Shown: positions 1 through 64,000 of the stretch, in pieces
Position numbering within the stretch: the stretch's first letter is position 1
Layout: the number at the start of each line of letters is the position of its first letter
Source of the DNA: Candidatus Versatilivorator sp.
Lineage (GTDB): Bacteria > Acidobacteriota > Terriglobia > Versatilivoradales > Versatilivoraceae
Direction of reading: 5' to 3'
Assembly: GCA_965207735.1 (NCBI GenBank)
Contig: OZ242296.1
Span: 5,056,001 to 5,120,000, forward strand
DNA length: 64,000 nucleotides
The notes under the pieces: generated by a model
Told to the model about the DNA's origin: nothing
Database searches by the model: none
What the model saw: the letters and a program-made list of their open reading frames with translations, nothing else
Made by a program: the position numbers and the translations under genes

Positions 1-250
1 GCCTTGAGAACTCAGGCTCACTTGATATTCCTCGCTGGCTGGTTCCTGGCGGGATTGATGTCTCAAGCAGGACTCATGCTTGTGCTCTTGTTCATCGGCT
101 TGATAGTCATATCTTACAGCGAACTTGTCAACTTGCCTTGAAGCCAGCAAAGTCCTCTTTGGTCGCCCGCTACGCAATGACTGGAATTCGCGCTTTGTGG
201 GTGGCCTGGATGCCGGGTCTGTGCTCCTGCGGGTTTCGTACTTTCGCCCC

Positions 251-1459
251 TTACCGAAGTGCAGAATCCAAGACATCCTTTACAAAACAAACAGCCTGGG
301 AAATTTCGTCATCTGTGGTGAAGCGGCCAAAGCTAAAGCGCACAGAAGCATCTGCTTGTTCTCCATTGAGTCCGATAGATCGCAGCACGTGAGACGGTTC
401 GGGAATGCCGGAGGTACATGCTGACCCTGTAGAAGCTGCGAGCTGCGGCTGAAGTGAGTTAAGTATGTCCTTAGCGCTAAAACCATCGAATTGCAGATTC
501 GCGTTCCCGGGATGGCGCATCTCTCCGACCGGTCCGTTGAGCGTAACAGGAACAGCCCCATCCGTTAGCAAGCGCACAAAGCAATCTCGTTGGCCCGCGA
601 CCCTCTCGCGTTCCGCTTGCAGTTCAGGACCGTGCAACATCTTAGCAGCGGCACCCATTCCGACGGCTAAAGCCAGCGGAACGGTGCCCGAACGCAACCC
701 CTCCTGTTGCCCGCCACCGTAGATCAACGGCTCGATCCGACTCAGGGCATCTCGACGAACGTAAAGGGCACCAATGCCTTGCGGACCGTACATCTTGTGG
801 GCCGATAAGCTCACAAGGTCTGCAAAGGTAGCGAGCTCACTCAAGTCCATCGCACAGGGGGCTTGAGCGGCGTCACAATGGAACAGGACACCATAGTGCG
901 CCAACAAGACAGAAATGGCAGGGATATCCTGAATCGTGCCGATTTCGTTGTTGACTGCCATTATTGATACCGCAAGGACCGAATCGTCAAGCTCCGCCCT
1001 GAGAAGGTTCAAGTCAACGAACCCATCATGGTCAACGGGGATTGTATCTATACTGATGCCATAGCGCTTGCCAATCACACTTGCCGCTGCGAGCACACAC
1101 TTGTGTTCAATTGTGCTGACTAGAATTCGACGACGAGACGGCGGAGCTTTGTGCGCCAAACCTAGAAGCGCAAAGTTGTTGGCCTCAGTCGCACCAGATG
1201 TGAAGACTATCTCATCCGGGTCAGCTCCGACGAGGGTTGCAACAGCGTCAGCCGCTTCTTGAACCGCTTTAGCCGCGCTCCAACCCACCGCGTGGTCGAC
1301 AGAGTGCGGGTTACCAAACGCTTCCTCCCAATAGGGCATCATGCGTTTCACGACTCTCGGATCCACCGGAGTCGTAGCTTGGTAGTCCGCATATACTTTT
1401 GCTGTAAGCCCTCTTTCCAAAAAACAGCCCCACTTTCCATAGACATTAGCTGTCCGCAA
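251..1459 (-). CDS. sspA: Cysteine desulfurase (IscS/DndA/SspA type), probable sulfur donor of the phosphorothioation locus
   Basis: Motifs YADYQATTP, TSGATEANN, PLP-lysine SAHK and catalytic STGSAC. TTG start preceded by AGGAGG at 7 nt. Divergent from the DUF4007-ATPase-PAPS reductase genes; the symbol comes from this context. Confidence 0.9.
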   Translation of the reverse strand: MRTANVYGKWGCFLERGLTAKVYADYQATTPVDPRVVKRMMPYWEEAFGNPHSVDHAVGWSAAKAVQEAADAVATLVGADPDEIVFTSGATEANNFALLGLAHKAPPSRRRILVSTIEHKCVLAAASVIGKRYGISIDTIPVDHDGFVDLNLLRAELDDSVLAVSIMAVNNEIGTIQDIPAISVLLAHYGVLFHCDAAQAPCAMDLSELATFADLVSLSAHKMYGPQGIGALYVRRDALSRIEPLIYGGGQQEGLRSGTVPLALAVGMGAAAKMLHGPELQAERERVAGQRDCFVRLLTDGAVPVTLNGPVGEMRHPGNANLQFDGFSAKDILNSLQPQLAASTGSACTSGIPEPSHVLRSIGLNGEQADASVRFSFGRFTTDDEISQAVCFVKDVLDSALR

Positions 1460-1463
1460 AGTG

Positions 1464-1501
1464 TAACCTCCTACTGGATGGATCGTCCAGTAGGAGAGTT
1501 A
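1464..1501. promoter_or_regulatory. Palindrome carrying the Shine-Dalgarno sequences of both divergent genes
   Basis: CTCCTACTGGA (1468-1478) and TCCAGTAGGAG (1486-1496) form a perfect 11-bp inverted repeat in a 44-bp intergenic gap. Each arm supplies AGGAG upstream of a TTG start. Confidence 0.7.
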
Positions 1502-1503
1502 AC

Positions 1504-2469
1504 TTGCCGCGGGGGCCGCTGTACCAAGACGGTTACCGACCGCAGTTTGCGGGACATGAGACCTTTCCGCTCAGATATGGGTGGCTGAAGAAGGCATTCG
1601 ACGCAGTACAAGCCACTGAGAGCGGTGACGACAACAAGAGTGTCTTCACCGGTGCCGACGCAATCGCAAAATTTGGCGTTGGCAAGAACATGGTGGCGTC
1701 AATGCGTCATTGGGCAATAGCCTCCGGGGTTCTAAGCGAGCCGGACGGTCGGCAGCGCATTGAAACGACATCTCTAGGCCGTCTTTTTTTTGGCAACGAC
1801 GGCATCGACCCATACATGGAGTCCCCTGATACGTCGTGGGTGATTCACTGGCAACTGAGTTCGCATGCGACTAAGACTACGTGGTTTTGGGCGTTCAACC
1901 ACTACCCTGCCTTGTCCTTCGAGCGCGACATGTTGGCACGCGGGATTGATAGACTTGCCCGCGACCTCGATTGGAGCCGTGCTTCCCCCGCAACCATAAG
2001 ACGGGACGTATCTTGCTTCGTTCGGACATACGTTCCGCAGCCGCTATCACGTCATGTGAGCTACGAAGACGCGCTCGAGTCACCACTGACCGAACTCGGT
2101 CTAATCAAGCCGGTTGGCAGGCGCGATGGATTTAGATTCGTACGTGGTCCGAAACCCTCGCTCGGCAATTTTGTTTTCTGCTACAGCGTAGCCGATTTCT
2201 GGAACGAGCATTTCCCCAACGTTAACACCTTGTCCTTTGAGGCGCTCGCTCACGAGCCCGGCTCGCCAGGAAGAGTGTTTCTGCTAGATGAGAACGCCTT
2301 GGTGGACAGACTCAGCAGCCTAGAAGCAACGACAGACGGCGTTTTCAGGTGGTCCGAGTCGGCCGGACTCAAACAGCTTATCCGAGAGCGTGAGTTGCGC
2401 ACCGAGGAAGTATTAAATCGGCTAGCAGCTACCTTCGATAGCAATCCACACGACAAGGCTTCTGTTTAA
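1504..2469 (+). CDS. sspB: DUF4007-family protein (SspB-like)
   Basis: N-terminal FAGHETFPLRYGWLKK and GVGKNMVASMRHW, plus ESPLTELGLI, are typical of DUF4007. Precedes an ATPase and a PAPS reductase. Confidence 0.85.
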   Translation: MPRGPLYQDGYRPQFAGHETFPLRYGWLKKAFDAVQATESGDDNKSVFTGADAIAKFGVGKNMVASMRHWAIASGVLSEPDGRQRIETTSLGRLFFGNDGIDPYMESPDTSWVIHWQLSSHATKTTWFWAFNHYPALSFERDMLARGIDRLARDLDWSRASPATIRRDVSCFVRTYVPQPLSRHVSYEDALESPLTELGLIKPVGRRDGFRFVRGPKPSLGNFVFCYSVADFWNEHFPNVNTLSFEALAHEPGSPGRVFLLDENALVDRLSSLEATTDGVFRWSESAGLKQLIRERELRTEEVLNRLAATFDSNPHDKASV

Positions 2470-5400
2470 TGTCCCTCACTGACCGAGTTCACATTGCCCG
2501 GCGATTCCAAAGGTCCATTCGCATCGACACGGACCTTAAGGAACGAGCAGCGATAGAGGGATTCGTCTGCCCTCAGTCTTCGGCCGTTCTGCTGGAGACG
2601 ATGGCCCATCACATTTCGCAATCGGGTCAAGGAGCTTTCACTTGGACGGGGCCTTACGGCAGCGGGAAGTCGAGTCTGGTAGTCGCGCTCAGTGCGGCAC
2701 TCAGTGGGAATACTCAGGTAAGGCGCCTCGCGGCACAGATTCTTGGTGAACAAACGGCAGAAGAGGTTTGGAAGGCGCTTCCACCTGGTGAAAAAGGCTG
2801 GTGTATTCTTCCCATCGTCGGGCGGCGGGAGCAACCTGCACAGGTAGTCGGCGAGGCCATCTGCAAGCAGAGGTATGTCCGAAACGGCTCAATGGGGCTC
2901 TGGACCGATCAGGTTGTGTTTGACGCTCTGACCAGAATTTCCAAACGTGCACCAAAACAGGGCGGTGGGCTCATCGTCTTCATCGATGAGATGGGAAAAT
3001 TCTTGGAGGGTGCAGCCTACGACGGAACGGACATCTACTTTTTCCAGCAACTCGCTGAGCTAGCTTCGCGTAGCAACGGACGCCTCATAGTGGTAGGCAT
3101 ACTGCACCAAGCGTTCGAAGAATATGCCCATCGCCTATCTCGGGAGATGCGCGATGAATGGGCCAAGATTCAAGGGCGGTTCATAGACCTGGCCGTCAAC
3201 ACTGGCTGGGAGGAACAACTTGATCTGTTGGGTCGCGCGATCGAGAGTGATCAAAAACCATCGCCTGCCTCCAACGGAATTGTGGAGCGTGTGGCTCGAC
3301 TGACTCGCCCACATGTAGATGCGAGGCTCCTAGCATCATGCTGGCCGCTACATCCAATTGTGGCTTGCTTGCTTGGCCCAATCTCACGCAGACGGTTTGG
3401 CCAAAACCAGCGAAGCATCTTCGGATTCTTGAACTCAACAGAGCCGCAGGGTTTCCGGGACTTCTTGCAAACAGCCGACGACGACAGTCTATATACGCCA
3501 GACAGACTTTGGGACTACCTGAAATTCAACCTCGAACCGTCGATCATGGCCTCGCCTGACGGCCATCGCTGGGCAATGGCCGTGGACGCACTCGACCGAT
3601 GCCAGGGGGCAGGAGGAGACGAATTCCATCTACGAATTCTGAAGACCATCGCACTTGTTGAGCTGTTCAAAGAGCGTTCCGGTCTAACATCAAGTCTGGA
3701 ACTACTCAGCCTTGTCCTGCCCAGTCAGAACACACTCAGCGTTGAAGAAGCAGTCAGCAAACTGGAGGAGTGGTCATTAGTCCTTCACCGTAAGTTCTCC
3801 AACTCCTACGGCGTCTTCGAGGGCAGTGACTTCGACATAGAACGGGCAATTGATCAAGCCTACGAGGGCGTCGGCGAGTTGGATTGGGGTCGGCTCACGC
3901 AGCTTGCCGGACTCCAACCAGTGATTGCTAAACGGCACTACCACAAGACTGGCGCGATCAGATGGTGCGATACGGCACTCGTCGCGCTTAGCGAACTCGA
4001 CAGGACGGTCACCGAATATGTCCCTAGCAACGGCGCGATAGGGGCATTTTTCCTAGCTTTACCAATCCAGGGAGACGCCCCGGATATGGTCGAGAGAATC
4101 GTCAAACGCGCCTCGTCTATCTCAACGGAATGGGAAGTCGTTGTGGGCGTACCTGAGCGTACCGGCTGGTCAATTACAAGTCTGGCGCGAGATCTGATGG
4201 CATTGGAAAAAGTCAGGGACGGCACACCGGAATTGCAGGGCGACCGGATTGCCCGTCGCGAAGTTCAGGCCCGGATTGCGGATTTGCAGGGTTATATAGA
4301 GAGTGAACTCGGCCGAGCATTAGACCAGGCATGGTGGCATCGAAGACAAGGAAGAGCGCAGCGTCTCGACAGTGTCGAACTGAATAGTTTGGCATCGGAC
4401 TTGGCCAATACCAGATTCCCTCACGCTCCGCACATCCACAACGAGTTGTTAAACCGCATGAAGCCTTCGACTAATGCAGTTGCAGCACGCAATGCGCTAC
4501 TGAAACATATGGCGCTCCATGAAGGGGAGAAGCGGCTTGGGATCAAGGGGTATCCACCCGAAGGGGGCCTGTTCGACTCACTGCTGCTTGCGACTGGTCT
4601 TTACGCTGAGACAGCGGGAGAATGGCGAATCGTCGATCCAAATTTCGCTGGCATGGATCCGAGCGGGCTGTCTCCAGCATGGCAAGCAGCTACGGATTAC
4701 CTGAAGCATAATTCCCACATAGCTGTCCCGGTGTCCGACATATACGATATCTGGAGGAAAGCGCCTTTCGGGATTAGAGAGGGTCTGCTGCCCTTGCTCG
4801 CTGTTGCATTCCTTCAGTCTCGTCGGGGAGACCTCGCCCTCTATCGGGAAGGTGTTTTTCAACCACGACTGACCGAGCTCGATGCGGAATACCTGACCAA
4901 CGACCCCTCCGACGTCCAGCTTCGATGGATGGAGATGTCGGGCATCTCTCGTCAACTTCTTTCTGACTTGGCTGAGATAGTACGGCACATGGATCCAACA
5001 AATGCTCTGAGCCATCTTGAACCCATTGACGTGGCTCGCGGTTTGGTCTCGATATACGACCGTCTCCCTGTCTGGGTCGGACGCACTCAACGTCTGTCGA
5101 ACGAAGCGAAACGAGTCAGGCAGCTATTCAAGCGAGCCAGTGACCCCAACAGGTTCATTTTTGACGACATCCCTCACCTCGTGTTGGGTCAAAAAGAGGA
5201 TTCAACGGTTGTTCCTGACGTAGCCGTCATGGTCAGGCAGGGTCTAACTGAACTTTCGGATGCGTACCCCAACATGTTGCGCCGGTTGAGGGAAACTCTG
5301 CTCGTAGAGCTAGGCGTTCCGAGCACGTCACCGTCGATGTTGGCAGAACTTCGCGCCAGAGCGGAGAATATTCGGCAGTTGAGCGGTAACCACAGACTTG

Positions 5401-5837
5401 AAGCGTTTATCCTGCGAATGTCGCAATACCAAGGAACTGACTCGGATATGGAGTCGCTTGCAAGCATGGCCGTAAACAAGCCTCCTCGACAGTGGACGGA
5501 CGCTGACATCGACCGCGCAGCCGTTGAGTTAGCAGACATGGCGCGCGACTTCACCAGACATGAGGCCTATGCACATGTCAAGGGAAGGCCGGACCATCGC
5601 CTTGCGATGGCTGTCGTGGTTGGGCTGGACGGCGAGCCGATTCACGACGATTTTGAGGTTACCGAGCGAGAGCAATCGCAGGTAGACGTCATCATCCAGC
5701 GGATGAGGCAAAGCTTGAGCGAAAGTGGCGAATCCGAACAAAACGTCATCTTGGCTGCACTCGCCAGAATTACAGCCGAGTACCTGGGATCTAGGGGAGA
5801 ATCAAGCGTCTCGGGGTCGAAAGAGGAGGCTTCGTGA
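2469..5837 (+). CDS. sspC: Large P-loop ATPase (SspC/BrxC-like)
   Basis: 1122 aa. RFQRSIRI start, Walker A GPYGSGKS, Walker B IVFIDEMGK, and FGQNQRSIFGFL. TAATG overlap with the upstream gene. Confidence 0.85.
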   Translation: MSLTDRVHIARRFQRSIRIDTDLKERAAIEGFVCPQSSAVLLETMAHHISQSGQGAFTWTGPYGSGKSSLVVALSAALSGNTQVRRLAAQILGEQTAEEVWKALPPGEKGWCILPIVGRREQPAQVVGEAICKQRYVRNGSMGLWTDQVVFDALTRISKRAPKQGGGLIVFIDEMGKFLEGAAYDGTDIYFFQQLAELASRSNGRLIVVGILHQAFEEYAHRLSREMRDEWAKIQGRFIDLAVNTGWEEQLDLLGRAIESDQKPSPASNGIVERVARLTRPHVDARLLASCWPLHPIVACLLGPISRRRFGQNQRSIFGFLNSTEPQGFRDFLQTADDDSLYTPDRLWDYLKFNLEPSIMASPDGHRWAMAVDALDRCQGAGGDEFHLRILKTIALVELFKERSGLTSSLELLSLVLPSQNTLSVEEAVSKLEEWSLVLHRKFSNSYGVFEGSDFDIERAIDQAYEGVGELDWGRLTQLAGLQPVIAKRHYHKTGAIRWCDTALVALSELDRTVTEYVPSNGAIGAFFLALPIQGDAPDMVERIVKRASSISTEWEVVVGVPERTGWSITSLARDLMALEKVRDGTPELQGDRIARREVQARIADLQGYIESELGRALDQAWWHRRQGRAQRLDSVELNSLASDLANTRFPHAPHIHNELLNRMKPSTNAVAARNALLKHMALHEGEKRLGIKGYPPEGGLFDSLLLATGLYAETAGEWRIVDPNFAGMDPSGLSPAWQAATDYLKHNSHIAVPVSDIYDIWRKAPFGIREGLLPLLAVAFLQSRRGDLALYREGVFQPRLTELDAEYLTNDPSDVQLRWMEMSGISRQLLSDLAEIVRHMDPTNALSHLEPIDVARGLVSIYDRLPVWVGRTQRLSNEAKRVRQLFKRASDPNRFIFDDIPHLVLGQKEDSTVVPDVAVMVRQGLTELSDAYPNMLRRLRETLLVELGVPSTSPSMLAELRARAENIRQLSGNHRLEAFILRMSQYQGTDSDMESLASMAVNKPPRQWTDADIDRAAVELADMARDFTRHEAYAHVKGRPDHRLAMAVVVGLDGEPIHDDFEVTEREQSQVDVIIQRMRQSLSESGESEQNVILAALARITAEYLGSRGESSVSGSKEEAS

Positions 5838-6676
5838 TGTCTTCCGGCTCTAAACACCACGTTCTAGGACTGTCAGGGGGACGCGACAGCGCTGCACTGG
5901 CAATCTACATGCGAGAGATCCATCCTGACCTGGAGGTGAAATATTTTTTCACTGACACCGGCAAAGAGTTGCCGGAGGTATACGAGTTTTTGGTCAAGCT
6001 AGAAGGCTTCCTGGGTAAGCCTATCCTTCGATTGAACCCAGACCGGGACTTCGACTTCTGGTTAAAGCAATACAACAACTTTCTGCCTTCGGCTCAGACG
6101 CGGTGGTGTACGAGGCAATTGAAGCTGAGACCATTTGAGAAGTGGGTGCGCCCAATGCTCGAAGCGGGAGACACCGTCTACAGCTACGTAGCCATCCGTG
6201 CTGACGAAGAGTACCGGGAGGGGTATTCTTCCAAACACGACCTACTAATAGTCAAACTTCCGCTGAAGGATGCTGGAATTGACAAGTCCGGTGTTATGGA
6301 GATATTGGAAGGCACGGGGATCGGCCTGCCGGAATATTACGAGTGGCGCACACGTAGCGGTTGTACATTCTGCTTCTTCCAACAAAAGATCGAGTGGGTG
6401 CGCTTAATGGACCGACACCCTGGATACTTCGAGGAGGCCAAGAAGTACGAGAAGAACGCGCTCGAACACGGTTCTCCCTTCACCTGGAGCCAGGGGGAGT
6501 CACTCGATGCGTTATCGAGGCCAGAGCGCATTGCACAGATCAGGAAAGACCACGAGGATCGTTTAAAGCGGATGCGAATCAAGAGACAGGTCAACCCCCT
6601 CCGCCCAGATGCCGAACCACTAGATATTGACGACCTGTACGGTCAGGCCAAGGTCTGTCTTGCCTGCCACAAGTGA
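5834..6676 (+). CDS. sspD: PAPS-reductase-family PP-loop protein (SspD/DndC-like)
   Basis: PP-loop LSGGRDS, RWCT, RSGCTFCFFQ and C-terminal CLACHK. GTGA overlap with the ATPase stop codon. Confidence 0.88.
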   Translation: MMSSGSKHHVLGLSGGRDSAALAIYMREIHPDLEVKYFFTDTGKELPEVYEFLVKLEGFLGKPILRLNPDRDFDFWLKQYNNFLPSAQTRWCTRQLKLRPFEKWVRPMLEAGDTVYSYVAIRADEEYREGYSSKHDLLIVKLPLKDAGIDKSGVMEILEGTGIGLPEYYEWRTRSGCTFCFFQQKIEWVRLMDRHPGYFEEAKKYEKNALEHGSPFTWSQGESLDALSRPERIAQIRKDHEDRLKRMRIKRQVNPLRPDAEPLDIDDLYGQAKVCLACHK

Positions 6677-6924
6677 AGGGATTTCCGATAGCTAGTGGGG
6701 ATACCGTCCAAACTGCAATGTCGAACGCTAAACCGTCTCGCCTCAAGGTTGCCCTTGCGGATGCAAATCCTCTTTACATCCTTCCGAAGGAACCAATAGC
6801 CGCGCAGGTACTCATCCCCGCGTTGATGACCACGGCATCTTTGGACGTAATGATGGGATACTTCTCCAGCTCGTCCTTTGCTGAAATCGCCCCCGGTCTA
6901 GCGACATTCCTGCGGAACACTAAG
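6673..6924 (+). pseudogene. Fragment 1 (N-terminus) of an IS-interrupted PLD nuclease / SF2 helicase (PbeA-like)
   Basis: Contains MMGYFSSSS, typical of the PLD-domain N-terminus. Ends at target duplication ACTAAG and joins fragment 2 in frame (RNTK|APLRM). Confidence 0.85.
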
Positions 6925-8853
6925 CCGAAGTTCCTGACCCACCGACAAGATAACTCCTTTATCTTCAATCATCAATCAGGAATCTCAGGTTGTCTTGCCT
7001 GGGAACATCCTGATGAGCTCGAAGGCCCTTTGCTGTAGCGGGGTCGGCTCGGTCAATCGCTGGACTCGCGGACCATCGGGTTCGGAGGGCAATCGGCACT
7101 GGTGGCGGGCCCGCGTCGCCATCTGCGCCATCAACGTCTCCAGGCTCTGCAGCGGCAAGCCGTCCTCGGTGAGGCGTTTGCTCTTCTTCCGTTTGGCGGA
7201 GTCCGACGGCTGGGCCGCCAGCACCGGGTCTCGCCGTGCCCGTTCCGCTTCCAACTCCTCGTCATCGAACAGCAACGGAGCCAGGGCCAGCCGCAGATGC
7301 CACTGAACGTAATAGGCCAGCAGGCACAGGAACAGATGAGCCCGCACCCGGCTCTCCACCCGATGACGGATGGGGCGGATGTGCAGGTCGACGGTCTTGA
7401 GGGAGCGGAAGGCCCGCTCCACCCGCGTCAGGTCCTTGTAGCGGCGCACCACCGCGGCTGTTGGCAGGCGATCGGCTGGCTCGCTGGTCCTCAGCATGTA
7501 GAACCCGTCCAGTTGCGCCTCCCGGATGATGGCGTCGGTGCGCCGTTCATAGTGGAAGGACCCGTCTGCGATCTGGGTCCGGAAGTGTTTGGCCACCTGG
7601 AAGCGGTTCTTGACCCGGCCGACTTTCTCGGCGATCTCGGTCGCCGACAAGGGCGTGCGGGTCCGTCTGGCCACCTGGCGGGCGATTCCGGCCAGCGCCT
7701 CCTCGGTGGCTGTCAGCAAAGCCTCCCGCTTCCGCCGCCGATGCTCGGCCAGCAGCGGGTTGTGGCAGACGATGAGCCTCTCGCCCGGATAGTCCGGGCT
7801 GCGGACTTCGGCCAGATGACGCTCGTCGAACAGGGAGAGCTGAACCGCCTCGCTCTCCACCAGACGGCGTATCTGGTGGTGGCGCAGGGCTGAGACCCAC
7901 CCCACTCCCGGATGACGCTTCAGATGGCTGATCTGCGTCTCGGTCAGCAGCCCGCGGTCCCCCACCAGCACCACCCGCTCCAGACCAAACCGACCCCGCA
8001 CCTTCTCCACCTGATCCCCCACCGTGGTCGGATCCCCCGTGTTGCCGGCATAGGCCTGCACCGACAGCGGCCGCCCCATCTGGTCGGCCAGCACCCCGTA
8101 GACCACCATGGGCCGGTCCCGCCTGCCGTCCCGGTTGTGGCCGAACTGCATCAGCGAGCAGGTCTGGCCTTCGTAGTAACTGCTGCTGACGTCATAGAGC
8201 ACCGCATCCCCTTCCGCCAGGTGCCGCTTGGCCAGCTTGCGCTCAATCCGGTCCTGACGCTCCAGCAACCAGTCCATGGCCTCATAGAGATCGTCCTCGT
8301 CGGTGTCCTCAAGGGACAGTTCCTCACCCAACGTGGTGGTGTGCCAAAGACGGGTGGTGGCCAGCTTGGAGGCCGGATAGAGCAGACGCTGCAGGATCAT
8401 GGCCAAGACCCGGTCCCGTTGGGGAGAGGGTCGGGAATCGATCAGCGCCGGCAGCTTCAGCTGCCGCACCACTTCCAGCAGCAACTCGACGTGGCCATGA
8501 GGCAGGGAGCGTTCGATGGCGAAGAGTTGGTCGGGATGGACCAGGGGTTCGTTCTTGAGCACGCGCCGGAGGCGCTCGATCTTGTCCTTGGGCCAATGGG
8601 AGAGATTGGCCAGGGTGCGTTTATGGACCTTTTTACCCTCACGGCGGCCTTCGCGCAGGAGGATGGCAGGGGGAGAGTTGCGGTTGGGGACGGTTTCGAC
8701 GTACATGGGACTACGATATCACATACAACTATCATGTCAAGATAAATGCTAATCATATACATGGGAACAACACTCCACACGCCTCAATCCTCTTCCCCAA
8801 GAAAACAAATGGCTTAAGGCGATTTTTTGGGTGTAAAATGGGAGGAACTTCGG
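6925..8853 (-). mobile_element. IS1634-family insertion sequence
   Basis: Terminal inverted repeats CCGAAGTTCCT (6925-6935) and AGGAACTTCGG (8843-8853). 6-bp target duplication ACTAAG at 6919-6924 and 8854-8859. Confidence 0.92.
6985..8706 (-). CDS. IS1634-family DDE transposase
   Basis: 573 aa, starting MYVETVPNRNSPPAILLRE. Motifs LYDVSSSYYEG, VGDRG, YKDLTRVERAFR and RVRAHLFLCLLAY. Confidence 0.92.
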   Translation of the reverse strand: MYVETVPNRNSPPAILLREGRREGKKVHKRTLANLSHWPKDKIERLRRVLKNEPLVHPDQLFAIERSLPHGHVELLLEVVRQLKLPALIDSRPSPQRDRVLAMILQRLLYPASKLATTRLWHTTTLGEELSLEDTDEDDLYEAMDWLLERQDRIERKLAKRHLAEGDAVLYDVSSSYYEGQTCSLMQFGHNRDGRRDRPMVVYGVLADQMGRPLSVQAYAGNTGDPTTVGDQVEKVRGRFGLERVVLVGDRGLLTETQISHLKRHPGVGWVSALRHHQIRRLVESEAVQLSLFDERHLAEVRSPDYPGERLIVCHNPLLAEHRRRKREALLTATEEALAGIARQVARRTRTPLSATEIAEKVGRVKNRFQVAKHFRTQIADGSFHYERRTDAIIREAQLDGFYMLRTSEPADRLPTAAVVRRYKDLTRVERAFRSLKTVDLHIRPIRHRVESRVRAHLFLCLLAYYVQWHLRLALAPLLFDDEELEAERARRDPVLAAQPSDSAKRKKSKRLTEDGLPLQSLETLMAQMATRARHQCRLPSEPDGPRVQRLTEPTPLQQRAFELIRMFPGKTT

Positions 8854-8859
8854 ACTAAG

Positions 8860-10015
8860 GCCCCCCTACGCATGGTCGTTAGTCCGTTCCTCACGGACGA
8901 CGACTTTGATGCGTTGACACAGGACGATGATCGATTAGTTTCTCTTGCGCAGCAAATTCTAATCGATGACGTGCCAGGAGAAGATGCTATTGTCCGTCAC
9001 ACACTTGAATGCCTAGCCTACCTCATCACGCAGAAACGGCTCATTCTGAAGTTCGCGGTGATGCGGCGGGCAATGTTCCACCCTAAGGTGTGGTTATTTG
9101 AGGACAGTGTGAATCGGGTAGCCCTTCACGGTTCGACGAACCTAACGAAGACCGCTCTTTCCCGCAATTGGGAACAGCTCACCCTGTCCCGTGACTGGAA
9201 GGGCGAGGAGGCGATCTTTCATGTCGAACGACTACGACATGAGTTCGATGATCTGTGGTCAGGTGGAGATGAAGATTGCTGCGTCCTTCCGCTGCCCGAT
9301 GCCGTCACTAGAAGGGTAATTGAGAGATACAAGACGAATGGCATGCCGGATGAAGACGTCCTTGGTGCGCTCTGGAGAAAGGCCCATGGTGTGGAAGTGC
9401 CTATGGCGCTACGCGACAGGCCACGGACGGCGGCACTGAAGATCCCGCGATGCCTTGTTTACGAGACAGGAGACTTTGCCCACCAAGGCATGGCCGTTAG
9501 AGCCTGGGAGGCATCCGGCCGCAGAGGCATTCTCGAAATGGCCACCGGCGCTGGCAAAACGATCACGTCGATGATCTGCGCCACAAGGTTGCAAAATGAA
9601 ATCGGGAATCTGCTCGTCGTCGTATCTGCTCCCTACCGCCCCTTGATCGAGCAATGGTGCGAGGAAATACTCGCATTTGGTGTCCGCCCAATTAATCTCA
9701 CCGCATTTAGTGGACTGGCGGCGCGCAACAGGGAAATCAAGCAGGTAGGCCGCCGACTGTATATGGGTTATTCACGCGCCGAGGTGCTGGTTGTCAGCAA
9801 CGACACGTTGTGCACAGAGCAGTTCATTCGATCCGTCTCAGAAGTCGGAGCTAACAAACTGCTGATTGGCGACGAGTGTCACAACCTTGGTGCAGCGTCT
9901 TTTACCGCAAACCCACCGGAGGAATTCAACTACCGGCTCGGCCTTTCCGCCACACCCATCCGCCAGTATGACGAAGAAGGAACGGAAGCTCTCATCGCTT
10001 TTTTCGGTGACATTT
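8860..10015 (+). pseudogene. Fragment 2 of the PLD nuclease / SF2 helicase (HKD motif and helicase motifs I-III)
   Basis: FHPKVWLFED...GSTN (HKD-like), MATGAGKT, DECH and LSAT. Bounded by the two IS elements. Confidence 0.9.
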
Positions 10016-11502
10016 GAGCCTTTTGCAAAATTCGGAATCGGGCATGACATTGGGCTGGCAACAGTGATGTTCCGGCGGTGACTACCCAGCTGCAAAGACC
10101 CTTTTGAAGGAAAAAGCCCGAATCTGATGGCCGGATGGCCAGCGGTCGCCGGACGCAGGCACAGCTTACCCTCTCCCGGCCTTGAGGCGGGCGAACCTGC
10201 TGTGCGGTTGGGGGTGGCAACCCGGTCTTCAGAGCGTCAGGCGCATCAACTGATCCACCGTCAGGGCCAGAATGCCGAACATCAGGTGGCACCTCACCTT
10301 GTCGGGGCCGCGAACCCTCACCTGCCTCCCGCCAAACTCCTCCTTGAGCCGTCCGTTGACCCGCTCCACCGTCGAGCGTTCCCGGTAGCGCCGCGCCTCG
10401 GGAGTCACTTGGCCGATACAGCGCCGGGCCAGTGCCTCCCGCTTCCGCTCGGCTTTCAAGGTAGCTCTTCGGCGGGGGTTGACGTCAATAATCGGCACAT
10501 GCCCCAGCTTCTCACTGAAGGCCCGGATCTCCGGCGCATCGTAGGCGCTGTCCATCAAGTCGTAGAGACTCTCGACCCGCCTTGCCGTCAGCGTCGCCAG
10601 CGGAATGGCTGCCTGAGAGTCATGCACCGAGGCCGAGGTCAGCAGACAACTGACCGGAATCCCGCCGTCAATGGCGTCGAGGTGTAGCTTGTAGCCGGTC
10701 CAGCTCTCCTGATGCCCCTTGGCGTTGCGCTTGACGCCGATGTCGCAGGCCTTGGGCAACTCCTTCAACATTTCCTCCAGCGTCATCGACCCCTGCCGCT
10801 CCAGCCGGCTCAACCGCTTGGGCCGTCGCTCGCCCTTCGGCGGCCGGCCCCGCCGGCGTTTCCGCTTGGCCTCCGGCGCAGCCTTGGCCGCTGGCTTTTC
10901 CCGTCCCGCAATCGCCGTCGAGTCCCTCGACACATGCCCCGCCAAGTGGCCCTTCAGCGTCTCCTCCAGCAATGCCTCGTGCAAACGCCCCGGCAGGTCG
11001 CTCTCAGCGAATTCCGCAAAGGCCCGCGAGAAGGTCGACTCGCTCGGTACCTCCCACGCCCTCTCCCAGCCGCACAGCCGCCGCAGCCTCCCCTCACTCC
11101 TCAGCCGCTCCACCAATCCCCGCGTGGTCGCCACCTCCAGCATCGACTTCGCCAGATAGGCTCGCGCCAGCACTGCCCGATCCTCCAGCGGCCGGCCACG
11201 CCAGCCCCGACTGTAAGGCAGCAACTCCTCCACCCGCACCAACTCCAATACCTGCACCAGCCGCTGGTAACGCTCTCCCAGAGGCCCCAAAACTTCCTCC
11301 AGCAGGGGAAACAGCTCTCGTTGAAACCGGAACCAGTGTCGTGATAGGGTTTCCCTAAGGGGCAAGTTCCACCTCCGTTCATCATGTGGTTCAGACACCT
11401 TCATGATACAACAGACAGTGGTCTTGCCCCTCCTTCCACCTGCCCTCCTTGATCTTTCCCCACGTGAAAATTCCCGCTATCTGCGAATTTTGCAAAAGGC
11501 TC
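10016..11502 (-). mobile_element. Insertion sequence, DDE type (IS5/IS1182-like; family uncertain)
   Basis: Perfect 19-bp terminal inverted repeats GAGCCTTTTGCAAAATTCG (10016-10034 and 11484-11502). 4-bp target duplication ATTT at 10012-10015 and 11503-11506. Confidence 0.92.
10229..11404 (-). CDS. DDE transposase (DUF772-like N-terminus)
   Basis: 391 aa. Motifs VPSESTFSRAF, SRDSTAI, GYKLHL, SASVHDSQ, MDSAYD and YRERSTVERVNGRLK. Confidence 0.9.
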   Translation of the reverse strand: MKVSEPHDERRWNLPLRETLSRHWFRFQRELFPLLEEVLGPLGERYQRLVQVLELVRVEELLPYSRGWRGRPLEDRAVLARAYLAKSMLEVATTRGLVERLRSEGRLRRLCGWERAWEVPSESTFSRAFAEFAESDLPGRLHEALLEETLKGHLAGHVSRDSTAIAGREKPAAKAAPEAKRKRRRGRPPKGERRPKRLSRLERQGSMTLEEMLKELPKACDIGVKRNAKGHQESWTGYKLHLDAIDGGIPVSCLLTSASVHDSQAAIPLATLTARRVESLYDLMDSAYDAPEIRAFSEKLGHVPIIDVNPRRRATLKAERKREALARRCIGQVTPEARRYRERSTVERVNGRLKEEFGGRQVRVRGPDKVRCHLMFGILALTVDQLMRLTL

Positions 11503-11506
11503 ATTT

Positions 11507-12306
11507 GTTTCTCTTTTACTCTTGAAGAGGCGATCGGGAAGTGCCTTACCAACTATGACTACCACGTGCACCCTGTCGAGCTTAATATTGGAGAGATGCA
11601 GGAGTGGAGTGATCTTACAGACCAAATAGCGAGCCAAGCCTGGAAACTGGAATCCGGAAAGAGCAACGACCCCTATCTTGAAAACCTATTGCGCAAGCGC
11701 CGCCTAGTGCTGGAGACCGCAAGCACCAAACTTGACATGCTATCCCGTTTATTGGACACCGAGGGGCCACGCGATCTCCAATACACTCTAATCTATGCCA
11801 CTGACAAGAAGCCGGAGCAACTCAAAGAGGTGAACCGTTTGCTGGCGAGCCGACGTGTGTTGTTCCATCAGCTCACCCAAGAAGAAACAAATAGTCGCCA
11901 GCAAACCAATCGCATACTCTCGGCGTTCCAGGAAGGAGTGACTCAGGTGCTAACCGCCAAGCGTGTGCTGGACGAAGGTGTCAACATTCCGCAAATAAAG
12001 CTCGCCTTTATCCTTGCGAGCACTACGGTAAAGAGGCAGTGGGTGCAGCGCCGGGGGCGTTTGCTGCGCACATGCAAAGCCATCGGCAAAACTCACGCCG
12101 TGATTCACGATTTCGTCGTATTGCCGCCGGGCACATCCTCATCAAAGGTTGCCCAGCTTGATAAGGATGCACGCAATCTAGTACGTTCGGAATTAAATCG
12201 TGTCTGGGAATTTGCGCGACTCAGCCGTAACGGCCCACTACCTGGTGGGCCGTATGAAGCCGTGCAACACCTTCAGAGGCTGGCAAATGAAAGGGTTGTA
12301 CACTGA
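11507..12306 (+). pseudogene. Fragment 3 (helicase C-terminal domain) of the PLD nuclease / SF2 helicase
   Basis: LDEGVNIP (motif V) and QRRGRLLR (motif VI). Joins fragment 2 in frame after IS removal (FFGDI|CFSFTLEE). Confidence 0.9.
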
Positions 12307-12545
12307 TGGCATACAACGACGATAGAATTCTTTTTGTACTTATCGGTGAGCTTGAAAAAGTGCCGGAAAGGTGCGAAGGCTATCGGGAAAGATTGAGACA
12401 CCTACTCCGTGACGTACTGCGCTACGAGGAGAAGCATGCACTGTCCAGGAGAACCATAGTCAAGGACATTGCCAACCTAGTGAATAAGGTTGGGATGAAT
12501 TTGTACAAGTCCCCACCGAAAGCTGACGAGCAAGAAGGCCGATGA
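12306..12545 (+). CDS. Small helical protein, PbeB-like by position
   Basis: 79 aa. Overlaps the helicase stop (TGATG) and the ATPase start (ATGA). No recognisable motif. Confidence 0.75.
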   Translation: MAYNDDRILFVLIGELEKVPERCEGYRERLRHLLRDVLRYEEKHALSRRTIVKDIANLVNKVGMNLYKSPPKADEQEGR

Positions 12546-14656
12546 AGTTACTACACGCTCATATCGAGAGATTCAGACTGCTGAAGGATATTGCGATTGA
12601 GTTCTCCACGCACAGCGATCGTAATTTGACGGTTATTCGAGCCGCGAACGAGAGCGGCAAGACGACTCTGTTAACCGCATTACAGTGGGGGCTATTTGGA
12701 GACGAGGCGTTGCCGAACGATAAGGCTGAATTTCGCCTCAGCCCTATTGACACATCCTCTGGTGCAAGGGTGCCCGTTACAGTCTCTGTTGAAATCGACT
12801 ACGAAATAAGCAAGGGCAACGATGTCCGTAAGTACCGATTAATACGATTTGCTGGAGAGATCGCGAGCGGTGCAAAGTGGAAGCGCGATAGCACTAACAT
12901 CAAACTGTTTCGCCTAGGAGCGAACGGCGCCGAATCCCTTCGCAATCCAGAAGCCCATATCCATTCCCATTTGCCGAAGGAGTTGCGGGAGCTTTTTTTC
13001 ACTGACGGAGATCGTGCTCTGAGCTTCATTGAAGGCAGCAAGGGCGATCAAATGGATAGGGTTGAGGGTGCAATCCGCTCTCAGCTAGGCATTAGTGTCG
13101 TCGAAGATGCCCTCAACCACGCCCGCAAGGTCAGAACCGATCTAAATCAAAAGCTTCGCAAGAACGCTGGAAATCGGCAGGAACTTCAAACCGTGTCCGA
13201 CCGGCTAACGGCGTTGCATGAACAGATGCCTAGCCTTGAAAATGAGATCCGTAAGGCTAAGAAAGCCCGCCTCCGGCTCGAAGACCTGGAGGAGGATGCT
13301 GATCGAAAGCTTTCTGATGCCCTGCGTAAAGGGAACAGGGAAGAATTGGAAAAGCAGCGTCAATTAGTCAAACGCAGCCGACTGTCTGCAGAAAGGGATG
13401 CAACCCAGGCTGCTCGCGATCATGCGGATTTATTCAAGAGCGAACTTATTGGCAAGCAGTTGCTTGTCGGCCCATTCGCAAAGGCCAAAGCAGTGCTAGA
13501 CGGTCTGCACAAGCAGGGCAAGATACCGAACCAGACAATACCAGTTCTTGAAGACCGGCTAAACCAGCCTACCTGCATTTGCGGCGAAACACTTGAACCA
13601 AGTGAATTGAACGGCCGGCTACGCCGTACACACATCCAGCATTTGATCGAAGAGAGCCGCAATGCTGATGTGATCCAAGAGAAAGTCACAGCGCTCTATT
13701 ACGGGGCGCAGGAACTCTTGAGGCCAGTGAAGGAGCGCAAATGGTCCGATGAGTATAGCGATGTTTTTGGACGTCGCCAGAGAGCGTCAACTCGGCGCGC
13801 GGAACTCGGCGGGGCGGAGGCTGCTATAGAGGCGAAAATCAAGGCACTGCCGGATGTGGATATCCAACAGCTACGCACCGCCCGAAACCGTTATCGCGAC
13901 CAGTCCAAGGAGTTCCAGAGAAAAGAAATTCGCCTAAACGCACAATTAGAGACCACGCAGCGCGACATCAAGCTCAACGAAACAAAGAGAGAAAAACTCT
14001 CCCAACACGACGAGAAGAGCAGGCAGATTGCAGCAGAGTTTAAGGTTGCCGATGATTTGCTGCAAGTGCTTTCCAACGCGATTGAAACCATGAAGACGAG
14101 AGACCTTAAGAAGGTCAGCGATCGCATGAATGTTCTGTTTCTCGACATGATTGGCTCTGATCGGGCACAAAGGTCGATCATCACCCGCGCATCTATCACA
14201 CCTGAATTTCATATAGTCGTTTTCGGTCGAAACGACCATCCACTTGATCCTTCTCAGGACCTAAATGGCGCATCACGTCGTGCATTGACGATCGCTTTCA
14301 TTCTGGCTCTCGCACGTGTCAGTAAGGTGAAAGCACCCAACGTGATCGACACGCCTCTCGGAATGATGAGCGGTTACGTTAAACAAGCGGTTCTTCAACT
14401 CGCGTGCCAACAAAGCTCACAGTTAATTTTGTTTCTGACCCACTCAGAGATCGCCGGGTGTGAGGACATATTAGACGAGCGGGCCGGGCGCATTTATACG
14501 CTAACGAACCCTGCCCATTTCCCAAAGATTCTCGTTCATGACCCCGGGGTGGACGATGCGCAGGTATTATTGTGTAGCTGCAGCCACAGAACAACCTGTC
14601 AGGTGTGTGAACGGCGAGAGGTGGCAGACCTCAATGCTGAACAATTGAAGGCATAG
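12542..14656 (+). CDS. Rad50/SMC-like ABC ATPase (DndD/PbeC-like)
   Basis: Walker A AANESGKTT, long coiled coil with central CICG hook, signature variant LNGASRR, Walker B VIDTPLG, H-loop LTHSE, and C-terminal CSC..CQVC. Confidence 0.88.
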   Translation: MKLLHAHIERFRLLKDIAIEFSTHSDRNLTVIRAANESGKTTLLTALQWGLFGDEALPNDKAEFRLSPIDTSSGARVPVTVSVEIDYEISKGNDVRKYRLIRFAGEIASGAKWKRDSTNIKLFRLGANGAESLRNPEAHIHSHLPKELRELFFTDGDRALSFIEGSKGDQMDRVEGAIRSQLGISVVEDALNHARKVRTDLNQKLRKNAGNRQELQTVSDRLTALHEQMPSLENEIRKAKKARLRLEDLEEDADRKLSDALRKGNREELEKQRQLVKRSRLSAERDATQAARDHADLFKSELIGKQLLVGPFAKAKAVLDGLHKQGKIPNQTIPVLEDRLNQPTCICGETLEPSELNGRLRRTHIQHLIEESRNADVIQEKVTALYYGAQELLRPVKERKWSDEYSDVFGRRQRASTRRAELGGAEAAIEAKIKALPDVDIQQLRTARNRYRDQSKEFQRKEIRLNAQLETTQRDIKLNETKREKLSQHDEKSRQIAAEFKVADDLLQVLSNAIETMKTRDLKKVSDRMNVLFLDMIGSDRAQRSIITRASITPEFHIVVFGRNDHPLDPSQDLNGASRRALTIAFILALARVSKVKAPNVIDTPLGMMSGYVKQAVLQLACQQSSQLILFLTHSEIAGCEDILDERAGRIYTLTNPAHFPKILVHDPGVDDAQVLLCSCSHRTTCQVCERREVADLNAEQLKA

Positions 14657-14658
14657 CG

Positions 14659-15117
14659 ATGTCTATAAATGCATTTGCGACATCTGATATTGAACTACCT
14701 GAGAAGTATCGGAAATACTTCCACGCTTATTGCCTTACGCGCACGGAAGGGTCTCAAAACAACCCCGAGGACAGTCCCTTCCCGAGAATGGTCGATATGT
14801 GGTTTCTAGCCCTTTGCATTGCCGTCAAGGAGGATCTGAAGCCGGAGTTCAATTCCACGGGGAAGACCTATAAGGCCATCCCGGGGGTCGTTTTCGGAAG
14901 CGATAGTTGGCGGTCTAACGCACTCATGCTTCTCGCCATCGCTCACACCGGTGACGTTGAGATCACCGACAAGCCGCATGAAATGATGAGAATTGCTAAT
15001 GGCTACGCATTGGCTGGATTGCCACGTCTCATAGGAATACTAAATGAACGGGAAGATGATACCGCGATTGACTATCTATCAGATATTGTCAAAGAGATGA
15101 CAACGGCTGGACCGTGA
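14659..15117 (+). CDS. Small phosphorothioation-associated protein (PbeD/DndE-like)
   Basis: 152 aa, 2 nt after the ATPase. PFPRMVDMWFLAL and IANGYALAGL resemble dnd-associated small proteins (recognised by eye). Confidence 0.65.
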   Translation: MSINAFATSDIELPEKYRKYFHAYCLTRTEGSQNNPEDSPFPRMVDMWFLALCIAVKEDLKPEFNSTGKTYKAIPGVVFGSDSWRSNALMLLAIAHTGDVEITDKPHEMMRIANGYALAGLPRLIGILNEREDDTAIDYLSDIVKEMTTAGP

Positions 15118-15980
15118 CGTAGTCACCGGATTATTCCCTTTCCAGGAAAGATTGACAGAGCGGCATTAACGAAAAACGATCTGTCAGGAGGTCTTTGGGG
15201 CGAGTCTTGTGGGATGAATTGAAGTGTCCTGCGGGAAGACTTTCCGGTCGGCTAAAAAAACAACAGGGAAAAGCAGGAGACCACAAGTGGCCTAAAAGGC
15301 CGAGAGAGGCAAGCCTAGGGGATGCACACCACCCGATATCTCCGATCCGCAGCAAGGGCAGCTTGCCACTCCACTTGATGGCCTCGGACTCAGGGTTGAT
15401 ACTCGGCTGACCTGTCCGCCAGTAACCATTCGGCAGAGCCGTGGAAGACGGTCGGTCGGCATCCTCCCCAAGCGATCAAGCCACATTGCGTCGGTGTCGC
15501 CGCTGAGCCACCAATGCAGCGGCTCGACCACCCCCCGGACAGGCGAGCCGCGAAACCCCGCTAAACAGCTGGCGAACCGACCATATCGTTCCGACACCGC
15601 GGGTCCCATCTCCGCTGTCTGCCCCCGGTCCCGATAGAGGTGGAAGGGGGATGCTTCGTCGGTTGCTCGGTCGGCGTAGAGGATAAACCTGCAGGAGGTC
15701 AAGCCCACGGCTTGACCGAACAGTTACCGTCCATGAACGTCCTGGATGGTCCAATGGATTCCCATATAGAAAGAGGGATTTATTGAGGGGAATGCAGCTG
15801 GCATATCCTGGCTAAGTCCTTTATAAGTAATAGGTTACAGTTGATTAATTGCAGTCCGTGCAGCGGCCTCTGGTCCTATTAATCCTGTCTCTTTCCAAAA
15901 CGCAAACAGCTGGCTGTTTCTCCTCTGAATGACCCGTCCCGTCGTCGGGGACGGGGGGTCGCCTGACCATCGTGCCGTCT

Positions 15981-16008
15981 GATACTGTTATGATATCATT
16001 ATGATATT
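15981..16008. promoter_or_regulatory. Probable antitoxin operator/promoter
   Basis: Palindrome ATGATATCAT (15990-15999) with repeated TGATA half-sites, just upstream of the GGAGG RBS (16021-16025) of an RHH antitoxin. Confidence 0.5.
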
Positions 16009-16030
16009 AAACTTGCCGAAGGAGGTCGAT

Positions 16031-16273
16031 ATGCCAGACGTAGCGCTTCGTGGAATTCCCGATTCCCTGCACCGGGAACTCAAGTCATCTGCGAGTCGGA
16101 ACCACCGCAGCCTCAATGGGGAGATCCTCGCGAGGTTAACGGAGTCGGTTCGCCCTGAACCGGTAGACCCGCAGGACCTCCTGAATCGCATCCGGCAGCG
16201 AAACGAGAAACTTGGACCGGTCGATCTCAGTGAGGCCACGCTACGTGAGATGCGGAACTCCGGACGACCATGA
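16031..16273 (+). CDS. FitA/Arc-like ribbon-helix-helix antitoxin
   Basis: MPDVALRGIPDSLHRELKSSASRNHRSLNGEI. GGAGG RBS upstream of ATG 16031; ATGA overlap with the PIN gene. Confidence 0.85.
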   Translation: MPDVALRGIPDSLHRELKSSASRNHRSLNGEILARLTESVRPEPVDPQDLLNRIRQRNEKLGPVDLSEATLREMRNSGRP

Positions 16274-16671
16274 TTGTAGTTGACACGAATGTGATGGTTC
16301 GTCTGGTAGTGGGCGGAGCAGACGGCATCGAGGCGGCCATGTTGTTCGAGCGGGAGACTGAGTGGGCGGCCCCCAGCATCCTCCTGAGTGAGTTGCAAAA
16401 CGTCCTGGTCGGCTTCGTGCGCCGGGGCGCGGTAACCTCGGAGCAGGCCAAAGCGATGAGCGATGACGCTGCTGTCGTTCTGGGACACCGCATCGCCAGC
16501 GTGCCTGGAAACCAGGTGATTGATGTCGCGCTGGAGTGCGGCCTGACCGCCTACGATGCCGAGTTCGTCGCGCTCGCTCGAACCCTGGGCGTTGGGTTGG
16601 CTACTCTGGACAACGCGGTCCTGCACGGCGCCGCAGACGTGGCAGTGTCGTTGCGGACTCTGGTGCGCTAG
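16270..16671 (+). CDS. vapC: VapC/PIN-domain toxin
   Basis: MIVVDTNV, LTAYDAEFVALA and LATLD. The TAG stop lies in the CTAG target site of the adjacent IS. Confidence 0.9.
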   Translation: MIVVDTNVMVRLVVGGADGIEAAMLFERETEWAAPSILLSELQNVLVGFVRRGAVTSEQAKAMSDDAAVVLGHRIASVPGNQVIDVALECGLTAYDAEFVALARTLGVGLATLDNAVLHGAADVAVSLRTLVR

Positions 16672-18251
16672 GAGTCTGCGCCGCAGGACGATTTCGGAAA
16701 GTTCAAGAGCGAGAGGCTACTGCGCAATGCCGGTTCCAAGGAGTGCTTGGGAGCCGCTTGGGCGTTGATAGAGTCTCAAGCACCCTGTGGGCTCCCACAA
16801 TGGGCGGTTGAGGACCTCCGTGGTCCTGGGTATTGGGTGGAAATCCCTTGCTTCAGGCTGCCATCAGCGCACTCATCCTCTTGATGTTGAGGGCCAGACA
16901 CACCAAGTCCCACTCCCCCTGCACTGACTGCAAGCCCCGCAGACTGAACCGTCGGAATCCCAGCCCCTCCTTGATCCACCCATGAGGGGCTTCGGCAATC
17001 CACTTCCTCCGCCGATACTCCACCTGACCGGCTAGGCTGGCCAGCTTCTTCCTCATACGACTCTTGGCCGGATGCTTCCTGGGATCGATCTCTACCGCCC
17101 GCTTCCCCTCGCGCCCCAGCGCAACATAACCGTCCACTCCTCTCTCTTCCAGGGCCTGCAAGTCCGCCTCATTGCAGTAGCCCGCATCCGCCAGCACCTG
17201 TTTCGGTATCTCCTGGAAGCTCTCCTCCACCTCCTCCAGCAACTCCATCATCTGCCCCTGATCGCTCGCCTGCGCCGTTACCTCGGTGGCCACAATGATC
17301 TGGTGCTCTCCGTCCACCGCCACCTGCGCGTTGTAGCACTGCTGGAACCCCTCGGTGGAAGTCTTCATGATCCGGCTTTCCGGATCGGTGAAATTGCTCT
17401 GCGCCTTCTCCTCCGGTTCTCCGTAGGCCCGCTTGTAGGGCCGTCGTGCTTTCGGGTTACGGTCCTGTCCCGGTTTGCGCCCCCGCTCCTCATCAGCCTC
17501 CCGCTGGGCCGCCTCCAGCCGCTGCTTGGCCGCCTCGATCGCCGCCAGCCGGTCCTCCCGCCGACGCAACTCCTCGGGCAACTCGTCCCCACGCCGGTCT
17601 TCCCCGTAGCGCTCATCTTCCTCCCGGTCCTCCCGCCGCGCCTGCTTCAACAACTCTTCGATCTCTTCCCTCAGTTGCCGCTCCCGCTCCCGCATCCGAC
17701 CGTAGCTCATCGCCTTGCGCCGGCTCGCGTTCGCCCGCACCTTCGTCCCGTCGATCCCCAATCGCCCCAACCCCACCATCCCCATCTCCCGCGCCAAACG
17801 CACCACTTGCACCAACAGCCGCTTGAAGTCCTTCAAGTGCCGCCGGCGAAACTCGCTCAGCGTCCGATGCTGCGGAAAGTTCCCCGCCGCCAGCATCCGA
17901 AACGCCACGTCCTCCTCCAACTTCCTGGCTATCTTGCGCGACGAGAACACCCCCGTCGCATAGGCGTAGATCAATACCTTCACCATCATCCCCGGCTCAT
18001 AGGGCGAGTTGCGCCTCCCGTCCTCTTCATACCGCCGGTAGAACGCTCCCAACTCCAGCCCATCCACCAACTCGCTCACCTGATGCGCCAAGTGTCCTTC
18101 CGGTACCCACTCCCGCAGGTCCGGCGGCAGCATCAACAACTGCTTCGGTTGATACGGGCGAAACCTCGTCCCCATTCACCACCTCCCATGATGTCTCTAA
18201 GCCCGTTATTCTATCATTCAGCCCTGCCTGGGTTTTCTGCGGCGCAGACTC
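16672..18251 (-). mobile_element. IS1182-family insertion sequence
   Basis: 15-bp terminal inverted repeats GAGTCTGCGCCGCAG (16672-16686 and 18237-18251). CTAG on both sides (16668-16671 and 18252-18255). Confidence 0.92.
16853..18175 (-). CDS. IS1182-family transposase
   Basis: 440 aa. Motifs YAYATGVFSSRKI, IDGTKVRANAS, TDPESRIM, YNAQVAVD and LADAGY. Confidence 0.92.
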   Translation of the reverse strand: MGTRFRPYQPKQLLMLPPDLREWVPEGHLAHQVSELVDGLELGAFYRRYEEDGRRNSPYEPGMMVKVLIYAYATGVFSSRKIARKLEEDVAFRMLAAGNFPQHRTLSEFRRRHLKDFKRLLVQVVRLAREMGMVGLGRLGIDGTKVRANASRRKAMSYGRMRERERQLREEIEELLKQARREDREEDERYGEDRRGDELPEELRRREDRLAAIEAAKQRLEAAQREADEERGRKPGQDRNPKARRPYKRAYGEPEEKAQSNFTDPESRIMKTSTEGFQQCYNAQVAVDGEHQIIVATEVTAQASDQGQMMELLEEVEESFQEIPKQVLADAGYCNEADLQALEERGVDGYVALGREGKRAVEIDPRKHPAKSRMRKKLASLAGQVEYRRRKWIAEAPHGWIKEGLGFRRFSLRGLQSVQGEWDLVCLALNIKRMSALMAA

Positions 18252-18255
18252 CTAG

Positions 18256-19367
18256 CCCGCATTTCTCAGTGCGCCATGGAAAGGCGCCTTCTTCCAACGG
18301 GTGCGAAACCCGTCCAACAACTGTCGCTCCGGTTGGTAGCAGCCAGGGCGGATCATGGAGGTAACGATATGGTCTGAAGCCCTCTGGTGTCAAAGGGCCG
18401 CTTAAGGCGGTTCAGCGAGCATGCGGGCCGGAACGCGAGTGAACGTCGAGCAGGCCTCGAAACGGGCAATGCGGGGGCCGACCCACCTGAGAAATGGGGA
18501 AGGCCGAAGACGGAGGGGGAAGCGAGCGACGCGGGCACCCCTTTGGACCCGCCGGGGTAGTGGCGCTGGCACGCATGGAAGGGGAAGAAGGCAGCAACAT
18601 GGGAAGCCCTGTGGGTGGTGAGGCACGCACCGAACCGGAAGCTCGCGAGAGTCAGTCTAGGCCGACAGGGTGGCGGAGAGGCCTGTAGTACCGGAGAAGC
18701 CGGGTAATACCGGTGGAGGGAAGGGGCCTCAGGTGAGGAGCGGTGACCGAAGGGGGAAGGGTCCCGGGAGTGGCGAAAGCCTGAAACCCCGACCAAAAAA
18801 GGGCCGGAGACTCCGGAAGCATCACATGCAAAAGTGAAAGGGTCGTCGGAGGAGGACGGCGTCGTCAGGGCATCAACAGGCCTGGCGGCAACCCGGGAGC
18901 GGAAGTGGATGGAGTGGGGGACGGGTGCCAATCCCATAGGAGTCGTCCACGGATGCGAGCGGGGACCTGTGTGCGAGACGCATGATCCCACTGGAGAGCC
19001 GAGATGCGGGAAAACCGCACGTCCGGTTCGGAGAGCGGGGACTGGAAACGTGATAAGGGAGCCGGACTGAGGCCCGAAGCGAAAGCGACGGAATAGCCAC
19101 CGGACCCTATAGTCAACGCGCCAGTCCTCGACTCTACCCAGGCCGCTGGTGCCATGACGAAAAGTAGTTCATCTTCAGTACTTTGATTGGCTCCATGGTA
19201 AGGGCTTGCGGGCAACAGACAGCGCTGGGCATGCCCTGGCTTGTCTTTTTCCCTTCAGCGCGCACATGCTCCCTCGCGCGTAGTGACCGCTACGCTCTTC
19301 GGTCGCGAGCACGCGCTGAAGGGAAAAATCCTGCGCCATGATCATGCCCCCTGGTGAGAAATGCGGG
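18256..19367. mobile_element. Non-autonomous MITE (243 bp once the intron is removed)
   Basis: Removing the intron gives left end CCCGCATTTCTCA|CCAGG, an exact 18-bp inverse of the right end (19350-19367). Flanked by CTAG at 18252-18255 and 19368-19371. Long internal hairpin at about 19246-19328. No transposase. Confidence 0.8.
18269..19137 (+). ncRNA. ORF-less group II intron (869 nt)
   Basis: 5' GTGCG and 3' end CTCGACTCTAC. Domain V GAGCCGAGATGCGGGAAAACCGCACGTCCGGTTC (18996-19029) with AGC triad. DII/DIII-like GGCGGAGAGG..GTAGTACC..GAAGCCGGGTAATACCGGTGGAGGGAAGG. EBS1 TGAGAAA (18488-18494) in a hairpin loop matches the 5' exon TTTCTCA. No reverse transcriptase ORF. Confidence 0.92.
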
Positions 19368-19462
19368 CTAGGGTTTGCTCTGGTGAAGATGGGAACCTGT
19401 CTCCGCTGACAGCTCGACAGGATACACAGGAGAGACCGTTCCGGGCTGCCCGATCTGGGCGT

Positions 19463-19632
19463 GGCCGGCCGGGACCACAATCCCCGGGGCTTCAGTCTCT
19501 GGATGGCCGGTGGAGGAGTCAAGGGCGGAACGGTCCATGGCTCGACCGACGACTTCGGCTACCGGGCCGTGGAGAACCCGGTGAGCATCGAGGACCTGCA
19601 CGCCACCATCCTGCACCTGCTGGGCCTGCACA
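19463..19632 (+). pseudogene. 3' fragment of a DUF1501 gene
   Basis: Translates to [22 protein letters not shown]...[11 protein letters not shown]. Inverted near-copy of about 19805-19972 in the adjacent intact gene. Confidence 0.8.
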
Positions 19633-19714
19633 CAGAAGCCGAGCCGAATGGCGAAGGCTGATGCCGAGGGGGGCAATCGTGGCGTCCTGTCGGTGCGGGC
19701 TTCACCCCCACCCA

Positions 19715-21274
19715 TCACGCCAAAATTTCCCGGACGATTCTGGGTTCGTGGGTGGAGGTGAGCTTCTCGGTCAGGCCGCTGCGCTCGAAGAAGAGCTTTT
19801 CGTGGTGCAGGCCCAGCAGGTGCAGGATGGTGGCGTGCCAGTCGGCCACGCTGACGGGGTTTTCGACGGCCCGGTAGCCGAAGTCGTCGGTCGAGCCATG
19901 GACCGTTCCGCCCTTGACTCCTCCACCGGCCATCCAGACCGTGAAGGCGTAGGGATTGTGATCCCGGCCGGCGTCCTTGCCGTCGGCATGCTGCGCGATG
20001 GGCAGGCGTCCGAACTCACCGTTCCAGATCAGCAGGGTGCTGTCCAGCAGTCCACGCTGCTTCAGGTCATGGATCAGGGCGGCGACCGGCTGGTCGGTCT
20101 TCTTGCAGGCGGCTCGAATGTCGTTTTCGATGTGGTTGTGCATGTCCCAGATCTGGTTGTTGATATAGATCTGCACGAAGCGCACTCCCCGCTCCACCAG
20201 GCGGCGGGCCATGATGCAGCGCCGGGCATAGGAGTCGGGTCCGCCGATGGGATGGGTCCGCCCCCGGTATTGGGACTTCACCCCCACGCCGTACATGTCC
20301 AACGTTTCCTTACTCTCCCGGGAGAGGTCCAGGGCATCGGTGGCCGCCAACTGCATGCGGGCCGCCAGCTCGTAGCTGGCGATGCGGGCATCCAGCCGAG
20401 GTTGGCCCGGGCGGCCGCGTTTGTGGATATGGTCCAGCCGCCGCAACAGATCCTGGCCGGCCTTGACGAACGGGCGGGGCTCCTCGACCTCGGAACGCAG
20501 ATTCAGCAGGGGAGACCCGACGGAACGCACCGGCGTCCCCTGATAGAGCGGAGGCAGGTAACCGGCCTGCCAGCCCTGTGAGCCGTTCACCGGCGGCCCC
20601 ATGGGGTCTTCCAGCACCACGTAGGCGGGAAGGTTCCGGCTTTCGCTGCCCAGCCCGTAGGTCACCCAGGAGCCCAGGCTGGGGTGGCCTGGGAACATCT
20701 GACCCGAGTTGGCCATGAAGCAGGCGCCCCCATGATCGGGCGTGGTGGTGACCATGGAGCGGATAAAGGCCAGCTCGTCCACCTGCCCGGCCAGATGGGG
20801 CAGGACTTCCGACAGCCAGATGCCCGACTGCCCGTGGCGGGCGAACTTGAAGGGACTGCGCATCAGGGCCCCGGCGTCTTCGAGGTCCTGCACGTCGGCG
20901 GCGGCCATCTTGTCCAGGTAGGGCTGTCCGTGATGCTTGTCCAGCAGGGGCTTGGGGTCGAACAGGTCCATCTGGCTGGGGCCGCCGTTCATGAAGAAGT
21001 GAATGACGGCCTTGGCCTTGGGCTCGAAATGAGGGCGGCGGGGCTTGAGGTCGTACACCCGCCCGGCGGGGACAGACTTTGGGCCGGCGGACAGCGGGGC
21101 GTCTGCAAACAGCTCCCGGTTGAACAGATAGGCCAGGGCCGCACCCGCGATTCCGTCGGTCATATTGGAGAAGAAACCGCGGCGAGAAAGCAGCTGTCCC
21201 ATTGGCGATTTCCTGAGGGAATGAGGATCCATAGGGTCTACCGTGTTGGGGGACGGATCTGCCGGAGGCCGCAC
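19715..21274 (-). CDS. DUF1501 domain protein (Tat signal)
   Basis: SRRGFF, FMNGGPSQMDLFDPKP, ARRLVERGVRFVQ, GEFGR and GRDHNP. Start uncertain; alternative ATG at 21232. Confidence 0.9.
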   Translation of the reverse strand: MRPPADPSPNTVDPMDPHSLRKSPMGQLLSRRGFFSNMTDGIAGAALAYLFNRELFADAPLSAGPKSVPAGRVYDLKPRRPHFEPKAKAVIHFFMNGGPSQMDLFDPKPLLDKHHGQPYLDKMAAADVQDLEDAGALMRSPFKFARHGQSGIWLSEVLPHLAGQVDELAFIRSMVTTTPDHGGACFMANSGQMFPGHPSLGSWVTYGLGSESRNLPAYVVLEDPMGPPVNGSQGWQAGYLPPLYQGTPVRSVGSPLLNLRSEVEEPRPFVKAGQDLLRRLDHIHKRGRPGQPRLDARIASYELAARMQLAATDALDLSRESKETLDMYGVGVKSQYRGRTHPIGGPDSYARRCIMARRLVERGVRFVQIYINNQIWDMHNHIENDIRAACKKTDQPVAALIHDLKQRGLLDSTLLIWNGEFGRLPIAQHADGKDAGRDHNPYAFTVWMAGGGVKGGTVHGSTDDFGYRAVENPVSVADWHATILHLLGLHHEKLFFERSGLTEKLTSTHEPRIVREILA

Positions 21275-21292
21275 CTCCGAGGCTCGGCCGGG

Positions 21293-24200
21293 TCAATCGA
21301 TATAAAGGAACCCTGCCGAGTTTAAAAGAGTGTGACAGAACTTGGCAAGCGCCTGCCGGGAAACTTCCTCTTCCCCGCCACTGCCTGCACGTTTCTCCAG
21401 CTCCTCCAGCGCCTGCCGGCTGACGGTTTTCTCCTCCGGTGTCGGCGGCCGGTTTAGCACGATCCAGTAGGCCTGTTCGATCCGTCGGGCCGGGTCGCTG
21501 CCGGCCACTCTTCGCACTCTCTCGGCCAGGGAGTCCGCCAACTGGCGCACGGTCGGGTCGTTGAGCAGGTGCAGGGCCTGGGGCACCACCGTGGATTCGA
21601 CCCGCTCCAGGCAGTTGGGGGTCATCTCGGGAAAGTCGAAGGTGTCCAGGATGGTGGGGTTGCTGGTCCCCATGCGGTGGCTGGTCTGCTGAGTGATGTA
21701 GATGCTCCGGCGCCATCCCCCGGGGGTCGGGACCGCGGTGGCCAGGCCGTCCTTCCGCTGCAGGACCGGGTCGGGCAATCCTCCCGGCGTCTGGTCCAGG
21801 CGGTCCGAGATCAGGAAAAGGGTGTCCCGCAACACCTCGGCATCCATGCGGCGCAGGGGCATCCGGGAGAGCCGGAGATTCTCGGGATCCAGCCGCTCAT
21901 GCTGCGGCGTCACCTTCGAGCTCTGCCGGTAGGTGGCCGAGGTCATGATCAGACGATGCATGGCCTTGGGACTCCAGTTCTGCCGGATGAACTCCAGAGC
22001 CAGCCAATCCAGTAGTTCGGGATGGGTCGGCCGGGCGCCGGTTCGGCCGAAATTTCCCAGCGTGCTGACGATGCCCCGGCCGAAATGGTGCTTCCAGATG
22101 CGATTGACCATGACCCTGGCCGTAAGGGGATGGTCGGGCCCCACCAGCCAGCGGGCCAGGGCCAGGCGGCGGCCGGTCTTTTGCGCTCCTTCCCAGGGGG
22201 GGGTGATTTCCAAGGGCGAATGTCCCTGCGTCAGAACCGCCGGGACCCCCGGTTCCACCCAGCGGCCGGGGCTCATGGGATCGCCCCGCCTCAGGATGTA
22301 GGTGGGCGAAGGGCTCCCGCGATCCCACAAGGCCCGAATCAGGGGTTCGGGTCTGAGTTTGGCCCTGAGCAGCTTGACCTTCCCGGCGGTTTTCTCCGAT
22401 GCCTTGCGGTAGTCCGGATCGATGTCTTCCAGGTCGCTGAATCGAATCTTCAGACCCTGTTCATACTTGCTGGCCAGTTCCTTCTGGGCCGGGGTTCGAT
22501 CCTCGGGCGGGGTGTCCAGCATTTCGCGCAGGTCCGGTCGCAGGGCCTCGGGCATCTCGGCCAGCCTCAGGTTGATGAACCTTTCCTCCACCGGCTTGGC
22601 CTTCTGCTTGAGCGCGGCTTGCAGGGTTTCGATTTCACCGTTGATCTTGCTGTTGTGGGCCTCGCGCCTGGAACGTTCTTCATGGAGCCGAAATGGGTTT
22701 GCCGCCGGCGTGAAGAAGGGCAGCAGCCGTTTCTCCTTGGCCAGCATGGGACGGTTGGGATCGTCGGTAATGGCCGGGGGCAGCCAGTCGTGCTCGTCGA
22801 AGGCCCCTTTGAACAGGGCGGCCAAGCGGTAGTAGTCCCGCTGCGGGATGGGGTCGAACTTGTGGTTGTGGCAGCGGGCGCAGCCCATGGTCAGCCCCAG
22901 CAGGCTGGAGCTGAAGATCTGGATCTGCTCGTTGATGACCTGGATGCGGTGGGACACGAAGTTGGTCAGGCGGTTGCCGGTCTCGTCGTTCACCATTCTC
23001 AGGAAACCGGTGGCGATCAGGTTGTCCATGGCTTCCCGAGTGAGGACGGGCTGGCTGGACAGGTCGGCCAACTCGTCGCCGGCCAGTTGCTCCAGCAGGA
23101 AGCGGTCGTAGGGCTTGCCGGCGTTGAGCGAGCGAATGACGTAGTCCCGGTAGCGCCAGGCATGGCGGCGGTCGGAATAGCCGACCAGGTCCAGCCAGTG
23201 GCGGCCCCAGCGCTCCCCGAAGCGGGGTGAGTCCAGCAGCCGCTCGATGAGGGCCTCGTAGGCGGCGGGGTCGGGGTCGGCCAGGAACCGCCGAATCTCC
23301 TCGGGTTCCGGCGGCAGTCCGGTCAGGTCGAAGCTGGCGCGCCGGATCAGGGTGAGGCGGTCGGCCTCGGGCGAGAGGCGGAGTCCTTTTTCCTCGAGCC
23401 CGGCAGAAATGAATGCATCCACCGGGTTGCGCAGCCGGGATGGCTCGGCCGAGTCCGGCATAGGCGGCAGGGTCGCTCTCGGCGGCTGGAAGGACCAGAA
23501 GCGGCGGTCCTCTTCGCTCACAAGCGGATCGGACCCGTTCTCTTCATTCCGATCGTTGCCGTTCACTTCCGGGGCGCCCAGGGAGATCCAGCGGACGAGC
23601 TGCTCCAGCCCTCGGGAACTCATGGGCCGCAGGCTGGCCTCCACTTCTCGTTCGCTGGGAGGCATCTCCCGGGCCCGGATCCGTTGAACGATCAGGCTCT
23701 CTTTCGGCTTGCCGGGCACGATGGCCGGTCCCGATTTGCCACCCTTCAGCATGGAAGCCTTGCTGCGCAGGTCCAGGCCCGCCTCCTGGATGCGCTGCCC
23801 GTGACAGGCGGTGCAGTGCAGCAGCATCAGGGGGATGACCTCCCGCTGGCTGACCATTGGAAGTTGGGATTGGGAGGCATGCGGGTGCTCGGTCGAACCG
23901 GGAACAGGCAGCGAGGCGATCCAGGTCTGGAGGGTGGCTATCTCCGATGGAGAGGGTTCCGTCTGCTTGTCCGGCGGCATCTGCCCCTTGTGGACCATCC
24001 GGTAGAGCGGACTCTCCTGGGGCCGGCCGGGGACCAGCACGCTGCCCGAGGCGCTGCCCTGGAAAAGGGCGGCTTCCGTGCTCAGGTCGAGGCCGGCCAG
24101 ACGGGCTTCGGCGTTGTGGCAGCGCAGACAGTGGGTCTGCAGGATGGGAAACAGGTCGGCTTGAAACTCGGGGGGAGGGGCAGGGGAGACCGGTTCCGAA

Positions 24201-24352
24201 GTTGCCGCGACGGGGGCATCGAGCGGCGTCAGGCCGGGGGGAATCAGCAGCAGACCGGCCAGAACGGTTGCCGGCCCCACGGCTGAGGAAGCCAGAGACC
24301 CGCAGTTCCGTTTCCAGACTTTTCTGACAGAGCCTATCGCCATTTCCAGCAC
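21293..24352 (-). CDS. Planctomycete-type cytochrome c / DUF1549-DUF1553 protein
   Basis: Three CxxCH motifs (CLRCH, CTACH, CARCH), GERWGRHWLD, TARVMVNRIW and PTHPELLDWLA. Confidence 0.92.
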   Translation of the reverse strand: MLEMAIGSVRKVWKRNCGSLASSAVGPATVLAGLLLIPPGLTPLDAPVAATSEPVSPAPPPEFQADLFPILQTHCLRCHNAEARLAGLDLSTEAALFQGSASGSVLVPGRPQESPLYRMVHKGQMPPDKQTEPSPSEIATLQTWIASLPVPGSTEHPHASQSQLPMVSQREVIPLMLLHCTACHGQRIQEAGLDLRSKASMLKGGKSGPAIVPGKPKESLIVQRIRAREMPPSEREVEASLRPMSSRGLEQLVRWISLGAPEVNGNDRNEENGSDPLVSEEDRRFWSFQPPRATLPPMPDSAEPSRLRNPVDAFISAGLEEKGLRLSPEADRLTLIRRASFDLTGLPPEPEEIRRFLADPDPAAYEALIERLLDSPRFGERWGRHWLDLVGYSDRRHAWRYRDYVIRSLNAGKPYDRFLLEQLAGDELADLSSQPVLTREAMDNLIATGFLRMVNDETGNRLTNFVSHRIQVINEQIQIFSSSLLGLTMGCARCHNHKFDPIPQRDYYRLAALFKGAFDEHDWLPPAITDDPNRPMLAKEKRLLPFFTPAANPFRLHEERSRREAHNSKINGEIETLQAALKQKAKPVEERFINLRLAEMPEALRPDLREMLDTPPEDRTPAQKELASKYEQGLKIRFSDLEDIDPDYRKASEKTAGKVKLLRAKLRPEPLIRALWDRGSPSPTYILRRGDPMSPGRWVEPGVPAVLTQGHSPLEITPPWEGAQKTGRRLALARWLVGPDHPLTARVMVNRIWKHHFGRGIVSTLGNFGRTGARPTHPELLDWLALEFIRQNWSPKAMHRLIMTSATYRQSSKVTPQHERLDPENLRLSRMPLRRMDAEVLRDTLFLISDRLDQTPGGLPDPVLQRKDGLATAVPTPGGWRRSIYITQQTSHRMGTSNPTILDTFDFPEMTPNCLERVESTVVPQALHLLNDPTVRQLADSLAERVRRVAGSDPARRIEQAYWIVLNRPPTPEEKTVSRQALEELEKRAGSGGEEEVSRQALAKFCHTLLNSAGFLYID

Positions 24353-24450
24353 GACTTGATCTCCCGCTTCCGGGACTCAGCCGGGTTCATTTTCTGCGGA
24401 CCGCGGAATGCGCGTGTTGGCCCGGACCCGCCACCCCGGCGGGAGGCAGA

Positions 24451-25200
24451 TTACTTCAGGGGACGGATGCGCACGTTGCGATAAGCCACCGGTCCGTGGT
24501 CGCCCTGGAGCATCAAGGGACCCTTGGGGGCCTCCGGGATGGGCATGTGGGCGCTGTTGGGGCCTTCCATCTCGACGTTTTCGTGGATGACGTGCCCGTT
24601 GTAGCGGACTTCCAGGAACCTGGCGTTCTCGATTTTGTTCCCGTTGGTATCGAAGCGGGGCGCTCGGAATTTGATGTCGAAGGCCTGCCACTCCCCCGGG
24701 GGCTTGCAGGCGTTCATGCGGGGAGGGGTGCCCCCGATCCACTCGTCGTTGATTTTTCGCGCGTAGAAGCCGCCCGACATGGAGAAGACGATGTCCGGCC
24801 TGCCGTAGTCGTCCTGCACCTGCACTTCATAGAGTCCCATCAGGAAGACTCCCGAGTTGGACTTGTAGGACACATTGAACTCGACGTGGACTTCCACATC
24901 GCCGAATTTTTCCAGCGTGACCAGGTTCTGGGTTCTGCCGGTCTTGCCGTTGACGAAGATCCCCTTGCCGGGCTCGGCCAAAAAGAAGCGGTTTTCCTTC
25001 CCTGTGAGGTGAACCGCCATGGCCGTGCGCCATTCGTGGGGCTTGGAGGGGTCCTGGGCCTGCCATCCCTCCAGGCTCTGGCCGTCGACCAGTGTCCGCC
25101 AGCCATGGGACGAGGCGGAAAGGATGCCGGCATCCTGGACGGAGAGCAGGGTTAGCATCAGGCAGGAGAGGACAAGAAACAGAATCCGGTGGATTGTCAT
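24451..25200 (-). CDS. DUF1080 / 3-keto-disaccharide hydrolase-like secreted protein
   Basis: Signal peptide; SNSGVFL, YEVQV, GEWQ and LQGDHGPVAYRNVRIR. Confidence 0.88.
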   Translation of the reverse strand: MTIHRILFLVLSCLMLTLLSVQDAGILSASSHGWRTLVDGQSLEGWQAQDPSKPHEWRTAMAVHLTGKENRFFLAEPGKGIFVNGKTGRTQNLVTLEKFGDVEVHVEFNVSYKSNSGVFLMGLYEVQVQDDYGRPDIVFSMSGGFYARKINDEWIGGTPPRMNACKPPGEWQAFDIKFRAPRFDTNGNKIENARFLEVRYNGHVIHENVEMEGPNSAHMPIPEAPKGPLMLQGDHGPVAYRNVRIRPLK

Positions 25201-25427
25201 GGGTGCTCCGTGAGCGAAGAGGTTCGATTTCTTCCGAGGGGATTCATTTTACTAGAACTGGACTGTGAGGAACCACCAATTGCTTGTCCAACGGGAAGAA
25301 CCCGGCTTGGTTATCCTGTCTCCCCCTCCGGAGCAAGCGCATTCCAGTGGAGATCGGTTTTCCGGTTTGAACGAATCCGGATCCGGCCAGTGCTTGGGTT
25401 CCCGCCCCACCGCCCGCGACGCAACCC

Positions 25428-28400
25428 CTACTCCTGGCTGAGGAGGAAAGCGCCGTCGCCGCTACGTTCGCCGGGCCTGCCGCCGTCGTTGATCACGCCA
25501 TAGGCAACGAAGGGATTGTTGCCCGAGACCTTCCTGACCTGAACGTACCCCTGACTGATCTTGCCTAGAATCCCGTTCTCCTGAGTCCAACGGCGGGGAG
25601 CGAGCGTCACGCTTTTCGTTCTCGGTCGGGACTCCCCGCTGCCGTCGTAAATGGTGATCTCGAAAGTGCTGGAGCTGTCGTCGATTTCGCCCGTATTGAC
25701 CAGGGCCAGGTTGCTGCGGTTCTCCGCGTTCTGCTGCAACCCGTAGATCCAGGCGCTCTCCGTTGAAGCCGAGCCATAGGGCACCCCGTTGTAGAAGAGG
25801 CTGTACTGTCCCCCTCTATTGTCCGGAGCCCCCGTCCTCGCTCCGATCACGACCCCGCTCAGGTCGCCCTGGGCCGGTGTGGCGAATAGCGCTCCCACAA
25901 AGGCTCGGTTGGCCTGAACGATTCCCTCCACCTCCCGACGCCGCAGTTCCTCCACGATGTCGGGCAGGATAAGCTGCTGCCCGGCCTCCAGCTCCAGGCT
26001 GAACGTTGCCGTGTCGTCGCCCCTGTCAACCGCATCGGCCACGAAGCTGAATTTGACGGTCTTCTCCGTGACCGAGAAGTTGGTGACGGTCAGCTCGCTC
26101 TGGAAGTTGCCGGTGTCGATGATGACCGGCAGGGTCTGTCCACTCTTGCCCACCAGGGAGGATTCGGTCACCGGAAAGACGAAGGAGCCGTCCGAGTTGA
26201 AATTGTCGTTGATGACCCCGTAAACGTAGAAGGGGGCTGTCCCGCTCACTCGTTCGACCCTTACATAGCCATTTCGGTAACCGGCCGCGTTCAGGACTTG
26301 GTTGTACTGATGGAATCCCCCCGGAGGCAGTCTGCGGTCGGGTAAGACCATGCTCACTCCCGCTGACGCCGCGTCCCCGGAGAAGACCGTCAGCCTCAGG
26401 GTGATGGCTCCGTCGTTTAAGCCTCCGGCGTGCTGAACGGCCAGGTTGGAGCGGTCCTGGCTGTTCTGACGCAATCCGGCAATGACGGCGGAGCCCGTCA
26501 GCAGCCCCCCAGGGCTCAATCCCACGTATGACAAGCCGGCGCGTCCTCGTCCCTCCTCTACCGGAGTGCTGACCCTCAGGGTGACCGCGGCATCCGAAGC
26601 GGAGGAAAGATTGGAGAAATCGACCTGCAGGGTCCCACCCACTGAACCGCCCCCGATGGGAACGCCCAGGGAGGTCAGGTAGGCGATGGCATCGGGAACG
26701 ATCCGTTGCCGGCCGGCTCCCAGGGAATCCATGGCCGTGCCCGTGCCTCCTCCGAAGGCCGCCGTGTAAACGTACCTGATGTCTGCCGTGGTGTTCCCCC
26801 GGTTGGTAAGGGTCATCTCGGAAGTAAAGAAGGAGCCCGCCCGGCCCATGGCCCTCAGTACGATGGGCACGAACAAGCGGCTGTGGCCTCCGCTCGTCAC
26901 GGTGAAGGATTCGGCACTCACCGCCGTCCCGCCCGGCGTGACCACGCTGATCGGTCCGCTGGTGGCATCCGGTGGCGCGAAAGCCAGGATTGTGGAGGCC
27001 GACTGAACCCGGAACTGGAGGCTGCTCACCCCGTTGAACAGGACGGCAGTGGCGCCCAGGAAATGGGCGCCGGTGAGAGTGACCCGGGTTCCCGGCGGAC
27101 CCCATAGTGGATCAAAGCCGGTCACGGTAGGTGGAAGCGCTTTTGACGTGGTCGCCCTGGCCTCGTTGGAGAAGACCGAAGCAGTTATGTCGTTGAAGGC
27201 TTGCAGGCGGTAATGGTAGAGAGTGGTCGGCAACAATCCTTCGTCGGAAAACCGGGTGGCGTTGGCGGGTGCGATTGCGATTTCAACCCAATCCATCGAG
27301 GCTTCTCGCCGTCGCTGTACCCTGAAACCCGTCTCATCGGCGCTGTTGTCCTGCCAGGCCAGGTCGATCCGGGATGAGGAAACCGCCGCGGCTTTCAGGT
27401 TGGTGGGAGGCGGCACCGGGACAACTCGCTTCAAGATTCGAACGCGGTGGTTCAGGGTGTCGGTGATGTAGATATTGCCGGCAGCGTCCACGGCCACGTC
27501 GTGGGGATTCCATAGCTGCGCCTGGACTGCCGGGCCGTTGTCACCGCTGTAGCCCCTTGTATCGGTGCCGGCGATGGTGGTGATGGTCCCGGAGGAATCC
27601 ACCCGGCGGATGCGGTCGTTACCCGTGTCGGCTATGTAGAGGTTTCCCTCGCCGCCCACCGCCACGCCTTGAGGCTCGAACAAAGACGCCTCGACGGCTG
27701 GCCCGCCGTCCCCCGGTCCGTCGCCGTACTCCCCGATCCCGGCGACGGTGGTGATGATTCCGGAGGGATCCACCCGGCGGATGCGGTCGTTACCCAAATC
27801 GGCTATGTAGAGGCTTCCCTCGCCGTCCACCGCCACGCCTCGAGGCCCCTTCAAAGACGCCTCGACGGCCGGCCCGCCGTCCCCCGGTCCGTCGCCGTAC
27901 TCCCCGATCCCGGCGACGGTGGTGATGATTCCGGAGGGATCCACCCGGCGGATGCGGTCGTTACCCAAATCGGCTATGTAGAGGCTTCCCTCGCCGTCCA
28001 CCGCCACGCCTCGAGGCCCCTTCAAAGACGCCTCGACGGCCGGCCCGCCGTCCCCCACATCTGACCCGAATCTCCCTGCGTCCCTCGCGTAAGTGGTGAT
28101 GGTCCCGGAGGGATCCACCCGGCGAACGCTGAATTGGCTGCCAACTGAGAAATAGAGGTTGCCGGTGCGGTCCACGGTCACGCGTTCGGTAGTGCCTATT
28201 GCCGCTTGGACGGCCGGTCCACCATCCCCGCTGGGTCCCTCCTCCCCGGTGCCGGCGAAGGTGGTGATGATTCCCGAGGGATCCACCTGGCGTATGCGGC
28301 GGTTGTTGGAATCGGCGATGTAGAGATTGCCGGCGCGGTCCACGGCCACGCCACGGGGAAATTGTAGCTGTGCCCGGCTTGCCGGGCCGTTGTCACCGCT

Positions 28401-28724
28401 GTAGCCCCTCGTACCGGTTCCAGCGATGGTGGTGATGGTCCCGGAGGGATCCACCCGGCGGATGCGGTGGTTACTGACGTCGGCGATGTAGAGATTGCCG
28501 TCGGGGTCGACAGCCAAGCCGTGAGGTCGGGCCAACTGCGCGTCGACAGCCGGCCCGCCGTCTCCGCTGAAACCGCGCTTTCCGTTCCCGGCGACCGTAT
28601 CAATGGTGTAGTAGACCTCGGATTCCTGTGAATCGTCTTGCGCCCAGCATAGGGGCCCGGCCGCCAACACTGCCAGCATCCCGCACAGGCAGAATTTCAC
28701 CAGCAACAACGTCGACTGTTTCAT
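25428..28724 (-). CDS. Secreted NHL-repeat protein with FN3 and IPT/TIG domains and a repeated C-terminal domain
   Basis: Signal peptide and about 7 GDGGPA...LYIAD..N.RIRRVD repeats. FN3-like LAWQDNSADETGFRVQR, TIG-like PPGTRVTLTG, and two SxLT/RSNLA/YGVINDx..SDG modules. Confidence 0.88.
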   Translation of the reverse strand: MKQSTLLLVKFCLCGMLAVLAAGPLCWAQDDSQESEVYYTIDTVAGNGKRGFSGDGGPAVDAQLARPHGLAVDPDGNLYIADVSNHRIRRVDPSGTITTIAGTGTRGYSGDNGPASRAQLQFPRGVAVDRAGNLYIADSNNRRIRQVDPSGIITTFAGTGEEGPSGDGGPAVQAAIGTTERVTVDRTGNLYFSVGSQFSVRRVDPSGTITTYARDAGRFGSDVGDGGPAVEASLKGPRGVAVDGEGSLYIADLGNDRIRRVDPSGIITTVAGIGEYGDGPGDGGPAVEASLKGPRGVAVDGEGSLYIADLGNDRIRRVDPSGIITTVAGIGEYGDGPGDGGPAVEASLFEPQGVAVGGEGNLYIADTGNDRIRRVDSSGTITTIAGTDTRGYSGDNGPAVQAQLWNPHDVAVDAAGNIYITDTLNHRVRILKRVVPVPPPTNLKAAAVSSSRIDLAWQDNSADETGFRVQRRREASMDWVEIAIAPANATRFSDEGLLPTTLYHYRLQAFNDITASVFSNEARATTSKALPPTVTGFDPLWGPPGTRVTLTGAHFLGATAVLFNGVSSLQFRVQSASTILAFAPPDATSGPISVVTPGGTAVSAESFTVTSGGHSRLFVPIVLRAMGRAGSFFTSEMTLTNRGNTTADIRYVYTAAFGGGTGTAMDSLGAGRQRIVPDAIAYLTSLGVPIGGGSVGGTLQVDFSNLSSASDAAVTLRVSTPVEEGRGRAGLSYVGLSPGGLLTGSAVIAGLRQNSQDRSNLAVQHAGGLNDGAITLRLTVFSGDAASAGVSMVLPDRRLPPGGFHQYNQVLNAAGYRNGYVRVERVSGTAPFYVYGVINDNFNSDGSFVFPVTESSLVGKSGQTLPVIIDTGNFQSELTVTNFSVTEKTVKFSFVADAVDRGDDTATFSLELEAGQQLILPDIVEELRRREVEGIVQANRAFVGALFATPAQGDLSGVVIGARTGAPDNRGGQYSLFYNGVPYGSASTESAWIYGLQQNAENRSNLALVNTGEIDDSSSTFEITIYDGSGESRPRTKSVTLAPRRWTQENGILGKISQGYVQVRKVSGNNPFVAYGVINDGGRPGERSGDGAFLLSQE
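27681..28055. repeat. Near-perfect 171-bp intragenic tandem repeat (about 2.2 copies)
   Basis: CAAAGACGCC recurs at 27681, 27852 and 28023. A 57-aa NHL unit is duplicated exactly in the protein. Confidence 0.92.
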
Positions 28725-29168
28725 CGGTTGGTGCCTTTCGCTCGAAGAGGGCGGTGTTGAGGGTTCGTTTCCGCCTTGCCGATGCGGGTGGGTGGACAGG
28801 TGGCAGAATATTGTATCGCGCCTGGATTGGCAAGGGCAGGTGGGAGCGATCGGACCCGCCGTTCAATTGAGAAGACGATGGGCCGCCCGCGAGGGATGCT
28901 TTGGATTGGGTGCTCGCCACTTTCGTGGTTGAGTCGACCAGCGGTTCCCTGTTGGAAATTCGCACGATGGAACCCTCGTCTTTCTACCCTTGTTCCCGGG
29001 TCGGTTTTGTGAATCTCGACCGCCCACCGAGGGCTGTGGCGTTCTTGCCAATACTTCGGCGAGTCGGGCCCAGCGCCCCTCCGGCGTAGGATTGACATTC
29101 CCGGAGAGGAAACATAGGATGGGTGCCCTCGCAAGGCACCTTTTCTTCAAAACTCCAGGAGATTCCCA

Positions 29169-31394
29169 GTGAACCGTCGAGAGTTTTTGGAGGTTTCCGG
29201 GGCCGTGACCGCCTCCGGCGGGCTGGCCTGGGCCTCGCCGGCAGCCGTCGCCCCCGTGAAATCGGGCAAGACCTCCAACTACCATGTGGGCGTGGAGTAC
29301 TACCGCGCCCCCATGCCGCCCATGGAGATGTGGGACGAAGATTTTGCCGCCATCAAGAGGGCCGGCTTCGACTCGGTCCGAAGCTTTACCTCCTGGAACT
29401 GGATAGCTCCGGAACCGGGCAAGATCGAGCTCGGCGACTTCGACCGCATGTTCGAGCTGGCTGCCAAGCACGACTTGAAGGTCATCTTCGACTTCACGCT
29501 GTCGACCCACATGGCCTGTCCCGACTGGATGATGCGCAAGCACCCCGACATGCGGGTGGTCTACCACACCGGGGAGGTGGCCGAGCCCTTTGCCAACTCG
29601 GCCGGCGTGCAGGGAGGCAATCGACACTGCTTCGACCATCCCATGTGGAAGGTTTACGCCGAAGAGGCGCTGCGGGCGGTGGTCAACCGTTACAAGGACT
29701 CGCCGGCCATGGGCATGTGGGTCGTCTGGGACGGTCCCGGGCTTCAGGGGATGGGCAGCGACGTGAACCGGCCCGGCTGGAGTTGTTACTGCGTCCACAC
29801 CCGAGCCAAGTACAAACAGTGGCTGAAGCAGCACTTCACCCTGGAGCAGTTGAGCGAGCGCCTGGGGATGCGATACCGGACCTGGGAGGATGTGGCGGCT
29901 CCGCAGTCCAAGAACCTCCTCATGGCCATGCTGCTGTTCCGGCAGTTTCTCTACGAGAACGTGGCCCAGATCCTGAAATGGCAGGTGGAGATCGTGCGCG
30001 GCCTGGATCCCAAGCATGAGCTTCACAGCCACGGTTTCCGCTACAACAACCCCCTGGACGAGAGATGTGCCCAGGAGTGCGACAGTTGGGGCTTTGCGTC
30101 CCACAGCACCAACCTGTTCGCCAGCGAGGACCCCTATCAGTACAGCAATATCGCCTATGCCAGCCAGTGGTCTCGGGCGGTGGGGAAGAACCACCAGTGG
30201 TGGTACACCGAGATCTATTCGGGGTTCTACCACGGCGGCATGACCTATCGGAAGCAGACACTGCCCGAGGATCTGGCCATGTGTCTGTGGATGGGACTGA
30301 TCTATGGCGCCAAGGGAGCCATCTTCTGGCAGTACCGTCCCGAATACGGCACCCACGAGGCGCCGGGTCTCAACCTGGTGACCATGAGTGGCAAGCCCCT
30401 GCCGCAGCTCAAGGCCATCGAAAAGGCCATCGGGTCCATTCGATCCATCGAGTCCCACCTGCCGCTGAAGATCCCGCGGGCCGAGATAGCCATAGCCTAC
30501 GACAGCGACAACGCCATCATCATGGAGATGGAGAATGCCAAGGGGCAGCAGTTGCGCTTCATCCGCGGCATTCACCGCAGCCTGTGGGAGAACAACATCC
30601 CGGTGGACCTGGTGACCACCCGGATGGACTGGTCGGGCTACAAGCTGGTGTTTCTGCCCAGCCTGATGTTGCTGACCGAGTCGACCATCGACAAGATCCG
30701 CCGGGTCCGGCGGGACCACCCGCAGATCCACCTGTTTGCCGATGGGATCCTGGGGACCAACGCGCCCACCGGAAGGTTCAGCTACAATCCTCCCGAAGGG
30801 CTGACGGAATTGCTGGGGGTCCAGGTGCTGGACTACTCCCGCATCGACGCCCTGGACCTGCGTGAGGGGCGGGACCGGATTCGCACCGATTTCGGGGAAT
30901 TCACCCTCGAGCAGGCTTGCAATTACGCCAGCCTGGAGCCTCAGGGCAAGACGCGTGCCGTTGCCACCTTCGGCAGGGAAGTGGTGGGGGTGCAGACGGC
31001 CGACGGGCGCTTCACCTGGCTGACGGTACCCATTGGAGCCGCCTTCGGGGGGCTTCCCGAATCCGTTCTCAAGGACCTGCCTGCCGGGCATGCCCTGGAC
31101 GGCGTGGCCCCCATGGCCTTGCTGGAACCCTTTCTGGAGGCAGCCGGGGTGCGCCGGCCCCTGTCGACCCAGGGGAGCAAGGTGATTGCCCTGACCCGGG
31201 AGTCGCCGGCCGGCGGCAGCCTGGTGTTCGTCCTCAACCTGGAAAATTCGGTCGCCGATGTGCGCGTGGCTCTGGCGGAGAAGCCGGGCCGGGCCGAGGA
31301 CCTGATCCAAAAGAGCCAATTGAATGTGGCCGACGGCGCTTTCTCGCTTCAGATCCCGCCACGCAGCCTGAAGGTTGTGCATTGCCGGGCTTGA
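29169..31394 (+). CDS. GH42-like beta-galactosidase family glycoside hydrolase (Tat signal)
   Basis: MNRREFL, GVEYY, WDEDFAAIKRAGFDSVR, WNWIAPEPG and GAKGAIFWQYR. Confidence 0.8.
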   Translation: MNRREFLEVSGAVTASGGLAWASPAAVAPVKSGKTSNYHVGVEYYRAPMPPMEMWDEDFAAIKRAGFDSVRSFTSWNWIAPEPGKIELGDFDRMFELAAKHDLKVIFDFTLSTHMACPDWMMRKHPDMRVVYHTGEVAEPFANSAGVQGGNRHCFDHPMWKVYAEEALRAVVNRYKDSPAMGMWVVWDGPGLQGMGSDVNRPGWSCYCVHTRAKYKQWLKQHFTLEQLSERLGMRYRTWEDVAAPQSKNLLMAMLLFRQFLYENVAQILKWQVEIVRGLDPKHELHSHGFRYNNPLDERCAQECDSWGFASHSTNLFASEDPYQYSNIAYASQWSRAVGKNHQWWYTEIYSGFYHGGMTYRKQTLPEDLAMCLWMGLIYGAKGAIFWQYRPEYGTHEAPGLNLVTMSGKPLPQLKAIEKAIGSIRSIESHLPLKIPRAEIAIAYDSDNAIIMEMENAKGQQLRFIRGIHRSLWENNIPVDLVTTRMDWSGYKLVFLPSLMLLTESTIDKIRRVRRDHPQIHLFADGILGTNAPTGRFSYNPPEGLTELLGVQVLDYSRIDALDLREGRDRIRTDFGEFTLEQACNYASLEPQGKTRAVATFGREVVGVQTADGRFTWLTVPIGAAFGGLPESVLKDLPAGHALDGVAPMALLEPFLEAAGVRRPLSTQGSKVIALTRESPAGGSLVFVLNLENSVADVRVALAEKPGRAEDLIQKSQLNVADGAFSLQIPPRSLKVVHCRA

Positions 31395-31470
31395 GGCTGC
31401 CGGCGGCCCTGTCTTGAGCGACCGGGTGGCCCGATCGCTCTTGGAAGTCATCCATCAGGAGGAATCATCC

Positions 31471-31956
31471 ATGTTCAAGGTAGAGTTCGGAGTCGTGCAT
31501 CGCGGGTGCCTGGTGAACCAGTTGTCCCGGGCGGTTCCCAGCGTGAGATTCATTTGCCCGGGCGGTTTCATTCTGGGGCCCACCTCGGCGGAAGAGATCC
31601 TGGTTTTGGACGATCCCAGCGAGCAGGAGCTTCAAGCCGTGCTGGACCACCTGGAGAAGGATTCCGGTATCGCCGAGTGCAGCCTGCTGGAACGATCGGG
31701 AGACAAGGCCTTCGTTCGTATCCTGACCTCGGCCAGTCCGGGCGAGGGGTATTGCTCGGAGGTGGTCGCCAGGAACAACGGCTTTCGCATCGGGATGGAA
31801 ATCCAGCAGGGCGGTGTCGAAAAATGGAAGGTCGGCTGCTTTGAACGCGCCAACGCCGAGCAATTGCTGCAGGATCTGGCAAAGCTGGGCGAGATCAAAT
31901 CGCAATCCATCAGTGAAGTGAGCTGGCAGGAACTGCTCGGGCAGGGTCCGGCATGA
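31471..31956 (+). CDS. Hypothetical protein resembling the N-terminal domain of bacterio-opsin-activator-type regulators, without an HTH
   Basis: ATG 31471 follows an AGGAGG RBS. Motifs VVHRGC and GGVEKWKVG; overlaps the cupin start. Family call is by eye. Confidence 0.55.
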   Translation: MFKVEFGVVHRGCLVNQLSRAVPSVRFICPGGFILGPTSAEEILVLDDPSEQELQAVLDHLEKDSGIAECSLLERSGDKAFVRILTSASPGEGYCSEVVARNNGFRIGMEIQQGGVEKWKVGCFERANAEQLLQDLAKLGEIKSQSISEVSWQELLGQGPA

Positions 31957-32303
31957 GAATCGTCTACTCCAGGGAAGAACCCATCGATCGCAGCGACCCC
32001 GGGCTGGAAGCCCTGAGGCTGGTCAACAGCGGGAAAGGCGCCCGACATATGACCGCAGGCGTAGCCTCCTTCTCTCCCGGCTCGGCGGTTTTCCTGCACA
32101 CCCACCCCTGTGAGGAGACGGTCATCATTCTGGAGGGCCGGGCAACGGCTGAGGTCGACGGCAAGATCTTTCAGCTCGGCAAGTATGACGCCACCATTGT
32201 TCCGCCGCTGGTGCCTCACTGCTTTCGCAACGAGAGTCGGGAGCCCATGGTGATCGCCTATTTCTATCCCGACGTGGACGTAGCCCGGGATCCGGTGGAA
32301 TAG
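31953..32303 (+). CDS. Cupin-2 domain protein
   Basis: LHTHPCEETVIILEG and VPPLVPHCFRN. Confidence 0.88.
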   Translation: MRIVYSREEPIDRSDPGLEALRLVNSGKGARHMTAGVASFSPGSAVFLHTHPCEETVIILEGRATAEVDGKIFQLGKYDATIVPPLVPHCFRNESREPMVIAYFYPDVDVARDPVE

Positions 32304-32475
32304 TTGAGAGTGGAGAGTGAATAGTTGAGAGTGGATAGCTATTGGATCCAGACGTTAAGCATCTTGTTGATCTTGGCCCGACCGTTTAAAGTGCGCAACC
32401 ACGCTAAAAGGTACTTACCTGTTTCGGGAACCCTCCGGTGAAAACTCTTCACTCTCCACTCTTCACTCTCCACTA
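32301..32475. repeat. Inverted pair of heptamer tandem arrays
   Basis: AGTTGAG/AGTGGAG/AGTGAAT-type units at 32302-32338 and complementary CTCTTCA/CTCTCCA units at 32445-32474. Confidence 0.7.
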
Positions 32476-32490
32476 AACCGAGGGTGTCCC

Positions 32491-33882
32491 ATGAATCGAA
32501 GACAGCTTCTGCAGAGCCTTACCGTGGCTTCGGGATTGACGGCCACCGTGGCGGCCTGCAAGAACCAATCGGGAGAGCCGGCGGGATCCGCGGCTACCGG
32601 TGGCTCCGGTTCCGGCGAACCGGTCTGTTACACCTCCGACTGGAAGCGCACCCGGCCGGACCTGGTGCTCTACCTGCCCAAGGAACCCCCCTACGCGTCC
32701 GAGGCCAGCGACCACGTGCTTGTCGAGGTCACTCCCGGAGGTGACCTGCTGGCCATCTGGACCCTGGCCACCAAGGAGGGAGCCCACGACAATTCGGTGG
32801 TGTACGCGCGCAGCAAGGACAACGGCGTGACCTGGACCCGGCCCCAGCCCATCGCGGCCCCCGAGAGACTGGGGACCTACTGCAACTTCGGCTGGCCGGT
32901 GGTCAGCAAGTCGGGTCGCATCTACGTCTTCTACAACTTTGCCCCGGGAATCGGCGAGGGGTTCATCAACGCCCTCATGCGCTGCAAGTTTTCCGACGAT
33001 GACGGCTACACCTGGCAGGATGCCGGCATCGACATGCCCTACAAGAGGAACCCGAAGTACGATCATCCCGGTCCGGATGTGCTCAGTCGCTGCATCGTCT
33101 GGCAAAAGCCCATCCGGGACGCCAAGGACCGTCCGGTGGTTCCCCTGACCCGGTCCACGGCGGCTTACGTCAAGCCGTTTTCCAGGGACAAGAATCTGGG
33201 GGAATGCCGTTGCGAATTCATCCGTTACGAGAATATCGACGAGGGACCCCATCCCAGGGATCTCAAGCTGACTTATCTCCCCGAGGACGAGGATCTGATT
33301 TGGGTCCCCTGCACCTTCGAGCCGGAGAAATCCCAGGGATACACCTTCTGCCAGGAACCCGGGACCGTGCTCCTGCCGGACGGACGCCTGTTTGCGGCCA
33401 TGCGAACCGCCAACGGGCAGGTGTGGTACACGGTGTCGGACGACGCCGAGGCTCGGACCTGGCGGCAGGCCGAGATGTTGAGGTACCGCGACGGCGGGAA
33501 ACCGGTGGAGAACCCGGTCTCGCCCACCCCCATGTTCCGGCTCTCCGACGGACGCTTTCTGCTCTTCATGCAGAACCACGACGGCACGGGTTACGGAGGC
33601 AAGGGGCCGTTGGATCTCAACGCACGACGCCCGCAGTTTTTCGTGGTAGGGGAGTATCGCCCCCAGGCCCACCAGCCCGTCTGGTTCAGCCGGCCCAAGA
33701 TGATCTTCGACACCCACGCCACGGGTGTTTTCCCCAAGTACTGGAAGTGGTTGTCCATGTACGCCAGCTTCACCGAGCACCGGGGCAAGCGCATCCTCTG
33801 GTACGCCGACCGAAAGATTTTCGTGCTGGGGCGCACCATCACCGACGAGATGCTGGCCGACATGGCCGTTCCCAGAGCGTAG
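32491..33882 (+). CDS. Sialidase-like BNR/Asp-box protein, Tat lipoprotein
   Basis: MNRRQLL...AAC; Asp boxes SKDNGVTW, SDDDGYTW and SDDAEARTW; QEPG..LPDGRL. Confidence 0.85.
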   Translation: MNRRQLLQSLTVASGLTATVAACKNQSGEPAGSAATGGSGSGEPVCYTSDWKRTRPDLVLYLPKEPPYASEASDHVLVEVTPGGDLLAIWTLATKEGAHDNSVVYARSKDNGVTWTRPQPIAAPERLGTYCNFGWPVVSKSGRIYVFYNFAPGIGEGFINALMRCKFSDDDGYTWQDAGIDMPYKRNPKYDHPGPDVLSRCIVWQKPIRDAKDRPVVPLTRSTAAYVKPFSRDKNLGECRCEFIRYENIDEGPHPRDLKLTYLPEDEDLIWVPCTFEPEKSQGYTFCQEPGTVLLPDGRLFAAMRTANGQVWYTVSDDAEARTWRQAEMLRYRDGGKPVENPVSPTPMFRLSDGRFLLFMQNHDGTGYGGKGPLDLNARRPQFFVVGEYRPQAHQPVWFSRPKMIFDTHATGVFPKYWKWLSMYASFTEHRGKRILWYADRKIFVLGRTITDEMLADMAVPRA

Positions 33883-33955
33883 CGAGGTCGCGCCCGGACC
33901 GAAACGCATTTAAAAGAGTTATCCACTAAGGGCTACGAAGAAATTGTTGATTTCT

Positions 33956-34264
33956 GAGCCTTTTGCAAAATTCGGAGTCGGGCGATCCTTTTTCAGATCG
34001 AGGGTTTTTCCTCCCGAGGCCCTCAAGGATCCGGTGACACTGAACCGGTTTGCCGTCTGAAGCTCAATGGCCACAAAAGGCACAAAAACACAAAGAGAAC
34101 CATCGGATCGGCAAGTCTCGAAATCAAGAAACTCGTTTTGTGCCTTTTGTGCTTTTTGTGGTTTCTGTTGTCTCTTGTGCTTATCGTGGTGAATGCTGGA
34201 GCCTGCAGCACATCATCCTTGCCGCCTCAATGTCATTCCCGATTGCGATATTTGCAAAAGGCTC
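33956..34264. mobile_element. 309-bp MITE related to the IS at 10016-11502
   Basis: Left end GAGCCTTTTGCAAAATTCGGAGTCGGGC matches the IS left end at 27/28. Right end is TTTGCAAAAGGCTC. No transposase and no target duplication visible. Confidence 0.8.
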
Positions 34265-34430
34265 ATAATGAACATGGATGCACAGGATGCACAGGATAAC
34301 CAGGACGGGACGCTGCTGCACGAGAAGCCGGCTCCGGCAATGATCGTGCGCGGATTTGCGGATGCTCAGGATTACCCGCTAGCCGTTTCCTGAAAAAATC
34401 CTGTGCATCCTGTGCATCCATGTGAATCAA
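34265..34430. repeat. Dispersed repeat family A, copy 1 (about 165 bp, CATGGATGCACAGGATGCACAGGAT inverted arms)
   Basis: Reverse complement closely matches 46870-47026 along the whole length. Confidence 0.88.
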
Positions 34431-34590
34431 AACCTGTTCCGAGCCTCCATAAAACTGTTGGCTGCGGAATTTTGCAAGAGGTTCTTCTGATTGTTGATTG
34501 GGAGGTATCCCAACTGACGTTGCCTCAAGATCCAAAATCCACAACACTTGACTCATCCGTCAGCGTTGTTTCGACTCAAGGAGTCATTCG

Positions 34591-35610
34591 ATGGCATACT
34601 CACGAGTTCCCCCCAGCACATTGAGCCGGCGCGGTTTTTTGGCCGGGCCGGTGGCGGCCACGGTCCTGGCGCTTCAGGGGCGGAGCCGGGCAGCGGCTCT
34701 CCCGATTCTCCCGGGGGCCGACTCCGCGACCGCCGTCGACCGGATCTACCGCAAGCTCCGGGGGCCGGTGGTGCCCATCAACATTCCCCTGGCCAAGGAC
34801 TACTCGGTGGACTACGGCAATCTCAGGGCCTACGTGGACTTCCTCTGCGAGAACCAGGCGCCGGTCATCTTCTTCACTCATGGCAGCAGCGAATTCAGGA
34901 GCATGAGCGAGCCTGAGATCGAGAAGCTGTGCCGGACCGCGGCCGAGCAGGCTCGCGGGCGTGCCCTGGTGATCGGGGGAACCGGGAAGTGGTGGACCGG
35001 CAAGAGTATCGACTTCATCCGGCGCCTGGAGGACTCGGGTGTGGATGGGGTCAACCTGCACCTCTTCACCAAGAAGCCGGAGGAGGTCTACGCCGCTTTT
35101 TCCGAAGTTTCCAGCCGAACCCGGCTGCCCCTGCTGGGTTACGACGAAGACTATTCGGCGGATCTGGTGGCCCGCCTGTCCACCATCCCCAAGGTGTGCG
35201 GACTGAAGAGCCATGACGCCCTCTACCGCTATCACGACTTCATCCGGGCGGTTAAGGACAAGGAATTTGTGGTCATTGGGGGGGGACAGATGCGTAATTT
35301 TCTCTATGGATACCTGATCGGCTCTCAAGGGTACCTCTGCGCCTATGCTCCCTTTGCCCCGGCAATCGCCTTCCGCTTCTACGGCGCTCTGGAACGCAAC
35401 GACCTGGATGAAGCCCGACGGGTGATGTTCGAATACGAAGATCCGCTCTTGAAAGTGGCCGGCTCCCTGGGCTGGGGCCAATCCATCAAGAGCATTCTGC
35501 AGATCAAGGGGCTCTTCCACACCAATCTGTGGCGGCCGCCCATTCCCTCCCACGGACCCGAGCAGAAAAAACAACTGAGGCAGTTCCTGGCCGACAAGGG
35601 CCTGCTGTAG
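34591..35610 (+). CDS. DHDPS/NAL-family aldolase with Tat signal
   Basis: LSRRGFL, DYSVDYGNLRAYVDFL, HGSSEF, and Schiff-base lysine in CGLKSH. Confidence 0.85.
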   Translation: MAYSRVPPSTLSRRGFLAGPVAATVLALQGRSRAAALPILPGADSATAVDRIYRKLRGPVVPINIPLAKDYSVDYGNLRAYVDFLCENQAPVIFFTHGSSEFRSMSEPEIEKLCRTAAEQARGRALVIGGTGKWWTGKSIDFIRRLEDSGVDGVNLHLFTKKPEEVYAAFSEVSSRTRLPLLGYDEDYSADLVARLSTIPKVCGLKSHDALYRYHDFIRAVKDKEFVVIGGGQMRNFLYGYLIGSQGYLCAYAPFAPAIAFRFYGALERNDLDEARRVMFEYEDPLLKVAGSLGWGQSIKSILQIKGLFHTNLWRPPIPSHGPEQKKQLRQFLADKGLL

Positions 35611-35702
35611 CCGACCCTCGATTGCGTCCGGCCATCCATCGAGTCTATGATTGAGGTGGGGGTAGTCTCGCCTCTCGAGTTCCGAAGACACCCGCGCCAG
35701 TC

Positions 35703-36749
35703 ATGACACTGCCGACCGATCGCCGTGACTTCCTGAAATCCTCGGCCCTGATTGCGGGAGCTTCGGCGGTGACCTCCAGCCCAATGGCCATGTCCCTGAA
35801 ATCCCCTGTCGAGCCCGCCGCCGCGGTCGAGCTGAGAGCCAGGCTGCTGGAATGCCTGGGTGGAGACTGGCCCGAGCCCGGCGAGCTCGAGCCCAGGGTC
35901 ACACGGGAGGAGCAGCGCAAGGGTTACCGCTTGCTCCGGGTCGATTACGCGGTGGAGCCCGGCGATCGGGTGCCGGCCATCCTGTTGATCCCGGACGGAG
36001 TCACTCCCGCCTCGCCGGCCGCCGGGGTAGCCCTTTGGCACCAGCACGCGGGAAAGTGGCACCTGGGCAAGACCGAGCCCGCTGGCCTGGCCGGCGATCG
36101 GATGCACCATACCGGCGTGGCCCTGGTCCGACTGGGATACGTGGTCCTCTGTCCCGACGCCCTTTGCTTCGAAGATCGCCGGGATCCGGAGAGCCGGTTG
36201 AAGGGCGGCGATTATGAGCGGTACGAGTTCCTGCGTCAGGTGGTGAAGGGGCGCTGCATGGCCTGGAAAAACATTCTGGATATGCGGCGCGCCGTCGACT
36301 ACCTGAGCGCACGTCCGGAGGTCGACCCCCGGCGCCTGGGGTGTTACGGCCACTCCATGGGATCGACCCACACCTGGCTGGTGGGGCCCTGGGAACCGCG
36401 CTTGAAATGCCTGGTGGGCAACTGTTGCCTGCCCACCTACCGGGCGATTCATCGCCACAAGCTGCTCCACTGTTTCCCCAACTTCATCCCGGGTTTTCAC
36501 CGATTTGGGGATACTCCCGATATCGCCGGCCTGATTGCACCCAGGGCGCTGCATTTGAACTTTGGAGAGAACGACGCCAGCTCGCCCATCGGGGAGGTGC
36601 GGCGCGGCATGGAGCGCATCGGCCAAGCGTACGCCCGGGCCGGGGCCGCCGGCAGCTTCACCTGGTTCATCGAGCCCGGCGCCGGCCACGTCTTGTCGGA
36701 GAAGATGTGGCGGCGGGTCCGGGAGACGTTTGGGAAATACCTGGCGTGA
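35703..36749 (+). CDS. Alpha/beta hydrolase (dienelactone hydrolase / esterase-like) with Tat signal
   Basis: DRRDFLK, nucleophile GHSMG, LIAPRAL and GAGH. Confidence 0.88.
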   Translation: MTLPTDRRDFLKSSALIAGASAVTSSPMAMSLKSPVEPAAAVELRARLLECLGGDWPEPGELEPRVTREEQRKGYRLLRVDYAVEPGDRVPAILLIPDGVTPASPAAGVALWHQHAGKWHLGKTEPAGLAGDRMHHTGVALVRLGYVVLCPDALCFEDRRDPESRLKGGDYERYEFLRQVVKGRCMAWKNILDMRRAVDYLSARPEVDPRRLGCYGHSMGSTHTWLVGPWEPRLKCLVGNCCLPTYRAIHRHKLLHCFPNFIPGFHRFGDTPDIAGLIAPRALHLNFGENDASSPIGEVRRGMERIGQAYARAGAAGSFTWFIEPGAGHVLSEKMWRRVRETFGKYLA

Positions 36750-36847
36750 CGGTCCCCCCGGACAAGCAGGGCAGCCGCGGGGCGGTCGGTGGCCGCGCCG
36801 GCAGCGACGGGACATAGATAGATGGAGTCGAGAATGGAGAAGGCCGG

Positions 36848-38641
36848 ATGAGTCTGCAGCTCATGTGGTGTCGGTGGTTGATAAGCGGGTGTTTGGTGGG
36901 CTGTTTGCCGGCCGGGTGGTTGTCGGCGGAAACCGTTTTCCAGCGGTACCATCCGCAACCCCTGGAGATCCGCAACCATCCCTTGGAAATTGAGAACAAC
37001 TCCGACCATCCCTATCGGTTTGTGCTTTCCGTTTTAGGGGTGCGGCAAGCAGAGTTCGTTCCCCTGCTGGCTGTCGTTCTGGACCCGGAGGACTCCACGC
37101 CTCATCAGTGGATTGCGGTCTGGAACTTGAGCAGCAGCTCTCCCGGGTTCATCCAGCGAGTGAAGGCGGCGCTGCCGTTTCCCTGGTGGTCGCCTCGGGG
37201 CGGTGCAGGTGGAACCGCGGGGTCTATCCGAAGACTGCCCAAGCCGGTCTTGACGGCGCGTGGCCGAAAATCGGGCGCCAAGGGCCGGTTTGTCTGGGCA
37301 GCCGCCAGGACGGTGTCGGACTTCGCCAGTTTTTTCAGTCCGGGGCGGTTTGCGCTGGAGACCTACCGGGACCATCGCAACGATCTGGACGAACGGCAAT
37401 TCCATCAACTCTACTCCCTCCTGTTGCTCTATGAAGAGGCAGCGGCCCGGCAGTCCTCCGACCGGAACCTGGGGCTGCGAGCCATCATGGACTTGAAATA
37501 TACGGCCCTGATCAACCGCGAGGCTCTGGGCATCGTGGTGAGCGGTCGCTCCGAATACTGGGTGGTGGACAACTTCGAGACCCGCATGCGGGAAAAAATG
37601 GGGAAGGCGGCCGCCTATCTGCACAGCCGGGCCACTCTCCAAGACTTGCGTTTCCAGGAGGTTCACTTTGGACTGGATGGCCGGTGGCCGCTTTTTCGGA
37701 CCGCGGTTCTCTCGATCTGCAAGGCGGATCTGCCCAAACAGCCCAGGTCTTGGCCCAAGAATAATCCCTTCGACCTGGGCTACAACCCTTTCGAGCATCC
37801 GAAAGTCCGGGCACGCATGGACGAAAATCCCGAAGAAGAGATCCCGCTGGCCTATTACGTGCTCATCAGCGATTTCAAGTTGCGCCCGGTGATTGTGCTG
37901 AACTTCTTCAATCCGGGAAACCCCGGCCGAAGGCAGGACACGGCCGTGCTTCGCAACACGGCCGAGAATTTGCTTTCCGTCTATGGCTTGCCGCTCCACC
38001 TTCAGGCACTTCGCTACATCGGCAGTTGGAGCCTCGGCAGGAAAGACGTAACCTATTTCAGCACCCGATCGGTCTCCTCGGGAATCGAGCCGGCCAAGCT
38101 TTTTGCTCGAATGGGCTGGCATTTCGACGAGGACACCAATCGGCTGCTGCTCAGGATGCTGGATCGGCGCACCTCCAACCCACTGGCCGATTCCTTCGCC
38201 CGCCAGGCTGAGAACGCCAGGACCCGCCACCAGGCCATCACCCGAAACGCTTCCGGGCGGCTGCGCCTCTTCGTTCGCAGGGTCTACGAGGACGGAATTC
38301 GGGAGAGGCTCGACCTGGGCCGCCGCTCGATCTCCACTGAGGACATCGCCCGCTTCCGGCAACAGCGGCGGCTGGACCGAGCGCTGGAGATCATTCGCGG
38401 GTTCAATCGGCAGCCCCACATGAACGGGGTGGCCTGGCCCCGCCTGTTCCAGGCCTGGGACCGCCTTTCCGCGGCCGATCCGCGGCGCGGCCGGCCCGAG
38501 TCCCGGCGCTTCCTGCAGAAACTCCAACGGCTTTACCCGCGCGCGGTGCCGGAAGGATACCGGAGCCAGGTGGCGGGCTGGATTTTCCCCTCCGGCCCCG
38601 CCTCTCAGTCCTCGGCCTTCCCCGCTAAATCAACTCCTTGA
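36848..38641 (+). CDS. Hypothetical secreted protein
   Basis: 597-aa ORF with a signal-like N-terminus, co-oriented with its neighbours. TTGA overlap with the next gene. Confidence 0.7.
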   Translation: MSLQLMWCRWLISGCLVGCLPAGWLSAETVFQRYHPQPLEIRNHPLEIENNSDHPYRFVLSVLGVRQAEFVPLLAVVLDPEDSTPHQWIAVWNLSSSSPGFIQRVKAALPFPWWSPRGGAGGTAGSIRRLPKPVLTARGRKSGAKGRFVWAAARTVSDFASFFSPGRFALETYRDHRNDLDERQFHQLYSLLLLYEEAAARQSSDRNLGLRAIMDLKYTALINREALGIVVSGRSEYWVVDNFETRMREKMGKAAAYLHSRATLQDLRFQEVHFGLDGRWPLFRTAVLSICKADLPKQPRSWPKNNPFDLGYNPFEHPKVRARMDENPEEEIPLAYYVLISDFKLRPVIVLNFFNPGNPGRRQDTAVLRNTAENLLSVYGLPLHLQALRYIGSWSLGRKDVTYFSTRSVSSGIEPAKLFARMGWHFDEDTNRLLLRMLDRRTSNPLADSFARQAENARTRHQAITRNASGRLRLFVRRVYEDGIRERLDLGRRSISTEDIARFRQQRRLDRALEIIRGFNRQPHMNGVAWPRLFQAWDRLSAADPRRGRPESRRFLQKLQRLYPRAVPEGYRSQVAGWIFPSGPASQSSAFPAKSTP

Positions 38642-41226
38642 CCAGCGACTCGATTTCAAATCCAGGAACTCCAAGGCCATCTGCCCCAAGAAGGATTGCC
38701 TGCCTTCTGGCCGTCACCGCCTTGGGCATCTGCTGCGGTTCCGAATGGGCCGCGGCCGAGCCGGCCTCCCGGGAGCAGCGAGCCAGAGTCATTCTGCTCA
38801 AGGTCGACGGGCTATCGGGCCTCCTGATCGAGGCGGCTCTGGCCCCGCAATCGGAGGCCGCCTTGCGGCTGCCCTTTCCGGGACGCTTCCGAGAAGACTA
38901 CCGGGCCACAAAGACTCTGCTGGCAAGGGAAGAACTGCTCCCCAACATGAAGGAGTATTTTGTCCGTCAGGGAGTGCGTGCCGAAACCATCTTCACCGGC
39001 ACTCTGCCGCTCTCGGCTCCGGTTTGGGCCCAGATCGACTCGGGCCAGCCCAGCATCGTCAAGAGGAACTTTTACTTCAACCGGGCCAGCGGCGCCTCCG
39101 GAGTTTTTCTGAACGGCATGTTCGACTCGGCAGGCAAGCTGATCAAGGGCAGCGGGCGGACCCACGCTCTCTGGGAACTGGATCTGCTGGGGATTCCCAT
39201 TCTGCCGGATGCGTTTCCGCCGGAAAGGGTCTGGAGTTCCCTGCAGATCTTGAGCCGCAAGCGGTCGGCCATACAACTGGGGGCCATGGGCAAGTTCCTG
39301 GTCCGGGCCGGCGAACGAGAGTTCAGGCCGGGGGCCGTGATCCACCAGCACCTCTCCCACCTGGTGGCCTATCCCGACCATGTGGAACGCCTGGACCAAA
39401 GCTTGTCCCTTACCCTGGCCAAGTGGCTCAAGTGGCGGGCCGAGGAAGATCCCTCCGAGACTCTCGACTTTATCACCGCGCTGTTCGTGACGCTCGACCA
39501 CCGTTTTCATGTGGAAAGCTCCTACCGGTCGGTCCTGCACCTGCTGGTCAAGCTGGATGACTGGTTTGGAGAAGTCATGGGGGCGGTGGAGCAGACGGCT
39601 CGCCGGGACCGGACCCTGGTCGCCATGGCCTCCGACCATGGGATGAATCTCTATCCGGTCCACATCAACTACGGGTTCCCCATCAACCCCTGGCTGCGCC
39701 AGCCGGAATTTGGCGGCCACACCGTGTTGTCGCCGGAAGTGGAGGATTCCGATCATTCCTTGACTCGGCTGATTCCCGGGGTGGACTTCGGCAGGGTTTA
39801 CGAGAGCCCGGCATCCCCGTACGGCGAGACTGTGCCCTTCGGGTCCAAGGGGTACTTCACGGCCTTCGCCGCCAATATGGGGAATCCAAGATTCGATCTG
39901 TTTCTGCGCCATTCCGATCTGAACCGACTCCACCTGCTCCTGCTGGAGTCGCTGCGCCTGCGAATCGATGAGGAGAAGCTGGATCGCGTGTTTGAGGTCT
40001 TCCAGCCGGTCTTCCAAAGGGCTCGTCCCTGGTTGGAAGCGGATGCCTACTCCCTGCGGCAGGCCGCGGAGGTGTTCGAGGCGTGGTCGGAGCGGCATCT
40101 TGCGGCCGGAATGCCCTCGGCCAGGGACGCGGGCTCACGACTGGCTTCCGAGTCGAGACTCTATCGCAACCAGGCCACCATCCTACGGCGATTGCTGGCC
40201 GTACCGGTGGAAGAAGAGGAATGGCGCCGGTTCGTGCGGTCGGGTTTTGAAATCGATGGGGTGATCCCCAAAGGATACTTCGGCCCACCCAACAATCTGG
40301 CGGAACTTGCCAGTTACACCGTGGGCTGGGCCAAGCCGGCTACCGAGCGCTGGTCGCAGTCGGGCGAGGCGCCCTTTCGCACCCTGAACTATCCGGAACT
40401 GATTGCCGGCTATCGGGCGCTCAATCCGGATGCCTATGGGAACCGCTACCCCTTCAACCTGTTTGTCGCCCGGATGCCGCTGGAGGAATTGACCGGATGG
40501 AAGGGCCTGCCGCTCCGGCAGGCGCTGTGGCTGCTGGCCTCGGAAGATCGCGGCCAGGCAGTCCTTCTGGAAGCAAGAGACGGGCCCATCTGGTATGCGC
40601 CCCTCAAGAATCGCGGGGAGCTTGAAACGCTCGATGAAGCAGGGGCCGCCGGGTCCAGGGATCCTCTGGGGTACCCCGCCCGGTTGTGGGCACGCTGGCT
40701 CGACCCGCGCCGGTGGGTTTCGGAGACGGCCAGGCTGGACGCCAGCCTGGCCCCGGTGATCCTGGCCGACCTGTTTCGGCCGAACTTCCAGGACTTTTTG
40801 AGCAGCGAAAGTCGTGCCGGCGTTCTGTTGCCGCTGGACGGGTCCGGACGTCGGGAGGAGCTGGTGAGAGCGCTCCGGTTCCGCTTCGAACGGGCCACCC
40901 CCGACTTCCGCGTCTGGATGCGGCACGGCTGGAACGTCAACACCATGGGCCAGCAGCCGGGCGGCAGCCACGGCGGGTTCCTGCCCATGGAGACCCAGAC
41001 CGCCTTCATGGTCTGGGGAGGAGACGCTCTGCGTCTCAAGCGGGGCCGGAAGCTTGCCGGAGCCTTCCTCACCCTGGACATCGCTCCCACCCTGATGGAC
41101 GCTATCGGAAGGCTCGATCCCGTCAGCCGGCGGATCGTTCCCGATCCGGACCACGCCTCGCCGCCCGATTTCCCTCCCTATCCCGGTCGGATCATTCCCA
41201 TTCGGCAGCAGGCTGCCAATCCGTGA
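38638..41226 (+). CDS. Alkaline-phosphatase-superfamily (NPP-like) protein with a large insertion
   Basis: LLKVDGL, PLSAPVW, DHRFH, ASDHGM, GGSHGG and LDIAPTL. Confidence 0.78.
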   Translation: MTSDSISNPGTPRPSAPRRIACLLAVTALGICCGSEWAAAEPASREQRARVILLKVDGLSGLLIEAALAPQSEAALRLPFPGRFREDYRATKTLLAREELLPNMKEYFVRQGVRAETIFTGTLPLSAPVWAQIDSGQPSIVKRNFYFNRASGASGVFLNGMFDSAGKLIKGSGRTHALWELDLLGIPILPDAFPPERVWSSLQILSRKRSAIQLGAMGKFLVRAGEREFRPGAVIHQHLSHLVAYPDHVERLDQSLSLTLAKWLKWRAEEDPSETLDFITALFVTLDHRFHVESSYRSVLHLLVKLDDWFGEVMGAVEQTARRDRTLVAMASDHGMNLYPVHINYGFPINPWLRQPEFGGHTVLSPEVEDSDHSLTRLIPGVDFGRVYESPASPYGETVPFGSKGYFTAFAANMGNPRFDLFLRHSDLNRLHLLLLESLRLRIDEEKLDRVFEVFQPVFQRARPWLEADAYSLRQAAEVFEAWSERHLAAGMPSARDAGSRLASESRLYRNQATILRRLLAVPVEEEEWRRFVRSGFEIDGVIPKGYFGPPNNLAELASYTVGWAKPATERWSQSGEAPFRTLNYPELIAGYRALNPDAYGNRYPFNLFVARMPLEELTGWKGLPLRQALWLLASEDRGQAVLLEARDGPIWYAPLKNRGELETLDEAGAAGSRDPLGYPARLWARWLDPRRWVSETARLDASLAPVILADLFRPNFQDFLSSESRAGVLLPLDGSGRREELVRALRFRFERATPDFRVWMRHGWNVNTMGQQPGGSHGGFLPMETQTAFMVWGGDALRLKRGRKLAGAFLTLDIAPTLMDAIGRLDPVSRRIVPDPDHASPPDFPPYPGRIIPIRQQAANP

Positions 41227-41238
41227 GGCGTGCAGTCT

Positions 41239-41342
41239 GGTTGCCTGAAACAACCGAAAAAAGACAAAAGAAAAAGAGCTATCCACGAAGGGCCACGAAG
41301 AACGACGAAGGGCCACTAAGGCGTTGAGGTTAACCGCGACGG
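41239..41342. repeat. Dispersed repeat family B, copy 1
   Basis: CTGAAACAACCGAAAA...ATCCACGAAGGGCCACGAAGAACGACGAAGGGCCACTAAGGCGTTGAGGTTAACCGCGACGG. Inverted copy at 43461-43570 and partial copy at 33912-33942. Confidence 0.88.
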
Positions 41343-41382
41343 GATACCAAGGTTGCGAAGGGATGATCGATTTCCAATGGTT

Positions 41383-42360
41383 TCACTCTCGCATGAACCG
41401 CACTGCAGGGCGGGGGCGGGACTTGTCGGGAACCGCCTTAACCCAGAGGGCGCGGTGATCGGAGAATCCGATCCTTTGCACGCGTCGGTCCTGGGCCTTC
41501 AATTTCCTGAGAAAGATCCAATCCAGCTTGAGCGGAGCCCAGGCATGGGTGCGCCCGGTTTGGGTAAAGGGTGTGGTGTATCCGTAAGTCTTCAGCCTGG
41601 CCAAAACGGGCCTGACCTGGCGATGGAGGAAGGGCAGGGGAAGCAGGTTTTCAACCCAGAGATAGTTCTGGGTGTTGAGGTCGCCGGCGATCAGAGAGGC
41701 TTGGGGCAGTTTTGAGGCGGCCTCGAGCACGGGATGAAGCTGCCGGCAGCGCTGTTTCAGGTTGATGCGGGTGTCCAGATGGAGGTTGACCAGGCCGACG
41801 GCGCCCAGGGGTGTGGCCGCAATGGCGGTCAGGGCAATGCGGCAGCGATTGTTGACCTTGAGGATAAAGCGGGGCAGATGGATGACCTCGGGGTCTTGCA
41901 GGGGGTAGCGGCTGAGAATGGCCAGTCCCTGGGCGCCGTTTTCTCCCACTCGCTGAGCCGGGGCGAAGAGATAGTCATAGCCGAGGTGTTTGGCAAGCCG
42001 GTCGATTACAAGGGAGCCCCGATCGGGGTGGTGCTCGACTTCCTGGAAGAAGAACAGATCGGACTGGAGGAGCTGGACCCTTTCCAGTTCCCGTTGAATA
42101 TTGCGGAAGGAAGTCTCGGTGGCCAGATTCAGGCTGGTGGCTGTCAGGCTGAGGGCCGGGGAGCGGACCGCCTGGTGGAATCTGCCGAATCGGGGGGCGA
42201 CCTCCAGGCACACCGGCCGGGTTCCACCCTCGCCGGGGATGGCGAGCGCCGAAAGGGTCAGAAAGACCGGCAGTAGACACTTGATAGTGAATCGGAAGCA
42301 GCCGTTGAAAAAACGGTTACACGATATTGTCGCCGGGAAAATGTTTCCTCGCACACTCAC
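41383..42360 (-). CDS. Endonuclease/exonuclease/phosphatase (EEP) family protein
   Basis: SLNL, FQEV, GLAILSRYP, NLHLD, AGDLN, LDWIF and SDH. Start uncertain. Confidence 0.88.
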   Translation of the reverse strand: MSVRGNIFPATISCNRFFNGCFRFTIKCLLPVFLTLSALAIPGEGGTRPVCLEVAPRFGRFHQAVRSPALSLTATSLNLATETSFRNIQRELERVQLLQSDLFFFQEVEHHPDRGSLVIDRLAKHLGYDYLFAPAQRVGENGAQGLAILSRYPLQDPEVIHLPRFILKVNNRCRIALTAIAATPLGAVGLVNLHLDTRINLKQRCRQLHPVLEAASKLPQASLIAGDLNTQNYLWVENLLPLPFLHRQVRPVLARLKTYGYTTPFTQTGRTHAWAPLKLDWIFLRKLKAQDRRVQRIGFSDHRALWVKAVPDKSRPRPAVRFMRE

Positions 42361-42380
42361 AGATATTGAACGTTTGCAGG

Positions 42381-42415
42381 ATGCATCCAGCGACCCGGTG
42401 AGAAATGCGGGCTAG
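42381..42415 (-). repeat. Solo copy of the MITE end, an unoccupied intron target
   Basis: Minus strand reads CTAG-CCCGCATTTCTCACCGGGTCGCTGG, against CTAG-CCCGCATTTCTCA|CCAGGCCGCTGG at 18252. Confidence 0.8.
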
Positions 42416-43431
42416 GGCCAGGGGCGTCCGGCATCGGTGGCCTGGATCATGCGCTCCAGCCTGTCGGCAATGTAGCGGGTGCCGATGGCAATCAGCTTCT
42501 CCCCTTTTTCCGTGCTGGCCAGCAGGGCCTGCTCCTGACGGGCGCGGTCTCTGGGGTTTTCGGGGTTGGTGGTCCGCTGGGCATCGAAGGGTTCCATATA
42601 CTCCCAGACCTTGGGCGGCATGTCCGATTCATAGTTCAGACCGGCCCGGTCGTATTCCTCCAGGGTGACGAAACGCACCCGGTCCGGATAGGCGGCCATG
42701 ACGATCGAGGTTTCGTTTTCGGAGGCATGGCTGTGGCCGGTCTGGCGGGCGAGTGTGTCCAGCTCCCCGTCCAGCTTCTGCCGGTAGGAGGTCAGGAAGG
42801 TGGCCAACTCCTCCTCCTTGTAACCCTCCCCGTAGGAGACGGCATCCAGGGTGACGCCCAGTTTGCGGCGCCACTCCGGGACCGCCCCCTTGAGCAGGCC
42901 ATGGTTTCCCCCGTGGCCGTTGACCACCAGGATGGTGCCGAACCCGTGAGCGGTGAGGCTTTCGATCACGTCGAAGACATAAGCCAGAAAGGTTTCCTTG
43001 CGCAAGGTGAGGGTTCCCTTGCGGGCCATGTGATATGGGGAGTAACCCACCGGGCAGGGCGTGGAGACCGTCACCCGGGGGTAGAGCCGGAGGGCGGCCT
43101 GTTGAGCAAACAAGGTGGCGGTGGCGGCGTCTGTGATCAGCGCCAGGTGTTCGTTGTGCTGCTCGGTGGATCCGGTAGGCACGATGGCCGCCTTGAGATC
43201 GCCGCTCTGAAGAGCTTCCCGGACTTCCTTGCGGGTTCGTTCCCACAGCAGAACTTTCTGGGGATGGACAAAGCCGGAGGAAGAGCCGGCCATGGAGGAG
43301 GAGATCAGGGGGGCGGAGCGAGAATCGTAGGCCGCTGCCGGAGCAGAAGTGGGGGACCCAAGGATGGATCCGGCAGCCCCGGCGGCGCCCAGGGATTGCA
43401 GAAACCTTCGACGAGAAAACCCTGGTTGCAT
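42412..43431 (-). CDS. Creatininase-family amidohydrolase with Tat signal
   Basis: SRRRFL, PTGSTEQHNEHL, D, NGHGGN and HASENETS. Confidence 0.9.
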   Translation of the reverse strand: MQPGFSRRRFLQSLGAAGAAGSILGSPTSAPAAAYDSRSAPLISSSMAGSSSGFVHPQKVLLWERTRKEVREALQSGDLKAAIVPTGSTEQHNEHLALITDAATATLFAQQAALRLYPRVTVSTPCPVGYSPYHMARKGTLTLRKETFLAYVFDVIESLTAHGFGTILVVNGHGGNHGLLKGAVPEWRRKLGVTLDAVSYGEGYKEEELATFLTSYRQKLDGELDTLARQTGHSHASENETSIVMAAYPDRVRFVTLEEYDRAGLNYESDMPPKVWEYMEPFDAQRTTNPENPRDRARQEQALLASTEKGEKLIAIGTRYIADRLERMIQATDAGRPWP

Positions 43432-43460
43432 CGCACAATCTCCTTCGCGACCGTGACATT

Positions 43461-43570
43461 CCGTCGCGGTTAACCTCAGCGCCTTAGTGGCCCTTCGTCG
43501 TTCTTCGTGCCCCTTCGTGGATAAGTCTTTTTCTTTGTCTCTTGTCGTTTTTCGGTTGTTTCAGACAAGC
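43461..43570. repeat. Dispersed repeat family B, copy 2 (inverted)
   Basis: Reverse complement of 41239-41342 with a few differences and a short indel. Confidence 0.88.
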
Positions 43571-44557
43571 CTACCGCTTGAAAAAGAAGTCCTCGGCGGT
43601 CTTGATCAGGATCTGCTCCTTGTCCGCCGGGCTGAGAAAGTCGGCATGGTCCCGAATGAGGGCCACGGCCGGTTCAATTCCGTGCGGAGGGTCGGGCAAG
43701 GGATGCCTGGAGGGGCGGTCGGGAGGGAAAGGCGCATCGCTCTCCCACATACATCGTTCCGGACCGAAGGCCGCCACCACCCTCTTGATCAAGGGCAGCA
43801 GACTGGTGTAGGGAGGGGTTCTGCCTCGACTGTAGAAGGCTCCCACTTTCATCATGACCCGCTTGTGGTCGGCCATGCGCAGCAGGGCGGTCACTTCCTC
43901 TTCGGAGGAGCCCTCGTTAACCCCGGCCAGGTGGTCCAGGATGATGGGAGTTTCCGGGTAGCGGCTGCACATGCGGTCGATTTCGGGGAGATCCCGGGGG
44001 CCCATCAGGAAGCTCAGCGCCAGGTTGTGGTCGGCCCCCGCCTTGAACATTTTGTCGAATCCGGGGTGGTCCATCCACTGCGGGCCTCCTCCGAGGGGAG
44101 GACGGGTGCTGCCGCCGCGTACGCGAAAGGCGTAGACGCCCTGTTTGGAGAGTGCCACCATGGTCCGGTCGGGGCCGGCCAGGGAGACGTCGGTGACCGC
44201 CGGAATGATGCCGGTGCCTACGAAGTGTTCGGGGTCGTTGGCGATGACGTCCAGGATGTAGGAGTGGTCGAGGCCGTACCAGGTCATCTGGATCAGGTTG
44301 ATCTTGCCTACTCCGGACCGATGAGCCTCCTCGAGGAGCCTCTCCGCCGAAAAGCTCGGCACCCAGAGGTCTTCGGGCGTGAAGCCGTCAGCAAGCGGAA
44401 AGCGCTTGTGGTCGGAGCTCCAGATGTGAACGTGGGCATCCACGATGCGATGTTCGGTGGGCTTCGGTTTGGTGGGGTCCTTGCTGCCGCACGCCGCCGC
44501 CATCAGTCCGGCCCCTCCGGCTGCCAGCAGCCATTCGCGCCGGCTCATGCTGTCCAT
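43571..44557 (-). CDS. Amidohydrolase-2 family protein (lactonase-like), Tat lipoprotein
   Basis: SRREWL...AAC, DAHVH, ILDHLA and FGPERCMWESD. Confidence 0.88.
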   Translation of the reverse strand: MDSMSRREWLLAAGGAGLMAAACGSKDPTKPKPTEHRIVDAHVHIWSSDHKRFPLADGFTPEDLWVPSFSAERLLEEAHRSGVGKINLIQMTWYGLDHSYILDVIANDPEHFVGTGIIPAVTDVSLAGPDRTMVALSKQGVYAFRVRGGSTRPPLGGGPQWMDHPGFDKMFKAGADHNLALSFLMGPRDLPEIDRMCSRYPETPIILDHLAGVNEGSSEEEVTALLRMADHKRVMMKVGAFYSRGRTPPYTSLLPLIKRVVAAFGPERCMWESDAPFPPDRPSRHPLPDPPHGIEPAVALIRDHADFLSPADKEQILIKTAEDFFFKR

Positions 44558-44569
44558 GACTGACCTCCC

Positions 44570-45616
44570 TCAACCTTCCCGCTTCACCTCGGAGTGGGAG
44601 CGGGCAATTTCGGCGATGACCGCCTTGTCCTGCTCAGCAACCTGGGTTCCCGGCGGCCTGACCGGCCCACCGGCCCGCCCCAGCGACTCCAGGGCCACCT
44701 TGATGGCGCTGATGCCATACCCGGGCTGAACCCCGCGCAGCTTGACCACCGGCTCGATCTTGTCCTTGAGCACCCGGTTCATCGGTTCCTTCTCTCCCGC
44801 CACGCCGTGCTTCCAGAAGGCGTGGCTGGCCTGGGGAACGAAAGTGGCCACCGCGGTGGTGTAGGCGCGGCCGCCCACCGGCAGGGTCTTGGCGGCGTGG
44901 CCCTCGCCTTCGGCCACCCAGAGGAAGTCGTCCGGAACCAGGTCGCCCAGGGCCAGACCCACCTGGGTGTCGCCGCTGGGGTCCTTGAAGCCGATGACGT
45001 TCTCGATCCGCGACAGTCTCTTCAACAGGCCAGGCCAGTACTCCTCGGACCGCGGATAGATGAGCACTCCGATGTCGACCGCCTTGGCCACGTCCAGGCA
45101 GCAGCGGTAGGTGCCCTCCTCCAGGCCCCAGCGGGAGCCCGGCGGAAAGATCAGCACGGCATCGGCCCCCGACTGTTCCGCATTGCGGGCCATGCTCAAT
45201 GCGTTGCGGTATCCGCCGCCGACCCCCGCCACCACCGGCATTTTCCCGTCGGCCCCGGCCACCGCCGCCGTGACCAGCGCCCGATGCTCTTCGATGTCCA
45301 GGCTGTAGAGCTCGCCCAGTCCCCCGGCAACCACGATGGTCATATTCTGGTGGAAGCCGCGGGCGTGATCGGCCACGTTGCGACGGAGCCCCTCCGAATC
45401 CAGCTCGAAGTCGGGGTGAAAGGTGGTGACCATGAAGTTGTGCACGCCCTGCAGGGACTGAATCAGATCCCTGCGGTTGCGGGCCTTTCCCGACCGTGGA
45501 GCGGCCTGGCAGGCGGCCATGGGACCCAGTGCCAGAGTTCCGGCGACCAGCGCAAGGTTCTGAACGAATCCTCTTCTGCTGTGTTCTCTCATGGCGCGTC
45601 TCCGGTTTCTTGCCAC
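44570..45616 (-). CDS. DHDPS-family protein (5-dehydro-4-deoxyglucarate dehydratase-like) with Tat/lipoprotein signal
   Basis: SRRGFV...AAC, GGLGELYSL, PVVAGVG and NVIGFKD. Start may be ATG 45592. Confidence 0.85.
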   Translation of the reverse strand: MARNRRRAMREHSRRGFVQNLALVAGTLALGPMAACQAAPRSGKARNRRDLIQSLQGVHNFMVTTFHPDFELDSEGLRRNVADHARGFHQNMTIVVAGGLGELYSLDIEEHRALVTAAVAGADGKMPVVAGVGGGYRNALSMARNAEQSGADAVLIFPPGSRWGLEEGTYRCCLDVAKAVDIGVLIYPRSEEYWPGLLKRLSRIENVIGFKDPSGDTQVGLALGDLVPDDFLWVAEGEGHAAKTLPVGGRAYTTAVATFVPQASHAFWKHGVAGEKEPMNRVLKDKIEPVVKLRGVQPGYGISAIKVALESLGRAGGPVRPPGTQVAEQDKAVIAEIARSHSEVKREG

Positions 45617-45774
45617 TCCAACCCGCGGTCAGGACCGGCTGACCTAACTCGGCGCCATCATACTTGGTTGACCGGCGGCCAGCAACCCCCATCTGGCCGC
45701 CCTCGACCCCATTGACAAGGCGCTTTCGGTCTGGATAGTCTCTCCCGGAAGCAAGACCGTTTCGGGAGGGAAGA

Positions 45775-46860
45775 GTGGTTCCGGTTTCCGGAGAAGAGGC
45801 GCGGCGGTCCTTCTGGTCGGGACGTCCGGTCATCGACTGCGACCTGCACAACGAAGTGCCCTCGCTGGAGGTGCTGAAGCCCTATCTGGCCGACCACTGG
45901 TGCGCCTATATCGAGGAGTCGGCCTTTCGGGGGCCGGATGCCGACGACTATCCCAAGGGAGCGCCAACCTCCATTCGACCGGGACTGGACTGGGAGGGAG
46001 AGGTGGAGGGGCAGCTTGCCCTCATGCAGGAGCAGGTGCTCGACCCGCTCCAGATCGAATTCGGTGTGCTGGACTGCGCCTACCGGGTTCAGGGGGTGCA
46101 CGACCCCAACCTGGCCGCGGCCCTGGCCTCGGCCATCAACCGGTGGCAGGTCGAGCACTGGTTGGACAAGGATCCCAGGTTGCGGGCTTCCATTGTGGCC
46201 CCCACCCAGAGCCCGGTGCTGGCGGCAAGGGAAGTCGACCGCTGGGGCGCCGATCCCCGTTTCGTACAGGCGGTCATGCCGGTCCGGTCGCTCATCCCGT
46301 ACGGCAACCGGATTTACGATCCCATCTATGAGGCGGCCACCCGCCACGATCTGGTGGTGGGGATTCAGTTCGGAGGAGCCCCCGGCCATCCCCCCACCCC
46401 CAGTGGCTGGCTCTCCACTTATCTGGAGGAGTACGCCGCCATGGCCCAGGTCTTTCAGTCCCAGGTGACCAGTTTGATCGTGGAAGGCGTGTTCGACCGC
46501 TTTCCCGACCTGAGAGTGGCTTTGATCGAGGCGGGCTGCACCTGGATGCCTTCGCTGATGTGGCGGCTCGACAAGGAGTGGCGGGGCCTGCGCCGAGACA
46601 TCCCCTGGGTCAAGCGCCCGCCCTCCGAATACATCCGCCGGCACATCCGACTCACGCTGCAGCCCGTGGATGCTCCGCCGTCTCCCGGGCAGCTCCTGGA
46701 GGTCATCGGCCAACTGGACTCCGACGAGATGCTGATGTTCGCCACCGACCATCCCCACTGGCACTTCGATCGCCTGGAAGAGGCCTTTCCGGCAGGCTTG
46801 TCCGAGTCCCTTGCCCGCCGGATACTGGCCGAAAACGCCCGCTCCTTTTACCGGCTCTAG
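45775..46860 (+). CDS. Amidohydrolase-fold protein (DxDxH type), subunit 1
   Basis: IDCDLH, EGVFDRFP.L and FATDHPHW. Confidence 0.88.
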   Translation: MVPVSGEEARRSFWSGRPVIDCDLHNEVPSLEVLKPYLADHWCAYIEESAFRGPDADDYPKGAPTSIRPGLDWEGEVEGQLALMQEQVLDPLQIEFGVLDCAYRVQGVHDPNLAAALASAINRWQVEHWLDKDPRLRASIVAPTQSPVLAAREVDRWGADPRFVQAVMPVRSLIPYGNRIYDPIYEAATRHDLVVGIQFGGAPGHPPTPSGWLSTYLEEYAAMAQVFQSQVTSLIVEGVFDRFPDLRVALIEAGCTWMPSLMWRLDKEWRGLRRDIPWVKRPPSEYIRRHIRLTLQPVDAPPSPGQLLEVIGQLDSDEMLMFATDHPHWHFDRLEEAFPAGLSESLARRILAENARSFYRL

Positions 46861-46869
46861 ATCGAGCCT

Positions 46870-47026
46870 TTGATTAACATCGATGCGCAGGATGCACAGG
46901 ATTTGTTCAGGAAACGCCCAGTTTCCATTCTTGAGCATCCGCAATCCCGCCTCTCATCATTGCCGGAGCCGGCTTCTCGTGCAGCAGCGTCCCGTACTGG
47001 TTATCCTGTGCATCGATGTTGATTAT
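46870..47026. repeat. Dispersed repeat family A, copy 2 (inverted)
   Basis: Shares TCATTGCCGGAGCCGGCTTCTCGTGCAGCAGCGTCCCGT and both arms with the reverse complement of 34265-34430. Confidence 0.88.
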
Positions 47027-47108
47027 GAAAAAATATCGATCCCCCACGCGTGTTAAGATGGGAACGCCTGGGGACAAGACCAGGCGGGGCACTGGAGAGC
47101 TCACAATA

Positions 47109-48209
47109 ATGGCGACAGCGATAAGCTCAACACCATCCCCGACCGACCGCAAAAAGTCGCAGTTGGAGGTCATCGACTGCGACATCCACAACATCATCCC
47201 CTCCAATGAGACCCTCTACAAGTACCTGCCGGAGCGCTGGCGCCGGCACCATCAGAGGTTCGGACTTCGCGGCCATCTGGGAGGAAATTATCCGCGGGCG
47301 CTGATGAACGCCGCCCGGCACGATGCCTGGCCGCCTTCGGGATTGCCGGCGGGCTCGGATCTGGAGTTCATGCGGGAGCAGTTGCTGGACGCCTATGACA
47401 TCCGATACGGCATCCTCAACTGCCTTTACGGGGCCGGCGGTCAACTCAACCTGGAGTACGGGGCCGCGCTGGCCCGGGCGATCAACGACTGGCAGATCGC
47501 CGAGTGGCTGGAACCGGAGCCCAGGCTGCGCGCCTCCATTGTCGTTCCCTACGAGGATGGGGAACTGGCGGCGGAAGAGATCGATCGGGTGGGAGGCCAT
47601 CCGGGATTCGTTCAGGTCCTCATGCTGGTTCGGACCAACGAGCCCCTGGGCCGGCCCAGGTACCGCAAGATCTACCAGGCCGCGCTGCGCCACCAACTGC
47701 CGGTGGGCATCCATTTCGGCGGCGCTGGCGCAGGACCCATTACCGGGGCCGGCTGGCCCTCCCACTACATCGAGGACCATGGGGGCATGCCCCAGGCCTT
47801 TCAGGCCCAGGTCATCAGCTTGGTTTGCGAGGGTGTGTTCGAGCAATTTCCCGCGTTAAAAGTGGCCCTGATCGAAGGGGGCTTCGCCTGGCTGGCTCCG
47901 CTCATGTGGCGGTTGGACCACGGTTGGCGCAAGCTTTCCGAGGAGATCCCCGCGCTCCGGCACCCGCCATCCACCTACGTTCGGAAGCATTTCTGGTTCA
48001 CCTCCCAGCCGATGGAAGAGCCTCCCCAGCCGCGCTACTTCCGGCAATTGCTGGAGCAGATGGACACCGATGACCGAATGATGTTTGCCACCGACTATCC
48101 GCACTGGGACTTCGATTCCCCGGAGAGCGCTCTGCCGGCCGGCTTGGCTCTGGAGTTGAAGAAGAAAATCATGTCGGAGAACGCGCGCGGGCTCTATGGT
48201 CTTGACTAG
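47109..48209 (+). CDS. Amidohydrolase-fold protein (DxDxH type), subunit 2
   Basis: IDCDIH, VGIHFG, YIEDH, QPMEE and FATDYPHWD. ATG 47109 follows GGAGAG; the longer ORF start lies in the repeat. Confidence 0.88.
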   Translation: MATAISSTPSPTDRKKSQLEVIDCDIHNIIPSNETLYKYLPERWRRHHQRFGLRGHLGGNYPRALMNAARHDAWPPSGLPAGSDLEFMREQLLDAYDIRYGILNCLYGAGGQLNLEYGAALARAINDWQIAEWLEPEPRLRASIVVPYEDGELAAEEIDRVGGHPGFVQVLMLVRTNEPLGRPRYRKIYQAALRHQLPVGIHFGGAGAGPITGAGWPSHYIEDHGGMPQAFQAQVISLVCEGVFEQFPALKVALIEGGFAWLAPLMWRLDHGWRKLSEEIPALRHPPSTYVRKHFWFTSQPMEEPPQPRYFRQLLEQMDTDDRMMFATDYPHWDFDSPESALPAGLALELKKKIMSENARGLYGLD

Positions 48210-48262
48210 GCTCCTCCCCAACCCGCCGGCCACAGCTCTTGGGGCGCCCCCCCTGAAATCGG

Positions 48263-48718
48263 ATGAGCCCAATGGCTGAGCACGTGGTGGCCACCCTTGG
48301 CGAGATACCGCCCGGCGGCCGGAAGATTGCCGAGGTCGAAGGCCGATCCATCGGCGTCTTCAACCTGAACGGCCGGTTCTTCGCCCTCTTGAATCGGTGT
48401 CCCCACCAGGGAGGCCCCCTCTGTCTGGGACAGCAGTCCGGTTTGCTCCAGGCCCGGGTTCCGGGCGAGTACAGCTATTCGCGCATCGGCGAGATCGTCC
48501 GCTGCCCCTGGCACGGTTGGGAGTTCGATCTCAAGACGGGGCGGTCCTGGTTCGATCCGGTTCGGACCCGGGTTCGCAACTATCGGGTTCGGGTGGAGAC
48601 CAGGGAATCCGAATGCGGGGGTTGTGAGGAGGAAGCCGGCCCCCGGCCGGGACCCTATCGGGCGGAAACCTATCCGGTTTCGGTCCGGCAGCAATACGTG
48701 GTGGTCGAGATTCCCTGA
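48263..48718 (+). CDS. Rieske 2Fe-2S ferredoxin
   Basis: CPHQGG and CPWHGWEFD. Confidence 0.92.
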   Translation: MSPMAEHVVATLGEIPPGGRKIAEVEGRSIGVFNLNGRFFALLNRCPHQGGPLCLGQQSGLLQARVPGEYSYSRIGEIVRCPWHGWEFDLKTGRSWFDPVRTRVRNYRVRVETRESECGGCEEEAGPRPGPYRAETYPVSVRQQYVVVEIP

Positions 48719-48808
48719 CCGGAAGGCATCGCGCCGGGTGCGAAATCGCCGATTCGGCACTCGCCCGGACTAGAGCTACCAGCGCAAACAGACGGGAGGT
48801 GGATATAC

Positions 48809-50347
48809 ATGTGGCGAGGACCGGACCTGGCGGTGATCGGGCTCAATCTGGCGGTGATGGTCTGGATCGGCGTCTATTGCGCCCGCAAGAGCAAGTCCTC
48901 GGACGCCTACTTCCTGGCCGGGCGCAACATGGCCGGATGGGTGGTGGGAATGTCGATGATGGCCACCATCGTCAGCTCCATGACCTTCCTGGCCACACCG
49001 GGATTTACCTATTCCGAAAACTGGCGCTACATGCCGGCCAACTTCACCTACCTGCTGGCCGCCATCCCCGGGCTCCTGCTATTTATGCCGCTCTTCAGGC
49101 GGGGTGGGTTCCGGTCCGCCTACGAATACCTGGAAAAGCGGTTCGGCACCTGGGCGCGGCTCTATGCCGGAGGGGCCTTCATCCTGTTCCAGATGTTCCG
49201 GCTGGGCGTGATCCTCTACGCGGTCTGCCTGCCCATCAAGGCCATGACCGGATTTTCGCTGCCGTGGGTGATCGTGATCTTCGGGGTCTTGGTGGCCGCC
49301 TATACCATCGCCGGAGGTCTGGAGGCGGTCATCTGGACCGACTTGATCCAGGGTTTTGCCTTGATCCTGGGTGGACTCATCTGCCTGCCCATCATCTTCG
49401 GGATGGTGCCGGGCGGCTTCGGCCAGGTGATGGGAGTGGCGTTGGCCGACGGCAAGCTCTCGGTGGGCAGCACCGCCTTGAATTTCTCTGAAAAGACCGT
49501 TTGGGTGACAGCGCTCATGCACCTGTTCCACTTTACCCAGTACATGTGCGTCAATCAGATGACCATTCAGCGCTACCAGGCTATCAAGACCACCAGCGAA
49601 GCTCGCAAGGGGATCGTCCTGAGCGCGGTCACCACCGTGGCCGTCTGGGTGTTTTTCAGCTTTATCGGGACGGCGCTCTACGTCCTCTACAAGTACAATC
49701 CGGCTCCGGAAGTAGGGACGCTGCTGCCGGAGGAGGTATACCCCTTCTTCATTCTCAGCCACGTCCCGGCCGGAGTGGCCGGCTTCGTGATCTCGGGACT
49801 GCTGGCGGCGGCCATGTCGACCCTCGATTCCAGCATCAACGCCTCGGCGGCCACGGTCACCACCGACTTCTATCGACGGTTGTTGGCCCCCGACCGGTTG
49901 GAGCGCCATTACGTCACCTTCGGAAGATGGATCTCGGGGTTCTTCGGAGTGGTCATGATCGCCATCGCCCTGATCATCCACTTCACCCGCACCGAGACTC
50001 TGCAGGACCTTCAAGCCACCCTGATCTCCATCATGAGCGGGGGACTGCTGGGACTGTTCCTGCTGGGCCTGTTGACTCGACGGGTGGACGGCCGGTCGGC
50101 CCTGCAGGCCACCATGGTCACCCTGGCCGGGGTCTGCCTGTGGCTGTTCATCGACAGCCGGTTGGGCGCAGAGCTGTTTCCGTCCCTTGCCGCCCTGCTT
50201 CCCGACAAGTTCTGGATCATCGTGCTGGGCAACATCTTCCTGTTTGTGCTGGGAGTCGCGCTGAGCTACGGGTCACGGCGCAAGCCGGACCGTGACCTGA
50301 CCGATCTCACCGTCTGGACCGAAAGCGCCGGTAAAGTGAAAGCCTGA
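48809..50347 (+). CDS. Sodium:solute symporter (SSS family)
   Basis: YFLAGR, SAYEYLEKRFG, GGLEAVIWTD and AAAMSTLDS; multiple TM segments. Confidence 0.93.
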   Translation: MWRGPDLAVIGLNLAVMVWIGVYCARKSKSSDAYFLAGRNMAGWVVGMSMMATIVSSMTFLATPGFTYSENWRYMPANFTYLLAAIPGLLLFMPLFRRGGFRSAYEYLEKRFGTWARLYAGGAFILFQMFRLGVILYAVCLPIKAMTGFSLPWVIVIFGVLVAAYTIAGGLEAVIWTDLIQGFALILGGLICLPIIFGMVPGGFGQVMGVALADGKLSVGSTALNFSEKTVWVTALMHLFHFTQYMCVNQMTIQRYQAIKTTSEARKGIVLSAVTTVAVWVFFSFIGTALYVLYKYNPAPEVGTLLPEEVYPFFILSHVPAGVAGFVISGLLAAAMSTLDSSINASAATVTTDFYRRLLAPDRLERHYVTFGRWISGFFGVVMIAIALIIHFTRTETLQDLQATLISIMSGGLLGLFLLGLLTRRVDGRSALQATMVTLAGVCLWLFIDSRLGAELFPSLAALLPDKFWIIVLGNIFLFVLGVALSYGSRRKPDRDLTDLTVWTESAGKVKA

Positions 50348-50463
50348 AGGGGCAGATCTGCTGGCGAGGATTCGCCTCCGCGGGGCTGCCCGTGGTAGTC
50401 ACTCTCGGAGCGCCGCGTTGGCCCCCCTCCGGATCGACTGCGGGCTGGCGCCCTTGTCTCTCC

Positions 50464-50658
50464 GACTCCCCCTCAAGGGGGGAGTGATACTTGAGGCTTG
50501 CATCAGGCGCCTTGCCCGATTCCTGGGCAGGATGTAAACCATGTTCCCGGTCTACCGCATAAACTCCGTTCCCTCTTCATAACACGGGTATCACTCCCCC
50601 CTTGAGGGGGAGTCGCAGAAGTCGAGCCGAATGGCGAAGGCTGATGCGGAGGGGGGCA
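50464..50658. repeat. REP-like repeat family C
   Basis: Perfect 27-bp inverted repeat (50464-50490 and 50588-50614), each arm itself a hairpin. The tail 50616-50658 recurs at 19633-19675. Confidence 0.85.
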
Positions 50659-50682
50659 TACGCCGGTCCGCCGGTGCGGGCG

Positions 50683-52179
50683 CTACGCCCCGTGCCCTGG
50701 ATAGGTCAGGTTCTCCTCCAGGGGATAGAGGGATCGCCGTACGTTTCGGTAGCTGAAGTGGGCTGGGTTGGCGCTGGTGGACCCGGACGTGTCCACCAGA
50801 ATGGTGCGGTGGGCGATGGGTTCATAGGCTGCCCGGGGGGCGACCACTCCCTTGACCACCAGGATCTTCTTCTTTTCGGGCCTGAGCCCCAGGGCCCAGA
50901 GCTGCTCGAGGCTTCGGGGGGCCATTCGAATACTGGTCAGCACCAGGGTATTTTGGCGCGGCGTTTCCAGCACCGCCGTCACTCCCTGATCGAAGACCCC
51001 GTGGCCGCCGTGCCGCGGACGGCTTTCGGTGGAGCATCCGTCGGCGATGGATCGGATACTGCCCTTGACCCGCAGGGGACGGCCGTGCAGAGTGTCGCTC
51101 TTGGCGCCCACTGTCAACTCGATCGACTGCCGAACCCCACTTTGCACGCAGGCCGCCACGGCCTCGGGATCGTATAGCGACACCAGGGCCTTCGAGGCCT
51201 GCTGGCGCAGGATTTCCTCCAGCAGGATGGTGGAGTCGCCCGGGCTGCCTCCGCCGACGTTGTCCCCCACATCCAACAGCACAACGGGGCCGCCTGCTTC
51301 CCGGGCGGCGCTGCGCACGGCCTCGGCCGGACCGGGAAGGTCGCTGAGGAACTCCCCGCGGCGCTGCCAGGCTCTTTCCGCCAGCCAGCGGGCCGTCTTG
51401 CGCGCCAAGTCCTGGTCTCCGTCGGCGACGGCCAGAAAGGAGGCTCCCATCTCTTCCACGTCGGAATAGTAAAAACCCATGGCCGTGCTGGCCGAGAGAA
51501 TCCCCGGCCGGCCCAGCACCGACTCGACGTCCCGGTAGAGCTCCCTGGCAGGCGCCTCCTCCGTGTATTGCCGGGTGATGTTGAGCAACAGGGGAGGACG
51601 CTCCAGGGCCTGGACCGGGACTATCTCACCCCGAAGGGTCCGGGCCATCAGGTCGGCCGCCTCCAGGCCGCGCTCTCTCTGGTCCAGGTGGGGGTTGGAC
51701 CGGTAGACCACGATGGCGTCGGTGTTGCGGGCCATCTTGTCGGAGATGTTGGCATGCAGGTCGATGACGGCCAGGATGGGAATACGGGCCCCCAGGATCT
51801 GGCGGAAACGGGCGGCAAGCTCTCCGTCGGCGTCGGGGTAGCTCTCGGACACGGCCGCCCCGTGCAGGGCCACCAGCAGTCCGTCCAGCGGCAGGGCCGC
51901 GCGCAGGGCCTCGGTAAGGTCGGCAGCCAGCTCTTCGAAGGAGTCGCTGGGAATGGGGGCCGAAGGCACACCGTAGGCGGCCAGCAGAGGTACAGGCTCG
52001 AACCCGTATTCCCGGGAGCCTTCCAGGAATCCGCCGAGCTGGTGGTGGGTGCCTTCCCAGCGTTCCAGCAATGCTTTCCCCCGAGTCAGGCTGGTGTCCT
52101 TGAAGTGCTGATAAGGCGTGGGGATGGGGGAGAAGCTGTTGGATTCGTGCAGAAATCCGCCGATTCCGACGCGTTTCAT
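50683..52179 (-). CDS. M81-family metallopeptidase (MlrC-like)
   Basis: MKRVGIGGFLHESNSF, ALHGA, DLHAN, NPHLD and DNVGGG. The true start is ATG 52179, not the longer listed ORF start. Confidence 0.9.
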   Translation of the reverse strand: MKRVGIGGFLHESNSFSPIPTPYQHFKDTSLTRGKALLERWEGTHHQLGGFLEGSREYGFEPVPLLAAYGVPSAPIPSDSFEELAADLTEALRAALPLDGLLVALHGAAVSESYPDADGELAARFRQILGARIPILAVIDLHANISDKMARNTDAIVVYRSNPHLDQRERGLEAADLMARTLRGEIVPVQALERPPLLLNITRQYTEEAPARELYRDVESVLGRPGILSASTAMGFYYSDVEEMGASFLAVADGDQDLARKTARWLAERAWQRRGEFLSDLPGPAEAVRSAAREAGGPVVLLDVGDNVGGGSPGDSTILLEEILRQQASKALVSLYDPEAVAACVQSGVRQSIELTVGAKSDTLHGRPLRVKGSIRSIADGCSTESRPRHGGHGVFDQGVTAVLETPRQNTLVLTSIRMAPRSLEQLWALGLRPEKKKILVVKGVVAPRAAYEPIAHRTILVDTSGSTSANPAHFSYRNVRRSLYPLEENLTYPGHGA

Positions 52180-52205
52180 GAAAACTCCCGGGGAAGGCTG
52201 CGGGG

Positions 52206-54563
<2,358 letters not shown>

Positions 54564-54881
54564 GTCGATTGGCTCCTGGAGAAATGGAAACGATGCCCTG
54601 GACCCATGACTCGTGAATCCCGCCTCGGATCGGTTGCGAGGGCCGTGGGGATGGGGTCGGCTGAACCAGGGGGCTCCATACTACTGGATTGCGCACCCGA
54701 CGCCAACCGGGATTGTCCCGTTCGGGCTCCGGATAACTCCGACCACTAGATAACCACCCGGAGGGGGCGGGGCTGTGATAGATTCTGCACTGAACGCAGG
54801 GCGACGCTCGACATCATCCAATGGTCGGGGCGGCCCGGTTGTAGTCAATGGATTGAACCAGAAAGCGATCATGGAGGAGCG

Positions 54882-56075
54882 TTGCAGATGACCAAGAGAG
54901 ATTTAGTCGCGCTGACGGTTTTGTGTGCTTTCGGTGTCCTGTGCCTGGCCGCCTGTCAACAGGCGCCGGTGGAAGAGCCGGCTCCGGCGGGGCCGCCCTT
55001 CAGCTCCGCCATCGAAGTGGATGACACTCTCTATCTGTCCGGGCAGGTGGGACTGGACCCGGAGACCCGGGAGATGGCCTCGGGAATCGAGGCGGAGACC
55101 AAGGTGACCATGGAGAATCTGAAGCGGGAACTGGAGGCCAAGGGATACGGCTTCTCCGACGTGGTGGCCACCCACGTATGGCTGACCGATATGGAGCAGA
55201 TCGGCCCGATGAGCAAGGTCTATCGCTCATTCCTGGAGCAGGACAAGCTTCCCAGCCGCACCACCGTCGCGGTTTCGGAGCTGGCGTTGGGAGCCGGCGT
55301 GGAAATCGCCATGGTCGCCGTGCGGGGAGAGAAGCAGTACGTCTATCCCGAAGGGACCGAGCCCGGCAAGGCGCCTTACAGTCCCGGCGTGCTGGCGGGG
55401 GACCGCCTCTTTGTGTCGGGTCAGGCCGGGGTCATTCCGGGAACGGCACCACCCAAACTGGTCGAAGGCGACATCAAGGCCCACGTGACCCAAACCCTCA
55501 AGAATATCGAGACGGTGCTGAAGGCAGCCGACATGGATTTCTCCAACGTGGTCTCGACCGAGGTCTTCATGACCAGCGGCGACTATTTCGGACCCATGAG
55601 CGAGACCTACGTTTCCATGGTGCCCGACCCCAAGCCGGCCCGGGTGCCCATTCTGGTCTCGGCCATTCCCCTCGGTTCACCCGTCGAAATCACCATGATC
55701 GCCAGCCGGGAGGAGAAAACGCCGGTGCTGCCTGAAGGCATGGGACCGAGCGGCGCTTACAGCCGCGGCCTCAAGGTGGGCAACACCATGTACATCGCCG
55801 GTGTGTTCAGCGCCAAGGAGACGGTGGAAGAGCGTGTGAACGATTGCCTGGATCGGGTGAAGCAGATCTACGAGGCCGGCGGGTTCGCCATGAGCGACGT
55901 GGTCGAGGCCAGGGTCTACCTCAAGGACTGGGAGGACTATGGCGGCATGAATGCCGCCTATCGGAAGTATTTCCCTGAAAATCCTCCGACCCGGGCCACC
56001 ATGGAAGTTCCCGATTCACCCGGGACGACCAAAATCGGGATGGCCTTCGTGGCCGCCAAGCCCGCGGCGGAATAG
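54882..56075 (+). CDS. Lipoprotein with three tandem RidA/YjgF domains
   Basis: LAAC lipobox. Three units: LYLSGQ..PSRT, LFVSGQ..PARV and MYIAG..PTRA. Confidence 0.88.
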   Translation: MQMTKRDLVALTVLCAFGVLCLAACQQAPVEEPAPAGPPFSSAIEVDDTLYLSGQVGLDPETREMASGIEAETKVTMENLKRELEAKGYGFSDVVATHVWLTDMEQIGPMSKVYRSFLEQDKLPSRTTVAVSELALGAGVEIAMVAVRGEKQYVYPEGTEPGKAPYSPGVLAGDRLFVSGQAGVIPGTAPPKLVEGDIKAHVTQTLKNIETVLKAADMDFSNVVSTEVFMTSGDYFGPMSETYVSMVPDPKPARVPILVSAIPLGSPVEITMIASREEKTPVLPEGMGPSGAYSRGLKVGNTMYIAGVFSAKETVEERVNDCLDRVKQIYEAGGFAMSDVVEARVYLKDWEDYGGMNAAYRKYFPENPPTRATMEVPDSPGTTKIGMAFVAAKPAAE

Positions 56076-56167
56076 CCGCGCCCCCGCCCCACACGACGGG
56101 GCGGCTCATAGGGGGCGAAACAGGGGTATTCCAGGCAAGACAAGCTTGAGGGCGAGGACGCTATTGT

Positions 56168-56566
56168 CTACAGGCGCTGAACATCGGGCAAGCTAGCCAT
56201 CTGTCTGTCGAGTGTCAAAACCTGCACGCCGGCGCGAGAGTACTCGTCAGCGATGAGGCGGTCGAAAAGGCCGGCGCCGCCGGATGCTTTCAGCGCGACG
56301 ATGACTGATCGCCCATTCAGCGGTGCGACGAGACCGCTGGTTAGGATGCTCAGTAGACCCGATCGAGCGTCAGCGCCGTTAAGTCCATAATGGTGCTGAA
56401 CGGCCACAAATGTTTCACCGATCACCTGGTTCGAAGCGAAGACCTCGGCGCCATCGCGTTCCACCAAGGCAATCAACTCTCGTTCGTAGCGCTCGTATTC
56501 GCTCGCCGGCGAGCCTGTCAACAGCCGCACCAGCACGGACGTATCAATCCCGTAGCGACGGGTCAT
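56168..56566 (-). CDS. vapC: PIN-domain toxin (VapC-like)
   Basis: IDTSVLVRLL, VIGE, FDRLI and LTLD. Confidence 0.85.
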   Translation of the reverse strand: MTRRYGIDTSVLVRLLTGSPASEYERYERELIALVERDGAEVFASNQVIGETFVAVQHHYGLNGADARSGLLSILTSGLVAPLNGRSVIVALKASGGAGLFDRLIADEYSRAGVQVLTLDRQMASLPDVQRL

Positions 56567-56786
56567 AGGGCTCACTTCGGAATTTCTCTATGTCGAAGGG
56601 GGGATGTCCCGGTGGAATCTTGTGTCTGAGCGGGGCCAGTTTCGAATAGTCGATCCGCCGCGGCCGCAAAATGAAGCCCTCGGGACTTTCCTGGAGTTCG
56701 AGCCGGTCACCGGGCCCCACGCCCAGCGCAGCCAGCACCCGCGCCGGGAACGTGACCTGTCGCTTGGATGTAATCTTGACTATCAT
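56544..56786 (-). CDS. AbrB/MazE-type antitoxin
   Basis: MIVKITSKRQVTFP..LGVGPGDRL. GGAG RBS before ATG 56786; overlaps the PIN gene. Confidence 0.88.
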   Translation of the reverse strand: MIVKITSKRQVTFPARVLAALGVGPGDRLELQESPEGFILRPRRIDYSKLAPLRHKIPPGHPPFDIEKFRSEPYDPSLRD

Positions 56787-56979
56787 GGCGGTTCTCCTTA
56801 CAAAAAACTTATCAAAGTAAGGCGATGGAATCAAGTATTGCGTCCTTAAGCAAAAAGCCGACAAATACCCCGACAAAATTTGACTGCTGACACCGGCAGG
56901 TATAAAATGCCACTGCCTTTAAAAATATATCCCGTAGTGTTGTTCAGACGCTTGCCGCGGCAAGTGGTTTGGGGGTTGT

Positions 56980-59823
56980 ATGAGCTACCTGGTGGTTCTC
57001 ATTGCTATTGCCGCTCACCTCATGGCTGTCTCTCTCCATGGGGAGGAACAGAAGCCCAGCTTCGAAGCTGACATTCGGCCTATTTTCGAGGCCCACTGCA
57101 ACGCCTGTCACCGGGGTACATCCCCCCAGAGCGGGCTGGTCATGGAGACGGTCGAGGCGCTTCTCAAAGGCGGCGAAAAGGAAGGTCCGTCGGTCATACC
57201 CGGACAGAGCGCCGAGAGTTCTCTTCTGCTCTATTTGAGGGGTGAACGCCAGCCCCAAATGCCCATAGGCGGCGATCCGCTGCCGGCGGAGCAGATCGAC
57301 CTGATCGCCCGCTGGGTCGACCAGCTTTCGCCCGGGCCCGACAACTCGAGCCAGGCGGCGACTGACACGGCCGCTGCTGACGCATCCGCCCATCAGTTCG
57401 AAACAGCCGTCAAGCCTCTCCTGGAGCAGCACTGCTTTACCTGCCATTCCATCCAGAACCACCAGAGTGGATTGGTGCTGGAAACCATGGCCTCCCTGCT
57501 GAAAGGAGGATCCCTGGGCGGTCCGGGAGTCATTCCGGGGAATAGCGCTTCCAGCCCGCTCATCCAGCGGTTGCTCGGCGAGAAGGCTCCCCAGATGCCC
57601 CTGAACGGGGAACCCCTGTCGGAAGAGCAGGTCGAGGCGATTGCGCAGTGGATCGACGAGTTGGAGGTGGCGCCTGTTCAGCAAGAGGCCGCGGCGGAAA
57701 AGCCCGGCTGGCCCTGGACTCCATTGGAAAAGCCGGCCGTTCCCCAGGTCAGTCGGAAGAGTTGGGTCAAGAACCCGATCGATGCCTTTGTGTTGGCCAA
57801 GCTGGAAGAAAAGGGCATGGAGCCGGCGCCTCCCGTAAACAGGCGTCAGTTGCTCCGAAGGCTCTATTTCGATCTGATCGGGTTGCCTCCCACATCCGAG
57901 GAGATGAAGGCCTTTCTCGAAGATGACTCGCCCGACGCCTACTCCAATGCCGTGGAAAGGCTGCTGGCCGACTCCCGCTACGGCGAGCGTTGGGCCCGGC
58001 ACTGGATGGACGTGGTGCGTTACGGCGATTCGGTGGGGGGCGGGTTGGACTATCCCTTGGCCCACATGTGGCGCTACCGGGACTACATCATCCGGGCGTT
58101 CAACCAGGACAAGCCTTACGACCGATTCATCAAGGAGCAGATAGCGGGGGACGCCTTCAGAAATTACGGGGAAGATGGGAGAATTGCCACCGCCTTCCTG
58201 AACCTGCAGGTACAGGTAGAGGGGTCGGGCGATCAGCGGCGTGATTTTCTGACGGATGTGGTGAATACCACCGGGTCGGTGTTTCTGGGAGTCACCCTGG
58301 GATGCGCCCGCTGTCACGACCACAAGTACGACCCCATTACCCACAAGGACTACTACCGCATCGAAGCCTTTTACGCCCCCATGCCCAAACCGCTGCCCCA
58401 GCCGGTGGGGTTCACCCAGTACGAACTCCCCAAGCAGAATCCCGAGCTCTGGGAACGCAAAGCCAAGGAATGGGAGGATCGGCTCAAGAAACGCAAGGAG
58501 TGGGCAGACGAGCTGCGCAAACAGGTCAAGGAAATTACCGATCCGCATCGGATTCTCATGTCGCCGCTGGACCTCAAGGACTGGGTGGTGGCCGACTTGA
58601 GGCGGGTGCCTTTTTCCACCAGCGAGCTGGTGCCCAAGGAGATCAGCAAACAGTTCTCCCTGATCGGGCGACAGAACGCCCGCTTTGCCAACCCCAACGA
58701 TCCCGACCGATACAAGGCCATGGCCTATGTACCCGCGGAACCACTGGGAAGCGTCGGGTATGCGCCAACCACCTTCCTGCTCAAGGGAGGCGACCCCGAG
58801 CTCAAGCAGGAAGTGGTGGAGCCCGGCTTTGTGGTGGCGGCCAGTGGGGACCCCGAGCCGGTGGATCTGAAGGGTTGGAGCGGGAGCCGGCGCAAGAAGC
58901 TGGCCAGTTGGCTGGCGAGCCCGGAGAATCCTCTGACGCCTCGCGTCATGGTGAACCGGATCTGGCAACACCACTTCGGAAAAGGGTTGGTGAAGACACC
59001 CAGCGACATGGGCAAGAACGGCGCGGGCACGGTCCATCCGGAGTTGATCGACTGGCTGGCGGCCGAGTTCATCGAAAAGAGCTGGAGCATCAAGGACATG
59101 CACCGCCTGATGCTGCATTCCAACCTCTTCCGCCAATCCCTGAACAATCCTCGCGCCACCGAATACGAATCTATCGACAGCGCCAATCGCTACCTGTGGC
59201 GGATGCCGCCCATTCGCCTGGAAGCCGAGGTTATTCGCGACAACATCCTGGCGGTGAGCGGCGACCTGAACCTGCTGGCCGGAGGCCCCAGCTTCTTCCC
59301 CGACCTGGAAGACGACATGATGAAGCGCGCCCGGACCTGGTGGGAGCCCGATTCTCAGGAGGAGCGCAACCGGCGAAGCGTCTATATGCTGCAACAGCGG
59401 GTGCTGGTGTCGCCCCTGATCTCGGTTTTCGACGGGCCCAACATCAGCGAGAGCTGCGATGTCCGGGAGGTCACCACCGTAACGCCTCAGGTGTTTGCCC
59501 TGTTCAACAGCAAGTTTGCCCACCAGAAGAGCCACGCCATGGCGGAGCGGATCCTGCAGGAGGTGGGGACGGATCCGGGCCGGCAGGTGGAGCGCGCCTT
59601 CCAGTTGGCCTTGCAGCGGCAGCCGACGCCGGTGGAAAAGATCCGGGGCATGAAGTTCCTGGGAGTTCAAACGGATGTGCCCGGGACCGAGTTGAGTCTT
59701 ACCCAGGCGGCCTATACCCCGGAGAGCGCCGGGAGCCTGCCATCCAATGGCAAGACCGGCAGGTCTCTGTCCGACTTTTGCCTGGCCATGTTCAATCTCA
59801 ATGAGTTTATTTTCCTGCAGTAG
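56980..59823 (+). CDS. Planctomycete-type cytochrome c / DUF1549-DUF1553 protein
   Basis: CNACH, CFTCH and CARCH motifs; YGERWARHWMD, TPRVMVNRIW and HPELIDWLA. Confidence 0.92.
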   Translation: MSYLVVLIAIAAHLMAVSLHGEEQKPSFEADIRPIFEAHCNACHRGTSPQSGLVMETVEALLKGGEKEGPSVIPGQSAESSLLLYLRGERQPQMPIGGDPLPAEQIDLIARWVDQLSPGPDNSSQAATDTAAADASAHQFETAVKPLLEQHCFTCHSIQNHQSGLVLETMASLLKGGSLGGPGVIPGNSASSPLIQRLLGEKAPQMPLNGEPLSEEQVEAIAQWIDELEVAPVQQEAAAEKPGWPWTPLEKPAVPQVSRKSWVKNPIDAFVLAKLEEKGMEPAPPVNRRQLLRRLYFDLIGLPPTSEEMKAFLEDDSPDAYSNAVERLLADSRYGERWARHWMDVVRYGDSVGGGLDYPLAHMWRYRDYIIRAFNQDKPYDRFIKEQIAGDAFRNYGEDGRIATAFLNLQVQVEGSGDQRRDFLTDVVNTTGSVFLGVTLGCARCHDHKYDPITHKDYYRIEAFYAPMPKPLPQPVGFTQYELPKQNPELWERKAKEWEDRLKKRKEWADELRKQVKEITDPHRILMSPLDLKDWVVADLRRVPFSTSELVPKEISKQFSLIGRQNARFANPNDPDRYKAMAYVPAEPLGSVGYAPTTFLLKGGDPELKQEVVEPGFVVAASGDPEPVDLKGWSGSRRKKLASWLASPENPLTPRVMVNRIWQHHFGKGLVKTPSDMGKNGAGTVHPELIDWLAAEFIEKSWSIKDMHRLMLHSNLFRQSLNNPRATEYESIDSANRYLWRMPPIRLEAEVIRDNILAVSGDLNLLAGGPSFFPDLEDDMMKRARTWWEPDSQEERNRRSVYMLQQRVLVSPLISVFDGPNISESCDVREVTTVTPQVFALFNSKFAHQKSHAMAERILQEVGTDPGRQVERAFQLALQRQPTPVEKIRGMKFLGVQTDVPGTELSLTQAAYTPESAGSLPSNGKTGRSLSDFCLAMFNLNEFIFLQ

Positions 59824-59865
59824 GCGAAGGAGTCCATTCGCAGCCTGCGAAAGAGTGGGGCACCG

Positions 59866-61320
59866 ATGCTGATCAAACCGCAATTCAATCAATGTGGGGA
59901 CGTCGAGGTCCAGGATCCCAGGTCAGGGGACGTGGGGCGCAGGGACTTCCTGTTCCGTATGGGCCGAGGGATCGGAGGGACCGCCCTGTCCTACATGCTG
60001 GCCCGGGATGGCCTGCTGGCCAAGGGGATCCCGGCGGGGAACCCTCTGGCTGCCAAGGCTCCCCATTTTGCTCCCAAGGCCAAGGCCTGCATCTTCCTCT
60101 TCATGGCCGGCGCTCCCAGCCAGATGGACACCTTCGACCCCAAGCCGATTCTGGCCAAGTACCACGGCACGCCCATCACCCGCATTTATGGGAGCCTGGA
60201 GAAGCGGATTTACGTAGGCAGCCCCTTCAAGTTTGCCAAACACGGTCAGTGCGGGATGGAAGTCTCGGAGATTTTTCCTCACCTTTCCACTTGCGTGGAT
60301 GACATTGCCGTGGTGCGTTCCCTGCATACCAACTCCAATAGCCATCCCACCGGGTTTATTCTGATGAACACCGGGGTGCAGGAGCCGGGCGCCGCTCCTT
60401 CCATGGGGTCCTGGCTGGTATATGGCCTCGGCACCGAGAACCAGAACATGCCGGGGTTTGTGGTGCTGCCCGACGGGGGAATCCAGGGCGGGATCGCCAA
60501 CTACTCCAACTCCTATCTGCCCACGGCTTATCAGGGCACGCTGATCAACCCCCAGGGGGTTCCCATCGTGGATCTGAAGCCCCCCAGTGGGGTGACCGTG
60601 AAGCAGCAGAGTGAGACGCTGGGGTTGATCAACGACTACAACCGGGGCTATATCGACTCGGACCCCGGCAACAGCGCTCTGCTGGGCCGGATGAAGAGTT
60701 ACGAGTTGGCCTTCCGCATGCAAATGGCCGTCCCCGATGCCCTGGACGTCGACCGGGAACCCGAAAAGGTCAAGGAGCTATACGGGTTGAACGACAAGAT
60801 CGCCGAGCCCATGGCCCGCCGCTGTCTGATGGCGCGACGCATGGTGGAAAGAGGCGTGCGGTTCGTGCAGATCTATTGCGGAGGCTGGGACTCCCATTCC
60901 GATATCGATGGGGGACATCGGCGCTGTGGTCTCAAAAGCGATCAGCCTGTAGCAGGTTTATTGAAGGACCTGAAGCAGAGAGGCTTGCTGGACGAGACCC
61001 TGGTGGTTTGGGGCGGCGAGTTCGGGCGGACCGCCGACAATCACATGTCCTTCTTCCGGGCCCATCCCGGGCGCGACCACAACGAGAAAGCCATGGTGAC
61101 CTGGTTTGCCGGCGGTGGGATCAAGGGAGGAACGGTGGTTGGCAACACCGACGAAATGGGGATCGAGGCTGCCGAAAACGTCTACCACCTGCATGATCTC
61201 CACGCCACCATCCTGCACCTGATGGGGTTGGATGACATGCGGCTCACCTACTACCACGCGGGCCGCTTCAAGCGCCTCACCGACCTGGGCGGCCGGGTCA
61301 TGAAGGAGATTGTGGCCTAA
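59866..61320 (+). CDS. DUF1501 domain protein (Tat signal)
   Basis: GRRDFL, GAPSQMDTFDPKP, VERGVRFVQ, GEFGRT and GRDHN. Confidence 0.92.
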   Translation: MLIKPQFNQCGDVEVQDPRSGDVGRRDFLFRMGRGIGGTALSYMLARDGLLAKGIPAGNPLAAKAPHFAPKAKACIFLFMAGAPSQMDTFDPKPILAKYHGTPITRIYGSLEKRIYVGSPFKFAKHGQCGMEVSEIFPHLSTCVDDIAVVRSLHTNSNSHPTGFILMNTGVQEPGAAPSMGSWLVYGLGTENQNMPGFVVLPDGGIQGGIANYSNSYLPTAYQGTLINPQGVPIVDLKPPSGVTVKQQSETLGLINDYNRGYIDSDPGNSALLGRMKSYELAFRMQMAVPDALDVDREPEKVKELYGLNDKIAEPMARRCLMARRMVERGVRFVQIYCGGWDSHSDIDGGHRRCGLKSDQPVAGLLKDLKQRGLLDETLVVWGGEFGRTADNHMSFFRAHPGRDHNEKAMVTWFAGGGIKGGTVVGNTDEMGIEAAENVYHLHDLHATILHLMGLDDMRLTYYHAGRFKRLTDLGGRVMKEIVA

Positions 61321-61324
61321 ATCT

Positions 61325-62812
61325 TTATTGAGTCGCCCCTGACGCAGGCCGCACCCGTTGCGGGGCTTGGTTTCCCTTGGGAGTTGCCTTCTCGGTCTTG
61401 TCCAGTTGCTGAAAGATGCGGACCTGTTCTCTGGCCTCCTCGATCTTCCCCAGCCTCCTCAACACCTTGGCCAATTGGATGTAGGCCTGCTTTCTCTTGG
61501 GCTCCTGCGCCACCACCTGCCTGAGCAGCTTCAGAGCCTTCTCGAATTCTCCGGACTTCAAATAGATATCGCTTAAATCCTGCAGCGCCGGGACCCCCCC
61601 CTGGTTGAGGCGTATTGCCTCCTCGAACAGGGTGGTTGCCTCCGAGGTCTTCTGCTGATGGGCCAGGACCCTTGCCAAGCCCAGCCTGGCCCCGGCCATC
61701 AGTTCCGGGTCGTCTTGGATCATGGGGAGGAGCTTTCTGAGATGGGTCTCGGCTTCCTGGAAGCGGCCCATGATCTCCAGGTCCAGGCCGCCGTTGTACA
61801 GGACCAGGGGGTAGTTGGGAAACCGCTCCAGCAGTTGGAGCGAGTTATCAAACGCCTTCTGATAGTTCTCGTCCTTGCGATAGGCGCTCAGCAGGAGCAG
61901 GTGCACGTCGGGATCGTCCGGGAAGCGGTCGGTCAACCCCTTGAGGCTTCGTATGGCCTCCGCGTACTCGCCGCCGTCGATCATCACCTTGCTCAGCAGA
62001 AAGATCGCCTTGGGGGCCTCTGGTTGTAGTTCCAAAACCTTGCCGAGGGACCGTTTGGCTTCGGCGAGCTTCTTGGCTTCCAACAGGCCCATGCCCTGAA
62101 GCAGCAGCGCCGGGACCAGGTCCGGCTGGAGCTGAAGAGCCTTGTCCAGCAGTGGCCCCATGCGGTCGATCCGATTGGTTCGAGACAGGGCCAGGGCAAG
62201 CAGGTAGTGGGCTTCGGCCGATCGGGGGAGGCGTTCCACACTCCGGGTCAGGAGGGGCACCGACTCCCGGTAGAGATTCCTCTCTGTCAGCAGCCGGCAC
62301 ACCGACAACAGGGATTCCGGGTCGGCCTGGGATGCCTGTTCCATTTTGGCGGCGATCTGCAGAGCCTGGCTGGTCTGGCCGGTTTCAAGCAGGGCCTGGC
62401 ACAGGTAGTAGAGGGCCTCGGGAATGGCATCAATCCGGGGTTGGAGAGGCTGCAGCGAATCGACGCATTGAGTGTATTTCTTGCCCTTGCAGTAGACGAT
62501 GCCCAGCCTGATCCTGGAGAATTCGAGCCCGGGACTGAGGATCAGCGACTCCCGATAGGCCTGCTCGGCCTGGTTCAGCTTGCCCTGGTTTTCACAAATG
62601 AAACCCAAAAGACGATAGGCGTCAGGGGAGGGCTGATCGGACAGGAGGGAGCGGATCGACTCTTCCGCCTCGGCCAGTCTGCCGGCCTGGGCCTGCTCCA
62701 CCGCCTGGCGGAAACGCGGGTCCATGCCTTGAGCAGCTTGGGAGGCCTGCACCAGCAGGAAACCACACAGGCTAAGGAGTCCAATGGCAATTTTTGCGTG
62801 GAGGGAATTCAC
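61325..62812 (-). CDS. Secreted tetratricopeptide-repeat protein
   Basis: Signal peptide followed by multiple TPR-like helical repeats. Confidence 0.88.
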   Translation of the reverse strand: MNSLHAKIAIGLLSLCGFLLVQASQAAQGMDPRFRQAVEQAQAGRLAEAEESIRSLLSDQPSPDAYRLLGFICENQGKLNQAEQAYRESLILSPGLEFSRIRLGIVYCKGKKYTQCVDSLQPLQPRIDAIPEALYYLCQALLETGQTSQALQIAAKMEQASQADPESLLSVCRLLTERNLYRESVPLLTRSVERLPRSAEAHYLLALALSRTNRIDRMGPLLDKALQLQPDLVPALLLQGMGLLEAKKLAEAKRSLGKVLELQPEAPKAIFLLSKVMIDGGEYAEAIRSLKGLTDRFPDDPDVHLLLLSAYRKDENYQKAFDNSLQLLERFPNYPLVLYNGGLDLEIMGRFQEAETHLRKLLPMIQDDPELMAGARLGLARVLAHQQKTSEATTLFEEAIRLNQGGVPALQDLSDIYLKSGEFEKALKLLRQVVAQEPKRKQAYIQLAKVLRRLGKIEEAREQVRIFQQLDKTEKATPKGNQAPQRVRPASGATQ

Positions 62813-62884
62813 GAGTGTCGAGTCAGAGTGTGAGACCTGAATTCATGGGATCGCCTTCAAATATTAGCATGGGGTCGAGCTTCT

Positions 62885-63088
62885 TGATCCTGCGCATCCT
62901 GTCTATCCATGTATTTTCATTAACATGGATGCACAGGAACTACAGGATTTGGTTTTGGGAGGTTTTGGGAGTCCGGCGTCGTGTATGTCCGTTAATCCGC
63001 AGGGCGTCGTCGGATCATCTTCTGAGTGAGCGTCGTGTGCACCGGCTTCACGTTCTGCCAATCCTGTGCATCCTGTCCATCCATGTTC
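62885..63088. repeat. Diverged family-A repeat arms
   Basis: ATCCTGCGCATCCTGTCTATCCATGT, AACATGGATGCACAGGAACTACAGGAT and ATCCTGTGCATCCTGTCCATCCATGTT. The interior differs from copies 1 and 2. Confidence 0.7.
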
Positions 63089-63271
63089 TTAATCATGGAA
63101 AGAATATTCGATCCCTTTCCGGCCCGGCTTTTGCGATTTCCCTTCAAGGGATCAGTCCCCCCCGGGAGCGCGGGCGTCCCGCCCGCATCCTCGGCCTTTC
63201 GAGTTGAAAGTCGTGCTTCCCTCACAGAGGGGGACAGAGTATGTGTTAAACTATAGGCAACGGAAAATACC

Positions 63272-63511
63272 ATGACCGCCGCCGTATTCGACACCTTGAA
63301 AGCCAGCCGTAAACTCAAGGCCGCCGGCATCGACCAAGCGCACACCGAAGCCATTGTCCAGTCAATGGCCGAGGCCTTCGACGACTCCGTCGCCACCAAG
63401 GCCGACCTCAAGGCCGCCATCGCCGAGGTCAAAGCCGACATGCTCAAGACCGCCATCGCCGTCGTGGTCGCCAACGTCAGTCTCACCGTCGCTCTGATCA
63501 AACTGCTATAG
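63272..63511 (+). CDS. Small DUF1640/CCDC90-like membrane-anchored coiled-coil protein
   Basis: FDTLKASRKLKAAG, ATKADL and a C-terminal TM helix. Confidence 0.8.
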   Translation: MTAAVFDTLKASRKLKAAGIDQAHTEAIVQSMAEAFDDSVATKADLKAAIAEVKADMLKTAIAVVVANVSLTVALIKLL

Positions 63512-63646
63512 CCGTCTGATCCAATCCAAGTGCGGTCGCGACTGAACGGGTACTAGCCGGGCACATCCCTTACACAATAAACTGCGAAGGTCGTAGGCAC
63601 CGGGCCAAGGTTTCGGGGCAAGGAGGACGACCGTTCAACCATCCGC

Positions 63647-64000
63647 TCAGCGTCTTCGTCGCCGGCCTTCCCGCTTGCGGGGGCCGGTTGAACCTGCATC
63701 TGCCCCTTGCGTTGGTGTCGGTTTTCTCAACGCCGTGGCTCGGCGGGCGGTCAGAAGAACCGCAATGAAAAGGAACAGCGCCCCGACGGGAACCAGCAGG
63801 ATTCCCAGTCCGGGGTCGCCACCGTGGATCACTACGCCGCCCAGAAAAAATCCTCCCGGCAGGCAGAACGTGGCGCCCATCAGGCAGGGCGAAGCCAGAC
63901 GAGCCAGGCGCACCGTGTCTGCCGCCAAATGAGGCAAGGTAACCGCAAAGGCCAGGTTGACCAGGGAGAGCAGGACTCCGTGTGCATGGGCCAGGGTCCA
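63647..64000 (-). CDS. Hypothetical membrane protein, 5' end outside the window
   Basis: Frame is open to the window edge (WTLAHAHGVLLSLVNLAF...); hydrophobic helices. Confidence 0.7.
   Translation of the reverse strand, partial: WTLAHAHGVLLSLVNLAFAVTLPHLAADTVRLARLASPCLMGATFCLPGGFFLGGVVIHGGDPGLGILLVPVGALFLFIAVLLTARRATALRKPTPTQGADAGSTGPRKREGRRRRR

Follow-up and report, generated by a model that had tools for sequence, protein, structure and literature searches.

Can an effector module of the Pbe type work with a phosphorothioation (PT) writer of the Ssp type? This question is raised by a locus in a stretch of 64,000 nucleotides, hereafter the window, of contig OZ242296.1 from Candidatus Versatilivorator sp. 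According to passages of the haloarchaeal study (Xiong 2019, PMC6459918), the characterised Pbe works with the Dnd GATC mark; it requires host PT, is harmless without PT, and PT-carrying virus escapes it. The same passages give a missing modification partner for 165 of 553 pbeAC. As for sspBCD, neither SspE nor SspFGH accompanies 83.9% of 2,678 of them, as stated in passages of Wang 2021 (PMC8092258). In the consulted part of Rakesh 2024 (PMC10853773), CxC systems occur alone or with methylases, and their role as PT restriction partners is doubted. A cold-seep preprint, in the part available, gives PT_PbeABCD correlations. Our full-text search of the literature found no description of Ssp with Pbe; survey supplements, which lie outside such a search, may list the pairing.

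Gene content of the locus

The preliminary description had placed eight genes here in a set order, most of them joined by overlapping or adjacent stop and start codons, and gene content, order and junctions were all found again in the sequence. The features are as follows.

251..1459, minus strand: sspA, cysteine desulfurase, divergent (PADLOC SspA 9e-127; SAHK and GSAC motifs)
1504..2469, plus strand: sspB, DUF4007 (PADLOC SspB 4e-106; Pfam PF13182)
2469..5837, plus strand: sspC, ATPase (PADLOC SspC E=0; Walker A/B)
5834..6676, plus strand: sspD, PAPS-reductase-like, whose stop is the cassette-exchange boundary (PADLOC SspD 2e-134)
6673..6924, plus strand: pbeA piece 1 (PbeA model positions 11-59; frame continuity)
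6925..8853, minus strand: IS1634 within pbeA, transposase 6985-8706 (6-bp duplication ACTAAG)
8854..10016, plus strand: pbeA piece 2, single HxK phospholipase-D-type nuclease and helicase N-lobe with DECH (PbeA model 59-431; PLDc_2; ResIII)
10017..11501, minus strand: IS1182/IS5-like element within pbeA, transposase 10229-11404 (6-bp duplication CATTTG)
11502..12306, plus strand: pbeA piece 3, helicase C-lobe with QRRGR (PbeA model 432-665; Helicase_C)
12306..12545, plus strand: orf79, small protein of 79 aa at the pbeB position (conserved at this place in relatives; no family match)
12542..14656, plus strand: pbeC, CxC-hook ABC ATPase with a C-terminal CxC-x5-CxxC tail (PADLOC PbeC 3e-50)
14659..15117, plus strand: pbeD (orf152), predicted DndE cognate, 152 aa (TIGR04062 in relatives; profile match; DndE fold)

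The sspB/sspC junction is TAATG at 2469, and sspC/sspD and sspD/pbeA overlap by GTGA (5834-5837 and 6673-6676, respectively). Further on, pbeA/orf79 share TGATG at 12306, orf79 and pbeC overlap by ATGA at 12542-12545, and a 2-nt gap lies between pbeC and pbeD, before 14659. Scanning for promoters and terminators gave signals not above shuffled-sequence level. The true start of sspA may fall about 20 codons inside the annotated frame.

The upstream four genes had SspA to SspD as their best PADLOC matches, as first proposed. Their catalytic motifs are intact (SAHK and GSAC in SspA, SGGRDS and cysteine motifs, Walker A/B in SspC), and judging from these motifs the SspABCD set is likely an intact writer of sulfur marks on host DNA. 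SspC also matches BrxC (9e-109), more weakly than the SspC model. The cluster of cysteine desulfurase, DUF4007, SspC ATPase and PAPS-reductase-like genes is kept in 77-80 of 80 related loci. Passages on BREX type 4 (PMC12914056, PMC12839542) describe a homologous writer of DUF4007, PAPS-reductase and BrxC-type ATPase; contrarily to it, Ssp models beat Brx models here and the downstream genes are Pbe, neither pglZ nor brxL being found among the proteins of the window locus. The layout is also that of SspABCD-SspE (PMC9646914) and SspABCD-SspFGH (PMC8092258), for which the passages available give the same writer, a divergent sspA and an effector adjoining sspD, whereas the effector here consists of an ABC ATPase and a nuclease-helicase. 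The genome holding the window is complete (100%), and a profile search of it detected no SspE, SspF or SspG; the SspH model gave only a partial FtsK-domain match elsewhere. DndB and DndC were not found in this genome either, and PbeC was the sole responder to the DndD model. The lack of SspE, SspFGH and DndFGH, first noted for the window, thus extends genome-wide for SspE, SspF/G, DndB and DndC.

The downstream four genes are homologues of Pbe and of CxC systems, orf79 being the putative PbeB, which upholds their first assignment. As described in passages of PMC6459918, DndCDEA-PbeABCD of Haloterrigena jeotgali A29 shares with the window the order of the four genes, a PbeA made of PLD, ResIII and helicase-C, a small protein at the PbeB position (66 aa there, 79 aa here), and an AAA PbeC followed by a 152-aa PbeD. 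The two differ in the writer, which here is Ssp in a genome without dnd genes, in the four-cysteine tail of the window PbeC, and in the broken window pbeA. The CxC ABC ATPase-DndE-HKD/SF2 systems have in common with the window a CxC hook, a DndE cognate, an HKD-SF2 fusion and a small protein; in the main-text passages of PMC10853773, their links are to Dnd, to cytosine methylases or to none, with no Ssp link.

Neither orf79 nor orf152 had a significant match in PADLOC, NCBIfam or Pfam. The orf79 family is conserved between pbeA and pbeC in 32 aligned related loci, and shares only 22-27% identity with the small genes at two plasmid loci that are more distant. By size and position, orf79 is a candidate PbeB. 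For orf152, 11 of 25 aligned relatives match TIGR04062 and a profile match of 97.7% links it to an annotated phosphorothioation-associated protein 4. Its top fold matches are DndE (7x4e, Z 8.5; 5wtu, Z 7.2), and the fit to 7x4e (rmsd 3.6, 112 aligned), modest alone, is consistent with the profile match. Foldseek and sequence searches of the PDB with PbeD gave nothing significant, DndE 7x4e appearing at E 6.7. Since the modest fold score and the profile match agree, we assign orf152 as PbeD with a predicted DndE fold.

The three pbeA pieces are consecutive segments of one PADLOC model, and when the two elements are removed they join as a single stop-free frame of 735 aa carrying HPK, DECH and QRRGR. 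In relatives, pbeA is uninterrupted. The IS1634 has 16 near-identical copies genome-wide and the IS1182/IS5-like element 43. Contigs of run X1 enter both element ends without any skip, which rules out an assembly artefact as the source of the split; contigs of other runs pass over IS1634 (X3, X5, X7) and over the IS1182/IS5-like element (X5, X7). Both insertions are recent and missing from related strains. The double interruption of pbeA was left unspecified in the preliminary description; with two insertion sequences inside the gene, this copy is likely crippled, and the nuclease-helicase PbeA of the window genome is probably inactive.

Recurrence of the pairing and exchange at the sspD stop codon

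The Ssp-Pbe pairing is recurrent across many bacterial groups and common in genomes. PbeC lies within 10 kb of sspD in 30 of 80 related loci (SspE in 6, SspFGH in 3) and is not nearby in the other 50, in a sample built around relatives of the window, many of which share a type of habitat according to their titles, and in which kin are not independent. When 50 of the 78 ssp genomes were searched whole, 27 had a PbeC match. In 25 of these it lay no more than 14 kb from the ssp locus, in one it adjoined a second ssp locus, and in one it was 98 kb off. Conversely, sspD was present in 13 of 16 metagenome loci found via PbeA, two pairs of which are duplicates and 2 others short contigs. On plasmids, only 1 of 61 sspD records had a close PbeC. 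Among 1,600 genomes chosen by taxon, irrespective of Ssp, the background of Pbe matches is at least 21; co-occurrence of sspBCD with Pbe in other genomes, expected from the preliminary description, is far above this. Because the same arrangement recurs in many genomes, the neighbourhood is beyond chance. The linkage is kept across at least four gene arrangements, convergent ones included, and translational coupling of sspD and pbeA is seen in the window and several relatives. An intact eight-gene locus, motifs included, is carried by plasmid CP099618.1 of the cultured Sphingomonadaceae OTU29MARTA1. Pbe and SspE occur together in four loci, which shows that Pbe does not merely replace SspE.

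DNA identity with congeners L001 and L002 stops at the sspD stop codon (6674-6677), the point at which Pbe is swapped in and out as a cassette. The proposal of a hybrid locus holds for the gene set, Ssp plus Pbe, and not for a fixed hybrid. The slot behind sspD holds many other cargo genes in relatives; among them, a helicase-MORC-PLD trio was considered as a split PbeA and found unsupported (helicase 23% identical; PLD match of 31 columns, probability 44%). An integrase lies about 2-3 kb upstream of the locus and the G+C is low. In the upstream region and in nine related loci, a search for tRNA genes gave only one, at L091. Over 27 loci, rank correlations are 0.69-0.91 within modules and -0.07 to 0.24 between them, the latter resembling the 0.107 reported in passages of PMC6459918 for DndCD-PbeAC. 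Weak writer-effector co-evolution is hence common to H. jeotgali-type Dnd-Pbe and window-type loci.

A cysteine tail on PbeC

The window PbeC matches the PADLOC PbeC model better than DndD (3e-50 against 4e-35) and falls outside the DndD clade, which rules out a DndD identity. Its predicted structure is of Rad50/SMC type, and DndD is absent among the fold matches listed. In 57 aligned PbeC rows, the hook cysteines (C345, C347) and the tail cysteines (C678, C680, C686, C689) are invariant. Tail-bearing PbeC form a single clade even with the tail cut from the alignment (19 rows, SH-aLRT 100; H. jeotgali proteins themselves are not in these trees), with 16 rows linked to Ssp, 3 to none and 0 to Dnd, and their PbeA partners also cluster together (support 100/100). 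No such tail was found in the Dnd-linked, haloarchaeal-plasmid or cyanobacterial PbeC of the sample, where locus L111 was counted as dnd-adjacent.

In the background genomes, five of seven tail-clade PbeC were beside ssp, none beside dnd and two beside neither (G941 was put in the clade by identity, its sequence ending before the tail). The other 14 PbeC gave nine beside dnd, one beside ssp and four beside neither (including G1384, which has a weak DndC-sized match about 10 kb away), a difference in ssp/dnd neighbourhood with Fisher 0.002. One tail-clade orphan is intact and has sspD elsewhere in its own genome and no DndC; a truncated one has neither sspD nor DndC in its genome. In 1 of the five background Ssp-Pbe genomes, dndC is present elsewhere. 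By these alignments, the four-cysteine tail marks an Ssp-linked PbeC clade.

Coupling between writer and effector

Taken as a whole, the locus is likely an intact sspABCD joined to a PbeABCD-type cassette that would act as an anti-phage effector, and Ssp and Pbe likely form one defence system. From family membership and intact motifs, SspA-D would put single-strand phosphorothioates on host DNA. PbeC, as a Rad50-like zinc-hook ABC ATPase, and the DndE-fold PbeD would then scan DNA. By analogy with haloarchaeal Dnd-Pbe, host marks would license the complex and marked DNA would be spared, while invader DNA that lacks the mark would be nicked, or its replication stalled, by the helicase/HKD nuclease PbeA. 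We consider it fairly probable that Ssp marks license Pbe and that DNA bearing them is spared. SspE, like haloarchaeal Pbe, requires host PT for its action in passages of PMC9646914 and PMC8092258. The coupling would run through the DNA mark with no co-evolved protein contact needed, which may be why effectors are exchangeable at the sspD stop. We give even chances to a broader proposal, in which a dedicated, hitherto undescribed Pbe subtype, distinguished by a zinc-binding C-terminal tail on the CxC ATPase, recognises the single-strand phosphorothioates made by Ssp and is the effector most often found with this Ssp lineage, the sspD-stop slot being a plug-in site where Pbe, the helicase-MORC-PLD trio, SspE and SspFGH interchange, coupled by the DNA mark alone.

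The absent writer-effector co-variation fits independence as well as DNA-mediated coupling. Pbe/CxC could be a self-standing defence, by direct attack or by abortive infection via a phage trigger on PbeB, riding a hot-spot slot behind sspD on mobile islands independently of the sulfur mark. Free swapping of cassettes, the other cargo in the slot, the nearby integrase and the low G+C agree with this, as does the argument made for CxC systems in passages of Rakesh 2024 (PMC10853773). However, tail-clade members turned up next to ssp or in genomes that carry ssp, and not next to dnd or on other islands, the linkage survives the rearrangements, and the sole tested Pbe requires PT in the passages of PMC6459918; we find this explanation rather unlikely.

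Pbe might instead depend on physical contact with Ssp proteins, for instance SspB or SspC loading PbeC, and not on the DNA mark; this would suit the sspD-pbeA translational coupling and a clade-specific tail serving as docking site. Nevertheless, SspD is 93% alike between writers whose Pbe share only 42-50% identity, none of the Pbe proteins co-varies with SspB (rho -0.07 to 0.09), and passages of PMC6459918 exclude such contact for Dnd-Pbe via a catalytic mutant, making this highly improbable. Since SspA/SspD resemble DndA/DndC and PbeC/PbeD resemble DndD/DndE, the locus could also be a full DndACDE equivalent, with PbeC-PbeD as a second targeting arm taking SspA/SspD chemistry to another motif, two marks being written. 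Yet PbeC co-varies with PbeA (0.91) and not with SspD (0.18), and the literature passages on these systems report no such activity; this has very little chance of being correct.

What is new here is Pbe with an Ssp writer, Pbe being described so far, in the passages available, only with a Dnd writer. If the coupling through Ssp marks is true, partners would be assigned to some of the 84% of "orphan" sspBCD loci, and the pairing would fill part of both gaps, the effectorless sspBCD (PMC8092258) and the partnerless pbeAC (PMC6459918), as these are given in passages of both papers. The Pbe mechanism, so far studied only in a haloarchaeon, is brought to a proteobacterium in culture whose plasmid carries the locus intact. 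The cysteine tail may serve as a sequence marker to predict the writer used by a Pbe, and the pairing raises the question of whether Dnd marks and Ssp marks can be recognised by members of a single effector family.

Gene content of the locus

The locus joins a predicted writer of single-strand phosphorothioation (Ssp) to a probable effector module (Pbe).

251-1459: sspA, cysteine desulfurase, divergent from the other seven genes
1504-15117: seven co-oriented genes whose stop and start codons overlap or almost touch

By profile search, genes 1 to 4 best fit the SspA, SspB, SspC and SspD models, and their catalytic motifs are in place, which confirms their first identification as SspABCD. The G+C content of the locus is 52-55% versus 62%, and about 2-3 kb upstream of the window start there is a gene for an integrase. 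SspE, SspFGH and DndFGH had been reported missing from the window; across the whole genome (one contig, 100% complete), we also found no SspE, SspF/G, DndB or DndC, and no DndD match besides PbeC.

The downstream genes form a Pbe module, as proposed in the preliminary description, in which the 79-aa gene, a member of a conserved family found at the PbeB position, is a candidate PbeB. The 704-aa ATPase scored higher for PbeC than for DndD, contains the CxC hook, and has a predicted Rad50/SMC-type fold. The 152-aa protein had no direct HMM match, but TIGR04062 recognizes 11 of the 25 relatives aligned with it, a profile comparison pairs the protein with an annotated phosphorothioation-associated protein 4 at 97.7%, and DndE proteins take the top two places in a structural search of 48,161 chains. 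The fifth gene is PbeA in three pieces, which tile one model end to end and are separated by two elements.

6925-8853: IS1634 in pbeA, 6-bp target duplication, 16 near-identical genome copies
10017-11501: IS1182/IS5-like element in pbeA, 6-bp target duplication, 43 near-identical genome copies

Without both elements, pbeA is a single 735-aa frame with one HxK nuclease motif and helicase motifs. The IS1634 is skipped by contigs of three other studies, the second element by contigs in two of those three, and in another sequencing run (X1) both insertions are present with no skip. The insertions are real and recent, and the source genome shows strong insertion-sequence expansion. The broken pbeA suggests that Pbe function was lost in this genome. 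Pbe decay recurs elsewhere: pbeA of a haloarchaeal plasmid (L128:8763-11656) is apparently shortened by IS66, and pbeC is split in two other loci (L035, L059).

The window also holds a ribbon-helix-helix and PIN-domain toxin-antitoxin pair downstream of pbeD (16001-16671), dense multicopy repeats (15233-15957 and 16667-19371), an IS1182 (16853-18175), an element of about 0.9-1.1 kb with dozens of copies (18252-19371), and two DUF1501 and PSD1/PSCyt cytochrome gene pairs (19715-24352 and 56980-61320).

Linkage and exchange of Ssp and Pbe

We looked at the best 80 of 533 sspD loci found in GTDB, assigned by record titles to Acidobacteriota, Chloroflexota, Proteobacteria and others. PbeC lay within 10 kb of sspD in 30, a helicase-MORC-PLD cassette was present in 23, SspE in six and SspFGH in three. 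Conversely, sspD was present in 13 of 16 metagenome loci retrieved with PbeA, a set including two duplicate pairs and in which two of the three loci without sspD are contigs under 5 kb. The sspABCD-pbeABCD pairing recurs, as direct fusion, with one gene between, convergent or upstream. A whole-genome search covering 50 of the 78 source genomes gave a PbeC match in 27. In 25 of these the match was no more than 14 kb from the ssp locus, in one it adjoined a second ssp locus, and in one it lay 98 kb off. The background was at least 21 Pbe matches in 1,600 taxon-drawn genomes, a floor because at most two candidates were scored per genome. Against generality, PbeC was not nearby in 50/80 sspD loci, and among 61 plasmid records with sspD it was close in one. 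This plasmid (CP099618.1, cultured Sphingomonadaceae strain) has all eight genes in one operon, their motifs intact.

Fifteen of the 80 loci (e.g., L011:10902-13232) encode a protein of 550-985 aa that contains sigma-70 region 4 domains; 13 of them have Pbe, and the gene often lies between sspD and pbeA. One Pseudanabaena strain carries a Pbe module and an sspD relative on separate plasmids (L129, NZ_CP112875.1; H44, NZ_CP112879.1), possibly a pairing in trans.

Compared with two congeneric loci, the window shows 89% DNA identity over sspA-sspD, ending at the sspD stop codon. Past it, the first congener has a DGQHR/DndB-like pair and the second a Pbe only 42-50% identical, while Pbe of distant loci is 64-82% identical. 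Over 27 loci, identity matrices correlate at 0.69-0.91 inside modules and -0.07 to 0.24 between them, and at least 18 changes of the Pbe label are needed on the SspC tree. No locus held both Pbe and the helicase-MORC-PLD cassette (both 0, Pbe 30, cassette 23, neither 27), and 11 of 13 wholly searched MORC-cassette genomes had no PbeC match; competition for one slot accounts for part of this exclusion.

The helicase-MORC-PLD cassette (e.g., L125:10694-15119), directly 3' of sspD in its 23 loci (L004-L079 range), encodes an SF2 helicase (~545 aa), a MORC/GHKL ATPase (~630 aa) and a single-HxK PLD protein (~310 aa), and matches no named system. A family-less 150-190-aa protein with a DGQHR/DndB-like gene, often immediately past sspD, occurs in 24/80 loci (e.g., L054:10885-11394, L059:11373-12662). 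Also behind sspD are an 812-aa protein without Pfam, PADLOC or NCBIfam match in seven loci (e.g., L024:10994-13432) and, recurrently, a 627-aa protein paired with a double-GHKL protein (L024:15973-17856, L080:12740-15145).

A cysteine-tailed PbeC clade

The window PbeC ends in CxC-x5-CxxC, whose cysteines are invariant across 57 aligned relatives; the pattern is present in 120/120 closest homologues. With the tail cut away, a PbeC tree of 39 rows groups the 19 rows that bear it in one clade (SH-aLRT 100), in which 16 rows adjoin ssp, three do not, and none adjoins dnd. The PbeA tree shows the same split; a long-branch warning applies to the base of both trees. Among taxon-drawn matches, the tail clade counted five ssp, no dnd and two neither, and other Pbe one, nine and four. 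The intact orphan of the tail clade lies 260 kb from sspD in a genome where DndC was not found; for the truncated orphan, neither sspD nor DndC was found in its genome. One Ssp-linked tail-clade genome also carries dndC elsewhere. In a second layout (L066, L089, L126, L147), sspD is followed by an ATPase, a DndE-like gene and an HKD-helicase; these four Pbe modules lack the tail and interleave with Dnd-linked Pbe in the tree, so Ssp and Pbe were probably brought together at least twice.

Possible action of Pbe beside Ssp

As reported for Haloterrigena jeotgali A29 (PMC6459918), its Dnd-linked Pbe stops viral replication, requires host phosphorothioate and not the writer proteins, is harmless without phosphorothioate, and spares phosphorothioate-marked virus; without pbeA, protection remains at less than tenfold. 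By analogy, SspABCD would write the mark, and Pbe would probably depend on reading it for its attack. If carried over, this behavior would explain why linkage is tight without co-evolution, why cassettes exchange freely, and why broken or orphan ones are tolerated. Mark independence has been argued for CxC systems (PMC10853773), and Pbe as a mark-independent passenger is a less likely reading, though one to keep in mind. It is improbable that Pbe is coupled to Ssp by direct protein contact, and just as improbable that PbeCD is a second targeting arm. We favor mark-dependent action as the more likely reading.

Both halves are already-named systems, and their combination appears to be the new part. 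A full-text literature search, with some supplementary tables outside its reach, found no description of it, and three papers, those on SspFGH and BREX type 4 and a BREX survey of 2026, do not use the word "Pbe" in their main text. The branches appear as separate items in a 2025 review, which also calls the clusters exchangeable. The Ssp-Pbe pairing makes two stated open questions testable, although its components are known and the copy in the window is broken.

What the first reader, a model, noticed from the sequence alone, without database searches (positions are those of the whole stretch)
18252..19371. ORF-less group II intron whose guide sequences match a transposon terminal inverted repeat
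Seen: an 869-nt intron with intact ends and domain V sits 13 nt into the 18-bp left TIR of a MITE. EBS1 TGAGAAA (18488-18494, in a CCCA/TGGG loop) pairs with exon TTTCTCA (18262-18268). A candidate EBS2, ATGCGGGC (18421-18428), pairs with GCCCGCAT (18255-18262). The whole recognition site is therefore the TIR, and two unoccupied copies exist in this window (19350-19367 and 42397-42411). Established: group II introns target DNA through EBS-IBS pairing, often sit in IS elements, and ORF-less ones depend on a trans-acting protein. Some ORF-less class C introns cleave DNA on their own. Inference: this is a non-autonomous hyperparasite that uses a multicopy TIR as a safe landing pad and disables the end needed for transposition. 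It could act as an RNA-guided brake on that IS family.
Basis: partly seen in the sequence, partly recalled or inferred. Interest (0 to 1): 0.8.

Follow-up and report, generated by a model that had tools for sequence, protein, structure and literature searches.

The report
Guide-swapping intron parasitising transposon ends
A protein-less group II intron sits in 28 near-identical copies inside the end-repeats of one transposon family, likely spreading with a borrowed enzyme, and its relatives show that it has repeatedly exchanged its targeting domain with enzyme-coding introns, which changed the sites it occupies.

Summary
The 869-nt ORF-less group IIB intron sits 13 nt inside the end of a 243-bp IS1380 MITE. 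The genome holds 28 near-identical copies, all at that motif, and 15 related RT introns (class F, g3), one at the same site. EBS1 is right. Use of both ends and a replication-strand bias point to retrohoming with a borrowed RT. Homing into IS inverted repeats (RmInt2), ORF-less hitch-hikers (TeI3) and the 'IS brake' idea are all published. The brake is weak here: 14 of 21 IS copies are untouched. New: the element is a mosaic. Seven ORF-less introns from six genomes share D5-D6 (96-99%; at most 76% to RT introns), yet each carries the D1 of an RT intron with the same target, with at least two distinct breakpoints in three recombinants. This scan found the same element before (e1-1160209, e1-773976); the lines shown do not mention the mosaic. 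New variant of a known kind.

The parts
18269..19137 (+). ORF-less group IIB intron, 869 nt; one of 28 copies at least 99.6% identical
   Evidence: Rfam hits; boundaries and copies
18269..18602 (+). Domain 1 (guide domain); the part exchanged with RT-encoding introns
   Evidence: fold, motif positions, identity and trees
18463..18467 (+). EBS2, CGGGC, pairing with IBS2 GCCCG at 18255-18259 (-14 to -10)
   Evidence: covariation over 43 EBS families, 0 of 2000 permutations; coordinates
18488..18494 (+). EBS1, TGAGAAA, in the ID3 loop; pairs with IBS1 18262-18268
18560..18560 (+). EBS3 (G), pairing with +1 C at 19138
   Evidence: 79 of 82 records pair at this position, including A:T 14 and T:A 8
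18420..18425 (+).
   Evidence: fold; compensatory changes
18729..18993 (+). Domain 4, 265 nt, structured, no RT ORF; only faint traces of the ORF's two ends
   Evidence: no significant blastn or tblastn match to the helper ORF apart from the last ~25 nt before D5
18994..19031 (+). Domain 5 with AGC triad at 18997-18999
   Evidence: RF00029 alignment
19032..19137 (+). Long domain 6 with predicted bulged A at 19131; the type specific to the ORF-less lineage
   Evidence: fold; 96-99% among ORF-less, at most 76% to RT introns over the last 175 nt
18256..19367 (+). 243-bp IS1380-type MITE (intron removed). Left TIR 18256-18268 + 19138-19142, right TIR 19350-19367
18252..18255 (+). CTAG target duplication, left; also the insertion site of IS1182
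19368..19371 (+). CTAG target duplication, right
16672..18251 (-). IS1182-family element, 1580 bp, inserted in the MITE's left CTAG; transposase 16853-18175; left end faces the intron
   Evidence: NF033551 388 bits; ends
42397..42411 (-). Lone empty TIR whose CTAG holds the stop codon of a creatininase-family gene

Best explanation
This is an ORF-less group IIB intron whose three exon-binding sites match the end of an IS1380 element, and it likely spreads by retrohoming with a reverse transcriptase borrowed from related class F introns in the same genome. Shown: its RNA can pair with -14 to -10, -7 to -1 and +1 of the IS end; 28 near-identical copies occupy left and right ends of the IS, of several MITE types and of lone ends; domain 1 and domains 5-6 have different histories. 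Inferred steps: a copy is transcribed from a host promoter; an RT without endonuclease binds it and helps it splice; the lariat reverse-splices into the exposed lagging-strand template at a replication fork; a nascent strand primes cDNA synthesis. Inverted ends give one target in the favoured orientation per element. The lineage is an old ORF-less 3' module (D4-D6) that has exchanged its 5' guide domain with co-resident RT introns by a crossover in D2-D3, probably homologous recombination or RT template switching, followed by homing. A hit probably freezes that one IS or MITE copy, as a side effect.
For: 28 of 28 copies at the motif, C at +1 and +2 in all. Of perfect sites, 23 of 67 on the locally G-rich strand are occupied against 5 of 94 on the other; binomial 23 of 29, p=0.002. 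Of 45 elements with two perfect ends, 20 have one end hit, none both, and 16 of the 20 use the favoured end. Private intron variants recur at different element types and ends (433C>T in one right and one left MITE end). MITE ends with an IBS1 -1 change: 0 of 9 occupied against 12 of 40. EBS1, EBS2 and EBS3 covary with targets. 15 RT loci exist, one with the same guides in an IS1380 end; the RT has RVT_1 and GIIM only. Mosaic: D1 of each ORF-less intron is 95-99% identical to an RT intron of its target family and 85-91% across the A versus non-A split, while D5-D6 is 96-99% among ORF-less and at most 76% to RT introns. AU test rejects one ORF-less clade in D1 (p=1.5e-6; 8.7e-5 with the EBS region left out). 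Breakpoints at alignment columns 401-414, 336-348 and about 392-414. All 3 G004 copies share one breakpoint at three sites. L056 is an RT intron with an IS1634-end 5' exon, an IS1380 3' exon and an internal crossover.
Against: No splicing, lariat or exon-ligation joint was seen in 4 RNA runs laid, all assembled contigs of relatives. No mobility assay. GC skew is irregular from 2.8 to 4.5 Mb, so strand calls are a local proxy, and the 16 family B/C intron loci show no bias (9 of 16). Which RT is the helper is unknown: the same-guide RT intron is single, sits at a mismatched site, and its D4-D6 differ from the ORF-less ones. Two right-end IS insertions lie at the same position of a dispersed repeat, and two MITEs share a haplotype, so some movement as a unit or by gene conversion is not excluded. 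Two of the three breakpoint intervals overlap, so they may be one event. The direction of the D1 exchange is not rooted, and the genomes are kin.
Confidence: 0.82

Rival explanations
1. The intron is kept because it restrains IS1380: an RNA-guided brake that benefits the host by splitting transposon ends.
For: Insertion separates the outer 13 bp from the rest of the TIR; 7 of 21 full IS copies are hit; occupied MITEs mostly have distinct haplotypes, as expected if hit copies stop moving. Toro et al. propose this role for RmInt1/RmInt2 (PMC5894124, passages).
Against: 14 of 21 IS copies are free and 19 or so are near-identical, a sign of recent spread. Transposase frames in hit copies stay open. 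22 of 29 hits are in MITEs or lone ends. Empty ends versus occupied-type junctions in five sisters show no clear inverse trend: G004 108/0, G005 207/17, G008 49/1, G009 602/about 8, G011 48/13. The same 3' module also targets non-IS repeats.
Confidence: 0.15
2. The D1 mosaic is incidental gene conversion among repeated DNAs, with no role in how the ORF-less intron keeps spreading.
For: About 45 related intron copies share 85-95% identity over 470 nt, which invites recombination; D2-D3 is patchy across many pairs. Gene conversion between intron copies was reported for c-Ha.de.I1 (PMC3522654, passages).
Against: Recombinants sit at correct targets of the donor family with both exons matching, and the G004 recombinant is at three sites. 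The family C ORF-less copy keeps ORF-less sequence to within about 12 nt of its 3' end, leaving little homology for a second crossover in place.
Confidence: 0.3
3. The copies multiplied passively, as cargo of a MITE or IS that transposed with the intron inside, or by DNA-level conversion of empty ends.
For: 17 of 28 copies are in MITE ends; one MITE pair shares a haplotype; two IS copies are hit at the same end in the same repeat context.
Against: Both ends of both element types, variant MITEs and lone ends are used; host MITEs differ by several percent while introns are identical; strand bias; intron variants cross element types.
Confidence: 0.07
4. The RNA acts without protein, cutting or entering TIR DNA on its own like the ORF-less class C ribozymes.
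For: Intact ribozyme; protein-free reverse splicing into DNA was shown in vitro for another IIB intron (PMC11754743, abstract only).
Against: Not class C (EBS2 present, no terminator hairpin before the site, class F affinity). Full-length precise DNA copies need reverse transcription, and 15 related RT loci are present.
Confidence: 0.04

Closest known systems
RmInt2 of Sinorhizobium meliloti GR4 in the inverted repeats of ISRm17 (PMC4615759, passages read)
   Same: All copies in IS inverted repeats; both ends usable; short EBS2-IBS2 pairing; bias to the lagging-strand template; no endonuclease.
   Different: RmInt2 encodes its own class D RT (7 copies). This one is ORF-less, 28 copies, class F/g3 affinity, targets IS1380 and mostly its MITEs, and is a D1/D4-D6 mosaic.
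ORF-less TeI3 introns of Thermosynechococcus elongatus (PMC2882425, passages read)
   Same: ORF-less copies outnumber RT introns, derive from one deletion, are mobilised in trans (shown there), carry different EBSs; one family sits in an IS200 element.
   Different: There the passages attribute retargeting to EBS mutation in a lineage with an endonuclease-bearing RT. Here whole D1 domains were exchanged with RT introns, the RT lacks En, and D5-D6 have diverged far from the helpers.
Class F, group g3 introns, e.g. Ni.ha.I1 (PMC3552965, parts 1-3 of 4 and Table S2 read)
   Same: Helper RT groups with Ni.ha.I1 and the A. caldus g3 ORF at 99/99; YADD; RT-X only; about 2-kb introns.
   Different: Only 45% identical to Ni.ha.I1; forms its own 100/100 clade with introns of marine or sponge-type bacteria; I found no report of its mobility, TIR targeting or ORF-less satellites.
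c-Ha.de.I1 of Hamiltonella (PMC3522654, passages read)
   Same: About 29 recent copies, IS targets, a gene-conversion tract between subgroups.
   Different: No ORF-less partner or retargeting by domain exchange in the passages seen.
IS4321/IS5075 targeting Tn21 terminal repeats
   Same: A mobile element that specialises in another element's terminal repeat.
   Different: DNA recombinase of the IS1111 type, not a retroelement.

Membership tests
Group II intron, subgroup IIB | GUGYG...AY ends and catalytic domain 5 with AGC triad | tested here: met
Group II intron, subgroup IIB | EBS1-IBS1, EBS2-IBS2 and EBS3-IBS3 pairings | tested here: met
   covariation over 43 EBS families (129 records); EBS3 pairs in 79 of 82
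Group II intron, subgroup IIB | Six-domain fold with bulged branch A in D6 | tested here: met
   predicted folds; four D1 helices paired in at least 75 of 82 sequences per pair
Group II intron, subgroup IIB | Splices as a lariat in vivo | tested here: inconclusive
   RNA-run contigs of relatives cover the intron; no lariat or ligated-exon joint listed
ORF-less (non-autonomous) group II intron | No RT ORF in D4 | tested here: met
   265-nt D4; no significant tblastn hit; no Pfam hit for the overlapping antisense ORF
ORF-less (non-autonomous) group II intron | Related RT intron in the same genome | tested here: met
   15 loci, 83-100% aa to the same-guide RT, one frameshifted
ORF-less (non-autonomous) group II intron | Mobilised in trans by that RT | not testable with these tools
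   inferred from copy number, identity and strand bias
Bacterial class F, group g3 | RT clusters with g3 references; YADD; no En domain | tested here: met
   helper RT with Ni.ha.I1 and A. caldus g3 at 99/99 in a 25-row tree; g4 and basal class F references not included. Applies to the ORF-less intron through 92% identity over its first 475 nt
Class C / HYER-like ORF-less introns | Insertion after a terminator-type stem-loop, no EBS2 (features from PMC4424553 passages and recall) | tested here: not met
   EBS2 covaries; no terminator before 18269; RT far from the attC-type RTs
RmInt2-like TIR-homing introns | All copies in IS inverted repeats, either end | tested here: met
   28 of 28 at the TIR motif; 25 at ends of IS or MITE copies, 3 at lone motifs
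RmInt2-like TIR-homing introns | Lagging-strand-template bias | tested here: met
   23 of 67 versus 5 of 94, with local GC skew as proxy
RmInt2-like TIR-homing introns | Own class D RT | tested here: not met
   no ORF; helpers group with g3; no verified class D reference in the tree
IS1380 family and its MITE | IS1380 transposase, TIRs, short target duplication | tested here: met
   NF033539 410 bits (cut-off 180); 1698 bp; 4-bp YTAR duplications
IS1380 family and its MITE | Short non-coding multicopy element sharing the IS ends, moved in trans | tested here: inconclusive
   32 copies of about 243 bp with shared TIR and duplications; movement by the IS1380 enzyme not tested

The most novel reading that the evidence does not exclude
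A long-lived satellite retroelement: a protein-less ribozyme chassis (D4-D6) that stays mobile by capturing the whole guide domain of whichever RT intron shares its genome, so inheriting that intron's target and probably its enzyme. It belongs to a class F lineage that has re-aimed again and again at transposon ends (IS1380, IS1634, IS4-like) across several phyla, and here outnumbers the same-target helper 28 to 1 while freezing the IS copies it hits.
Probability: 0.4. Interest if true: 0.7.

Novelty: new variant of a known kind. Interest (0 to 1): 0.52.

Why it matters
Retargeting of group II introns is usually ascribed to point changes in the EBS loops. Here it appears to happen by exchange of the whole guide domain between a non-autonomous intron and its helpers, with breakpoints visible in natural genomes. 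That offers a ready test of how modular D1 is and how an ORF-less intron keeps pace with changing helpers. It also gives a compact 869-nt class F intron with dozens of natural target pairs, which fix EBS1, EBS2 and EBS3 for a class with little mobility data. The genome is a natural experiment on whether splitting an IS end stops transposition, a claim made in reviews but, in the passages I read, not tested for inverted-repeat homing.

Tried and rejected
A second look-alike, ATGCGGG at 18469-18475, also complements the exon but is mostly the ID(iv) helix. Independent ORF deletions from each RT family: rejected, since D5-D6 would then match the RT introns. ORF-less intron as a recent deletion of the same-guide RT intron: rejected, D4-D6 differ. 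Assembly artefact for the copy number: unlikely; in run X19 the intron contig has depth 241 against 4-15 for unique flanks with no differences. 'The whole clade is TIR-specific': rejected. Family B uses a dispersed repeat (268 matches), family C a hairpin, and two other target types are dispersed motifs not shown to be IS ends. RNA evidence: contigs cover the intron in 4 of 4 RNA runs, and in X3 summed depth is 28,000-79,000 against 0-760 in bins away from intron and MITE, but the tool warns that this is a poor measure, the MITE is also high, and no splice joint appears. Outward IS1182 promoter: no sigma-70-like site on the + strand in 17900-19500. The IS1182 association could not be replicated: 1 of 13 occupied sites in G011 has such an end beside it by coordinates. 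EBS2a-IBS2a (PMC8643678, passages): not tested; its described position does not match the A at -15 here. Simon et al. 2008 was not held. No structure, complex, atlas or large protein search was run; none bears on an RNA element.

Full report
OBSERVATION. The window is G000:C1:5056001-5120000 of a complete 5.26-Mb genome. The intron runs 18269-19137 (869 nt) with canonical ends and hits Rfam group-II-D1D4-4 (80.8 bits) and Intron_gpII (41.2 bits). D4 is 265 nt with no RT frame. Removing the intron leaves a 243-bp element with 18-bp inverted ends and CTAG on both sides. Close relatives bear record titles in Acidobacteriota (Ca. Versatilivorator, Terriglobia), and RNA runs that hold the stretch include sponge metagenomes.

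THE TARGET. The 13-mer occurs 157 times exactly, against 0.14 expected. It bounds 21 copies of a 1.7-kb IS whose transposase scores 410 bits on the IS1380 model and 32 MITEs of 235-250 bp. Duplications such as TTAG/TTAG and CTAA/CTAA show that YTAR is a target duplication, so the TIR begins at CCCGC. All 28 copies at least 99.6% identical lie after this 13-mer (one with a single change) and before CC: 6 in IS ends (2 left, 4 right), 17 in MITE ends (12 left, 5 right), 2 in variant MITEs and 3 at lone motifs.

THE GUIDES. I collected relatives from 61 genomes (32 with a match), 40 fetched regions and 76 RT loci, the best of 281 matches. After dropping tandem copies and cut exons, 129 records fell into 43 EBS families. 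Families are kin, so these counts overstate independence. EBS3 is G18560: 79 of 82 records pair. In G011, five copies with EBS2 CGGGT all sit at sites with A at -14, so the RNA reads one base of the duplication. T-16/A-15 sites are favoured (26 of 123 vs 2 of 38, p=0.027), perhaps read by the protein (inference).

HOW IT MOVES. Of perfect sites, 23 of 67 on the locally G-rich strand are occupied against 5 of 94 on the other. No element of 45 with two perfect ends has both hit, and 16 of 20 singly hit ones use the favoured end. This matches the lagging-strand-template route of En-less introns (PMC4615759 and PMC8919778, passages). Against it: skew is irregular over 2.8-4.5 Mb, and families B and C show no bias (9 of 16). 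Host MITEs are diverse while introns are identical, and private intron variants recur in different ends, which argues for repeated homing and not for carriage. The genome has 15 related RT loci: one with the same guides in an IS1380 left end, 13 of family B (one frameshifted), one of family C. The RT is RT-X only, YADD, and groups with class F g3 references at 99/99 (PMC3552965 Table S2). Which RT helps is unknown.

THE MOSAIC. The ORF-less intron matches the same-guide RT intron at 92% over nt 1-475 but hardly beyond. ORF-less introns of 860-869 nt occur in G000, G004, G005, G008, G009 and G011. Over the last 175 nt, seven of them are 96-99% identical to each other and at most 76% to nine RT introns (one of these, L079, is interrupted in D6). 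Over D1, each is 95-99% identical to an RT intron of its own target family: G000 family C pair 99%, G004 family B pair 99%, G005 family A pair 99%. An AU test rejects one ORF-less clade in D1 (p=1.5e-6; 8.7e-5 on the first 185 nt, without EBSs); the group was named from the D5-D6 tree. Informative sites switch from RT type to ORF-less type at columns 401-414 (G000, family C), 336-348 (G004) and about 392-414 (G008), so at least two events. The three G004 copies share their breakpoint at three sites, so that recombinant likely homed afterwards. L056 (G009) preserves a crossover between two RT families, with an IS1634-end 5' exon and an IS1380 3' exon. Direction is not rooted. Chromosomal recombination and RT template switching both fit.

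THE WIDER CLADE. RT relatives sit at ends of IS1380 in a Gemmatimonadota record (L137), of IS1634 in Acidobacteriota (L088, L090, L097) and in an Amylibacter record (L133), and 2 nt from the end of an IS4-like element in Bryobacterales records. Others use repeats that are not shown to be IS ends. The common theme is multicopy targets.

THE BRAKE. Seven of 21 IS copies are hit and 14 are free; transposase frames remain open. Most hits go to MITEs. Sister genomes show no clear inverse trend between occupied and empty ends. Local immobilisation is plausible but untested; a family-wide brake is not supported.

EXPRESSION. Contigs of relatives cover the intron in 4 of 4 RNA runs laid; no splice or lariat joint is listed. 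This does not show splicing.

WHAT IS KNOWN. RmInt2 homes into both inverted repeats of ISRm17 (PMC4615759, passages). The control-of-IS idea is in PMC5894124 (passages). ORF-less introns mobilised in trans, with diverged EBSs, are in PMC2882425 (passages) and are called rare in PMC4424553 (passages). Gene conversion between intron copies is in PMC3522654 (passages). Specialised lineages named in PMC12584367 (passages) do not include IS ends. Eight searches listed no paper on a group II intron in IS1380 ends or on guide-domain exchange by an ORF-less intron. The library lacks most subscription papers, Simon et al. 2008 was not held, and I read no supplements other than one table. The class C DNA-cleaving ribozymes are recalled, not read.

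VERDICT. Real, mostly as described, with one wrong guide. The landing-pad strategy is known; the guide-domain mosaic is the new part. New variant of a known kind, interest 0.52.

Noticed in passing
window 16668-18255 and 10 other genome sites: IS1182 inserts at CTAG; 10 of its 13 paired copies sit at the CTAG beside an IS1380-type TIR, though only 97 of 1718 CTAGs do. Those TIRs are enriched for the intron: 7 of 9 vs 10 of 68 perfect sites (p=2e-4), 6 of 6 vs 8 of 28 on the favoured strand (p=0.002), always with the IS1182 left end facing it. Post hoc, unexplained, not replicated in G011.
   Followed up: partly
window 16270-16671: PIN-domain gene (toxin-antitoxin type) whose stop codon is the CTAG into which the MITE and then IS1182 inserted; a short upstream ORF near 16032-16270 may be its partner.
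   Followed up: no
window 19361-19670: Fragment similar to the 3' part of the neighbouring DUF1501 gene (19715-21274, minus strand), in inverted orientation just right of the MITE.
   Followed up: no
L002:811-827 (G000:C1:409311) and 267 other matches: A dispersed repeat with 268 matches hosts 13 family B RT introns, and several IS1380 copies insert at its CTAA.
   Followed up: partly
G000:C1:4260992-4261108: 117-nt remnant: family C 5' end joined to the ORF-less 3' end, at a family C hairpin site.
   Followed up: partly
G000:C1:2901407-2905074; L055:854-2922; L057: IS1634-like elements of about 2.08 kb insert into IS1182 and into intron copies; their own ends are the target of a sister intron family.
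   Followed up: partly
L089, L115-L116, L123-L125, L127, L132, L136: Head-to-tail tandem arrays of related introns, including 719-nt ORF-less copies in L127.
   Followed up: no
L018, L070 (G048); L022, L024, L074 (G047, G055): Other ORF-less introns (about 909 and 722 nt) at YTAR-CCC sites in other families of the class; their relation to this lineage is untested.
   Followed up: no
L196-L207 (G062-G065): A dispersed semi-palindromic TGTMAAC...TTACA motif, 1-33 matches per genome, serves as intron target; its nature is unknown.
   Followed up: partly
G000 whole chromosome: Cumulative GC skew is lopsided (maximum at 0.73 Mb, minimum at 4.51 Mb, local reversals at 2.8-4.0 Mb), suggesting inversions between repeats.
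   Followed up: no
window 18364-18393, minus strand: One sigma-70-like site (10 of 12) inside intron D1, pointing towards the IS1182 transposase; 0.2 expected by chance.
   Followed up: no
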